The notes beneath the pieces are model-generated. The model made no database searches, was not told the DNA's origin, and saw nothing but the letters and a program-made list of their open reading frames with translations. Positions 1 through 64,000 of a stretch of 64,000 nt of DNA are shown one piece after another. Each line of letters begins with the position of its first letter. Position 1 is the first letter of the stretch. Source of the DNA: Okamejei kenojei. Its lineage: Eukaryota. The DNA is taken from positions 42,656,001 to 42,720,000 of the forward strand of contig CM069135.1 in NCBI GenBank assembly GCA_035221665.1, in the 5' to 3' direction. Made by a program: the position numbers and the translations under genes.

Positions 1-542
1 TCTGGCTGAAGAGGAAAGACCCCATTTGGTCTCCCAAATAACCGACTAGACAGATGCAGAGGGCAGTGGTTCTGGGACGCCAGAATCCACCGCTGAGCCT
101 ACTGGAGACGTCGTGGATTCAATCAGCGAAACGTCGATGAAAGTAGATGCCCATTTGATAACCCCAATGACGTGTCTGCCTAGCCTTTATCAACCTCGGA
201 GGAGCATAGGTGAGTGCAGAAGGCTCCCATCACCATTGGGAGTAAATTGTATTTGGCACTTTGGACTTTTAACATCTAGTCCTGTGTATTTGTAAACACT
301 GTACCTTGGTACTGATGACAATAAACTAAACTAACAATTGCACAAAAAACTAAAAGCAACTTTTAAAAATGTATTTCACTAGGTCAAATGGTCTTCGCAT
401 TTTAGACTCACTTGGGTGGCATTGTATAACGACCCATAGAAATATCCAAAGGAAGGCCAATCAGCCTGCATATATGCTCTTAATACCACAAGCTTAAGGC
501 ATTACCTTTATTTTACAATGGCACAAACTTAATTTAAGAAGA

Positions 543-675
543 ATGTCTGAAAATGAGTCTCGACCCGAAACATCGCCTATTCCTTCACTCCATAGATGCT
601 GCCTCACCCGCTGACTTTCTCCAGCATTTTTGTCTACCTTCGATTTTTCCAGCATCTGCAGTTCTTTCTTAAACA
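543..675 (+). mobile_element. Penelope-terminal mini-element with degenerate hammerhead-like core
   Basis: CTGAAAATGAGTCTCGACCCGAAACATC...CCAGCATCTGCAGTTCTTTC, homologous to the Penelope terminus at 29100-29203. Confidence 0.75.
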
Positions 676-1592
676 TCAATAATTTAAGCGAGTATACTTT
701 CATCTCAATAACAAGGGAGACCTAATAGTCTAATTTTCTCATGGAGCCCAATACTTTAATACCAGGCAATACGTTACATTGCCAAAATATTTTATTTTCA
801 AGTCACTCCAATATTCAAGGATGACTTTTACTTAAAATACTTAAGCAAAAACAAACAGCTGGAGGAACTCAGCAGATCAACCCAATGGGTCAGAACCCTT
901 CTTCATACAAAGTATTACAAAAATAGTTATAGTGGATTTAAAAGATTTCAATTTTCCCCAATAAGATTATGGTTAATGATGGAAAAATTATCAATGAAAC
1001 CCACTTTATTCCGCTGATGTTTATAATCAATCAGTTTCATTATTTCAAGTTTTGTAAACAAGGAACAGGATAGTACAGAAATCAACAAGCTTTTGATAAA
1101 TAAACATCAGATTCTAACAAGCCTAAGAATGCAAGGCATACACATAGTCATAGAAGTAGGCCCTTCAGCTCAATTTGCCCATCTAAACCCATTCTATCCA
1201 TGTGCCTGTCAAAATGTCTCTTAAACATTAAGTACCTGCCTCAACTACATCCAACACCTGCACGTTCCATATATCCACCACCCTTGATATAAAAAGTTAC
1301 CCCTTATTCCTATTACATCCTCCACCCCACTTACATCCCCAGCCATGGTTCCACCACTCTCACACAACTCCCGCAAGGCCTGGCTCATCCCCCATCACCC
1401 ACACCCTGACTATTTTCCCACACTGCTGGGAGGTGGTGCTTGAGACAGGTACTATAATGACATCCACACACTGGCTGGCTCTTACCCCACTTTGGGATGG
1501 ATCGTTTCCCTCCCTCCCTCCTTTCTTATGACCCAAACCACACGACACTCGCTATCAGGCCACGGATGCCGCCCCCCAGCCCACCCTCTCAC

Positions 1593-1667
1593 CGGCGCCT
1601 CACTCTCCTGCAACCACTCGCAGTGAACCAGCAGGTCGTACAGAATATTCTCCTCCTCGGCAGCCAT
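1593..1667 (-). CDS. NBAS: NBAS (neuroblastoma-amplified sequence) coding exon 1; the gene continues left out of the window
   Basis: Reverse strand reads ATG...MAAEEENILYDLLVHCEWLQESEAP then a GTGAGA donor. This matches the human NBAS N-terminus as I recall it (EEETILYDLLVNTEWPPETEVQP). NBAS-DDX1 head-to-head synteny is known in vertebrates. Confidence 0.9.
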
Positions 1668-1964
1668 CGTCAGCACCGGATGTGCTGTGGGGTCCGCTGG
1701 TGCAGGGACACGACTGGCCGGGACAGACCAGACCAAAGGCACAGACGGGCGCCCACCCCACCCGACCCAGCGGCCACGACGAGCGGGGTCTGCTGTCACC
1801 CGGCGCTGCCCACGGTTCCGCTTCACAAGCTGTCAGTGTGACTCGCTCAAGCAAAGATCTTTGGTCGAGAGCGAGTTGCCCGGGTGCTGCTTGAGAGGGG
1901 GACGCGTTTAGGAGCTGCGCAGAGGCCGTGAGCCGGCGCTTCCGTCGGCGGAGGAGCGGCGAGG

Positions 1965-1980
1965 ATGGCGGCTTTTTCAG
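1965..1980 (+). CDS. DDX1: DDX1 exon 1 (MAAFS-E)
   Basis: ATGGCGGCTTTTTCAG|gtgagg. Confidence 0.95.
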
Positions 1981-4900
1981 GTGAGGCGCCGCGTCAGCGC
2001 CAGCGCCAGCGCTGTCCCCCCGGCCCCGGCCCCGGCCCCTTGAGACCAGCCGGTCGGCCGCGGCTTCCCCACCCCCGGGGATCTGGACCCCACAGTCCCA
2101 ACTCGCTCGTCCGCCATATAACCATATAACCACTACAGCACGGAAACAGGAGGAGGTGGTGTATCTCGGCCCTTCCAGTCCGTGCCGACCATTTGTTTTC
2201 CCCTAGTCCCATCTACCTGCACTCAGACCATACCCCTCCATTCCCTTCACGTCCATATACCTATCCACTTTACTCTTAAATGTTAAAATCGATCCTGCCT
2301 CCACCACTTCTGCTGGAAGCTCATTCCACACAGCCACCACCCTCTGAGTAAAGAAGTTCCCCCTCACGTTACCCCTAAACTTCTGTCCCTTAATTCTCAT
2401 GTCATGCCCTCTTGTTTGAATCTTCCCTACCCTCAATGGGAAAAGCTTATCCACGTTAACTCTGTCTATCCCTTTCATCATTTTAAAGACCTCAATCAAT
2501 ATGTTGGAAGGAAATGCCTTGGAAGGCAGTGGAGGCCAATTCTCTCCTCTGGATGCTTTCAAGAGAGAGCTAGATAGGGCTCTTAAAGTTAGCGGAGTCA
2601 GGGGATATGAGGAGAAGGCAGGAACAGGGTACTGATTGGGGATGATCAGCCATGATCACATTGAATGGCGGTGCTGGCTCGAAGGGCCGAGTGGCCTACT
2701 CCTGCACCTATTTTCTATTGTCTAACTGCAGATGCTGGTTTAAACCGAAGATAGACACAAAATGCTGGAGTAACTTAGCGGGACAGGCAGCGTCTCTGGA
2801 GAAGGAATGGGTGACGTTTCTGGTCCAGACCCTTCTTCAGACCCTTCTTCTGTATCTGAAGAAGAGTCTCGACCCGAAACGACTCCCACTCCTTCTCTCC
2901 AGAGATGCCGCCTGTCCCGCTGAGTTACTCCGGCATTTTGTGTCTGTCTATTCTGTTACAAACGTTTATATCAGTTGATGTTCAAAAATTAGAGCAGGTT
3001 CTTGATCAGTGGACAAAGAAATAGTTAAAATGAATTTCATGCAGTGATGAGCGAGATGTTGCAAAGTCAGACCAGGTCAGGTGAATGCCAGGACACTGGG
3101 GAGTGCTATAAAGCTGAGCATTCTAGGAGTCCAGGACATTGTTCCTTGATAGTAGCGTAACCAGTATCTAGAGTGATCAAGAAAGCTTTTGGTAAAATTA
3201 CATTAATCACTCAGTGTATTGAGTTTAGAAGTTGGGATAGACGCAGAATGCTGGAGTAACTCGGCAGGACAGGCAGCATCTCTGGAGAGAAAGAATGGGT
3301 GACGTTTCGGGTCAAGACCCTTGTTCAGATTGACGTTGCCTGGCCCACTGAGTTACTCCAGCATTTTGTGTCTATCTTCGATTTAAACCAGCACCTGCAG
3401 TTCCTTCTGACATATAGAAGTTGGGATGTATGTTACAGTTGCACAAGTTGTTGGTGAGGCCACATTTGTAGTATTGTTCAGGTTTTGTCACCATGCTATA
3501 GGAAGGATGTTGTTAATCTTCAAAGAGTGCAGCAACGATTTGAGGATCTTGCCAGGATTCAAGGCTCTGAGCTATAGAGAGAGATTGGACAGGCTAGAAC
3601 TTTATTCCTTGGAGTGCGGGAGAATGAGAGATGATCTTAAATTGTATAAGTAGCTGCTCAGAATCTTTTACCCAGAATAAGGCAATCAAGAACCAGAGGA
3701 CATAGGTTTAAGGTGGGAGGGGAAAAGTATAATAGGAACATCGGAGGCAATTTGTTCCACATAGAGATAATGGGTTTTTGGAATGAGCTGCTGGAGGAGG
3801 TAGTCGAGACGGTACTATAAAGACATTTAAAAGGTATTTGGACAGGTACATGGATGGGAAAGGTATAGAGGGATATGGGGCAAATGTGGGCAAGTAGAAC
3901 TAGTGTCACATGTACTGAGTTGGGCAAGCTGGGCCGAAGGGCTTTTCTGCTCTGTGACTCTATAAATGCTGCAAGCAAGAGAAATGTTTGTATGGAGTAT
4001 TACAGCATGGAAATGGGCCATTCGGCAAAATATGTTCATGCTGACCAAGATGCCCTATGTAAGCTGGTCCCATTTATCTACGTTTGGCCTATATCCCTCT
4101 AAACCTTTTCTATTCATGTACCTATCTAAAGGTCTTTTAAATGTACCTGCCTCAACTACCTCCTGGCAGGTTGTTACATATACCCACCACAAAAAGTTGC
4201 CCTTTGGGTCTTTATTAAACCCTACGCTTCTCACCTTAAACTTATGTTCTCCACTTGATTTCGTTATCCTGTGGAAACGACTGAGCATTCCCCTATCTAT
4301 TCCCCTCAAGATTTATAAACATCTCTTTAACATATTCCGTCAGCCTCTTGCACATCAAGCAATAAAGTCCCAGCCTGGCCAAGCTCTCTGTATAGATCAG
4401 GCCCTCAAGTCCTGGCAAAATGCTCATAAATTTCTGCACCCATATCAGCTTAATGGCATCTTTCCTATAACAGGGTGATCAAAACTGAACACAATACAAG
4501 TCTGGCCTCAGCAATCTTGCGCAACTGTAACAAAACATATCAACTTCTTTCATCAATCCCTGACAGATGAAGGCCAATGTGCCAAAAGCCACCTTCACCA
4601 CTGTATCCACCTGTGAAGCTGCTTTCAGGGAACTATGTACTCCTAGATGCCTCTACACTACAACACTCCCCAGGGTCCTGCCCGCATTTGACATCCCAAA
4701 GCGCAACGTGAATTAAACTTCCATTAGCCATTTCTTGGCCCACTTGCCCTGCTGATCCAGTTGCCTCTGTAATTCTTCGTAAATGTCTTTATAGGTCAAC
4801 GATACCACCTATTATGCTGTTATCTGCAAACTTACTAACCATGCCTTAACATTCTCATACAAATCATTGATGTCGATGACAAATAACAGTGTGCCCGGCA

Positions 4901-7900
4901 CCGATCCTGAGGCACACTGCTAATCACAGGCCTCCAGTCCAAAACCAACCTTCCACCATCGCCCTCTGCTTCCTACTATGAAGCTAAATCTGTATCCAGT
5001 TAGATAGTTCTCCCTGGATCCCCATGCAATCTATCCTTCCAGAGCATCCTGCCAGGTTTAACATTTATCAAAGGCCTTGCTGAAGTCCACGTAGACTACA
5101 GTTCTTCCTTCATCGACTTTCTAGGTTACTACTTCAAAAAAACTCACTTGTATTCATGACATACTATCTTCCATGTACAAGACTGTACTAAAGACTATCC
5201 CTAATCAACCCCAGTCTATAGAAGTGCTTGATAATATCTTATCCCTCAAAATCCCCTCCAGTTACTTTCCTTTCACATATATTAGTCTTCCTAGTCTATA
5301 ATTCCCAATTTATTTATTTTTTGATGCCCTTCTTAAAGGCACAACATTTGCACTTTCAGTCTTCTGGAGCATTCCACATTCCAGAGGCATAAAATTGAAC
5401 GAGTATAAATAGGTGATAAATGGTCGGAATGGACTTGGTGGACCAAAGGGCCTGTTTCCATGCTGTACCGTTAAACAAAGCTGAACTCCTCCAGTGTTCC
5501 TGGAGGAACTAGGAATGTTGCTAGATTTTTGCATGCAGCGCAGACTATAGGCATGGACTCTCGCCGCACACTGGTTATTTCACCAGCACGAGTCGTAAAA
5601 CGGGATCTATCTTGTGTCAGTGGATAATAAGGATTTGGTCTGCTCATGGAGTTGGGGATTTGCTTAAATGTCTGATGTGTCAGCATGTTTAAACATTATG
5701 CAGTTGAAGGGCAGCAATACTGAAAATGCAGTCTTTTGGAGCTAGCTATTAACCGAGAATGATATTTTTTACTCACAACAAACAAATCAAATATCTTCAA
5801 ATATTGATGCATCTTCATAGCCGATCAGACATCTGTCATCTCACCCATAAGTGTGGGTTAGCTATAATTGATCATGTTGTATCAAAATGCCATGTGACTT
5901 TTCTTTTGCTGAAGCTTCTTTGAAATTTATTCAGGCAATTATTCAGTCAAGCAATTCCTGAACATGAATAAATACAGAAGGCTAAAATGTTATTTTGTTT
6001 TAATGTTCTTTAAAATATTTATTGCTTTCCTATTTAGAGATGGGTGTTATGCCGGAAATTGCCCAGGCGGTAGAGCAGATGGACTGGCTGTAAGTCTGAT
6101 TTCAAAATTATTTCAGATTTAATGAATAATATTCAAAATGTCAAAGGTTTGAATTGAATTTCCCTAGTATAATTCAAATGTTATTCAAACGTGTTTGTAA
6201 GCTGTGTTGCAGACTTCCAAATTAATTTTATTTTTGTAGTGAAATGTTTACTGGGCTGCTCTATTGCAGTATTGCCTCTTCTGACAATTCACACAATTAG
6301 ATAGAGGTTGTCGAAACTCAGACTTTATTATAGTTATGAACCATCTTTAATGTATATTACCATTAGTCTACCAACAGATATCCAAGCTGAGTCCATTCCT
6401 TTGATTCTGGGTGGTGGTGATGTGCTTATGGTAGGTTAACTTTTTACATAATGTTTTTAAGTTTTAATATTTTCAAATCTGGTCAAATATTAATACCAAC
6501 TCGTTTATTACACTGAAATAATCCAGATGAAGTAGAGACTGATAATTCAATTTGGTTATTTTTTTTTTGTTTTCTAATGCAGGCAGCAGAAACTGGCAGT
6601 GGCAAGACTGGCGTAAGTACAGAGTTACATTTTTAATTGGAATTGCATTTTTGTCGAACTGTTATACAGTCATATAGTCATACAGCACAGTAACAGGCCC
6701 TTTGGCCAACTTGTCTGTACAGACAAGATGCCTCCTTTAAACTGGCCCTGTTTACCCACGTTTGGACCATATCCTTCTAAACCTTTCCAACCCTTGTACC
6801 TCTTTGAAAGTCTTTAAAATGTTGTTATTGTACCAGCCTTAATTTCTACCTCTAGCAGCTCGATCCATTTACTCACAACCCTCTGTGTGGAAAAAGTCGC
6901 TCCTCTGGTTCCTGTTCAATTGCTCCTCTATCATCTAAACCTATGCCCTCTAGTACTTGATTTCCAAATCCTGGGAAAAAGGCTGGACTTGCTCTATCTA
7001 TCCCCTCACTATTTTATAACCTCTAGGTTATAAGGTCACCCCCTCAGCCTCCTGCACTCCATGGAATGAAGTCCTAGCTTGCCCAACCTCTCCCATTGAC
7101 TGAGGCCCTTGAGTTTTGGTAACATCCTTGTAAATCTTCTCTACACTCTTTCCATCATCTATACTGCCATCTTTCCCATAGTAGGGTGACAAAAACTGAC
7201 ACAATACTCCAAGTATGCCGTAACAGCATCTTGTACAACTATAACATAGCATTCCAACTTCTACAGTCACTTCTCTTACTGATAAAAACCAAAGTGCCAA
7301 AAGCTGCCGTCACCATCCTTTCTATCTGCGATGCCATTTTCAGGGAACTATGTACTTTGAAAGTACTCTGCTCAACACTGGGTCCAGCAGGACTGCTGTC
7401 CTGTGCTTGTTGACTTCTCCGAAAATAACGCCTCACACTTAACTAAACTCCAGTTGCCATTCCTCTGCCTACTTGCCGAGCTGATCCAGAATGCAATGTA
7501 ATTAATAGCCATCTTTGCTGCCTACAAAACCATCTGCAAACTTACTAATCATGCCATAAATTTTCATCCAAGTCATAGTTGTAGGTGACAAACAGCAACA
7601 GGCACAGCATGATTCACTGAGGCACATCACTGGTCACGGGCCTCCAGACTGAAAAACAGCCTTCCTCCACCACCTTCTGCTTCCTTCCATGAAGGCAATT
7701 CTGTGTCCAGTGAGCTAGCTCTCCCTGGATCCCATGCGATCTAATCTTCCAGAGCAGCTAACCATGTGGAATCTTATTAAAGGCCTGCTCTAGTCCAGAT
7801 AGACAATGTATAGGGCCGTTCACTCGACAACCTTCTTGGTTACTTCTTCAAAAAACTCAATTACATTCGTGAGACATAGTCTCCCATGCACAAAATCATG

Positions 7901-10900
7901 CTGACTACGCCTGTCTTTCCAAATTCATATACATCTTATCCCTCAGAATACTGCAGATGTTAGAGGTTTTTCTTTGCAGCTTTTCTAAAATAGAGACACG
8001 GTGTTAGCTACCCTCCAGTCTTACACCTCCTCTGTGTCTAACGATGATTTCCACATCTCAGAAAGAACTGCTGGAATTTGTTGTCCAGCTCACAACAGTG
8101 TTCTTGGATATATCTGATCAGGCCTGAGCTATTTTTCTACTTTAATATCTGTCAGAATGTCCAGCACCCCCTGATCTGTAAAGCGGACTGTCTGCAAAAT
8201 ATCTCAATTAATATTCCCAAGTTTCCTAGTCCATGTTTTTTTTTCTGCAGTAATAACTGAGGAGACAAGTTTGAGGATGCAATTAAGCTGGAATAAGGAT
8301 GTTGTCAAGCTTGAAAGAGTACAGAGAAGATTTCTAAGCATGTTGCCAGGGGCTGTGTACCTGACCTATAGGAAGAAGTTGGGCAGGCGTGGACTATTTC
8401 CTGGAGCGCAAGAGGCTGAGGAATAATCTTACAGATGTGTATAAAATCATGATGGAAATAGATAGGGTGAATCATCGTAGTCTTTTACCCAGTGTAGGGG
8501 AATTAAGATCCAGAGAACATAGGTTTAATAGTGGGCGGGCGCGACTGACGTTGCAGCGGCCCCTACAGCCTGTCTGTCTTTTTTTGTTTTTTGTCTAGTT
8601 AAATGTAGTTGTTTGTGTTTTTTTTGTATTGTTTTCTAACTGTGTATATGTGGGGGGTGGGGGGGGGGAAGGGGGAAACATTTTTAATCTCTTCCCTGCA
8701 CGGGAGACCTGACTTTTTCCCCTGTCAGGTCTCCGTTGGGGCCTGGTGCCGTGGAGCGGCCTCCGACCGGGACGACCTGGGGGCTCCAGTCGCGGAGCTG
8801 AGAGCTCACCGTCGTGGGGCTGGCCGGCCTCGGAGCGTGGGGAGCGGTGGTGGGTGGCCGCTGCGGCCCGACTCCGGGCTCCATTTCCGGCTGCTGCCCG
8901 ACTCCGGGGCTCCAGCTCCAGCTCCGGCCCGACTCCGGCTCCAGCTCCGGCCCGACTCCGGGGCTCCAGCTCCGGCCCGACTCCGGGGCTCCAGCTCCGG
9001 CTCCAGCTGCGGCCCGACTCCGGGGCTCCGGCTCCAGCTGCAGATTGCTGACGGTGGACTGTTGGGATGTCGGGAGCTCACGGGTCCGGGTGGGAGACCG
9101 CTCTCCGGAGCTCCGCAACACAACTTCTCCAGCCCGTGTCGCGGGGTTGGAACGACCCGGAGCGGGGCCGAGCATCGCCCGGCGCAGCTTTAATGGCTGC
9201 GGGACATTCCAGCGCCCGCCGGGGGCTCCAACTTTGTGACTTTGGGCCTGGAGCGGGGCCGTACATCACCCGGCGCGGCCTCAATGGACATGGGACTTAA
9301 CACCGCCCGCCTGGGGCTTCGACATCGGGAGAGAGATGGTGCGGGGGAGAGAGAAGAACTTTGCCTTCCATCACAGTGAGGAGGAGATCCACTGTGATGG
9401 ATGTTTGTGTGAATTTAATTGTTTGCATGTTTTTCTATGAATTGTTCTGTTTGTTTGTTTGTATGGCTTGTAGAAACGGAGTTTCGTTCGAGCCTCTCTG
9501 AGGTTCGAATGACAAGCAATAAAATCAAAAAAATCAAATCAAATCAAAGGTGAGAAGGGAAAAGTTTAATAGGAACCTGAGGGGCAACTTTTTCACACAG
9601 AGGGTGGTAGGTATATGGATAGAGCTGCCAGAGGAGGTAGTTCAGGCAGGTACTGTGGCAACATTTCAAAGACATTTGGACAGGTACATGGATGGGAAAG
9701 GTTTAGAGGTATATGGGACAAACATAGGCAGGTGGAACTACTGTCAAGGGGGCATTTTGGTTGGCAGGTTGAAGTTTGGCCGAAGGGCCTGTTTCCACAC
9801 TGTATGACTCCATGACAGTAAATATCCATTGAAGAACTTGTCCACTGTGGCTCCACAGTCCCGAACCGAAATGCTAGTCATAGGGTGATACAGTGTGGAA
9901 ACAGGCTCTTCAACCCAACTTGCCCATGTCCCAGCTACACTATTCCCACCTGCCTACGTTCATATCCTACCAAACCAATCCTATCCATGTACCTGTCCAA
10001 CTGTTTCTTATATGTTGGGATAGTCCCAACATATTACCCCTCAGATTCCTATTAAATCTTTTCTCCTTTACCTTAAACCTATGTCCTCTGGTCCTCGATT
10101 TACCTACTCTGGGCAAGAGACTCTGCATCTACCTGATCTATTCCTCTCATAATGTTATACACCTCTCTAAGATCACCCCTTATCCTCCTGTGCTCCAAGG
10201 AATAGAGTCCCAGCCTACCCAACCTCTCCCTATAGCTCAGACCCTCTAGTCCTGGCAACATCCTCGTAGATCTTCTCTGTACCATTTCCAACTTGATACA
10301 TCTATCCTATAACACAATGCCCAGAACTGAACACAATACTCTAAATATGGCCTCCCAAATATCTCAGACAACTGCAACATGAACTCCCAACTTCTATACT
10401 TAATACTCTGACTGAGGAAGGCCAATGTGCCAAAATACTTTTTGACCACCTGATCTACCTGCAACTCCACCTTCAAGGAACCTGCACTCCTAGATCCCTC
10501 TGCTCTATAACACTCTCCAGAGCCGTACCATTCACTGTGTTTGTCCTGCCCATGTTAAACTTCCTAAAATGCAACACCTCACATTTCTCTGTATTACATC
10601 CCATCAACCATTCCTCAGCCCACCTGGCCAATCGATCTGATACAAATTTAAATTATCTGCAAAACCACCCACTTTTGTATCATCTGCAAACTTGCTAATC
10701 TTGCCGTGTATGTTCTCATCCAAATCATTTATATAGATGTCAAACAATAGCCCAGCAACGAACCCTGAGGCATACCACTAGTCACAGGTTACCCATTCTT
10801 TTTCTCAAGTGATGTTCCTTGACCCGCTGGGTTAGTCCAGCACTTTGTGTCTATCATAGGTGACAATTTGGGTTTCTAAAGGGCCTGATTCTCTCTCAGG

Positions 10901-13900
10901 TTATCCTTTTTCCCCTTAATATATTGACATAATATTTTAGATTCTCCTGAATCTTATCTGTCTGAGCTATCACTCCCTTTTTGCCCTGTGGATTTCCTTC
11001 TTATGGATGCTCATCAATCCCCTATACCCCTCTAGGGATACACTTGATTCCAGCTGCCCTTCTTCCACCTTCCTTGTTCTTCACTTTAATAGGAACATGA
11101 ATTCTCACTATAACCCTTTTAAAACCATTACAATTTTGGGGCATACCTTTGCCCGCAAACAACTCGCTCCAATTAACCTTTGCCAGTTCCTGTTTAATAC
11201 CATAAAAATTGGCCTTGTCCCAACACATAACCTTAACATGTGGACCAGCCCTGTCCTTATCTATAACTATTTTAAAGCTAATAGAACCGTCATTGCTAAT
11301 CCAAAAGGTTCTCCCACTGACACTTCAGTCACTTGCCCTGCCCAATTCCCAAAGAGTAGGCCAAAACTTTCCTGCTTCCTTGTAAGGCCCTCTACATAGA
11401 TTGTCTGAGGAAACTTTCATGAATGCACTTGACAAATTCCACCCGCTTCTAAGCTCTTGGCACTATGGTAATCCCAGTCTATATTGGGAAATTTAACATC
11501 CCCTACTATAACAGCCCTGCAATCTAAGTTCTATGCAGTTTTAATCCAAGTGTACCATTTATAGTGGGGTTTTTTAACTTAAAATATAACATGCTTGCTT
11601 TTAGGCTTTCAGCATACCTGTTATACAGATTGTATACGAAACACTCAAGGACCAGGAAGAGGGCAAGAAGGGGAAATCATCTGTCAAGACCGGTGGTGCA
11701 GGTAATGATGCTAAATTAATTTGTGAAATGAGCTTTGTGTCCAGAAAACTTACTGCTCCAAGTACTCTGATCAGTGCCCTCCATAATGTTTGGGACAAAG
11801 ACCCTTCATTGATTTATTTGCCTTTGTACTCCACAATTTGAGATTTTTAATAGAAAAATCACATGTGGTTAGAGTGCACAGAATGTCAGATTTTAATAAA
11901 GGGTATTTTTATACATTTTCGTTTCACAATACACAATACAGTGTACCATAATGTTTGGGACACATGGCTTCACATGTGTTTGTAATTGCTCAGGTGTTTA
12001 ATTGCCTCCTTAATGCAGGTATATGAGAGCTCTCAGCTAATGGTCTTTCCTCCAGTCTTTCCATCATATTTGAAAACTTTTATTGCTGTTTATCAACATG
12101 AGAACCAAAGTCGTGTCATTGAAAATCAAAGTAGCCATTATGAGTGAGAAACAAGAATACAACTGTAAGAACATCAGCCAAACCTTAGGCCAAACAAAAT
12201 CAACTGTTTGGAACATCATTAAGAAGAAAGAGAGCACTGGTGAGCTTACTAATCGCAAAGGGACTGGCAGGCCAAGGAACTCCTCCACAGCTGATGACAG
12301 AAGAATTCTCACGATAATGAAGAAAAATCCCCAAACACCTGTCCGACAGATCAGAAACACTCTTCAGGAGTCAGTTGTGGCTTTGTCAATAACCACTATC
12401 CGCAGAATACTTCATGAACAGAAATACAGAGGCTACACTGCAAGATGCAAACCACTGGTTAGCCGCAACAATAGGATGGCCTGGTTGCAGTTTGTCAAGA
12501 AGTACATAAAAGATCAACCACAGTTCTGGAAAAAGGTCTTGTGGACATAGGAGACAAAGATTAATGTATATCAGAGCGATAGCAAGAGCAAAGTATGGAG
12601 GAGAGAAGGAACTGTCCAAGATCCAAAGTGTACTACCTCGTCTGTGAAACATGGTGGTGAGGGTGTTATGGCCTGGGCATGTATGGCTGCTGAATCTTAT
12701 CTTCATTGATGATACAACTGCTGATGGTAGCATAATGAATTCTGAAGTGTATAGACATATCCTATCTGCTCACGTTCAAACAAATGCCTCAAAACGCATT
12801 GGCCGACAGTTTATTCTACAGCAAGACAATCTCCTGATCTGAACCCAATTGAGCATGCCTTTTATATGCTGGAGAAAACTGAAGGGGACTAGCCCCCAAA
12901 ACAAGCAAAAGCTAAAGATGGTACACAAAAGGCTGGAGAAACTCAGCGGGTGCAGCAGCATCTAAGGAGCGAAGGAGATAGGCGACGTTTCGGGTCGAGA
13001 CCCTTCTTCAGCTAAAGATGGCTGCAATACAGGCCTGGCAGAGCATCACCAGGGAAGGCACCCAGCAATTGGTGATGTCCATGAATCGCAGACTTCAAGC
13101 AGTCATTGCATGCAAAAATATGCAACAAAATACTAAACATGACTACTTTCATTTACATGGCATTGCTGTGTCCCAAACATTATGGTGCCCTGAAATAGGA
13201 GGACTATGTATAAACACTGCTGTAATTTCTACATGGTGAAACCAAAATGTATAAAAATGGTGTTTATTAGAATCTGACAATGTGCACTTTAACCACATGT
13301 GATTTTTTTTTTCTATTACAAATCTCAAATTGTGGAGTACAGAGGCCAATAAATAAATGATGGGTCTTTGTTCCAAACATTATGGAGGGCACTGTATATT
13401 TGTGTGACAATGAATTGCAAATAAATATGTTTAAAATTGGAACGTAACGTGTCATTTCTAACTTGATTCATTCCCTTGTTGCATTTATCAGTTTTAACCC
13501 CCCATGATGTTACAATAGCAGATTGCTTTTGAATTGTTTTTAGTTCATTTTAAAAAAACTTTTAGCTGTTGATATCTTACACGTTTAAGCTTTGTAAGAA
13601 AAGTGCTCTAAAATACTGAAGGTAATTCAGAAAAAGAAATGAGATTCCTCCTTTAAACTGATCAGTGAAACCACTGAATTTTTATGAAGATTTAGAAAGG
13701 TTTCATTTGGACAGAGGTTACCTTCACTTTCAAAATATTCCATGTTTGAAACTTAAATTATTTTATTCAGATGTGTCGGTAATGAAAGGTACTATCATCT
13801 ATATGAAATTACTTACATTTTATAACATTTTCAGTACGTGTTTTATTATCTTTGTGCCTTAGTGTTCAATAAATGGCAGATGAATCCCTATGACAGAGGA

Positions 13901-16900
13901 TCAGCCTTTGGTAAGTTTTTCAGAAAACATGAGCCATGAAGCTATTGCATTCTACTTTACTGCATTGATATAATCATAAGAACAAATAAAGACTGAAAGT
14001 TTAAAGAAAATTGACGTTTTAAAAACTCAACTGGTATAAAAGATTGTGCACAGGGTAAGTTTGATTACAGTGCGGTGTTTTCATGCTCCCCGAAGGCCAG
14101 TGTGGTCCATGGATCATCAACTTGATATCTTGCAGCAGATGATATCCCCACCAGCCTAACAAATTAGCCAGGTTAAAAATACAGATAATTTATAAATGTT
14201 GCCCTTCTCCACTGCTTGCCATCTTGAAGCTGGAAATCTTCCTACCTATGTAGATGCATTTCATGCCCACTGTGCAGGTTTTCCTTTTCAAAGCTCAGTT
14301 ATTCCTGAAACGACCTTTTCAGCGTTTCCAACAGTTATTTACATAAATGGGCTGATAGCAATAACCATTTACCCGTTCATGAGAAATCAGACGTTCTTGC
14401 TCCATTGCTCACAGAAAAGTGAAAATCTAATTGAGAAGGCAAAGTTGCCAATTTAAGCTCGAGGAACAACACCCCCTTTTCTACTGAAATGTTTATAACC
14501 CAATAGTAAGAACATTGCATTTTGCAATTTCAGATGACCCTATGTGCTGTGTTCTGTAGGGTTCCTTCCGACTCTCCTTCCTATGCACATCCTGTTGACA
14601 TCTATTCCATCTACTGTCTACTCATTTCATCCACCTTATCCACTCCCCACCTGTTCTTCACCTCCTCCCTAATGATTCCCCTTATCACTTCACTTATCAG
14701 GCAGCCTTTGTATTCCTGGTCATCACCCTCCTAGTTGTCTCCATCATAATCCTCTGCTTCCGAGAATGCTACACTGTCTCGGAATAATAAATAACAGATG
14801 AGTAATTTGGTAGAACCTCAAACAACACTTTAACACTCAACTATGAGTACAACTAAGTTAAAACAATTTTGGTGCATACCTTCCCCAAAGAGTGATCAAT
14901 GGTGAATTGATCAATGTCAATAAAGTTGTTTTTTTATTGGGTAAGATGATCAAGGAATGTGGAGCAAAGGCAGATAAATGAAAACGTTTAAAAAAATTAT
15001 TCTTGAAATGCCAATATATATATATATGAAAACTGAAGATGAAAGGACATTATGTTTAAAATATTTCTCCAAGGCAATACATGTCAATACATGTCAACAT
15101 ATTTTTCCAACGTTTCTTCCTACAATCTCTCATTTTGATTTTTTTCAGCTATTGGAGCTGATGGGCTGTGCTGCCAAAGTAGGGAAATAAAAGAATGGCA
15201 TGGATGCAGATCCACCAAGGGAGTGAAAAAAGGTAAGTATTGTGTGCCATAGACAATTGAATTAATTCCCACAACATAGATCTGAATTACAGCGTATTAT
15301 TGTTATATTAAATATTCAGTTGAATCCTGTCTTCAAATGTAACATTTTAGTTTTCCTACAAATCATTGCATAGGTAGGGATAGAGGCAATGATTTGTTTC
15401 ATTTTCATTTGCTACAGGAAATAATTATTATTTAACTTTTTCATCAGTTTATTTAAACCAATGGAATAGATAAAAATAAACATACAATGTAAAATCTGCT
15501 ATATTCCAATAATTGGAATGTGTGGTGGAATGAAATAGATTGAAACTGTCTCATGTTTTTGAAACTAATTTTGTAAAATAAAGAACTTTCATAGATCTTA
15601 TAAATTCAATTACTTCCTTGCACATTTTGAAGAGAATCTGGTGTTGAAATGTATCACATTTTGTGCAGGCAAATATTATTATGAAGTACACTGTCATGAC
15701 CAGGGCTTATGCAGAATTGGATGGTCCACGATGCAGGCTTCGCTGGATTTGGGTAAGTTAATTGACTAGAATATGTGGATGTTTGCATCATCATTAAAGC
15801 TGTCTGTATCATTGTGGACTGTTCAATAGTTAAATGCACTTCTAAAAATGTTGTTTTCAACTAGAATCTGTTCCCATTGCGAGATGGGTAAAATTGGAAA
15901 TTTTAAATATGCTGGCATCAAATAAGTCTAATTTGATACTTGGATGTAAACACTCTTACACTAAATGTTACCAGAAGTGACAATAAAGGCAAATGTCATA
16001 TATATATATTTAAGAGGGAACTAGATGAACAGCTAATGATTGTCTTGCGTTTAACCTATTTTAAGCTGAAGCAAGATTAATTGTAGAGAAAACACAAGAA
16101 AAGAATAAAGCATAATCAAGGATTAGTTCAGTTAAATGACTTGTTTCTGTACTGCAAATGTATAAGTTATAAGCTGATAGTTTTCCTTTTGGGACAATTC
16201 TAAATAGGCACTGATAAATTTGGTTTGGGCTTTGGTGGCACTGGAAAGAAGTCTCACTGCAAACAGTTTGAGAGTTATGGAGAGGTATGGATATAATTTA
16301 AATGTGCCTCAATATTATAACACTTAATTTTGATTCACATAGTTTCAACATTCTATGTCCTTATTATTTAGTGCAAAATTGCTTCTATTTAGGAATTTAC
16401 CATGCACGATACTATTGGATGTTACATTGATCTTGATGGAGACTCTGTAAAATACTCAAAAAATGGTAAGTTTACTTAAAAGTTCTCCATTTTATGGTTC
16501 AACTTTGATAATGCTGGTTTAACAATATTTGTTCTGATTTTTGCTTCAGACTCAATTTATAACCATCAATGACTGACTTAATTTGAACATTAGACATGCT
16601 GTGGTAACAAACATCCCCATTGAAGTAAATGGCTAATTCTGACAATTAAGCTGTATTTGGAAAGAAAATATGACAGATGATGAATCTCTGTTCGTGAATC
16701 TGTGGAGTTCTTTGCCACAAACGGCTGTGGAGCCTAGGTTAATAGATATTTTGAAGGCAGAGATAGATAGATTCTTGATTAGTACGGGTATCAGAGGTTA
16801 TGGGGAGAAGGCAGGAGAATGTTAGGAGGGAGCTATAGATCAGCCATGATTGAATGGCAGAGTGGACGATGGGTCGAATAGGAAAATTCGGCTCCTATCA

Positions 16901-19900
16901 CTTATGACCTTATCATAGGACTAATGACTTCACTTCTCTTCCTGTCCTATCAAATCAAACCTTGTCATTGTTGAACACATTAAAGAGGGGATTTGTGAAT
17001 TGATAAAAGCACAGCTCAAATGTGGACAAGAGGGACTCATGTAGATGGAGCATCTTGGTCGGCAAGAGCAAGTTGGGCTGAAGGGGCTTTTTCCTTGCTG
17101 ACAGCCATGTGTAAATCCGAAGTTAATAATCAATCTGCATTAATACAATTAATACTTACAAAATAGTTATATTAACTACTGATTAATTTTTCTTTAACCA
17201 GGAAAAGATCTTGGTCACGCTTTTGATATTCCTTCACATCTAAAGAACCAAGTTTTCTATGCATCATGTGTTTTAAAGGTAATTTTCCAAATTAATTTTT
17301 GGAAAAGAAAAATCCGGAAAACATTTGTAATAAACAAAAAATTATTGTTGTTGCATCGTAGAATGCTGAGCTCAAATTTAACTTTGGTGAAGAAGAATTC
17401 AAATTCCCTCCGAAAGACGGTTATCAGGCAATAGATAAGGCAGCAGATGACCATGTTGTAAAGTCACAGCATACTGGTATGTGATCGGTAACTTCTTGAT
17501 TTACTTAAGTGTCAAGTAATTTAAATGATTCAGAAACTATTCTTTAATGTGTGTATATATGAGTGAGATCTGCTCTAAAGAGCATTGATAAAGAGTAGAG
17601 AGCATTCCAGTCCTTTTTGGACCCAAACTAGGGATTTTGGGAATGATTTCATAAAATGGGATTAACGTGGTTGAAACAGATGAAAGTTAGAGGACAATGC
17701 TGGAATTCCCAACCTCAATAATGATCTTAACATGATGTGTTTTTACAAATAACCTCACCTTTGGATAGATCTATGGTTTGGGTTTATTATTGTCAGGTCT
17801 ACCAAAATACAATGAAAATACAATGCCTGCTATCCATCAAATCAGATTGTATTAACCACAAATAGAAGTAAGCCAAATTGAGTACAATAGATAGAGCAAA
17901 GGGGGAGATACAGAAGTGAAGAATCTAGTTCTCAACAGTGTAGTGCATCAGTTTCAGAGACAAAATCCAATGTATTCAATTAAGTAAAATTACCCCAGCT
18001 TATGGAATGACTGTTCAATAGCCTGATAATAGTGGGGAAGAACATGTCTGGAAAGGGAAAATAATTAATACAAATTATTTTATCATATAGCTGCATTTTA
18101 ACTCTTGGAGGTGTGTTCTCACTATGCAGTTGACTAGAAATATATCTACAGCTTTTGCTAATCGGCATAATTAAATTCATTCTTTTCAGGGACTGCAACA
18201 GTGGGTCAAACTAAAAACCTGCCAAATGCTCCAAAAGCTCTCATTATTGAACCATCCAGGGAGTTGGCCGAACAAACCCTCAATAATGTCAAGCAATTCA
18301 AGAAAAACGTTACTGATCCCAAGCTTAGGTAACAATTCTTTCCCCTCTTTCTTGTCCCTGTATAAATGTGCTTGTCTTTCTTTGCTTGCTCCACGATGCT
18401 CTCCAGAGTTGCCACCAAATAATATCTTTGATAGGGTGATTAATGTTGCTTTGTTCACCCATTATCTTGAGTTATTTAATATTGTTCCTTTCATTTCTGT
18501 AGCTGAACTGTGCTGTATCATCGCAAATTTGACTGCTCCACCTCATTTCTCTTGTGTTTCATTTTCTCCGAAGATGTCAAACACTACCCCGGCAAATCTC
18601 CCTCTCATGTGTAAGAAAGAACTGTAATGCTGGTTTAAATCAAAGGTAGACTGTCTGAATAAGGGTCTCGACCTGAAACGTTGCCCATTCCTTCTCTCCT
18701 GCGATGCTGCCTCACCCGCTGTTACTCCAGCTTTTTGTGTCAATCTCCCTCTCATGCCAGGCTCCAATATTCATTCCAGTGAATCCAGAGAAATCAGTAT
18801 ATATTACTTTGCGATGTAATTCTGAAAGATCAAGGCGTCTTCAAAAATACATCTTTAATATTTCTTGATATGTTCAGCCTCTTCTATCTTTTACTGAGAA
18901 CATACATACATAGAAATGCAAATTTTAGTGAAATATATAAGAAATGTGTAGATTAATTTCCAATTGCCCTACAGGTAAATGCCAGCTCAACCATCGGGTA
19001 ATATAATCGTCCTTCCTGAATAGGTGGGGTTTTTTTTTGTCCTGGGAAACTTCTAATTATTCCCTGTGCATGTCTGTATTCCTTAGTTCTGCTTTTTCTT
19101 TTGTTTTAGGGAACTCCTAATTATCGGTGGTGTGTCTGCAAAGGATCAGCTTTCTGTCCTGGATCAAGGAGTAAGTTTTCCACTGCTCTTCAGAGATGAG
19201 AATGTTTTTTATCTATTTCCCTGAAAATGTCAGCAGAAAAAAGGCATGAACCGCCTCCAGTTTAAATTCAATTTGGAATATTTTGGAGGACCAAGAAACC
19301 AAGAACCAATTCTCCATGAATTAAACAAATATTTTTCAGTTGAGGTATTCAGATGTTATTCTTGTAAAGAATGTGACTATACACTGTGGAGAATTGGCTG
19401 TAAAGCATACGAGAGGATTTCAATTCATGAATAGTGTAAAGCACCTTAAAATGTTACTGAAAAAAAATAGTGGTTCAGCCCTCAATTTTATCTTTATATA
19501 GTAATTTGTAGATGAATGGATGCAATTGAAGTTCATCATTGATATATTCTTGTCAATTCTGCAGGTAGATATTGTTGTTGGAACTCCAGGAAGATTAGAT
19601 GACCTTGTCTCAACAGGAAAACTTAATCTCTCCCAAGTTAGGTTCTTTGTGCTGGATGAAGCTGTGAGTAATCAGTCATAATTATTTTATTAATCCTAAT
19701 TGCTATTTTCAGTGGTGTACTCCTATGGGTTCATAGCCCATCCTCTGTGACTGTCAGTAAATCTACATTGTTATTGAATCCATTAGGTAAATATTGAACC
19801 TGAGGCCCCAATCCAAAATTGTGCCTTCTTATTCCCCCCAACCCTATCTGTCTTGTGATTCCGGCCAGGCTTGATCTCAGCACTCCTGAGAATGTCTCTA

Positions 19901-22900
19901 TAACAGCTCAAGATGTATTGGAGGTTGTGCAAGGCCCATTCAGCAAGGGTTCATGAGGCATTGTGTTACTTCACAACACCAAAGATCCAAGTTCTTTCTG
20001 ACCTCTGGTGCTATTCAGATGGAGCTTGCATGTTCTCCCTGTTTCTTCATGCCTTTCCTTTAGCTGCTTTTGTTTCCTCCATATCCTAAAGAAGTGTGGT
20101 CTGGAAGGTTAGTTGGCCACTGTAAATCGCTCCTTGGTGTGCGTGAGTGGTTGAATCTGGGAGGAGTTGATGAGAGTATGAGAGGAATTAATATAACATT
20201 TGTGTAAATGGGTGGCTGATGGTCTGCGCTAAACGTTATTCCCTTTATCCTGTATCTGTACACTGTGGGTGGCTTGATTGTAATCGTGTGTAGTCTTTTC
20301 GCTGACTGGATTGCACACAACGAAAAAGCTATTCACTCTATACCTCGGTACACGTGACAATAAGTGAAACTATTTGTGCTGCATGTTTCTATGACTCTGT
20401 GCATGTTAAGTAACCATTTTGCTTGGTAAAATGAACAATAATTTTAATAATTCTTTGCTAATTTTATTTTTAAATGCACAATAATTGGTCTAATAATGTT
20501 ACTAAAAAACTGTTTGACATATTTCATCATTACCAATACATTGAAGAATTCATGAAATCTTTCTAAAGCGTCTATACTTATCAGCAAGGTGTAACCACTT
20601 TCCTCCAACACAACAACATTGGCACTTTTTAAAGGTGACTGTGCTGCGTGTTTAAATTCCACACAAAAATGGTTTAATAATTAAAGAAAGGAATATATGT
20701 ACAAATTCATGGTCCCTCCTTGTAATGGAGAGAGGCCAACCAAAAAATAATCTGTATTCATAAAAAGTCCTTTGGTTTATTTTGATTTCATGTTTATTTT
20801 TATTATGACTAATAAGCAGCCAACTAATATGGTTGCCTTTGTAGGATGGATTGCTTACACAAGGATATTCTGACTTCATTTCAAGAATACACTCTCAGAT
20901 TCCTCAAGTAACATCTGATGGCAAGAGATTGCAGGTAATGTATAGTTAATCAAATATATATATTTGATTTATTTATGAAAGGAAATACATACGTTACAAG
21001 TGGTTGAGAGATGGATCAATGGACTGATGTCTAGAGTTGAGAACTGAGAGATGATTTTAATGTAGCATGCAATCCTGAGGAGGTTTGTTGGGGAAGATGC
21101 TAAGTGAATGGTTACCACTCTTGAGAGAAGCTAAAACTAGGGGTGTATAGGAAGGACAGCAGATGCTGGTTTACACCAAAGATAGACACAAAATGCTGGA
21201 GTAACTCAGTGGTAGTATCTCTGGAGAGAAGGAATGGGTGACGTTTCAGGTCAAGCCTAAGTGCATAGTTTCCAAATAAGGAGTTGCTTATTTAATATTG
21301 GGATGGGAGTATTGAGCATCTTTGAAATTCTCTATGATGGCTAAGTCATTAAATATATCCAAACCAACAGAAAACATGTTTTTGTCAAAGAGTGTGGGGG
21401 GAAAGGCAACAGGAAAGTGGAGCGGAAGCCATCTTCAGATCAGCCATGATCTTAATAAATTGTGGAGCAGACTTGAGGCATCGAATGAGCTGCACCACTT
21501 CTTCTTGGTTATGATTGTAACATAAAATCTGATTAGTGCACTGGCATAGGTTATTACAGAACAAATTAACAGAGGATTTACAATATTTTCTAATTGTAGT
21601 GAAATTGGCCGTTCAAACTTTGAATGTTATCACTTTTGCTTACCATTCTCTGCACAGGTAATTGTTTGCTCTGCAACACTACATTCATTTGATGTTAAGA
21701 AGCTCGCAGAGAAGATAATGCATTTCCCAACATGGGTAGACCTGAAAGGCGAGGATTCTGTTCCGGAAACAGTCCATCATGTTGTTCTGCGAGTTAACCC
21801 AAAATTGGATCGACATTGGGAGAAACTTGGACGACGTATTCGGGTAAAAATAATCGATTACTTTTAATGTGCTTGACCTGTTTACCGCAACAAAGATGGC
21901 ATGCAACCTCTTTGTCAGTGTACATTGAAATAGTTCTATTGAATGTTTCACTTGGGAGTCGGCACTGTTTTGTATGTGAAAGATTGTGTCTCACTAATTT
22001 GACTTTTTTTTAAATAGCCAAGAAAGTTGACAAGGGCAGAGTCATAGAAGTAGTCTATAAGGATTTTAGCAAAGTTTTGATAGTAAGGATCCTCCTGGCT
22101 GGCTGCTTTGAATTGTTAGATCGCATGAGATCCAGGGAGAACAAATATACTGGATACAGAATTGGCTTCATGGCATGAAGCCGAGGGTGGTGGGTAAAAA
22201 ATAGTCTTTTGGACAGATGGCTCGTAACTAATGATGTCTCGGATCGGTGTGGGGCCCTTTGCTGATTCTCATCTATATTAACAATTTGGATGAAAATGTG
22301 CGAGGTGTGATTTGTAAGTCCCCAAATGATATTAAAATAGATGGTATCATTGACAATGAAGATGGTTATCAAGAATAACAGCAGGATCTTTATCAGTTGG
22401 GCAAGTGGACTGAAGAATGGCTAATAGAGTTCAGACAGGCATGAGACTTCTCCGCGGATTTCCACGGATTTTGACATTCAGTAAAAATAAAATCTGTTTA
22501 AATCTGGCCCGGACTTACCATCGCGGAGCCTGGGATCTTTTGCCAAGGATCGCCAGTGTTGGAGCTCCGACCACGGGGCCTGTGGACTTTAACACCGTGA
22601 AGCAGCGGTCTCCATAAGAAGTGGCCAACTCAGGAGCTCCATGCCGCGGAGTGTTCCGATCCATCCCAACGCCGGAGTTTCGATCATCCCGGTGAGAGGC
22701 CTTGAACAGCAGACAGTCGTCAACGGCCTCGTTCAAAGATCCCGACCATGGATGAACAAAGGAGGAAGATGACTGAACACGATTGCCATCCATCATAGTG
22801 AGGAATGTTGATTCCACTGTGGTGGATGTTTATGTTAAACTTTATTTTATGTGCTGAGTGTAATTTTGCTTTTTACTTAATATGGCTGTATGGTAACTCA

Positions 22901-25900
22901 AATTTCACTGTACCTTAATTGGTACATGTGACAATTAAATTGAATCTTGCTCCTTGAATCTTTCCACAAGACGGTGAGCTGCTCCGCCGATGGTTGAGTG
23001 CGTGGAAATCCGCTGAGTCGATTTTAGCGGAAAGCGTGTACGCGGGTGCGGGTCGACGGTCTATGCAGCGCATCTCTACGGCTAGTGCTCAGCTCCGCAC
23101 ATGTAGCGTAGCGGTTTCCCTCTTTCCCCGAGACCTACCGTACCGGGGTTGGGGCGGGGCGCACAGAGTTACGTACACAACGCTCACTGCATTCAAGAGT
23201 CTGTATGTCATTATACAATGTTCTTTTTTTTTTACTTGATTCAATCAGGTAAAATGTGTTATTGTAAGGTATAATTTAAAAAAAATACAGTATAAATTAA
23301 GGGTGAACACGCAAGGAAATGGTGTCATTTCAAGGTATAATTATCAAAAATTTCCTGTGCAAGGGATATCTTATTAGAGTAAACAAGCAAGGAAGAGGTA
23401 TCATGTTGCGTGTAGGTGTATTATAAAATATTTTCAATATGACTTAAGTGTAAACAAGCATTTTTGCTTGTTGATGTTATTTTAAGGTATGACTATCACA
23501 AATTTTCTGTATAAATTAAGAAGTGACAAGCAAGTAAATTATGTTATTTTAAGGTACAATAAAAATAAATTACAGTATAAATTAAAGGTAAACAGGCAAG
23601 AAATTGTAATTTCAAGGTACAATTATCAAAATATTTCTGCATTAAGAGCCCGCTTTTAACCTCGCCAGGGGCATTGCCCCTTGGAACCCTATCAGGGGCC
23701 AAAGCCCCGTGGACCTCCATCTCGCTTCCTCTTTTGTCAGTTTCTTCCTGTCTCATGCCTGAGTGTAGTAAGTGTGAGGTGTTACATTTTGGGAAGTCAA
23801 ACCAGGCCAGGGCCTCCACAGTGCACAGAAGAGGAGTGATGTAGAGCAGAGTGATCTAGGAGTACAAGTACGTAGTTCCCTGAAAGTGGTATCGCAGTTA
23901 GATAGTGTGGTGAAGAAGATGTTTGGCACATTGCCCCTCAGCCCACATTGCGTTGCAGTTGTAAAAAATGTCGATGAGCTGTACCTCGCGTATTGTGTTT
24001 AGTTTTAGTCATCCTGCTCTTGGAAAAATGCCATTAAATTAGAAAGAGTGCAAAGAAGATTTACATGTCAGGACTCCAGGGCCTGAGCTACAGGGTGAGA
24101 TTGGTCAGGTTGGAGTGCAGGAGGCTAAGTGGTGATCTTAGAGTGGTATATTAAATAATGGCAGGAATGGGTGAATTCAGTCTTTTTCACAGGATAGAGG
24201 AATAAAGAACTAGAGGACATTGGTTTAGGGTGAGAGGCAAAAGATTGAATATGAACCCGAGGGGCAACGTTTTCCACTGAGGATGGAAAAAGTATATGAA
24301 ACGTGCTACCAGAGGACATGGTTGAGGCAAGTAAATTAACAACATTTAAAAGACATTTGGGCAGGTACATAGATGATAAAGGTAAAGTGAAATGGGCAAT
24401 CACAGGTAAATGGGACTAGCTTATATGTGGCATGATGGTAGTCACAGACAGGTTCGGCTGAAGGTCCTGTTTCTGTAACTTGACTCTTGTACAGTTATTT
24501 TCTTTTCTTTCCAAACCACCTGCTTTGCCAACTCCAAAGAACATATAAATAATGTGTAAATATTAAACTGGTAGGGGGTCAAAATGTGTGATCTACTTTG
24601 TTTTTCTTCCTCAGACTGATGAAGTTCATGCAAAAGATAACACAAGACCTGGTGCCAATAGTGCTGGTCAGTACAGTTTCATTAGATATGAATGAATATG
24701 TTTATTGGCCAAGTATGTTCACACATAAGGAATTTGCCATGGTGCTCCGCTCGCAAGTGACATGACATACAGTGATCATTAAGAATGACACATTAAACAT
24801 TAAATATTAATAATAAAACATTATCGATTTAACATGTAAATTAAATTAAATACCAGAGCTAAAGGAGCCTACACATTTTTGATTATTGAGTAGAGTGTGG
24901 CATTCCAGAGTCGCCTTCCAGAGGGAAGTGATTCAAAGTGTTTGTGGCCAGGGTGAGAAGGGTCAGAGATGATCTTACCCGCTCGCTACATGGCCCTTCC
25001 TGTGTACAGTTCGTCAATGGAGGGAAGGTTGCAGCCAACAACCTTCTCAGCTGATCGGACGAACAGCAAAATACCTGTCAAATATTTTGTGTAATGTAGA
25101 CATTTTGAAACGTAAAAGTTTCAAGGTCATTGAACATCAATTGAATTCAAAATTATTAATACCGAGTGACGAGTTAAATAAATATCTTTGTGCAAAGAGA
25201 TATTAGAGCATGGAATACCTTGTAATTGAAGAGGTGAGGCAGATGACATTCTATATGTAAACACTCTCCTGTCAGAGGAAATAATTTCACCATTTGAAAC
25301 ATTTCATCATTAAAAGCATCATGGTTAGAACAAGCCAACCTACTATTGATAGTTTTGGTACCCTTTTGGTGAAACTTTACTGCGCATCCTCCAAAAGCTA
25401 ATTTATCCTTAAGATGAGATGCCCAGAACTAATTATGCCTGTCTCAGAACCAGGGACGGAAAACCCAGGGGGGCTAGAGGGAACACGACCCCGCCAAGTT
25501 TTGAGAGGTGGGGGACATTCCCCCCCAAGTTTTTGGCATCCGGATTTAAAAATCTCCGCTTTCCGCGAGACAGTGGAAGTGGCTGCTGATCGAGGGCGCC
25601 GATTGGACAAGAGAGACGTCGATCAACAGGCAATGGGGGTGGGACATGATGATTCAGCGCGATGATTGGAGAAGGGAGGAGTGAGGGGGGTGGGACTGAG
25701 GATAGAGTGCGGTGATTGGAGGAGGGAGACGTGGCACAGACCTGCACCTCATCCTCAGCCAGAATCGATCCCGGCCGGGTCTCCGGCGCTGTCCCGTCCT
25801 CACCCGAGTGCCACCCCCACGGGTGGCCAGAGAGGTTGGGAGTCAGACGGGCACGGCGCCCCCAGTCCCACAGCCAGCGCTAAACCCAGCTCACTCTGCC

Positions 25901-28900
25901 CGTCCCGCCAGGTGAACCTGCCTGGGCTTGCGGGAAATATGGCCAGCGCGGAGAAGCAGTGCTGGTATCCCGTCAGTCCAGTCAGGGCTGTAGGTTAACC
26001 CAGTGAGACAGGCAGAGTTGAGCTGCATTTAGCGCCGGATTGAGCCTCCGAAGCTTCGCGCATGTGAGTGTGAGTGTGCGCATGCGCGCGCGGCTGCCAA
26101 AATATTGTGTCCCCCGGTCCCCTCCATGTTTTGATAGCGAGTTCCGTGCCTGATCAGAACTGTTGTGCAGCAGAAGCATAATTTGCTCCATCCCCCTTGA
26201 GATGAATTCATTCTATTAACACTTTTATTTTGCTTTTGTACCTTTCTGCTAATTTTATTCAATGTCTATTTGTGATTCCAAGGTGCATCAATTATAGAGG
26301 CACGTGGACAGCATAATAGATTTCTGTAGTCAAAAGAAGAAAACATCACAGATACTACAGTTAAATAGCAGTGAGAAAGACATTTCTGCATTTGCTTTCA
26401 AATGTCACAATGTTTTTACAAGAGTTGTTGAAGGAGTAGATGATTTAAAAAAAAATTAAAATCACCTTTCTGTTGATATGGTCTTGGCATTTATTAATAG
26501 CTATTTTAGTGGTTTTCATTTTGCTTAAACATTTCTTTGTTTAATTAACCCTATTGTTTTTCTAGAGATGTGGTCTGAAGCTATTAAAATACTGAAAGGT
26601 GAATATACTATACGTGCAATCAAAGAACACAAGATGGATCAAGCGATCATTTTTTGCAGAACAAAGATTGACTGTGATAACATGGAACAATATTTTATTC
26701 AGATGGGAGGAGGTGAGTTAGTTTTAAAGTATGTTGGTTTGTTCTGATTATTTGCCATGGGATTGAGTTTCTCACATCAAATTAATTCGCTGTTTCAGGT
26801 CCAGATAAAAAGGGACATCAGTTCTCTTGTGTTTGTTTGCATGGTGACAGAAAGCCAAATGAAAGAAAGCAAAACTTGGAACGATTCAAGGTACTTCTGA
26901 GAAATATTTCTGCGAAACCTCCACTTCGGGAACATGTTTCCTGTCTCTAGCGTGTCCAAACCCTTAATAATCTGATGTTTCAATAAGATCCTCTCTCTTT
27001 CTTCTAAACTCCAGAGTATACAAGCCCAGCAGCTCCATTCTCTCAGCATATGACAGTCCCGCCATCCCGGGAATTAACCTTGTAAACCTATGCTGCACTT
27101 CCTCAATAGGAAGAATGTCCTTCCTCAAAGTATGGGACAAAAACTGCACACAATACTCCAGGTGTTAAAGAAGGAACTGCAGATGCTGGAGAATCGAGTG
27201 TACACAAAAGGCTGGAGAAACTCAGCGGGTGCAGCAGCATCTAAGGAGCGAAGGAGATAGGCGACGTTTCAGGTCGAGACCCTTCTTCAGACTGGTCAGG
27301 GATCAGGGAAACGAGAGATATAGACGGTGATGTGGAGAGATAAAGAACAATGAATGAAAGATATGCAAAAAGTATCGATGATAAAGGGAACAAGCCATTG
27401 TAAGCTGTTTGTGGTGGGAAGAGAAGCTAGTGTTCCAGGCCCGAGGGCTGAGGGAGAGGTGGGGAGGGGGGAGACAGCTCAATGTTCAAGCCCAGAAGAT
27501 GCAGACTCCCCAAGCGGAATATGAGGTGCTGTTCCTCCAAACTCTGGCCGTGGAGGAGGACGAGAGGTCGGATGTGGAAGTGACGTCCATGGACGTCCAG
27601 TCACTCTACACCTCCATCCCCCACCCGGTCTCAAAGCCCTCCGGTTCTTCCTCGACCATACCCGTCTGACACCCTCCTCCGCCTAGCGGAGTCCTTACTC
27701 AATAACTTCTCTTTGACTCCTCCCATTTCCTCCAAACACAAGGCGTAGCTATGGGCACACGCATGGGCTCCAGCTACGCTTGCCTCGTTGTTGGGTACGT
27801 CGAACAATCCTTGTTCTCAGCGTACCAGAGCCCCATCCCCGACCTCTACCTCCGTAACATCGACGACTGCTTTGGTGTCATCCTGCACCCACACACAACT
27901 GACTGACTTCATCCATTTCACCACCAACTTCCATCCGGCACTCAATTACACTTGGACCATTTCCGACATTTCCCTACCATTCCTTGACCTCACCATCTCT
28001 ATTGCAGGTGATACACTTCTGACCGACATCCACTTGACTCCCACAGCTACCGGACTACTCTGCTTCCTGTAAGGACTCCATCCCCTATTCCCAATTCCTC
28101 CGTCTACGCCGCATCTGCTCCCCGGTTGAGGTGTTCCACACCAGGTCATCACAATGGCCTCATTCTTCAGAGAACGGGGATTCCCCTCCCCCACTATTGA
28201 TGAGGCTCGCACCAGGGTCTCCTCCATACCCCGCAACACTGCCCTCCCCATTTCCCCCACTCGCAAACAGGGCAGAGTCCCCCTGGTCCTCACCTTTCAC
28301 CCCACCAGCCAGCAAATACAACACTATAGTCCTCCGCCAGTTTCGCCACCTGTGACCCCTCCACTCGCCACATCTTCCCATTTCCCCCCGCCTGCCTTCC
28401 GCAAAGACCGCTCCCTCCGCAACTCCCTTGTCAATTTTTCCCTTCCCTCCCGCTCTACCCCTTCCCCGGGCACTTTCCCTTGCAACCGCAAGAAATGCTA
28501 CACTTGTCCCTTAACCTCCCCCCTCCACTCCTTTCTGGGACCCAAGCAGTCCTTCCAGGTCCGACAGAGGTTCACCTGCACCTCCTCCAACCTCATCTAC
28601 TGCATCCGCTGCTCCAGATGCCAGATGATCTATATCGGTGAGACCAAGCGAAGGCTTGGCGATCGTTTTGCCGAACATCTCCGCTCGGTCCGCAATAACC
28701 AAGCCGACCTCCCGGTGGCTCAGCACTTCAACTCCCCCTCCCATTCCGTATCCGACCTCTCGGGGCCTCCTCCACGGCCAGAGTGAGCAACACCGTAAGT
28801 TGGAGGAACAGCACCTCATGCTTGGGGAGTCTGCATCCTCTGGGCTTGAACATTGAATTTTCTCAATTCTGTTAACCCTTGCTGTCTCCTCTCCTTCCCA

Positions 28901-31900
28901 CCTCTCCCTCAGCCCTCGGGCCCTGGCATTCCCTCTCTCTCTATCTCCCTCCCCCACCCTAGTCGCACTAGCTTCTCATTTTCCCACCACAAACAGCTTA
29001 CAATGGCTTGTTCCCTTTATCATCGATACTTTTTTGCATATCTTTCATTCATTGTTCTTTAACTCTCCACATCACCGTCTATATCTCTCGTTTCCCTGAT
29101 CCCTGACCAGTCTGAAGAAGGGTCTCGACCTGAAACGTCGCCTATCTCCTTCGCTCCTTAGATGCTGCTGCACCCGCTAAGTTTCTCCAGCCTTTTGTGT
29201 ACCCACAATACTCCAGGTGTGGTCTCACTAGGGGTCTGTACAATTGCAGAAGGATCTCTTTGCTCCTATACTCAACTACTCTTGTTATAAAGGCCAACAT
29301 GCCATTCACTTTCCTTACTGCCTGCTGTACCTGCATGCTTACTTTCAGTGACTGTTGAACAAGGACCCCCAGATCCCATTGTACTTCCCCTTTTCCCAAC
29401 TTCGCACCATGTAGATAGTAATCTGCCTTCCTGTTTTTGCTAACAAAGTGGATAACCTCATATTTATCCTAACCTCACGTTAAACTGCATCTGCCACTCA
29501 CCCAACCTGTCCAAGTCACCCTGTATTCTCATAGCATCCTCCTCACAGTTCACACTGCCACCCAGCTTTGTGTCATCTGCAAATTTGCTAATTGTTACTT
29601 TGAATCCCTTCATCTAAATCACTGATCTATATTGTAAATAGCTGCGATCCCAGCACCGAACTTTGTGGCACCCCACTAGTCACAGCCTGCCATTCTGAAA
29701 GCGACCCATTAATCCCTACTCTTTGTTTCCTGCTTGCCAACCAATCTTCTGTCCCTGTCAGCACTCTACCCCCAATACCATGTGCCCTAATCTTGCCCAC
29801 TAATCTCCTATGTGGGACCTTATCAAATGTTTTCTGAAAGTCCAGGTACACTGACTATCCCTTGTCCATTTTCCTAGTTACATCCTCAAAGAATTCCAGA
29901 AGATTAGTCAAACATGATTTCCCCTTTGTAAATCCATGCTGACTCGGACCGATCCTGTTACTGCTATCCAAATGTGCCGCTATTTCATCTTTTATAATTG
30001 ACTTCAACATTTTCCCCACCACCGATGTCAGGCTACCTGGTATATAATTCCCTGTTTTCTCTCTCCCGCCTTTCTTAAAAAGTGGGATAACATTAGCTAC
30101 CCTCCAATCCACAGAACCTGATCCTGAATCTATTATCACCAATGCATCACGATTTCCAGAGCCACTTCCTTAAGTACCCTGGGATGCAGACCATCAGGCC
30201 CTGGGGATTTATCAGCCTTCAGTCCGATCAGTCTACCCAACACCATTTCTTGCCTAATGTGGATTTCCTTCAGTTCCTCTGTCACCCCAGATCCTCTGGC
30301 CACTACTATCTCAGGAAGATTGTTTGTGTCATTCTTATTGAAGACAGATCCAAAGTACCTGTTCAACTCATCTGCCATTTCCTTGTTCCCCATAATAAAT
30401 TCACCTTTTTCAGTCTTCAAGGGTCCAACTTTGGTCTTAACTAATTTTTTCTTCTTCACATACCTAAAGAAGCTTTTACTATCCTCCTTTATATTCTTGG
30501 CTAGCTTACTTTCGTACCTCATCTTTTCTCCCCGTATTGCCTTTTTAGTTCTCTTCTGTTGCTCTTTAAACATTACCCAATCCTTTTGCTTCCTGCTCAT
30601 CTTTGCTACATTGCTTATTTTATTTTTATTTTTATACTGTCCCTGACGTCCCTTGTCAGCCACGGTCGCCTCTTACTCCCTCTTTGGAATGAACTGATCC
30701 TGCACCTTCTGTATTATTCCCAGAAATACCTGCCATTGTTGTTTCACTGTCATCCCCGCTAGGGTATCTTTCCAGTCAACTCTGGCCAGCTCCTCTCTCA
30801 TTGCTCCATAGTCCCCTTTATTCAACTGTAACACCGACACCTCCGATTCACCCTTCTCCCTCTCTAATTGTAGATTAAATTTGACCATATTATGGTCACT
30901 ACCTCCTAATGGCTCCTTAACCTCAAGTTCCTTTATGAAATCCGGTTCATTACATAACACTAACTCCAGAATTGCCTTCTCCCTGGTAGACTCCAATACA
31001 AGCTGCTCTAAGCATCCATCACGGAGGCACTCCCTTTCTTGGGGTCTAGTCCCAACCTGATTTTCCTAGTCTACATGTTGAAATCTCCCATAACAACCGT
31101 AACATTACCTTTACTACATGCCAATTTTAACTCCTGATTCATCTTACACCCTATATCCAGGCTACTGTTTGGGGGCCTGTGGAAAAATCCCATTAGGGTC
31201 TTTTTACCCTTACAATTCCTTAGTTCTATCCACATTGACTCCACATCTCCTGTTTCAATGTCACCCCTTGCAAGGGACTGAATTTCACTCCTCACCAACA
31301 GAGCTACCCCCCCCCCCCCCCCCCCCTGCCCATCTGCCTGTCTTTTCGATGGGAGGTATACCCTTGAATATTCAGTTCCCAGCCCTGGCCCTCTTGCAGC
31401 CATGTCTCTGTAATTCTCATAAAATCATACTTGCCAATTTCTAACTGGGCGTCAACCTCATCCACTTTATTTCTTATACTTCACGCAACACTTTGACCTC
31501 GATATTCACCTCCCCTCTCTCACCGCTCGCAATTGGCCCTGACCTTACTCTCTTATCCATTCTCAAAATTTCCTTCCCATTAATTCGAGAGTCTTTTGTA
31601 ACTTTTCCTGTACTCACTTCCCCTTCAACTCCATCTTCATATTCCCAATTGTGAATCCCTCCCCCCCACTATTTAGTTTAAACCCACACGTGTAGCACTA
31701 GCAAACCTGCCTACCAGAACGTCGGACCCCCTCCAATTAAGGTGTAACCCATCCCTTTTGTACAGGCCACCGCTACCCCAGAAGAGATCCCAGTGGTCTA
31801 TAAATCTAAATCCTTGCTCCCTGCACCAGCCTGTCAGCCACTCATTCAGATCCCCTAGCTCTCTGTTCCTGTCCTCACTAGCATGAGGTACTGGAAACAA

Positions 31901-34900
31901 TCCAGAGGTACCACACTAGAAGTCCTGCATTTCGGTCTTCTTCCTAACTCTCTGAACTCACGTTGCAGAACCTCCTTCCTCTTCTTCCCGATATCGTTTG
32001 TGCCTACGTGCACAACTACTGCCGGCTGTTCACCTTCCCTCTCAAGGATTTTTTTTTTGGCTTGTAACATCTTGAACCTTTGCACCAGGGAGGCAGCAGA
32101 TCATGCTCGCGTCTCGTCTGCTGCCACAATATCTCCTGTCCGCTCCTCGGACAATGGAGTCACCCACCACTATGGCTCTGCCCGACGTCGGTCTCGCCGG
32201 TCGAGTCCCATCTCTAGGATTGGAGCCACCGACGTGTCCGCAGCTCGGACTGGAAGCGTCGTCTCCCCAGACAGTTCCCAAGAGGGCGTACATGTTTTCA
32301 TTGGGCACAGCCACCTGGGTCTCCTGCACTCCACATTTACCACCCTTTCTCTCAGTCACACACCTTTGTTCTTCCTGTATCCTCGGCGTGACAGCCACTT
32401 TAGGTCCTGTCCAGGAAACTTTTGTTTTCCCGGATATCCTCCACATTCTTCCTGTCATGGGCTGAACAGAACTGCATGCAATACTTCAGGTATGGCCTAA
32501 CCAAAGTTTTATGAAGCTGCAACACGACCTCCTGACTCATGAAGGCAAGCGTACCGTCTACCTTATTCCTCTATCTACTTGTTCTATGAAAATGTTCTAT
32601 GTTCAGTTTCTTGCTTAATTTTTTTGTGCTGATATCTTTCACCACTGTTTAAGGCCAAAACTTGCAAGTAGGTATGGTAGAATGTTCAGAATAAGGCAAT
32701 TAAAAAAAAAACATGGAACCATTTAACTGAATATTTTGATTTATTTTTTGGAAAGAAAATTGATGTGAAATTCCTGATCTGTACTGATGTGGCTGCCAGA
32801 GGAATTGATATTCGTGGTGTTCCCTTTGGTAAGTGAAATATATAACAGCTGTGTTGTTACTCTTTAATTTGGCACAATGCTAATTTACTTTTACTTTCAC
32901 ATAGTAATTAACGTGACTCTTCCTGATGAAAAGCAAAACTATGTTCATCGGATTGGAAGAGTGGGAAGAGCTGACAGGTAATTCACTTGTTTTGTAAACT
33001 GCATTTTCATTTCTTTCTTAAGGTTGAAACATTTTTTTAAGTTGCAAAGTAACATTTAATTATCTTTTTAGAATGGGTCTAGCCATTTCCTTGGTGGCAA
33101 CTGAGAAAGAAAAGGTAAAATATTGCACTAATAATATTGTTTTTGCACTAATAATATTGTTTTTGAGTGATTCTATATTATAATATAGAATAAGTGATAA
33201 ACTTTTAATATTAAATAGCTACAATTTTGATTTATCTGACAATTGTTTACAACTTGTGAAAGTTGCAGTGGCTTTTGGACATTGTCTGAGAGTTATATAA
33301 CCTAGTTCCTTGCCTTAAGATCAATCATGTGGAAAACCTTTGGAGAGTATGCTCATTTCATTATGTATTAAGATTAAAATCTCTTTAAAAATCAATGTGC
33401 TGAAAAATGCATAAAATAACAATTAACCTTTGCAAATTCTCTAACTTCTGAAAGGATGACATTGCCTGTACCCATTATTTCTTTCCTATGACTGGCTACC
33501 ATTGTCTCAGTAATTTGTCCAAACCTTTACTTGTTATTTTGTTCTTTAAATGTTTGCATGTCCTTCGTTTTCTTCCCTTTATCAATCTTCAGCTTTGCCA
33601 TTTAATACTGGCTATATCCATTTTTCACTCTCTCCATTCCACAATAAACAGTGGTCATAGAGTCATACGTTGTGGAAACAGGACCTTTGGCCCAACTTGC
33701 CCACACCGACCAACATGTCCCATCTACACTAGTCCCGCATGCCTGTGTTTGGCCCATATCCCCCTAAACCTGTCCTATTTATGTACCAGTCTAATTGCTT
33801 CTTAAATGTCATGATAGTCCCAGCCTGGACTACCTCCTCCGGCAGCTCATTCCATACACCCACCACCTTCTGCACGAAAATGTTACCCCTCGGATTCATA
33901 TAAAATCTTTTCCCTTTCACCTTAAACCTATGCCATTTGTATCTCGATTCCCCCACTCTGTGCAAGAATCTCTGCGTCCAACTAATCTATTCCTCCAATG
34001 ATTTTATACACCTCTATAAAATCACTGCTGCTCCTCCTGCGCTCGAGTCCCAGTCTGCTCAACCTCTGTCTATAGCTCAGACCCTCAAGTCCTGGCAACA
34101 TCCTTGTAAATTTTCTCTGCACCCTTTCCAACTTAACAACATCTTTCCTATAAACATTGTCCCCAATACTGAACATAATACTGTAAATGCCGCCTTAGCA
34201 ACGTCTTATATAACGGCAACATGACCTCCCAACATCTGCACATCTTGCATGTTACATCTTGTGCAATCATCTACAGCAAATAATTTGCACTGAATCGTTT
34301 TTTTTTTCGATTTTCAAAGCTTTAAGACTTTTTTTCAACCAGAAAAAGGAGCTGGCCATTCATGCCTCCCCCATGCAGCTCTGCCATTCACTGAGATCAT
34401 AGTTAATCGTTTAGCTCAGCATCACTTTCCTGCATTAATACTATTTCTCAGGATTCCATTAATATCTAGAAGCTAATGATTAGGTCGGCTACGTATATTG
34501 AGACTGACACCAGACTATATATCTAATGAAGGCAGGCATGAGCTTTGCATCTACCCTATCAAAGTTAACATAGATGCAAACCAGTTAGGTTTTTGTACTA
34601 CTCAATGACACAATATAACATATAACATATAACCATATAACAATTACAGCACGGAAACAGGCCCCCTCGGCCCTTCCAGTCCGTGCCGACCATTTGTTTT
34701 CCCCTAGTCCCATCTACCTGCACTCAGACCATACCCCTCCATTCCCTTCACGTCCATATACCTATCCATTTTACTTTTAAATGTTAAAATCGATCCTGCC
34801 TCCACCACTTCTGCTGGAAGCTCATTCCACACAGCCACCACCCTCTGAGTAAAGAAGTTCCCCCTCACGTTCCCCCTAAACTTCTGTCCCTTAATTCTCA

Positions 34901-37900
34901 TGTCATGCCCTCTTGTTTGAATCTTCCCTACCCTCAATGGGAAAAGCTTATCCACGTCAACTCTGTCTATCCCTTTCATCATTTTAAAGACCTCAATCAA
35001 GTCCCGCCTTAACCTTCTGCCCTCCAAAGAATAAAGACCTAACTTGTTCAACCTTTCTCTGTAACATAGTTGCTGGAACCCAGGCAACATTCTAGTAAAT
35101 CTTCTCTGTACTCTCTCTTCTCGACCAAAATTCCCTACCATTTACCATGTAGATTATTATAATCTCATTATTATAAAATCTACATCACCATTCAATCATG
35201 GCTGGTCTATCTCTCCCCCCTAACCCCATTCTCCTGCCTTCTCCCCATAACCTCTGTCACCTAGTCTAATCAAGAACAGAACTAATCCTCAAAATAATTT
35301 AAAATATTTTCATGCAACCAACATTTATAAACAATTGGCCATAAAATCATTTACTTTTAAACATTCATAGGTTTGGTACCATGTTTGTGGAACTCGTGGA
35401 CGAGGTTGTTATAACACCAGGCTGAAGGATCAAGGTGGATGTACCATATGGTACAATGAAATGCAGGTACAGTATTTATAAACTTTAAATTTTATAGCCA
35501 TTTACCTCAAGTTGCAGCAATTATATTGTCCAAAATATACAAACTCATTTATTTAAAAATAAATGGCATAGAACAGGAGGAATTATAGCATGATGCCCAT
35601 TTTTAAATTACATTTAAAATTGCAAAATTGTCATTGTATGATTACATGTTTCACCCTATGCTGCCTGTCATCATGCCAAGGGATAGCTGTGTTTGTTTTC
35701 ATTTACTGGGTTTATAGCTGTAAATAAGCTGCAGCTGATTAATTTTCTGTTACGTAAAGTCAAATAGTTATTTTTTCACACCCTTGGAACTAATCTTAGC
35801 CAAATTAAACACATTATAGGAACATGATTAGACTTTTGCAATTAGATTGTTTGATATCCGCTATAAGATGTGACAAATGTTTAAATAATTTGGACATGTT
35901 CACATTAAATCAGATTGTGTGGGGTTTATTTTCATTTATGTTTGACATCACATGCAAGACTACAGTGTAAGATGAATTGATAACAATGTTATCACAGCAG
36001 AACCATTCCTACCTGCATAAATTGGATACATGCACGGTAAAATAGTAAAAAGTAAGAAAAACTATCTGCTATACCTGTATGTATAGCAGAGGTGGCAACA
36101 TCCCCTGTAATCCCTTGTGCAGGTAAATAGGTAATCTATGCTATATTTCCAGGATAATTCCTGGAAAGTGGCCACATTTTAGAAGAATATACGATGCGCA
36201 ATGACATAATACAGAATTCCAGAGGCTTAATGATAGATGTTGGAAGATCAAATTGGTGCAGCTCTTGGTACCCATCCTGCGTTTGGGTGCTGTCTTTGCA
36301 TGAGATTGCTGTATAGGTTTTCATCTAGTTGTTCCGGTTTCCACCCAAAGCCTATGATTTGTCACTAGGAAATGTTTTCTCTTTTAACGTCCATCCTGTC
36401 TGACCTTGTTTCTAAACAGTTGTTGACTGAAGTTGAAGAACACTTGAATGTCATCATCTCTCAAGTTGAGCCTGACCTAAAAATCCCAGTGGATGAATTT
36501 GATGGTAAAGTAGTTTATGGACAGAAAAGAACAACGGGAGGTGAGCGTTTTGGAGAAGAACTTTATCATAATGTTGCATCTCTATTTAGAAAATAAACCC
36601 ATAATATTTGAATAAAATCATAGAATACATAGACTTGAAGGCCATTTGATATATGTGATATCTATAACTATTTTTTATAAAGACCTGTCTAACTTACATT
36701 TACCTTCACTCTATCTTTGTATTTTTATCCTTTAAATCAGGGGTCGGCAACCTTGTTCTGTATAGGGGCCAGACGCATGTCTGTGAGCGGATGGCGGGCC
36801 ACATCTATCACGTGTACACATGGATCCCGCCCCCATCCCACCCTGGATGGCAGGCATCAAATCAAGTGTTCACATAGATCCCGCCCCTTCGAGGACGCCA
36901 GCTGGAGCACTGGCCCCTTTTTACAGGCGCTCACGAACATGATGCACCTATGGCTCTGTCCTGAAGGCGGTGGCTCAAATATCACACTCACTCATCCCTG
37001 GCCCGATCCCGACAGTGAAGCTCAGAAGGTGAAGGTACGCGGCCGTGCCGGTGGCTTTGCGCAGGATGCGGTACAGCCAGAGCTCTGGCCGTGCACGTCA
37101 CTCGGCGGCTCTGCCATTGCGGCCGCCAGCGCAGACGTACTTGCGTCACCGCGCCTGGGAGCCACAGCCTCAGGCCCGGGAAGAGGAGCCTGCCTTCGCA
37201 GGGCGATGGGCAGCAGGATTGAATGCGTCTTTTTCACAGTGTTTCACCCGACCCTCAGTCCGAAAATCACCTTTCACGTACTGGAGATGACAGAAGTCTG
37301 CGGGCTGGATGATTAGGGGGGAAAAAAAACGCCTGCGGGTTGGATGATTTTGGGTTACGGGCCACATTCGGCCCGTGGGCCGTAGGTTGCCGACCCCTGC
37401 TTTAAATAATTATCCAGTCACCTTTTGAAAGTTACTTTTGAATCTTCTAATCAAAATACAAAAATCTTTTTTAAAAAATCCAAATTGCCTCTGCATTTTG
37501 TGCTAATCAGTTAAATCCATGCCATCAAGTTAGCAATGCTTCTGTACTTTGAAAGATTTTTTTTAAATTAATCAATGGTATGTGGTTGTCATTGGCAAGA
37601 TAACTTTATTGCCCAACTATAATCCCCTTTTAAATTTCCCAGTAAATCACTCAAATTTAAAGGGCAGTTGGTAAAGAACCAGATTTTAATCTCTAAATTA
37701 AACCTAATGTACCTTTTTATACTAATCTGGTACTTATACAAATACTATTACTGAGGTTTTTCCAAGACTCGTGTTTATTTATTTAACTTCCCAGCTGGAA
37801 TGGTGCAGGTTGAATTTGTGAATCAATAGCTCTGGCCCTTGGATTATTAATTCAACAATGTCATCTGTTTCTCCAACTCCTCAGTTCTTACCTAGTACAA

Positions 37901-38460
37901 ATTTAGAAGGTACAAGATTAAATTGGGTTTTATACTTTGGAACATATTTAGTAGAAAGTAGTCCGAACAAAAGCTCGCTGGAGCCAGGTCACCTTTAGTA
38001 ATGAGGAATACCAGTTCAGTCTGAAGCAAAATCCATGTGACAGTTGAACAATTGTCCCTACATGTTTTTGTGCTTCTGCCAGTTTTGGTATCTCTTTTCT
38101 TTATTATCAAATAATGAGATTTAAAAATAACTGCATTCGTAGGCTCGCTTTCTTCTTACAAATTTTATTTCTGTAAAGTACATTTGTTGAACTGCTTCTG
38201 TCAACTCAAAGAACAGTAGGCTCAGCTGGCTTCTTTAGTAATGAATGTGTGTCGCCTAAGATGAATTAAACTCTAAATGTCTTAATTTAAATGTCTTAAT
38301 TTTCTCACTCTTGCTCTTCCTCTTGGCAGGTAGCACGTTTAAGGGTCATGTTGATGCTTTGGCACCGACTGTGCAAGAGCTGGCTGCTCTTGAAAAGGAG
38401 GCGCAGTCCTCTTTCTTACAGTTTGGCTTTCTTCCCAACCCATTGTTCAAGCGCTTTTGA
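1965..38460 (+). CDS. DDX1: DDX1 ATP-dependent DEAD-box RNA helicase with SPRY insertion; whole 26-exon gene span, 739 aa
   Basis: 26 exons join in frame to 2220 nt ([18 protein letters not shown]...LPNPLFKRF*). Motifs [35 protein letters not shown] and HRIGRVGR are all present. All splice sites are GT-AG. Confidence 0.98.
2117..2498 (-). mobile_element. Young CR1-clade LINE 3' fragment
   Basis: ORF2 C-terminus ...[17 protein letters not shown]...; (GGTTATAT)n-type tail; near-identical to 34614-35118. Confidence 0.9.
2724..2948. mobile_element. Inverted dimer of the Penelope-terminal mini-element
   Basis: Arm ~2752-2842 is the reverse complement of ~2855-2945; CTGAAGA...GAAAC core at ~2856. 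Confidence 0.8.
2960..3962 (+). mobile_element. Degraded CR1 LINE 3' portion, interrupted by a Penelope mini-element (3239-3414)
   Basis: [16 protein letters not shown] and WNELLEEVV-type motifs; the insert is flanked by 13-bp TSD TAGAAGTTGGGAT (3226-3238, 3415-3427). Confidence 0.8.
3995..5385 (-). mobile_element. Degraded CR1 LINE ORF2 fragment
   Basis: Reverse strand carries decayed RT motifs (DF.KAFDK, KFAD) and the C-terminal [14 protein letters not shown]. Confidence 0.8.
6038..6089 (+). CDS. DDX1: DDX1 exon 2
   Basis: tttag|AG...[16 protein letters not shown]...CT|gtaagt, 52 nt. Confidence 0.96.
6367..6430 (+). CDS. DDX1: DDX1 exon 3
   Basis: cattag|[22 protein letters not shown]|gtaggt (Q motif). 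Confidence 0.96.
6583..6612 (+). CDS. DDX1: DDX1 exon 4 (Walker A)
   Basis: tgcag|[10 protein letters not shown]|gtaagt, 30 nt. Confidence 0.96.
6660..8250 (-). mobile_element. Degraded CR1 LINE ORF2 fragment
   Basis: Same CR1 RT and C-terminal motifs and 3' UTR on the reverse strand. Confidence 0.8.
8530..9548 (+). mobile_element. ~1 kb GC-rich non-coding retroelement with internal VNTR and (TCAAA)n tail, inserted in a CR1 fragment (8270-8529 / 9549-9815)
   Basis: Host CR1 CATAGGTTTA|AGGTGAGA is split by the insert. 3' stem-loop TTCGAGCCTC..GAGGTTCGAA, then AATAAA and a microsatellite tail. Homologous copies at 60745-61470 (-) and 22505-22962. Confidence 0.75.
8866..9040 (+). repeat. GC-rich minisatellite (GCCCGACTCCGGGGCTCCAGCTCCG-like units, ~6-7 copies)
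   Basis: Directly visible tandem units; explains the overlapping spurious ORFs at 8609-9300. Confidence 0.9.
9875..11520 (-). mobile_element. Degraded CR1 LINE (EN, RT and C-terminal pieces with internal deletions)
   Basis: [35 protein letters not shown] and [16 protein letters not shown] motifs. Confidence 0.85.
11605..11701 (+). CDS. DDX1: DDX1 exon 5
   Basis: ttttag|[33 protein letters not shown]|gtaatg. Confidence 0.96.
11772..13394 (+). mobile_element. Tc1/mariner DNA transposon, IR/DR type, defective transposase
   Basis: ~190-225 bp TIRs starting CAGTGCCCTCCATAATGTTTGG, with internal direct repeat CCATAATGTTTGGGACA; TA at the right flank. Paired-like HTH with GRPR, then KVLWT*ETK, FILQQDN and SPDLNPIEH motifs, with a stop, frameshifts and a deletion. 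Confidence 0.93.
12922..13009 (-). mobile_element. ~90 bp Penelope-terminal mini-element inserted in the Tc1
   Basis: 12-bp TSD AGCTAAAGATGG (12910-12921, 13010-13021); one mismatch versus 27200-27290. Confidence 0.9.
13863..13910 (+). CDS. DDX1: DDX1 exon 6
   Basis: cttag|..[16 protein letters not shown]|gtaagt. Confidence 0.96.
14250..14720 (+). mobile_element. Old Penelope-like element fragment (GIY-YIG C-terminus and 3' UTR)
   Basis: AAGCTCGAGGAACAACAC (KLEEQH) followed by a decayed NI.F.NF, as in the younger element at 28790-28870. Confidence 0.55.
15149..15232 (+). CDS. DDX1: DDX1 exon 7 (SPRY)
   Basis: ttcag|..[28 protein letters not shown]|gtaagt. Confidence 0.96.
15669..15752 (+). 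CDS. DDX1: DDX1 exon 8 (SPRY)
   Basis: tgcag|..[28 protein letters not shown]|gtaagt. Confidence 0.96.
16208..16284 (+). CDS. DDX1: DDX1 exon 9 (SPRY)
   Basis: aatag|..[25 protein letters not shown]|gtatgg. Confidence 0.96.
16393..16465 (+). CDS. DDX1: DDX1 exon 10 (SPRY)
   Basis: tttag|[25 protein letters not shown]|gtaagt. Confidence 0.96.
17202..17278 (+). CDS. DDX1: DDX1 exon 11
   Basis: accag|..[25 protein letters not shown]|gtaatt. Confidence 0.96.
17362..17476 (+). CDS. DDX1: DDX1 exon 12
   Basis: cgtag|[39 protein letters not shown]|gtatgt. Confidence 0.96.
18190..18328 (+). CDS. DDX1: DDX1 exon 13 (motif Ia)
   Basis: ttcag|..[47 protein letters not shown]|gtaaca. Confidence 0.96.
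18610..18741 (+). mobile_element. Penelope mini-element with inverted 5' segment
   Basis: 15-bp TSD AATCTCCCTCTCATG (18595-18609, 18742-18756); core CTGAATAAGGGTCTCGACCTGAAACGTT. Confidence 0.85.
19110..19170 (+). CDS. DDX1: DDX1 exon 14
   Basis: tttag|[21 protein letters not shown]|gtaagt. Confidence 0.96.
19565..19663 (+). CDS. DDX1: DDX1 exon 15 (GTPGR, DEA of the DEAD box)
   Basis: tgcag|[33 protein letters not shown]|gtgagt. Confidence 0.97.
20845..20934 (+). CDS. DDX1: DDX1 exon 16
   Basis: tgtag|[30 protein letters not shown]|gtaatg. Confidence 0.96.
21146..21257 (-). mobile_element. Penelope-terminal mini-element inside an old CR1 fragment
   Basis: GCAGATGCTGG...GGAATGGGTGACGTTTCAGGTC. 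Confidence 0.75.
21658..21843 (+). CDS. DDX1: DDX1 exon 17 (SAT motif)
   Basis: cacag|[62 protein letters not shown]|gtaaaa, 186 nt. Confidence 0.96.
22436..23761. mobile_element. hAT-like non-autonomous DNA element inserted in a CR1 fragment (22010-24490)
   Basis: 12-bp TIR CAGGCATGAGAC / GTCTCATGCCTG; TSD degenerate (5 of 8 match). Contains a nested retroelement 3' piece (22505-22962) and an AT-rich minisatellite. Confidence 0.7.
23266..23645 (+). repeat. Degenerate ~65-bp AT-rich minisatellite (~6 units)
   Basis: Recurring AAGGTAYAATT...TATAAATTAA...AAACAAGCAAG...TGTTATTTT units. Confidence 0.75.
24615..24666 (+). CDS. DDX1: DDX1 exon 18
   Basis: ctcag|[18 protein letters not shown]|gtcagt. 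Confidence 0.96.
24688..25062 (-). mobile_element. Rex1/Babar LINE 3' fragment
   Basis: Reverse complement of the 3' UTR seen at 45360-45450 (GGAGCACCATGGCAAATTCCTT...CTTGGCCAATAAAC). Confidence 0.8.
25451..26152. mobile_element. hAT-like MITE (GC-rich, ~700 bp)
   Basis: TIR CAGGGACGGAA / TTCCGTGCCTG; 8-bp TSD CTCAGAAC / ATCAGAAC. Confidence 0.8.
26566..26712 (+). CDS. DDX1: DDX1 exon 19
   Basis: tctag|..[49 protein letters not shown]|gtgagt. Confidence 0.96.
26799..26890 (+). CDS. DDX1: DDX1 exon 20
   Basis: ttcag|..[30 protein letters not shown]|gtactt. Confidence 0.96.
27166..29203 (+). mobile_element. Penelope-like retroelement (Neptune-type), 5'-truncated, with an inverted terminal copy
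   Basis: RT motifs [27 protein letters not shown] and IDDCFG; Cys linker CNRKKCYTC; [36 protein letters not shown]. 27166-27575 is an inverted copy of the 3' end. 17-bp TSD CACAATACTCCAGGTGT (27149-27165, 29204-29220). Confidence 0.93.
29105..29150 (+). ncRNA. Putative minimal type I hammerhead ribozyme in the Penelope terminal repeat
   Basis: CUGAAGA (29112-18), extra A, stem II GGGU-CUCG-ACC(U/C), GAAA, CGUC; predicted cleavage after 29139. Stem I pairing is weak. Confidence 0.6.
32756..32828 (+). CDS. DDX1: DDX1 exon 21 (motif V)
   Basis: gaaag|[25 protein letters not shown]|gtaagt; acceptor is AAG. Confidence 0.93.
32905..32977 (+). CDS. DDX1: DDX1 exon 22 (motif VI)
   Basis: catag|..[25 protein letters not shown]|gtaatt. 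Confidence 0.96.
33072..33114 (+). CDS. DDX1: DDX1 exon 23
   Basis: tttag|[15 protein letters not shown]|gtaaaa. Confidence 0.96.
33655..34235 (-). mobile_element. CR1 LINE 3' fragment
   Basis: [25 protein letters not shown] and [10 protein letters not shown]. Confidence 0.85.
34614..35118 (-). mobile_element. Young CR1 LINE 3' fragment
   Basis: Open ORF2 C-terminus 34704-35141; (GTTATAT)n tail; near-identical to 2117-2498. Confidence 0.92.
35371..35466 (+). CDS. DDX1: DDX1 exon 24
   Basis: catag|[32 protein letters not shown]|gtacag. Confidence 0.96.
36420..36540 (+). CDS. DDX1: DDX1 exon 25
   Basis: aacag|[41 protein letters not shown]|gtgagc. Confidence 0.96.
36738..37399. mobile_element. 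hAT (Charlie-like) non-autonomous transposon
   Basis: Perfect TIR CAGGGGTCGGCAACCT / AGGTTGCCGACCCCTG; perfect 8-bp TSD CTTTAAAT. Confidence 0.93.
38330..38460 (+). CDS. DDX1: DDX1 exon 26 (last coding exon)
   Basis: ggcag|..[45 protein letters not shown]. Confidence 0.96.
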
Positions 38461-38660
38461 TTGCAACATGCGCCTTAATTTAGTTCAACAAAGAAACTGA
38501 CAAGTTGCTAAAGAACCTTGAAGATGTTTATTACTGCAAAATGACATCTAGAAATGGTTAACAATCACAAGCTTCTGCACATTGACCCCTGTATAAGAGC
38601 TTGACATGTTTGGTATCGATCTAATGTGGCAATGAAACATTAGATGTCAGAATTGCTATG

Positions 38661-38666
38661 AATAAA
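38661..38666 (+). terminator. Probable DDX1 polyadenylation signal
   Basis: AATAAA 200 nt after the stop, followed ~15 nt later by GT-rich TTGTGGGTTGTTTG. Confidence 0.65.
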
Positions 38667-40149
38667 CACTTCAAAAACTATTGTGGGTTGTTTGATTTAG
38701 TGAAATATTAATGAAATGTGTGATTTTAATTGTACATTTTTCTGTCAATTATGTAAAAACTGACCATGTTTTCATGCCAACTGAGCAGTTCCAAAGGATC
38801 ACCATTAAGTAGTTTATTAAACTAGTCCTTGCTCACAGTTCAGTGTTGAGCTAATAATAAGCCTGCCTTTAATTTACAAGTTTGCTTACACTAGTCTGAG
38901 GATATTAGTTAATAATCTTTTCACTCCATTTTCTTTCACTCCAGGTTTTTAAGATTAATTTATTTTGGTTTGATTTTTATATATATATAAATACTTCCAT
39001 ACAATGCAATTAGGCACAACTTTGACCAAAGTTAAATCCATAATGTGGCATAAAAGTAGTAGATGTTAGAATGCAGATGCTCCATGCTCCACCACAAAGT
39101 TGATCTAGTATAGTGCAGTGCCATAATACTTCAGGAAAACTCATTTTCATGCTGCTTTGAGTTGAAAATTGGCTACGTCCTGATTACGACAATGGATAAA
39201 ACAATCAAAATAAGTAATTGAAATTGGAATTCCTAGGCCCATTCTTTGTGAACTCCATGTGTGCTGGAAAGTTTCATTCTTTCACAAAGCTCCAACAGCC
39301 AAACTTGAAATCTGGCAAATTAGCCTCCCAGGATTTTGTCAAACTTGGACACAGAATGGTTGGTTATTAAGCTTTTTTAATTGGAAACAGTATTTCATTT
39401 CTTCTCTTTCTGCAGATGCTGTCTGACCTGCAGAACATTTCCGGCTTTTATATTTTTATATGAAATTCCCAGCATCTGCACATTTTTTGATTTTCCTAAT
39501 TTGCAATTTCAGCCTCCCCCTAGTGGCCCCAAAGGGGTGTTGCTACTTTGTTCTGAATGGTGTGCGACTAAAGCATTGCCACACTGCCCAGTAACCAAAT
39601 AGTTATGCATAGGAAGCTTGCATTAATATTTTCAGCCATTGTAGGAGTTCAATGAACATACCAGCACAGTATATACAGTACAATGGCCAAGATTATTCAT
39701 GCATATTTCATATACAGACCCGTATGGTTATTAACCAGTGGGGCAATGCTTCCATTGCACACAATTCAGTACAAAGTAGCAATATTCTCCAGGACCATGT
39801 TAGCAAAATCAAAAAAACTGCAGATGCTGTAAATTTGATATAGGAATTAAAAATGCTGGCAATATTCTGCAGGCTAGTCAGTATCTATAGAATTAAGTGG
39901 ATACAATTGCAACTTTCAAAAGACATTTGGTCAGACAAATGGATAGAGAGATATGAGTCAAATGCAGGCGAGTCGGACGAGCCCAGAATGCCAACTAGCT
40001 CAGCATGGTCATTGCGGGCTGAAGGGCCTGTTTCCCTATTGTAAAGCTCTATGATGTATGGAGTAGATTTGCCCAGGCAAACTCCAATTTAAACTGGTTC
40101 AAGGAGAGTAAATTCCACTTGATAACATCTATAAATCTGCTGGAATATT

Positions 40150-41780
40150 GAGAATAGACTGATTGCTAATAATTTGCTATGTTTTGTGAACAGGGCATAA
40201 CTGGTGCCTAGTTGGATAAATGCCATTTTTGTAACTTTATTGGAACAGCTTGGTTAAAGGTGCAAAATGGAGTGCAGATCTTCAGTATCCTAGCTAAGAT
40301 GTTGGCTGATCCCCAAGCCTTTGTATAACATGGAAGGAATGAAATTGTTGAAGACTAGCCCAATGGTGAGGATCTCGGAAGTAAGCTGAGATAGATCATT
40401 CAAAGAACTACTAGCTGACCGTGGTCGTGAATGCTTCAGCCTTTCGCAATTGTGCGCTGGGTCATGCCGGCATTGAGGATGGGGTTGTGCTTGGGACTGC
40501 CACCACCTTTTAGTTGTTTAATTGTTCATTTGTGTTGACATGTAGGATTGCATAGCTTTGGTGCTTTGATTGTGTGAGTGTTTAGCTCTATTACAGGTTG
40601 TGTTTGCTCTTTTATCACACATAGAGTCCTGAGCTACAGCATGAATCTGGTTGGCATGTCATTTTTAGAAATGTCTGCTGCAGCTTCCCTGGCTGGATTG
40701 TGGTGTTAGTGATTGCAATGATAGGCCATGAGTTTTCAGATTATGGCGGTGCCCATTTATGCAAATTCTGATGGCCTATGGCACATTATGAATGTCCACT
40801 CTGAACTCTTAAATTTTGAATTTGTCCTGTTCAGCATGACTGCTGTGTCATTTAAAGGAAGAGTGTATCCTTAGTGTTGAGGTGAAATCTGCGGACTTTC
40901 TAGCAATGCCATCGTGAACACATGGCTGCCACAGATTGGCAAGAATGAACACACACATCGGCAAGAATGAAGTCAAGGAGGTTTATTCCATTGTGATTGT
41001 TCACTGTCTGCCACAGACCTATTGGGCACTTTACCCTACTGAACTTGACCATCCAGAGAATGTTCTTCTCTGCCCTTGTAACTTTTGAATCTTCCAAGTG
41101 TTGTTCAACATGGAGCAACATTGAGTGCAGGAAAGAACTGCAGATGTTGGTTTAAATCGAAAGTAGACACAAATTGCTGGAGTAACTCAGCGGGACAGGC
41201 AGTATCTCTGGAGAGAAGGAATGGGTGACGTGTCATGCCGAAACCCTTCATCAGTCTGAAGAAGGGTTTCGGCCCGAAACCTTGCTTATTTCCTTCGCTC
41301 CATAGATGCTGCTGCACCCGCTGAGTTTCTCCAGCACTTTTGACTACCTTCGATTTTCCAGCATCTGCAGTTTCTTCTTGAACAGGAATGGGTGACGTTT
41401 CGGGTCGAGACCTTTCATCAGACTGATGGAACAACATTGATTCAGCTGAGAGAGTGCAATAGGTGGTCTTCTAGAGGAAACGTCCTTGTCCCTATTTCAT
41501 GCAGTTGGTAGATAATTCCCATGGTAACCCACTCCCCCCTGTATACCACTATGCTATTTGCTGTGTTGCGTTCAAGGGGGCAGGAAGTCGCCAGGGAATG
41601 TGATTGAGGAGTCTGGTAGATACATTGTAAGGTTATTGCTTAATCTATCTAGGACTGATCCCAATTTAGACACTACAGCCCAAACAAGGATTTTGCAAGG
41701 TCAATTAGGCTTGGTTGGACATTACTGTGTTCTGTGCTTCCATTGATGCCAAGTTGTTCATCTGTTGTATTTTCTGTTTT
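40150..41780 (-). mobile_element. Ancient, highly degraded APE-type LINE
   Basis: Reverse-strand remnant GINLLDFILA...VHDGIAR resembles the APE endonuclease C-terminal block; boundaries approximate. Confidence 0.4.
41125..41425. mobile_element. Nested pair of Penelope mini-elements
   Basis: Outer TSD ATGGA(G/A)CAACATTGA (41110-24, 41426-40); inner duplication AGGAATGGGTGACGT (41217-31, 41384-98). Confidence 0.85.
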
Positions 41781-42016
41781 GTTTTACACACAGTTAAATG
41801 GTTATTTTAGAATCGATTGTATTGTCGTATCTTGAATCACATAGTTCACCCGAATTGGAGATTTCTTCCCAGAAGGACATTAGTTAACCAGATAGGATTT
41901 TGCAATTATCCAGTGGTTATAGTTCCTACCGCTAGTTATTCCTTAAAAATCCATATTATTAAATTGAATTTAAACTCTGGTCTCTTCATTTCTCAAAATC
42001 ACTTCATAGAATAAAT

Positions 42017-42205
42017 ATAGACACAAAATGCTGGAGTCACTCAGCGGGACAGGCAGCATCTCTAGAGAGAAGGAATGAGTGACGTTTCGGGTCAAGACCC
42101 TTATTCAGACAAAGTCACAGGGAAAGGGAAACGAGATATAGACGATGATGTAGTGAGATATACAATAAATGAATTAAAAATTTGCAAAAAAGTAGCTGAT
42201 AAAGA
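42017..42205 (-). mobile_element. Penelope 3' terminal fragment
   Basis: Colinear with 27200-27390. Confidence 0.8.
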
Positions 42206-42615
42206 ACTGAAGACTACTCGCTTCATAAAATGTTTGGTAAACAGATCTGCCACAAGATGGCACTCTTGCTCCAGCATAGTCAGAGTTACATAACTTGCAT
42301 AGCTATCTGCTTTTACTCTGCATGTTTGCAGATATTTTATTTCAACTACTTAGTTTAATTACATGCATTTCAATGTTGAAAATAATTCTAACATAAAATC
42401 GCAAATTCCTTTCATCACCATCATAAATCTTAAATGCCTGCATTTTCTAAATAATGAAAATTGAATTTGGGTTAACGCTCCTATGAAACATTTATCATTA
42501 TTTTATTTATATATTGCAGCATTAATGAGTGCAAACTAAAATCTTGCACCTGACATTTCCTGTCCATCTCTATATTCTTTCATTGGTTAACTAGTGAACA
42601 ACCTATAGGAATTTG

Positions 42616-42895
42616 GGTGACATAGCTGGTAGAGCTGCTGCTTCACAGCACCAGAGACCTGGGTTTCAGTCTGACGTCGGGTGCTGTCTGCGTGGTGTTT
42701 GCACGTTCTCCCTGTAACCGAATGGGTTTCCTCCCACATCCCAAAGGCGCGCAGGTTTATAGGTTAATTGGCCTCTGTAAATTGCCCCTGGTGTGTCGGG
42801 AGCGGATGAGAAAATGGGATAATGTAAAATTAGTTTGAACAGGTGATCGATGGTCAGTGTTGATTTGTCTCCATGCTGTATCTCTAAAACTAAAA
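42616..42895 (+). mobile_element. tRNA-derived V-SINE (HE1-like)
   Basis: tRNA-like head (A/B-box remnants), V-domain GTTTGCACGTTCTCCCTGT...CTCCCACATCCCAAAG, CR1-type tail. Confidence 0.8.
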
Positions 42896-43789
42896 TGTTA
42901 TTGTATATAGAAAATCGCATGATTTCTTAAATGGGTTTTTGTTGAGGAACTACCATGCCAGATATTGCAAACTTACATCTTTTCACCAACTTAAATGTTA
43001 CTGTTTTGAATTAAACTAACCACAAATGTAATTATTTAATTACATTAAAATTAAAGTGACAATTCCCTTTGAGGAAAGATCTTGGAACAATAAGGTCTCT
43101 AGTGCATGTACCACTGCGGACTTCTATCAATTTCTGCTTCCATTCCAGCACTAAGTATTGTACAATACAAAGCAAGATCTTCCAACACTGTGCCAACTTT
43201 GAAAAGGCTATCCAATCATTTTCAGTGACCAAATCTTTCCATGTTTCTATTCAATCAATTTTTTATTTCATTTATAAAATATTCACTATTGTAGTTATTT
43301 AACTTCCTGACAGTGAAAACATTTCTCCATTTACGTATCAAAACGTAATCATATTCTTGAATCGTTTAACTATTTTCAAGTCGACAGTGAATTGTTCCAG
43401 TTTCCCTGATTTATACTCATAACTAAAATCTATTATCTCAGATTTCATTTGGTTAATTCTCTACATATCCTCAAGGCCTTCATTTGCTCTTTAAAGTCCA
43501 GAGACCATCGTGTGCATCACACACAAATTGAGGCTGTTAAGAATGACTTATGCAATCCATAGGCAATAGAAACTCCATTTCTCAGAATGGGGTTGCCTGC
43601 AACCTTTCTCAACGATTCCAAAGCGGTTCATTGTGAGAGGAGGAGGGGGTGTCATTGTTGCCTTTGGCATCTTCTAGCCCATCAAAAGAGGTCAGGACAT
43701 CACCTTATGACACTTCCAAAACCGCTCGGCCAGTGGAAGTGTCATAAGGTGAAGTGCTTTATTTAAGTCATTTTCAACTTCAACTGCAA

Positions 43790-45466
43790 AGACTGGGCCC
43801 TTCTACACCTACCCCCCTCAATCACCACTTCACACCCAATCACCCATACCCTCTGTGCTGCACAACATCACTTATCAACAATAAAAATAGAGGAGATGGA
43901 GAGGGTTTTCAGAGGACAAAAAAAGCCGTAAATCTCCAGGACCTGACAATGTTTCCCCCTCTACTCTTAAACTCTGTGCCAAACAGCTGACACCGGTATC
44001 TACAGATATTTTTAACCAGTCCCTGCAAACATGTATTGTCCCTGCCTGCTTCAAAGTCTCCACTATTGTCCCTGTACCCAAAAAGGCAAGGATTACTTAT
44101 CATAATGACTACAGGCCTGTCGCACTGACCTCTGTAGTCATGAAGACACTCAAAAGGCTTGTGCTGGCCAAGCTGAAAAATATCACAAACTCCCTGCTGG
44201 ACCTTCTGCAGTTTGCATATCGGGCCAATAGATCTGTGGATGATGCAGTCAACCTGGGCCTGCACTTCATCCTACGGCACTTAGACTGCCAGGGGACTTA
44301 TTCGAGGATCCTGTTTGTTGATTTTAGCTCTGCATTTAACACCATTGTGCCAGAGCTCCTACACTCCAAACTCTCCGAGTTGACTGTGCCTGAACACCTC
44401 TGTCAGTGGATCACCAGCTTCCTGACAGACAGGAAGCAGCATGTGAGGCTGGGAATGCACATCTCAGACCCGCAAACGCTCAGCATAGGAGCGCCGCAAG
44501 GCTGCGTATTCCCTCCTCTACTCTCACTACACCAACGACTGCACCTCCACAGCCACCTCTGTCAAGCTTCTCAAGTTTGCAGATGACACAACCCTGATTG
44601 GACTGATCCAGGATGGGGAGGAATCTGCGTACAGAAATGAAGTGTCACAGCTGGCGTCCTGATGCCGTCGCAACAACCTAGAGCTCAATTCTCTGAAGAC
44701 AGTGGAATTGATTGTAGACTTTAGGAGAGCTGCCCCTCCCCTCACCCAACTCACCATCAACAACACCACAGTCACATCTGTGGAGTCTTTTAAGTTCCTG
44801 GGAACCATCATCTCCAAGGACCTTAAGTGGGGGGCTACCATCGACTCCACAGTCAAAAAGGCACAACAGAGGATGTACTTCCTACGGCAGCTGAGGAAGC
44901 ACAATCTGCCACAGGCAATGATGGTCCAATTCTACACGGCCATCGTAGAGTCTGTTCTCACCTTCTCCATTATGGTCTGGTTTGGCTCAGCCACCAAGCA
45001 CGACACCTGGAGGCTGCAGCGAATCGTCCGATCAGCAGATAAGGTTATTGGCTGCAACCTTCCCTCCATTGATGAACTGTACACTGCAAGGGCCAGGAAG
45101 CGAGCGGGCATGATCATCTCGACCCCTCTCACCCTGGCCACAAACTCTTTGAATCACTTCTCTCTGGAAGGCGACTCCGGGTTGTCAAGGTTCCACAGCC
45201 AGACATAAAAACAGTTTTTATCCACGAGTAGTTGCTCTGCTCAACAGCCAAAAATCTGTAGCCTACCTTTGATCTGGTATTTTGTTGGTTCACAAGCTTG
45301 ATCAATGGAGTTTTATCAATAATGTTTTTTTATTATTAATGATTAATTAGTGTTTCCTGAGTAATTCGTAACAGTCACTGTATGTCATATTTCTTGTGGG
45401 AGGAGCACCAAGGCAAATTCCTTGCATGTGAATACTTGGCCAATAAACTTACTTACTTACTTACTT
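43790..45466 (+). mobile_element. Rex1/Babar LINE, 5'-truncated, lightly decayed RT
   Basis: [64 protein letters not shown]; 3' AATAAA plus (CTTA)n tail. Confidence 0.92.
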
Positions 45467-46064
45467 AAATATATAAATCAAATTCGAACATCTGGAGTAT
45501 CTTGTGTCTCCATTCAACTTAAATCTCCCTGCGGCCAGGCAGTGAAGCTGACCAAGACTTGAGGTGATTCTATACCAACTTCTGTCAGTGACGTATGCCT
45601 GATGAGACCAAATATGTCCACGCAACATCACGTGACATACTTAACTCCACCTGGAGGACCATCTGCCATTTCAGTCAATGTTGCAGTGGTGGATTGGGAT
45701 CAACGTTAGAAACTACATTACTGATCAAGATAGAGCATCTCTTCAACCCAGTAGAGTTTGTGACTTTCTTTCCAAACACTCACTGTATATTGCAGAATGA
45801 TTAAGAATGCAAATGTTTAAGGTACAGTAGTGTAAAATACCATTGTACCAACACAGATAAAAGCATTTCACAACCACACACATAGTCATGTTGGTTCACG
45901 AGAATATAAACATGCAAGTAAGAACTGGTATATTTAACTGTTAAGTATGATCATGGCTGATCACAAGCATTGACTTTTGTGTAAGAAAATATGCATGTGC
46001 TTTTACTTATCTAAATAAAAGAATCCTGGAATCTCAATTGCAATCCATAAAAATACATAACTTA

Positions 46065-46630
46065 TGGGCCTGTCCCACTTAGGCGATTTTTCAGGTGACC
46101 GCTGCCGACTGTCAAGTCGCTGGCAGTGGCCTGAAAAACCGACGACTGGAACGGCGACTGTCAGAGTGGAACACACACACACACATCGCTTCCTTCACTA
46201 ACCCGTTGTGCAGGCAGGGGACAGACACACACTGCGATGAACAGGAAGGTTGGCGCTGTAATTAAGACTGTGAAAGCACAGTGTACGGGAAGGGTCACGT
46301 AAGTCCTTTAAAAGAGGGGGGGGGGAGAAGGGGGAAGAATGGGGAGGAGTGGAGACAACGTTTACGAAGCCAGAGATACCTGGCTGTGAAACCCGGCGGA
46401 CATTAACATTATCAGTCGGTTATCCTTGGTTCTGAAAACTACTGCTTACGTTTTTTTTCCCCAATGAGCCAATGAAATTCACCGGTCAGCACCAGCTACA
46501 ACCTACGAGAACCTTCGACCTGCCAACCAACTACGACTGCACCTACCCCACGATTATTTTCGCTACTCTCCATGGCGGCTTCATTCTAGTGACCGCTATG
46601 AAAAATTTGCGGCGACCCTAATGAGGCCGC
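46065..46630. mobile_element. PIF/Harbinger-like MITE, partial (left end only)
   Basis: TTA|TGGGCCTGTCCCACTTAGGCGATTTT, same terminus as 49458-49770. Confidence 0.7.
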
Positions 46631-49457
46631 GCATGCAAAATGGTCATTACTATTTCTACAACAACCTTTGTAATAGTTTAAGGATAAGGTTGTAAGGAGA
46701 CCCAGTGTACCAATTCTCCCCAAATGTTGAGATTGTATTATTTTTGTCTTTAGGTTAAATATATGAAGGGGTTTTAATTTTCTTAATTTTGGTCTCTCGA
46801 TGCTGGCATCAGAAACTTGCGGGCTAAGTACTTAGGAATCTAATGGAGAGTACCGTTCGCTCTTCCCTGCATCAAAGGGTATGAAAGTGTTCACCCTTTT
46901 TATAGAGAAAATTTATTCTGTCAAGAATACTTCCTGATCTTTCTTTTCAACGTTTTAAGATGATTGCAACAATGGAAGCCCTCAGTTAAGTCGCTGCTGA
47001 CCATGTCTGTGACAATTATCGAGAGCATTTTGGAGAGCTTCTATTGTGAAGGTCAGGGACAGAGGTGGGGGAATCTCTGGGAGACAAGTGAGGGTTTTTT
47101 TGATCTGAGGAAACCATGCTGTAGGATAAGAATGCAAATGTTCAGCATACAATACAAACTCATAGTTGATAGTTATATTCAGACCAGCTTTAAACTCTTC
47201 TGTTATTTGTGAATGCAACATTAACTTGAAATAAGTATATTGTATTTAAGGAAAGAAATCCTTTGATTTTGGGAGAGCACCATTACCGAGCCACACAATC
47301 TATTCTAATAACTTGAGTGAGGTTGCTAATTAATTCTAGTAACTGTTGAATTGGTGGCATCTTTAATGCTAATTGACTTTTTTCACTTACTTGAGCTGCT
47401 GAAGAAGAAAACTATAAACCGATTTTGTCCAAAGTCATATGTGGAAGAATTTCGGCATCAATATTGCAGGATAAAATTAGGAAGCATTTAGACAATACAA
47501 TGCGTTAATCAAGGAATACGAATATTGATGTATTTATAGCAAACCTGCTTTGACTCTGTATGCTAATTTCCAGAAGGCGTTTGATTAGTTGTTTCACATC
47601 AGGAAAGGTACAGGCATTGCGGTGAGTTGATAGAAGAAGTTTAAGTGGGTATTAAGATGTTTATAAACCACTATCTGCATCTCCTTGTGTCTCTCGTGTT
47701 TACGTAGATATTGCCCAGGCTAGTAAGAGTTGATAGCAATCTAATGGAGTAGTTAGTATTAAATCAACTAAATGCACCAATGTTGATTTAAATCAGATAT
47801 ACAAAACACTATCTCAAAGTATACTAACAACTCCAATCTAAGAGACTCAACAAAAAGGTAGGAAATGGACTTCAGCAGATACAGACAGGTCACTGTAATC
47901 GGGCTAACAAGTGGCAGACGTGACAACATGTTTAGATGTATTATTGTTACATGTACTGATAGTCAAAAGCTTTGTATGTGCTATCAAATCAAATAATATT
48001 ATACATCAATACAACTCCACTACAATAGGTAGAGCGAAGGAAAAAATACAGAATATAGTTCTCAACATTATAGTGCAACAGCTCCAGAGACAAAGTCCAA
48101 TGTCCACAGTGAGGTAGAGAAGAATTGAATGTTCAGAAGTGTGATAGCAGGGGGGAAGAAACATGTTGCAAAGTATTAAAAAATAATGAATAAAAGTTTA
48201 CACTTAGTAGAAAGATGCTGAATGATTAGGTAAAACATGGAGGAGGAGTTCACACAGTTAAAAGTCTTAAGAATAAATAAATAAAGCTGTGATATAACTC
48301 ATAGTGAAGTTGAGGTTTTCAAGTAGAACCAATTAAAAAAAAACATCAAAAGTACTCCAATAGTAAACAAACATTTCATGATTTTTTAGAAAGCAGCAGA
48401 TAGCCAATTGTTAGAGGTATTGTGTGCAATTTGGAACAGAACGACATGGAGAGGAATTAATACTGTCAAGAATAGACACATTAATTCACAAAGATGTTGT
48501 CTGGTAAAAAAATTGCAAGGAAAGTGTGGAGATGATGAAACAATTTCCACTGGATAGGTTGAGATTTTTCTTTAAATTGTTAAGCATTTTTTTGGGAGGG
48601 GGGGTGGTAAGGAACTACTGAGAAAACAGCAGATTGTCCTTTATTTTGCTCGTGTACATGTTGGTTGGCGTGAGCAAGTTGGACCGAAGGGCCTGTTTCC
48701 ATGCTCTGACTGTCAGATCAGAGGGCTTGTTGTCCAACAAGTTGCTTTGATATGAGCAAAACGTCCTGACTGATTACTCCATTGTTGTTCCCTCGGAACA
48801 GATGATACTTTGGTCAAATATTTCCGCACTGCATTCCTCACTAATAACATGGATAACATAGAACAGTACAGCAAGTTATTCAGCCCATGAGGTATGTACC
48901 AACCATGAAGCAAAATTAAACTAATCCCCTCTGCCTCATTCCCTGCCTGTCCAGGGAATGAGGCTAACTATGTGCCTAATAAATGCCTCTTTAACATTGC
49001 TGTAGTATCTGTTTCTATCACTTCCCATATCAGCATGTTCCAGGCTCTTATGTAATAGGCACAGGGAAATAAGAAGAGGGTGAATAAACTGCTGGGTTTG
49101 GTCTGCTGGGAGCTAGGATGGATCTGATGGTTTGAATGACTTCCCTCTGTTGTAGAGTAGGTAATATGAGCATGAATATGCTGGCGGCAACCACATTTCT
49201 AAAAAATCTTTCCTAGTAAATCTTTAAACTTCCCCCTCTCATCTTAAAGCTACTTCATCTGATTTGACAGTTCCACTACTGACCATCTACTCTATCTATG
49301 TATCTCATAATCATATGTGCTTCTATCAGCCTCCAGCAATCACAGGAAACAATCCAAGTTTGTCTAACTTCTCTTTATGGCTAATACTTTCTAATCTTGA
49401 CAATGTCTTGGTGAGCCTCTTTCTGCTTTCTGGGATGTCAAGCAGAACTGTACCTAA

Positions 49458-49770
49458 TAGGCCTGTCCCACTTAGGCGATTTTTTAGGCAACTTCAGGCG
49501 ACTAGTTTGTCGCCACATGTTCACTGGTGGTCGCCGGGAGTAGTCTCCTCATTCGTGCAAAACGTTGTGGCGTCTTTCTGGTCACCGCTAAATTTTCAAC
49601 ATGTTGAAATTTTTTTGTCAACAGTGGGTTTGACGCCAATGAGCGTAGCTTGACTTCTGACATAGGTGCTGTCGTAGGTTGTCACCAGGATGACGTAGGC
49701 TTTTCGCCGACCTGCTACGACTATGACGGTTGCCGGTTGTTACCTAAAAAATCGCCGTGGGACAGGCCCA
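49458..49770. mobile_element. PIF/Harbinger-like MITE
   Basis: TIR T(A/G)GGCCTGTCCCAC..GGCGATTTTTTAGG at both ends; 3-bp TAA TSD; inserted in a CR1 remnant. Confidence 0.85.
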
Positions 49771-49799
49771 TAATACTGTAAAGGTAGCTTATTCTAGCC

Positions 49800-50662
49800 T
49801 AGTAGTTGGTATTCTGAGAAAGGTTTGTGCATTTATTCACCCGTCTTCCCATCTAACAATATATTACATTGATTTTTCCTTATTTCAATTATTGTAATAT
49901 TGTTTGGGGTTCTACCTATCCTTCCTATCTTTCTAAGCTACTCATCATACAGAAGAAATTTATGAGATTAATTTCTCATTCAAATTCACAAGAACCTTCT
50001 GCCCCTCTCTTCAAGAAGTACTCAATTTTGTCTGTAAATAAACTGAATGCATTCCAAATATGTATTTTTATTTTCAAATATCTTAAATGTAAACATGATT
50101 TGCCTGTTTCTCTTCATGATCTTTTCACCCTTTCTTCTAATATTCACCATTACCCAACCAGAAGAAGAAATGATTTTCATCTTCCGTTTTGTCGAATATC
50201 CAAACACCAACATTGCATTACTTTTAAAGGTCCTAAATTTTGGAATACCCTGCCTCTGTCATTAAAGTCTCACACTTCCTTAGCCACCTTTAAGATTGAG
50301 CTTAAAAAGTTTCTCATCATGTCCTGAGTTCTGACCTCCAGATTTTTGGAATGCTATTTATGAGCTCAAACTACTTCTGTTGACCCTTATCTCATACTAT
50401 ACCTTATTATTTTATTTAGTTTCATATTTTTAATTTCATATTTTTAATTTTCATTCTTAGACTGTATTATTGTTTATTATTGTCTTTTTTATTTCTCCTA
50501 CCCCCTAATTTGCCATTAACGCTCATTTTCAGATGGGAGCGGACTTTGTATATGCCCCCTGGGCTTCCCTTCCTTCCCAGCACTGTATGGTATTATAAAT
50601 TGATTGTTTGTCTTCTTTTACAACATGGTGGAAATAAACAATAAACAAAATAAACAAATAAA
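49800..50662 (+). mobile_element. AT-rich L2-superfamily (Crack/Daphne-like) LINE 3' end
   Basis: ORF 49869-50327 IFPYFNYCNIVWGSTYPSYL...QKK..R.I...PLFKK...GPKFWNTLP...FKIELKKFL; 3' stem-loop and (AATAAAC)n tail. Confidence 0.8.
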
Positions 50663-51116
50663 GCCTATCCAAAGTTTTATATAGCTGCAAAGTGACTTCC
50701 TGGCTTTTAGACTCAATGCGCTGATCAATGAAGGAAAGCATGCCATGGGCCTTCTTTACCAGTCTATGCACAAATTACCACAAAGTGAGCATTGGACGCA
50801 CCCCATGATCCCATCACCGAGAATTCTATAAGCATTTTAGAAAATTGAGAGTTGTCCATTATTCCAGAAAAGAGATATTTTTGCGGAGATATCAGGAGAA
50901 CAACTGGAAAATAAGCTACATAATTTGGAACCTGACTTTCAATGAGAGATGAAAGGTAATGATATCAGGGTAGAAGTAGCCAGAGTTTATAGCTGTATAT
51001 TCAAAATATTGAGATATGACTTGCAATTTGGTGTAACAATATAAAATTGGATGCTGGTGCCAATAGTAATGTGTTCAAGCCTCTAAAAATATATGAACAC
51101 TATTGAAAATAAATAT

Positions 51117-51248
51117 GTAGGAAGGAACTGCAGATGCTAGTTTAAACTGAAGATGGGCACAAAAAGCTGGAGTAAATCAGCGGGCCAGGCAGCATCTCTG
51201 GAGAGAAGGAATGGGTGATGTTTCAGGTCGAGACCTTTCTCCCAGACA
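51117..51248 (-). mobile_element. Penelope-terminal mini-element
   Basis: GAAGGAACTGCAGATGCT...GGGTGATGTTTCAGGTCGAGACC. Confidence 0.8.
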
Positions 51249-52104
51249 GGAAATAAGTGATTGAGTTAACAGATAAGATAAGTATTCACAGATGAATTTT
51301 GAATGTTACTTTATGTTATGCAATAACTTTTGGAGCACAGTGTCATAGAAAATTCTTATCAAAAAAAGATGAAAGTGATCACTAAACATTTTACTGAAAT
51401 TTCCAATTGATGTGAAATTGTTATTCGCAAAACTAATTCATGCAATTATATGAATTGATTAATTTAAACTGATCAAATGACCTAATCCAAGATGGGCAGA
51501 GGATCCGATGTAGGCAAGGGAGACTAGTTTAACCTGGAATCATGTTTGTTTTTTAGATGTACCAAAGAACGTTCAGAGACGCACCATTATTATACTATAA
51601 GAAGGGGTTGATAGAACAGCTTTCTGTTTAACCAGAAAGTAAAAAAACATTGGAACATCATCTGCTGTTTGAAAAAACATTGATAAATGGTTTTGAAGAA
51701 TTAAAAATGATGATCGTGTCAACTGAACTGGAGGATGTATGTTTAACAACTGGTAAACAAAGCCATGAATAACAAAACAACTACTACTGAGGTTCTATCA
51801 TTTGATTCCTTGGGAAAGGAGCATTCACTTGAATTACAAACAGCTACAATTAAAAGCTGCATGGCGTATAACCTTTTAGATGCCAGAGGTAGAAGAGACT
51901 GTAGTAGATAGCAGTTGTCTGTGAAGATTAGGAAACTACTATTAAAACAGAGATGTGGGGGGTGAATTAATATCTTGGGGATTTGCTTGATAATTTTGGG
52001 GGATCCGAAATTTGTGGGTACAATTGTACATCAGGTTATGACAGAGGTAAAATTTTGCCTGCAAAATGGTAACCCATTTTCAGCTTTCTCTTCCCCACTA
52101 GATT

Positions 52105-52230
52105 CAGTCTGACGAAGCATCTTAACTCAAAACATCACCTATCCATATCCTCCGGTGATATTGCCTGACCCGCTTAGTTACACAGCACTTTGTGTTCGAC
52201 ATAAGATTCCAGCATCTGCAGTTCTTTGTC
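52105..52230 (+). mobile_element. Older Penelope-terminal mini-element
   Basis: CAGTCTGACGAAG...AAAACATCACC...CCAGCATCTGCAGTTC. Confidence 0.65.
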
Positions 52231-52619
52231 TAAATAATAACCAATACTTGCATTGTGCTTTGATGGGCACTCATTTTATGATTTCATGTTGTTTTATAAA
52301 GGAGTTTAAGCATCAGTCATCAGTCAACCAGTATAACATCCATTATCAGTCTTCCGGATTAAACAAGATAATGTTATTTTTAACGCAGTGATTTCTTCTG
52401 GTGTCCTTTTTCTTTAATTGAATGGAAAGCCCTATTAAATCGAACAGTTCCTTACGCAAAGTTATGATTCGGCAATCTTGTGCACATTTAAAATTCTCTC
52501 CCAGCAATAGTCAACAAGAATAAAATAAATGCAATAGCAAAGAGCAGTTAGAGTTGGTTTTTCTGAACTGATAGAAACCTGAATGCTCCTCCACGAACTC
52601 AGCACCACTGCTCAGGAGT

Positions 52620-52890
52620 AGTTTAGTTTAGTTAAGTTTATAGATACAGCATGGACACTGGCCAGCAATCCCCGCACATAAATACAACCTTACACACACT
52701 AGGGACAGTTTACACGTACAAAACCTGTACACCTTTGGTGTGTGGGAAGAAACCGAAGATCTCGGAGAAAACCCACGCGGTCGCAGGGAGAATGTACAAA
52801 CTCCATACCGACAGCACCCGTATTCGGGATTGAACCCTGGTCTCTGGCACTGTAAAGCAGCAACGGTACTGCTGTGCCACCATGCCGCCC
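52620..52890 (-). mobile_element. tRNA-derived V-SINE
   Basis: Reverse GGGCGGCATGGTGGCACAGCAGTA head, V domain, (TAAAC)n tail. Confidence 0.8.
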
Positions 52891-52919
52891 TACAGAAGGT
52901 CTGTAGATTCCACCCCTTT

Positions 52920-53595
52920 CAGGGATGTAATGTTGAGGCTCTATAAGGCACTGGTATGGACGTATTTGGAATATTGTGAGCAATTTTGCGCACCATATCT
53001 GAGGAAGGATGCGCTGGCTCTGAAGAGTGTCCAGAGGAGTTTTACAATAATGATCGCAGGAATAAGTAGGTTAACCTATGATGAGCATTTATCGACACTG
53101 GGCTGTGTCACTAAACTGCATTTCGTTGTACCCATACTTGTATCTGTGCAATGACATTAAAGTTGAATTGAATTGAATTGAATTGCACTCGCTGGAGTTT
53201 AGAAGCATGAGGGAGGACTTAATTGAAACATACAGAATAGTGAAAGGCTTGGATAGAATGGATGTGAGGAAAGTGTTTCCACTAGTGGGAGAGTTTAGGA
53301 CTATAGGTCATAGACTCAGAATTAAAGGACATTCTGTTAGGAAGGAGATGAGGAGACATTTCTTTAGTCAGAGGGTGGTGAATCTGTGGAATTCATTGCC
53401 ACAGAAGGCTGTGGAGGCCATCAGTAGTTATTTTTAAGACAGAGATAGATAGATTTTTGATTAGTACAGGTGTCAGAGGTTATGAGGAGAATGGGGTTTG
53501 GTGGGTGAGATAGAGCAGCATTGCTTGAATGGCAGAGTAGACTTGATGGGCCGAATGCCCTAATTCTACTCCTATTCCTTGTGACTTTATGACAA
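52920..53595 (+). mobile_element. CR1 3' fragment with an ~80 bp Rex1/L2-type tail insertion (53107-53184)
   Basis: LEYCEQFCAPYLRKD...FFSQRVVNLWNSLP; the insert ends AATGACATTAAAG(TTGAA)n. Confidence 0.8.
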
Positions 53596-53894
53596 TCTTG
53601 CTATAGGTTTCCAGCCAGGAGAGTGTGATAGTATAACATGACATGAAATTGTGTGCAAACAAATTAACTTACATGTATCATTTTTCATTGACCAAATCTT
53701 CATATTCGATGAGATTATCTGCATGTGAGGTGGTGAACATTCAAATGGCGAGGTCTTGGTAATTTGTATAGATCTTGATGAGTAGCAACCTTGTATGTTG
53801 GGCTGAGTTTGCAGATAGGCTGTACTGATCTAGTATTAGAGTGATTTAGATAGACAACTCTAATACTGAGCGTGATCTATCTAAAAGAGAGATT

Positions 53895-54200
53895 AGTTAA
53901 GTTTAGTTTAGAGATGCAGGGTGGAAACAGGCCCTTCAGCCCACTGAGTCTGCATCGACCAGCAATTTCCATACACAAGCACTTTTTTGCACACTAGGGA
54001 CAATTTACAATCTTTACTGAAGCCAATTAACCTACAGACCTGTATGTCTTTGGAGTGTGGGAGGAAACCGAAGCACCTGGGGAAAATCCACACGGTCACA
54101 GGGAGAACATACTCTGTACAGACAGCAGCTGTAGTCAGGATTGACCCCGGGTCACTGATGCTGTAAGGCAGCAGGTCTACTGCTGCGCCACTGTGCCACC
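53895..54200 (-). mobile_element. tRNA-derived V-SINE
   Basis: Reverse GGGTGGCACAGTGGCGCAGCAGTAGA head, V domain, CR1-like tail GGGCTGAAGGGCCTGTTTCC. Confidence 0.82.
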
Positions 54201-57200
54201 CAATGGAAATATTGGGGATGGGCAGGGCACCGAAAGGAGTAACCACTTTTATTCATTGTGTTATTATTTGACGCAGGAGATCATACAGCCCATTGAGTCC
54301 ATGCTAGCTCCCAGCAGAGCAATCCCATCAGTCCCATTCCCCCTCTTCTGTTCTCTTCCCTCCACCCCTGCAGCATATTCTTTCTCATGCCCATTGCTTC
54401 CCCACTGCCACACACCTATGCTAAGGGATCGTTGATAGTGGCCAATTAACCTCACAGCTTTCCTTTGAGAGGAAGCCGGAGCATCTGGCAGGTTCCATAA
54501 AGGGAGCAACTGCAGGTCAGAATCCTACCCTGGTCGCTGGAGTTGTGGGACAACAGTGAACCATTGCAGCAGCATAGTGTGCCACCCTCTGTGTGAGGTA
54601 GTTGGGATCGGAATCTTTCAGTTGGTTCCTTCCAGCGTCTACTCCAACTGCACAAAACTGCACCGCACTTTCTTCTCATAAACCTGATGAGGCCGATCAA
54701 AGGGTGTAATTATTCTGGCCTGAGGCAAGTAGCTGGTACACACCATGCTTACAGAGAAGCAGCCACACCATAAGCCCGACTATCCTTGCGATCTTTAAAT
54801 TCTCAAATAAATAATAAAATTACAAATCTCTAAAAGCAGCAAAAGCTGAATTTAAACATTCGAGTAATGTGACAGAAAGGATATGATTGAAATAATTTTG
54901 GACACCACTCTTGGAATGTGTAGAAACCATGGAATGTCACATGAATACAAAAGTGACCAGTGGCCTTGGAATTTATTGCAGAGAAGGTCAATGGGTAATA
55001 GGGGTCAAACTCTTTGGATCTTGTGATCTAAACCAGTGAAATCTGCTGCTTGTTAACTTACCTTGCTAGCCATGCCTTGCATTATTTCCTGGGGTGCAAG
55101 CACAGTACATGACCTTTTTGCTCTTCATTTATGCATTTGCTTTGAAATGTTTGAAAAGGTACTGAAAAAATATAGCTTACTTGCATTACAACAGAAATCT
55201 TCCGGCTAGGATAGAACAAACATATAACTTAGTAGGGTCAAATTTCTTTTTTTTCTTGGATTCTTAACACAGAACTTCATGCTTTGGGACTGAACTTGGA
55301 CCTTTTCACAATAACTTTAAAGTGTTGAAAGTCTAAATTTTGTATGTTAAAATCTATGGTGAAGTCACTAAACATGAAAATGAAATATTTTATTCAGAAG
55401 AGCATTTATTCATTGCCATTTAGAATTATTTTAGTATGTTGTCTCCATGACATTTCTTCCCTTGTTGGGGCATCATGAGCTCAGACCCTAATCTGGGAGT
55501 TTGTCTATCTGTGCATGTGCAGTACTGAGAGACTGCAGAATTGTTGGAGGTGTTGTCCTTTTGAGTTTAGTTTATTGTCATGTGTACCGAGATACAGTGA
55601 TAAGCTTTTGTTGCATGTTAACCAGTCAGCGGAAATACAATACAATACTTTTGGTTTAGTACAATACAATACAATATTTTTGGTTAAATATTAAACCATG
55701 TGCTTTACTGCTCTCCTTGATGAACTTAAATATCTCAAGGCATTGACGGAGAAAGAGCAGAGGCATTCTCAAATTAACTTGGTCAATGCTGATTCATCGA
55801 TCAGTGCCATTAATCCAAATTAACAATTGTCAAGTTGATTGCATCGTTCACTATTGCATGGTACATCCTACCAAACCATATTCTTTATTTTTTATTATAT
55901 ATCATCCTACTCATAATAACACTAAGTCAAACCGATTTGAATATACCAGACTCAATTTACAACTTGCATTGAAGTAACTGATTTCAACCAAAGCAACACA
56001 TATGGACTCAGGTCAGCCACTGAGATCCCAGGCTGGATGCATCCAATCTGATTACTACTCAATAAACTCTTCTGGAGAGTACCCATTTTTAGTGGAAATG
56101 CTAAGCACCGTCTTTTGATAACAAACTTGATGCGGCCTATGATGAATTAATCCTTCATAGTAATATGAGGTGATTATGGCGAGGGAAAGTCCTGCAAGGA
56201 TTTTTAGATCAAATGCTTGAAATTAAGGAACTGAGCATGCAAGAGTCCTCAATTGACATATGGTGGCTAGACTTCAAATCCCTTGGAAGAATAATCAAAA
56301 ACTGAACAAGTTGATCTGCAAATGTGAGGGAAAGAATCAAGAATTATCACATTGTGTTTCTTACTGAGTTGTTGCTTTGTAAACATGATGACTGGATGGA
56401 AGAAATTATCATATTTGCCCCAAATTCAGTTCTTCATTTAGACTTTAGTGGGCTGGCTACCAAATTTCATTCAGTTTTTGGAATGGATATAAATACTCTG
56501 CAAAATGATATTGAGCTAAAAGTCAGATCAAGGGATGGTGATTATTGAGTAGTTGGAAACTGGGGTGCAGTGCTGCGGAGCTCACCAGAGTGCCGCTCTG
56601 GCACTTCTGTACAAAGCCAAAATAAACAGCGGAGAATTTTAACTAGCAGGTGTGTGGTCGGGGTAACCTGGTTAAAAGTGGGGGAAGGGAAAGACCCATC
56701 ACTACAGAGATTCCCTGCAGGAGGGGGGGGGGGGAGCAGTAGGACGCAGCAGAGTCAGAGCACGTGCTGTCTGCATCGTGGAAGTTATGGGCCTGGTGCT
56801 GAGCCTGGGATTCTGGTGAGGTGATGCCTGGTGGCCAGCGGGGAGGCGAGGATCGGCGAAATGGCTGGTGGAGGCCCGTGTGGGACTGGAATTAAGATAC
56901 GGGTCTGCGACAGCAGCAACAGTGGCCCCGGAGATAGTGAAGGACGGCGACAGTGGCAGTGGCCCCCTTGGAGGCAGTGAGAATTGGCAGCCGCGGCAGT
57001 TTCGGTGGTCCGTGCCTGGGTTTGGCCAAGGAGGTTGTGAGGGTCGGAGAGGTGGTGGATGATGTTGCTGCTCCTCATGATGGCCATATCGGCCTCGTGG
57101 TGGTCGGGCAGGCGGCGCCGCGGTCTAACGGTGGAGCTCCGGGCCTGCGGGTGGGCGGTCGAGTCAAGGAGTGTTGGTGGAGGCGGGCAAACGATCCAGA

Positions 57201-57309
57201 TAGGCGAGGAAGCATTTGTTGAGGGTGTGGATCTGGCGTTGAATAAAGTAGAGTTGTGGTCCATTGCAGGTGCGAGTGAGTGAGTGGGTGGGTGGGTGAG
57301 TCAGAGGGT

Positions 57310-58273
57310 NNNNNNNNNNNNNNNNNNNNNNNNNNNNNNNNNNNNNNNNNNNNNNNNNNNNNNNNNNNNNNNNNNNNNNNNNNNNNNNNNNNNNNNNNNN
57401 NNNNNNNNNNNNNNNNNNNNNNNNNNNNNNNNNNNNNNNNNNNNNNNNNNNNNNNNNNNNNNNNNNNNNNNNNNNNNNNNNNNNNNNNNNNNNNNNNNNN
57501 NNNNNNNNNNNNNNNNNNNNNNNNNNNNNNNNNNNNNNNNNNNNNNNNNNNNNNNNNNNNNNNNNNNNNNNNNNNNNNNNNNNNNNNNNNNNNNNNNNNN
57601 NNNNNNNNNNNNNNNNNNNNNNNNNNNNNNNNNNNNNNNNNNNNNNNNNNNNNNNNNNNNNNNNNNNNNNNNNNNNNNNNNNNNNNNNNNNNNNNNNNNN
57701 NNNNNNNNNNNNNNNNNNNNNNNNNNNNNNNNNNNNNNNNNNNNNNNNNNNNNNNNNNNNNNNNNNNNNNNNNNNNNNNNNNNNNNNNNNNNNNNNNNNN
57801 NNNNNNNNNNNNNNNNNNNNNNNNNNNNNNNNNNNNNNNNNNNNNNNNNNNNNNNNNNNNNNNNNNNNNNNNNNNNNNNNNNNNNNNNNNNNNNNNNNNN
57901 NNNNNNNNNNNNNNNNNNNNNNNNNNNNNNNNNNNNNNNNNNNNNNNNNNNNNNNNNNNNNNNNNNNNNNNNNNNNNNNNNNNNNNNNNNNNNNNNNNNN
58001 NNNNNNNNNNNNNNNNNNNNNNNNNNNNNNNNNNNNNNNNNNNNNNNNNNNNNNNNNNNNNNNNNNNNNNNNNNNNNNNNNNNNNNNNNNNNNNNNNNNN
58101 NNNNNNNNNNNNNNNNNNNNNNNNNNNNNNNNNNNNNNNNNNNNNNNNNNNNNNNNNNNNNNNNNNNNNNNNNNNNNNNNNNNNNNNNNNNNNNNNNNNN
58201 NNNNNNNNNNNNNNNNNNNNNNNNNNNNNNNNNNNNNNNNNNNNNNNNNNNNNNNNNNNNNNNNNNNNNNNNN
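57310..58273. other. Assembly gap
   Basis: Run of N. Confidence 1.
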
Positions 58274-59044
58274 GGGAGAGTCAGGGTGAGTTGGTGTCGG
58301 GCTGGCACCTCTGTAAAAATACATGATTACCATCTTTTTCTTTACTTGCTCGATAATTATATTTCATGATAATTAGTGAGTGCAACTGTGCAATATTTTG
58401 TCATATTTTTAAATTAAATATTATATGTTTTATTGCACTAGTTATACACTAGTATGTAGTAATAGGCTATAATCTTGTTTGACCCTCTTGGGAGATTATC
58501 TTGCCCCTCCCCACCCCAAGCAAAACCTGAAATGACGTCCCTGTGTGACAGCAACGCCACCTAAAAAATTAGCACACAACACTGGCTGGAAATCGAGAGA
58601 AGTTCCTGCTTCTTCAATCACCTGCTTTTAAAATGCAGTGTTGTATCAAATGCAAACACCATTGGCCAAATATTGCATCTGGCTCACAGATACTCTATTT
58701 GTAAAATGTGTCCGACTAGCAATTTCAAATGACAATCCAGATTTCATAACGTGCAGTACATGTGACACACTAGATGAGTGGACAACATGCATTAGATTTT
58801 AGTGTGTTTTTCAATTATATAAATATTTCATTCTGCATTTACTTTAGGGTAGATGTAAAGATGAACCGATATCAGATGAACCCAGGGACGAGTCAAATGA
58901 AGGATCCATCTACGATAGCAGAGAGGAAACCATGTTTACTAAAGAAAGAGGACATCTTGGATGTTATCAATAGTCAGATATGTAAGTGGCCTCTGCTCAT
59001 CATGAAGCAAAATCTCAGTGTGAAGCACTCATGTCACAAGTAGA

Positions 59045-60005
59045 AAATAATCAGGAGAACATAATGAAAGAACATTGAAGTAGTCAGTAAAACACTCAAG
59101 TGCTTGATTAACTTAATGGGTTAGGGAACATCTATGGAAGGAATGGATATGTGACGCTTTAGCATAGGATCCTTTCCAAACATAGGTGAAGTAGTTAAGT
59201 TATCTGCAGCAAAATGTCATATTCCCTTTTCTTCTCTGCCCGACAGATTTACAGTTAAACTTTATATACCAGACTAAGTGGGACCCGTTCGGCCCCAGGT
59301 TCACACGGAGGGCTGGTCCCCCAACACAATATTCCTCTTCTCCACCTATTCCAATATTGGTGGCCAGTGGGGTGGTGGGGGTTCTGGAGCACTAGCATGG
59401 GTGTTGAAGGTCAAGTCAAGTCAAGCACAGTGAGTGCAGGGTGATCAATCCAGTTCAATCCATTTCATGTCAAGTCAATCCATTTCAAGTCAAGCACAGG
59501 GCAGGCGGGGCCAGCCAATAATACAAATAATCAGGAGAACATAATGAAAGAACATTGAAGTAGTCAGTAAAACACTCAAGTGCTTGATTAACTTAATGGG
59601 TTAGGGAACATCTATGGAAGGAATGGATATGTGACGCTTTAGCATAGGATCCTTTCCAAACATAGGTGAAGTAGTTAAGTTATCTGCAGCAAAATGTCAT
59701 ATTCCCTTTTCTTCTCTGCCCGACAGATTTACAGTTAAACTTTAAATATATACCAGACTAAGTGGGACCCGTTCGGCCCCATGTTCACACGGAAAGGCCC
59801 CAACACAATATTCCACTTCTCCACCTATTCCAATATTGGTGGCCAGTGGGGGGGGGGGGGTTCTGGAGCACTAGCATGGGTGTTGAAGGTCAAGTCAAGT
59901 CAAGCACAGTGAGTGCAGGGTCATCAATCCATTTCAATCCATTTCATGTCAAGTCAATCCATTTCAAGTCAAGCACAGGGCAGGCGGGGCCAGCCAATAA
60001 TACAA
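59045..60005 (+). repeat. ~480-bp tandem duplication (59045-59524 / 59525-60005)
   Basis: First ~220 bp of the two units are identical; the remainder differs by small indels and substitutions. Confidence 0.95.
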
Positions 60006-60595
60006 TCCATTTGCTTTCATTTCAGGTGAGGCCAAGCAAAGCAAAGACAAAGCAAAAGCAAAAGCACAGAGCAGGCGGGACCAGCCAACAATACAATCCA
60101 TTTGCTTTTATTTCAGGTTAGCTCAAGCAAAGCAAAGCCAAAGCAAAAACAAAAGCACAGGGCAGGCCAAACAACTCATTTCATTTCATTTCCATTTCCA
60201 TTTCCATTTCAAGCACAGGGCAGGCCAAACAACTCACAGTTCAGTAGACTCACAGCAGAATCAGAGTTGTGGCCTCTCGCTCACGATCTTTCAGAGTGAC
60301 TGGCTCATGTCCAGGTATCCGGGGTTTAATAGTCCTGCCCTCCTCCTGGAAGGGGCGTTACCTTCATCATAGTGATTAACAGACAAGAGGACCAATCAGC
60401 TGATCTCAAGATTTTTTAAACACTCATAACTTTTTTATTTTTCATCGACCGGAAAACTCCTCATGGCTGCCTCAGCGGAGGAGGACTGTGAGTAAGATGG
60501 CCAAAAATCATAGTGATATAGGGTAGCATTTTTTTCTAAAATCAATATACAGCGCAGACAGGAAATGGTCAAGATGAGAATTTTAGTTATATAGA
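59753..60595 (-). mobile_element. Non-autonomous Helitron (~840 bp); partial duplicate at 59269-59524
   Basis: On the - strand: host A|TCTATATAACTAAAA...subterminal GC hairpin (GGGGCCGAACGGGTCCC)...AGTCTGG|T host. This fits TC...CTRR inserted between A and T, with no clear TSD. Internal (TCAAG)n, (CATTT)n and (AAAGC)n tracts. Confidence 0.75.
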
Positions 60596-60744
60596 TATAT
60601 GTATATTGTTTATTTAAAAAAAAATTTTAACAGGGACAGTGAATATTGATAAATATTTACATGTAAATATGCAAGATTATAGCCAGTAGCTAATTTCCAT
60701 TTTTAGTCCCTTTGGCAGGTTGATGTTAAATAAACAAGTTAAAC

Positions 60745-61470
60745 TTTGGTTTCTGCAGCCATACAACAAAAAGAAACAATTTTACAAGACACACAACCAA
60801 CTCAATTCACATAGACATCCATCACAGTGAATCTCCTCCACTGTGATGGAAGGCAAAGTCTTGCCTCTCCCTTTCTCTCCATCCTGTCCCGATGTTAAAG
60901 CCCCCGGCGGGCTATGGTAAGTCCCGTGGCCGTTAAGGCTGTGCCGGCGATGTAAGGCCCTGCTCCAGGACATAATGTTGGAGCCCCTGGCTGGCAATGG
61001 CAAGTCCCGCGGCCGTTAAAGCCGCGCCGGGCGATGTCAGGCGGGGGCTCCAACAACTCGGTGGGAGAAGCTGCCGCCGCAGGAGCTCCGAAGAGCAGTC
61101 TCCCACCAGGGACCCGCGAGCTCCCGATGTCACCGTCTACAGGCCTGCAGCTGGAGCCTCTGAAGTCTGGTCGCAGCCGCGCGCCACTACAGCTCCCCAC
61201 GCTCCGAGGCCAGCCAGCCCCACGATGGTAAGTCCGCAGGCTCCGCGACTGGAGCCCCCAGGTCAATCCAGCTGCAGGCCGCTCCACGGTGCTGGGCCCC
61301 AACAACAACAGAGACCCGACAGGGAAATGTCGGGTCTCCCATGCAGGGAAGAGATTAAATGATTCCACCTCCCCCACATATACACAAAAAAATATATAAA
61401 AACCACAGCAAACTACAGATTGGATGGGACAAAAATGTTAAAAGGACAGACGGACTGCAGGGGCCGCCCA
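60745..61470 (-). mobile_element. Second copy of the GC-rich structured retroelement family
   Basis: Reverse complement aligns by eye with 8555-9470. Confidence 0.8.
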
Positions 61471-61547
61471 ATGTACACACGCATATATATACACACACAA
61501 ACACACAATGAAAAGTTTCTGGTTTAAGATTCTTTATAAATGTTGTT

Positions 61548-61825
61548 NNNNNNNNNNNNNNNNNNNNNNNNNNNNNNNNNNNNNNNNNNNNNNNNNNNNN
61601 NNNNNNNNNNNNNNNNNNNNNNNNNNNNNNNNNNNNNNNNNNNNNNNNNNNNNNNNNNNNNNNNNNNNNNNNNNNNNNNNNNNNNNNNNNNNNNNNNNNN
61701 NNNNNNNNNNNNNNNNNNNNNNNNNNNNNNNNNNNNNNNNNNNNNNNNNNNNNNNNNNNNNNNNNNNNNNNNNNNNNNNNNNNNNNNNNNNNNNNNNNNN
61801 NNNNNNNNNNNNNNNNNNNNNNNNN
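61548..61825. other. Assembly gap
   Basis: Run of N. Confidence 1.
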
Positions 61826-63079
61826 TATGCTTCTATTTATATCCATATATATATACACACACACACATACACACACACACAATGAAAAATAAAATATGTT
61901 TCTGGTGTATGGATTTTTATACATGTTGTTCTATACTTTTACAAAATGCCTCCAATTGCTAAAATAAAAATCCTTAGAATCAATTACATTTATTCCTAGT
62001 AATACATGTCATCAAAGCAAGTGGTTTATTATTAGATTGTCTGCATTATACACACACAGTTTAAATATGTTCATGACAAAATGCTCTCCCCATTTAAAAT
62101 GTGCTGTTTTGCACCTTGCTCTCTCTTCTGCACAAACCTTCACCCAGCCTTGATCTGTTCTCTTTATTTTGATCTCTGCTTCCGCTCTGCGTCAATGTTG
62201 CAATCCTGATATTTAATCTCCATCTCAATTACCTCCTGTCAGGACTCCATTTTCCACTACGCAAAGACCCATTGCCCAAGAGATGCATTGAAGTTAGGAA
62301 CAAGGTTAACCTACACATTATGGGGCGCTGGTCTCGCTGTATCCTGACCATTTGGCGCTGGATATGGAGAAACCTGGTTCCACTTACTTCCAGCTTTTGA
62401 TGCTTGCATCCACAAGTCCTGGAAAATCTCATGGGTCATCAAAGATGTGGAAGTAATTTTGGACAAAACTCCTGGAATGTGAAAATAACATAGAATGTCA
62501 CATTAATACAAAAGTGACCTGTGATACTGGAATTTAGTGCATGGAAGGTCAGTAGTTAATAGGGGTCAAACTCTTTGGGTCTTAAGATCTACACCAATGA
62601 AATCTGCTGCTTGTTAGCTTACTTTGAATGCCATGATTCAGAAAAGTGTTTTGTATTAATTCCTGCGGTGTAGAAAAGTATACTCTTTCTTATATCTTTA
62701 CTTACCTATCATAGGCCATATTTCCAAAAGCAGAATCAACATTTCTTTCTGACCCCTGTTGATTAGGATGACAATTATCAAGATGTCATTACATGCCCGT
62801 AAACAAAATATGCTGGGTTCACTTCATTTGACCTAAGACTGTTCAATGTCACAGGAACACAATCAATGCTTTTGAAGTGGAGATCAGTTCACCGCTGACC
62901 TGAGGAGACAACTGATCGACCCATTGACAACGTTTGTATTCTAGGTCTGTCCGTTTTGTGACTCAGTTGCTGTGAGATGCAATAGTGCTTATGAATGCCA
63001 ACCTGAACATAATAATACAGGTCAGGCAGTTTGTAAAACAATGAATTTACAATGGGTTATGAATACCAAGAGCATCATA

Positions 63080-63650
63080 CAACTTAGAACAGTACAGCAC
63101 AAGAACAGGCCCTTTGGCCCACAATATCTGTGCTGAACATGATGCCAAGAGCATCACCTATCTACTTGCACACAATCTCTTCCCTGCATATCCATGTGGC
63201 TATCCAAAACCTTTTTAAATGCAACTATAGTATTTACCTCAACCACCGATTTTGGCAGTGGATTACAGGCACTCACCACCCTCTCTATAAAATAAAAATG
63301 CTCCACAAATCTCCTTTAAACAATGCCCCTCTCACCTTAAATCTATGCCCTCTAGTATTTGATTCTGGAAAAAAGGTTCTGACTGTCTACCTTATCTATG
63401 CCTCTCGTTATTTTATATACTTCTATCAGGTGTCCCTGCAACCTCTGTTTTTCCAGAGAAAACAATCGAAGTCTATCCTACCTCTCCCTGCAGCTAATAT
63501 CTCCTAATCCAGGCATCATTCTGGTAAACTTCCTCTGCACCCTTTCCAAAATCCCAACGTCCTTCCTATAATGGGATGACCAGAACTGCAACCAATACTC
63601 CCAGTGTGGCCTAACGAAAGACCTATACAGCTGCGTAATGACTTCCTGAT
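63080..63650 (-). mobile_element. CR1 LINE 3' fragment
   Basis: Reverse-strand CR1 C-terminal and 3' UTR motifs (GGGCCAAAGGGCCTGTTCTTGTGCTGTA). Confidence 0.75.
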
Positions 63651-64000
63651 ACGTTGCACGAGTACTGCTTCACATAGATTCCACCTCATTAGAATGCATT
63701 CAGTAGTGTTAAATTGGTTTATTTTTCACCCATGAATAATACTCACTGCAAAAGATTATGTCTTGCATTTACAAGCCTGAATAACCATTTAATAACATTG
63801 CTAATAAATAATTTGTAAATCATAAATACTTATTCTCTCCCTATCTACAATCTGTCCTCCCACTCTCCATTTTTCTTTTTGTAACCAGGTTTATGACACC
63901 AGGTTTATCCAAATCCAGTGCAAAATGGCCAGACCTGATAGAGAAGGTTATCAAAGCGGTGGAGGAGTTGCATTACTAATCAGGGAGAATATCTGAGTGG

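What the first reader, a model, noticed from the sequence alone, without database searches (positions are those of the whole stretch)
29105..29150. Hammerhead-ribozyme-like core at the Penelope terminus, repeated about 12 times in the window
Seen: CTGAAGA-A-GGGT-CTCG-ACCY-GAAA-CGTC here, and related copies at ~547(+), 2810-2840(-), 2856(+), 3300(-), 12983(-), 18655(+), 21240(-), 27262(-), 41255(+), 41393(-), 42080(-), 51217(-), 52108(+). Stem II keeps pairing across subfamilies (GGGT-CTCG-ACCC versus GGGT-TTCG-GCCC, giving a UUCG tetraloop). Stem III is reduced to the palindrome ACGT. Known: Penelope-like elements carry minimal type I hammerheads that can cleave as dimers. Caveats: there is an extra A after CUGANGA and only ~2 bp of obvious stem I, so this is an atypical variant of unknown activity.
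Basis: partly seen in the sequence, partly recalled or inferred. Interest (0 to 1): 0.7.

Follow-up and report, generated by a model that had tools for sequence, protein, structure and literature searches.

The report
Minimal hammerhead in Penelope retrotransposon ends
This motif matches the already described stripped-down self-cutting RNA (hammerhead) of Penelope-like jumping genes and sits in the end repeat of one that has left an estimated million mostly broken copies in this genome; many copies stop just in front of the motif rather than at its predicted cut site, so they were likely copied from uncut RNA.

Summary
The motif is real: 12 matches in the window (0 by chance) and 62,004 exact pattern matches genome-wide. 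It lies in the end repeat (pLTR) of a Neptune-type Penelope-like element (PLE). It fits the published consensus of metazoan PLE minimal hammerheads. Stem II shows no two-sided covariation here. Only 14 of 237 sampled copies keep the whole fold, and the focal copy has G10.1-U11.1. The one informative feature is where copies end. In one subfamily the count falls 8% across the GUC cut site but 50% just upstream of CUGA, and ends cluster 2-4 nt before it. Uncut RNA is therefore the likely template, as shown in vitro for an Anolis PLE. Why the ends sit there (transcription start or reverse-transcriptase stop) is unresolved; a cap-G signature failed to replicate. Cleavage was not testable. This scan has already reported the same motif and end clustering in other windows of this genome and in another cartilaginous-fish genome. 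New member of a known kind; low interest.

The parts
29110..29141 (+). Minimal type I hammerhead motif: 2-bp stem I (29110-11 with 29140-41), CUGAAGA 29112-18, extra A 29119, stem II 29120-23/29128-31 with 4-nt loop, GAAA 29132-35, palindromic ACGU 29135-38, predicted cut after C17 at 29139
   Evidence: Sequence; descriptor test; published consensus. Cut site is predicted.
29108..29111 (+). CAGT just upstream of the core; shared by subfamilies whose further upstream sequence differs; the place where most short copies end
29140..29203 (+). Downstream pLTR part up to the short 3' end (about +64 from the cut); inferred first reverse-transcription start site
   Evidence: 3' ends of TSD-flanked copies are bimodal, about +61 to +70 and +99 to +101
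27580..29203 (+). 5'-truncated, broken direct arm of the PLE: RT remnant, Cys linker, GIY-YIG endonuclease, 3' pLTR
   Evidence: ORFs; Pfam GIY-YIG E=0.00039, below curated cut-off
28130..28786 (+). Open frame with C-X4-CxxC linker and GIY-YIG endonuclease
   Evidence: linker marks Neptune/Nematis per PMC8557442
27166..27559 (-). Inverted arm: pLTR copy with second core (27263-27290) and the about 35-nt tail at its outer end
   Evidence: 96.6% identity over 175 nt to the direct arm
27149..27165 (.). Left copy of 17-bp target-site duplication
   Evidence: Sequence
29204..29220 (.). Right copy of 17-bp target-site duplication
   Evidence: Sequence
547..574 (+). Family copy, damaged core
2813..2883 (.). 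Head-to-head pair of family copies (2813-2840 minus, 2856-2883 plus)
3301..3328 (-). Family copy, damaged core
12984..13011 (-). Short solo copy with perfect core, ending at C3 (stem I lost), 10-bp TSD
18655..18682 (+). Family copy, damaged core
41227..41283 (.).
41394..41421 (-). Family copy, short downstream part
42081..42108 (-). Family copy, damaged core
52109..52136 (+). Old, degenerate family copy

Best explanation
The motif matches the minimal hammerhead consensus of Penelope-like elements and sits in the pLTR of a Neptune-type element; it is predicted to cut after GUC only as a dimer and likely only with protein help, while the genomic copies were likely made from uncut RNA. Shown: position in both pLTRs of a full-length copy, about a million short copies (estimate), two fixed 3' ends, TSDs, head-to-head arms, 5' ends clustering 2-4 nt before CUGA and not at the cut. 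Inferred mechanism: two RNAs pair through ACGU to complete helix III. On naked RNA the fold loses to competing helices, so the element's protein would have to remodel it, as in Anolis. The element protein starts reverse transcription at +64 or +100 on RNA that is still intact across the cut. In about half of the events it ends at the front of the motif, most likely because many RNAs start there (about 50:50 against a structural stop). Most genomic copies are dead passengers.
For: Core, extra nucleotide, palindrome and short stem I all fit the published alignment. RT and GIY-YIG lie between two motif-bearing pLTRs 3,941 nt apart in L211. All 11 catalytic positions are invariant across five rough groups; only loop II, one stem-II base and N17 vary. 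A relaxed descriptor finds 26 hits in 864 kb, all of this family and all with the extra nucleotide, 0 in the reversed control. Step profile in subfamily A: 44,708 / 41,290 / 35,827 / 17,776 / 16,357 matches for probes at +3, -12, -28, -40, -60. 84 of 237 core-independent copies end 26-35 nt upstream of the cut, 19 at it. 18 of 19 non-long copies match upstream for exactly 2-4 nt. Predicted stem II probability 0.04-0.19 by group. Anolis PLE hammerhead cleaves only with protein, mutants do not affect insertion, and two RT starts define the tail (PMC11167929).
Against: No cleavage data for this family; the public runs laid were contigs only and cannot show RNA ends. No two-sided covariation in stem II. 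The stretch +14 to +55 is about as conserved among groups (34 of 42 columns) as the core (24 of 28), so conservation does not single out catalysis. The ACGU duplex is weak (-3.1 kcal/mol for a 6-mer) and the modelled II+III dimer is 7 kcal/mol above the best dimer fold even in a 32-nt window. Rfam gives no hit. The cap-G sign of a transcription start did not replicate.
Confidence: 0.8

Rival explanations
1. Vestigial or non-catalytic: the motif descends from a hammerhead but is kept as promoter, splice signal or part of the RNA structure that the reverse transcriptase recognises.
For: 2-bp stem I, 4-bp stem II; core predicted to pair with the tail end in 34 of 37 subfamily-A copies, duplex -12.0 against shuffled mean -6.4 kcal/mol, 1% reach it. 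Almost no copies begin at the cut. PLE clades without canonical hammerheads thrive (PMC8557442).
Against: Variation among groups falls only on positions that a hammerhead tolerates. The core:tail pairing is weak outside subfamily A (2 of 13 in B, 3 of 6 in E). Related minimal motifs cleave weakly as dimers or with protein.
Confidence: 0.2
2. Cut-and-circularise: the RNA is cleaved at both pLTRs, ligated into a circle and reverse-transcribed across the junction, as Cervera and de la Pena proposed.
For: It also predicts copies that run through the cut site and partial tandems such as L211.
Against: A unit-length circle has no end 2-4 nt before CUGA, where half of the copies stop. One true partial tandem among 27 long loci read. 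No tandem arrays of whole cores were seen in the 800 kb sample (not searched genome-wide).
Confidence: 0.12
3. The 5' cliff is a reverse-transcriptase stop or fold-back site on a longer RNA, not an RNA start: the short palindrome around CUGA or the end of the core:tail helix ends or turns the cDNA.
For: 95 of 237 copies abut an inverted copy and 32 of these also turn at 26-35. The predicted core:tail helix begins at about -30. No cap-G on replication.
Against: Solo copies with adjacent TSDs end at the same place. The cliff appears in the mixed-subfamily sample too, where the tail helix is weak. CAGT is conserved although two of its letters are unpaired in stem I, as an initiator-like motif would be (consensus recalled).
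Confidence: 0.45
4. The CAG before the core is a 3' splice acceptor, as in D. virilis Penelope, and short copies come from spliced RNAs that carry an upstream exon.
For: Pyrimidine tract plus CAG in all subfamilies. The D. virilis intron ends at the 5' end of helix I.
Against: No shared exon upstream of short copies. No excess of distant TSDs in solo copies: 8 of 74 against 16 of 217 in controls; adjacent TSDs 16 of 74 against 0 of 217.
Confidence: 0.1

Closest known systems
[quoted passage not shown]
   Same: CUGANGAH, G-C first pair of helix II, GAAA, palindromic 15/16 positions, NUH, location in both pLTRs, mostly solitary truncated copies. Fugu, cichlid, Xenopus and snake rows have the same CUGAAGAA and CGUC.
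   Different: Helix II is 4 bp and helix I 2 bp, the short end of the published range. Copy number about 0.8-1.0 million (estimate) against 4,000-9,000 in coelacanth and Xenopus. No cartilaginous fish in the rows or text seen (supplement file 1 could not be searched).
Anolis Poseidon PAc hammerhead and tail (Frangieh et al. 2024, PMC11167929; seen: parts 1-2 of 4)
   Same: Two reverse-transcription starts about 35 nt apart that define the tail; template uncut at the hammerhead.
   Different: PAc is a Poseidon element whose ORF starts in stem II; here the long frame of L211 opens just after the tail and the protein has a Neptune-type linker. Protein-assisted cleavage is shown there, untested here.
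Neptune/Nematis EN+ PLEs (Craig et al. 2021, PMC8557442; seen: passages)
   Same: C-terminal GIY-YIG with CX2-5CxxC linker, partial tandems, inverted 5'-truncated arm, 30-40 bp tail at one end.
   Different: No tree was built, so Neptune against Nematis is not separated; TSDs of 9-17 bp are clear here.
Non-LTR retrozymes (Li, Clavereau and Pollet 2026, 10.64898/2026.07.22.740005; seen: part 1 of 5 and passages)
   Same: Non-coding PLE-derived pieces with type I hammerheads; reported in one chondrichthyan genome.
   Different: Retrozymes are tandem arrays with a hammerhead in each unit; these copies are solo or head-to-head.
Dimer-cleaving short-stem-III hammerheads of PLEs (Lunse, Weinberg and Breaker 2016; not held, seen only as a reference and in the review PMC6765202)
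   Same: Palindromic, very short stem III; dimer cleavage proposed.
   Different: Could not be compared; that survey may already include this family.

Membership tests
Metazoan PLE minimal hammerhead (min-HHR) | Core boxes CUGANGA and GAAA with NUH cut site | tested here: met
Metazoan PLE minimal hammerhead (min-HHR) | Unpaired nucleotide between 9 and 10.1 | tested here: met
   26 of 26 descriptor hits have it; listed as conserved
Metazoan PLE minimal hammerhead (min-HHR) | G10.1-C11.1 pair | tested here: met
   68 of 91 copies G-C, 11 G-U; the focal copy itself is G-U
Metazoan PLE minimal hammerhead (min-HHR) | Palindromic 15.1-16.1 stretch in place of helix III | tested here: met
   ACGU in all five group majorities; C-G in 51 of 91 copies, the rest mostly CpG-type changes
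Metazoan PLE minimal hammerhead (min-HHR) | Helix I (type I topology) | tested here: met
   Two pairs, each in 72 of 91 copies; third position paired in 13 of 91; 2-bp precedents
Metazoan PLE minimal hammerhead (min-HHR) | Located in the pLTRs of a PLE | tested here: met
   Both pLTRs of L211
Metazoan PLE minimal hammerhead (min-HHR) | Covariation in helix II | tested here: inconclusive
   Only one-sided changes among close subfamilies
Metazoan PLE minimal hammerhead (min-HHR) | Self-cleavage as a dimer | not testable with these tools
   No raw RNA reads offered
Canonical type I hammerhead (Rfam models) | Rfam match; stable helices I and III with loop-loop contacts | tested here: not met
   0 matches at E<=1; stem I 2 bp, no helix III
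EN+ Penelope-like element, Neptune/Nematis type | RT followed by C-terminal GIY-YIG | tested here: met
   RVT_1 E=7.8e-06 and GIY-YIG E=0.0004 in L211, both below curated cut-offs
EN+ Penelope-like element, Neptune/Nematis type | CX2-5CxxC linker between RT and endonuclease | tested here: met
   C-X4-CxxC in window and L178 frames; definition
EN+ Penelope-like element, Neptune/Nematis type | pLTR, inverted arm, 30-40 bp tail at one end | tested here: met
EN+ Penelope-like element, Neptune/Nematis type | RT phylogeny placing it in Neptune | not tested
   No tree built
Non-LTR retrozyme | Tandem array with a complete hammerhead in each unit | tested here: not met
   Window and 800 kb sample show solo and head-to-head copies; the only tandem units seen lack CUGA and stem II

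The most novel reading that the evidence does not exclude
The element's RNA starts 2-4 nt before CUGA, so its first 130 nt are one switchable module: in the insertion-competent fold the catalytic core is sequestered by pairing with the tail where reverse transcription starts, and the ribozyme fires only when protein remodels it. The million stubs would then be complete reverse transcripts of this leader and a genome-scale map of the RNA start and of both priming sites, and the hammerhead would act as an off-switch that removes RNA from the template pool rather than as a maturation step.
Probability: 0.25. Interest if true: 0.55.

Novelty: new member of a known kind. Interest (0 to 1): 0.25.

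Why it matters
The role of hammerheads in endonuclease-bearing PLEs is stated to be unclear (PMC8557442). A family with tens of thousands of near-identical young copies gives an in vivo record that agrees with the single in vitro study: insertion uses RNA that is intact at the cut site. It also offers a very small natural hammerhead and a sharp, testable 5' boundary. The motif class itself is known, and this scan has noted the same pattern several times already.

Tried and rejected
Rfam scan: no match. Cap-derived extra G at the 5' junction: suggested by 11 of 18 and 7 of 9 solo copies and 3 of 3 single-letter additions. Not replicated in fresh loci: G in 6 of 19 and 7 of 18 solo copies, one lone G among 12 TSD junctions; 38 G, 41 A, 21 T among the first 100 listed matches (hand count). 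Rejected as support. Spliced exon or host-exon capture upstream of short copies: none found. L178 looked like a tandem but is two separate subfamily insertions. Sequencing runs: only Logan contigs, of uncertain RNA status; no ends could be read. Distant hammerhead families for covariation: the relaxed descriptor found none in the fetched DNA. The -159 boundaries are a band-limit artefact of my aligner and mean 'long'. Lunse et al. 2016 could not be read. Literature searches for a cartilaginous-fish PLE hammerhead listed no paper describing one; only listings were seen.

Full report
Observation. The motif is at 29112-29139(+). A 28-letter pattern gives 12 window matches with up to 3 mismatches and none in 100 shuffles. 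The exact degenerate pattern occurs 62,004 times in the 2.76-Gb genome and 0 times read backwards. Rfam finds nothing.

Context. The motif lies 325 nt after an open frame with a C-X4-CxxC linker and a GIY-YIG match (E=0.00039, under the curated cut-off). The insertion has a truncated direct arm (about 27580-29203), an inverted pLTR arm with a second core and the longer tail (27166-27559), and a 17-bp target-site duplication at 27149-27165 and 29204-29220. Walking upstream in the genome gave one full-length partial tandem, L211: pLTR with motif, about 3.9 kb of broken coding sequence with RVT_1 and GIY-YIG matches, pLTR with motif, cores 3,941 nt apart. The linker marks the Neptune/Nematis type (PMC8557442, passages); no tree was built. 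The host looks like a cartilaginous fish; this rests on recall of the repeat and on earlier AI notes, not on a test.

Abundance. A profile built only from the 64 nt after the cut found 297 hits in 80 evenly placed 10-kb stretches of the 21 largest contigs, or about 1.0 million genome-wide; 237 passed score, coverage and edge filters, about 0.8 million. 95 of the 237 abut an inverted copy, so insertion events are fewer. 14 of 237 keep the whole descriptor, 11 with G10.1-C11.1.

Is it a hammerhead? Cervera and de la Pena 2014 (PMC4209133; main text parts 1-2; supplement file 2 part 2) give the consensus CUGANGAH, helix II, GAAA, palindrome, UH. The extra nucleotide is called a conserved feature. 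In 91 of the 237 copies that reach C3 in register, five rough groups share all 11 catalytic positions and differ only in loop II, one stem-II base and N17 (24 of 28 invariant), against 5 of 13 just after the cut; sequence upstream of -4 differs between subfamilies. Against this, +14 to +55 is also conserved (34 of 42), stem II has no two-sided change (U-A 71, U-G 14 of 91), and per-copy non-CpG identity is 856 of 910 in the core against 4,462 of 4,868 downstream, with selection on the core biasing it upward. Membership rests on the match to the published class and position, not on covariation.

Folding. On naked RNA stem II is predicted to form rarely (mean probability 0.04-0.19 by group; 2 of 70 copies above 0.5 with tail). 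In subfamily A the core pairs with the tail end in 34 of 37 copies (duplex -12.0 kcal/mol; 1% of 2,000 shuffles and 0.5% of the element's 18-mers reach it), but in only 2 of 13 B and 3 of 6 E copies. The ACGU dimer helix is weak. This fits the low in vitro activity of related motifs and the protein-assisted cleavage of the Anolis motif (PMC11167929, parts 1-2).

Where copies end. 3' ends of 19 TSD-flanked solo copies fall near +61 to +70 (10) or +99 to +101 (7), two shorter; TSDs are 9-17 bp. This is the known tail, explained by two RT starts. For 5' ends, 84 of 237 copies stop 26-35 nt upstream of the cut, 19 at it, 7 at 36-45 and 28 beyond 45 (old copies can stop early by divergence). Genome-wide, one subfamily-A anchor with 8-letter probes gave 44,708 (+3), 41,290 (-12), 35,827 (-28), 17,776 (-40) and 16,357 (-60) matches: 8% lost across the cut, 50% just before CUGA. 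Caveats: the -12 probe has two degenerate letters, and 6 of the 100 listed -28 matches carry another subfamily's stem (hand count). Of 30 such loci read, 11 were long (one misfiled by the script because of a 1-nt deletion) and 18 of the other 19 matched upstream for exactly 2-4 nt. In 186 distinct copies with an intact CUGA box (random and pattern-found loci mixed), 45 of 65 solo and 36 of 46 inverted copies kept at least GT, against about 4 and 3 by chance. TSDs enclose both arms in 19 of 39 inverted cases, so hairpins are single events.

Reading. Reverse transcription starts downstream of the motif and runs through the cut site, so the template is likely uncut, as in Anolis; a re-ligated circle would also read through but does not explain the cliff. 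The cliff may be an RNA start (CAGT resembles an initiator, recalled consensus; D. virilis Penelope has an internal promoter in its pLTR, PMC2377424, passages) or an RT stop or fold-back at a local palindrome or the core:tail helix. A cap-G signature appeared but failed. Splicing at the CAG found no support. Public runs gave contigs only.

Novelty. Searches (listings) showed no paper on this family, but Li et al. 2026 report retrozymes in one chondrichthyan, Lunse et al. could not be read and one supplement file was not searched. Earlier notes of this scan describe the same motif, uncut-template reading and 5' clustering in this genome and another; I had reached the reading before looking, and they are not independent support. 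Verdict: real, a new member of a known kind, interest 0.25.

Noticed in passing
L109 (hits at 1640-1772, minus), L121 ~8813, L071 ~5962, L074 ~9278: 66-nt tandem units made of the GAAACGUC half of the core plus 58 nt of downstream pLTR, lacking CUGA and stem II, following one complete core; four independent loci of one subfamily, suggesting repeated template jumps back to the GAAA box.
   Followed up: no
window 27263-27290(-) and 29112-29139(+): Both arms of the focal insertion carry the same C11.1-to-U change, so it was likely present in the source element rather than acquired after insertion.
   Followed up: partly
window 26795-27148 and 29221-32500 (minus strand): The PLE is inserted into a decayed LINE whose frames look CR1-like (recalled motifs, not scanned).
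   Followed up: no
L211 4609-4560 (minus): Just after the tail the long N-terminal frame begins; a donor-like AAG/GTATG overlaps the first ATG, and an out-of-frame ATG lies 22 nt after the cut site.
   Followed up: no
L211 3110-4100 (minus): About 300 codons of proline-rich low-complexity sequence between the N-terminal domain and the RT make this element about 3.9 kb; no Pfam match.
   Followed up: no
window 59148 and 59628 (minus): Two identical old, weak family copies 480 nt apart, suggesting a local duplication.
   Followed up: no
loci L224, L263, L273, L043: Short duplications of target sequence between the TSD and the 5' end of solo copies, a junction-repair signature.
   Followed up: no
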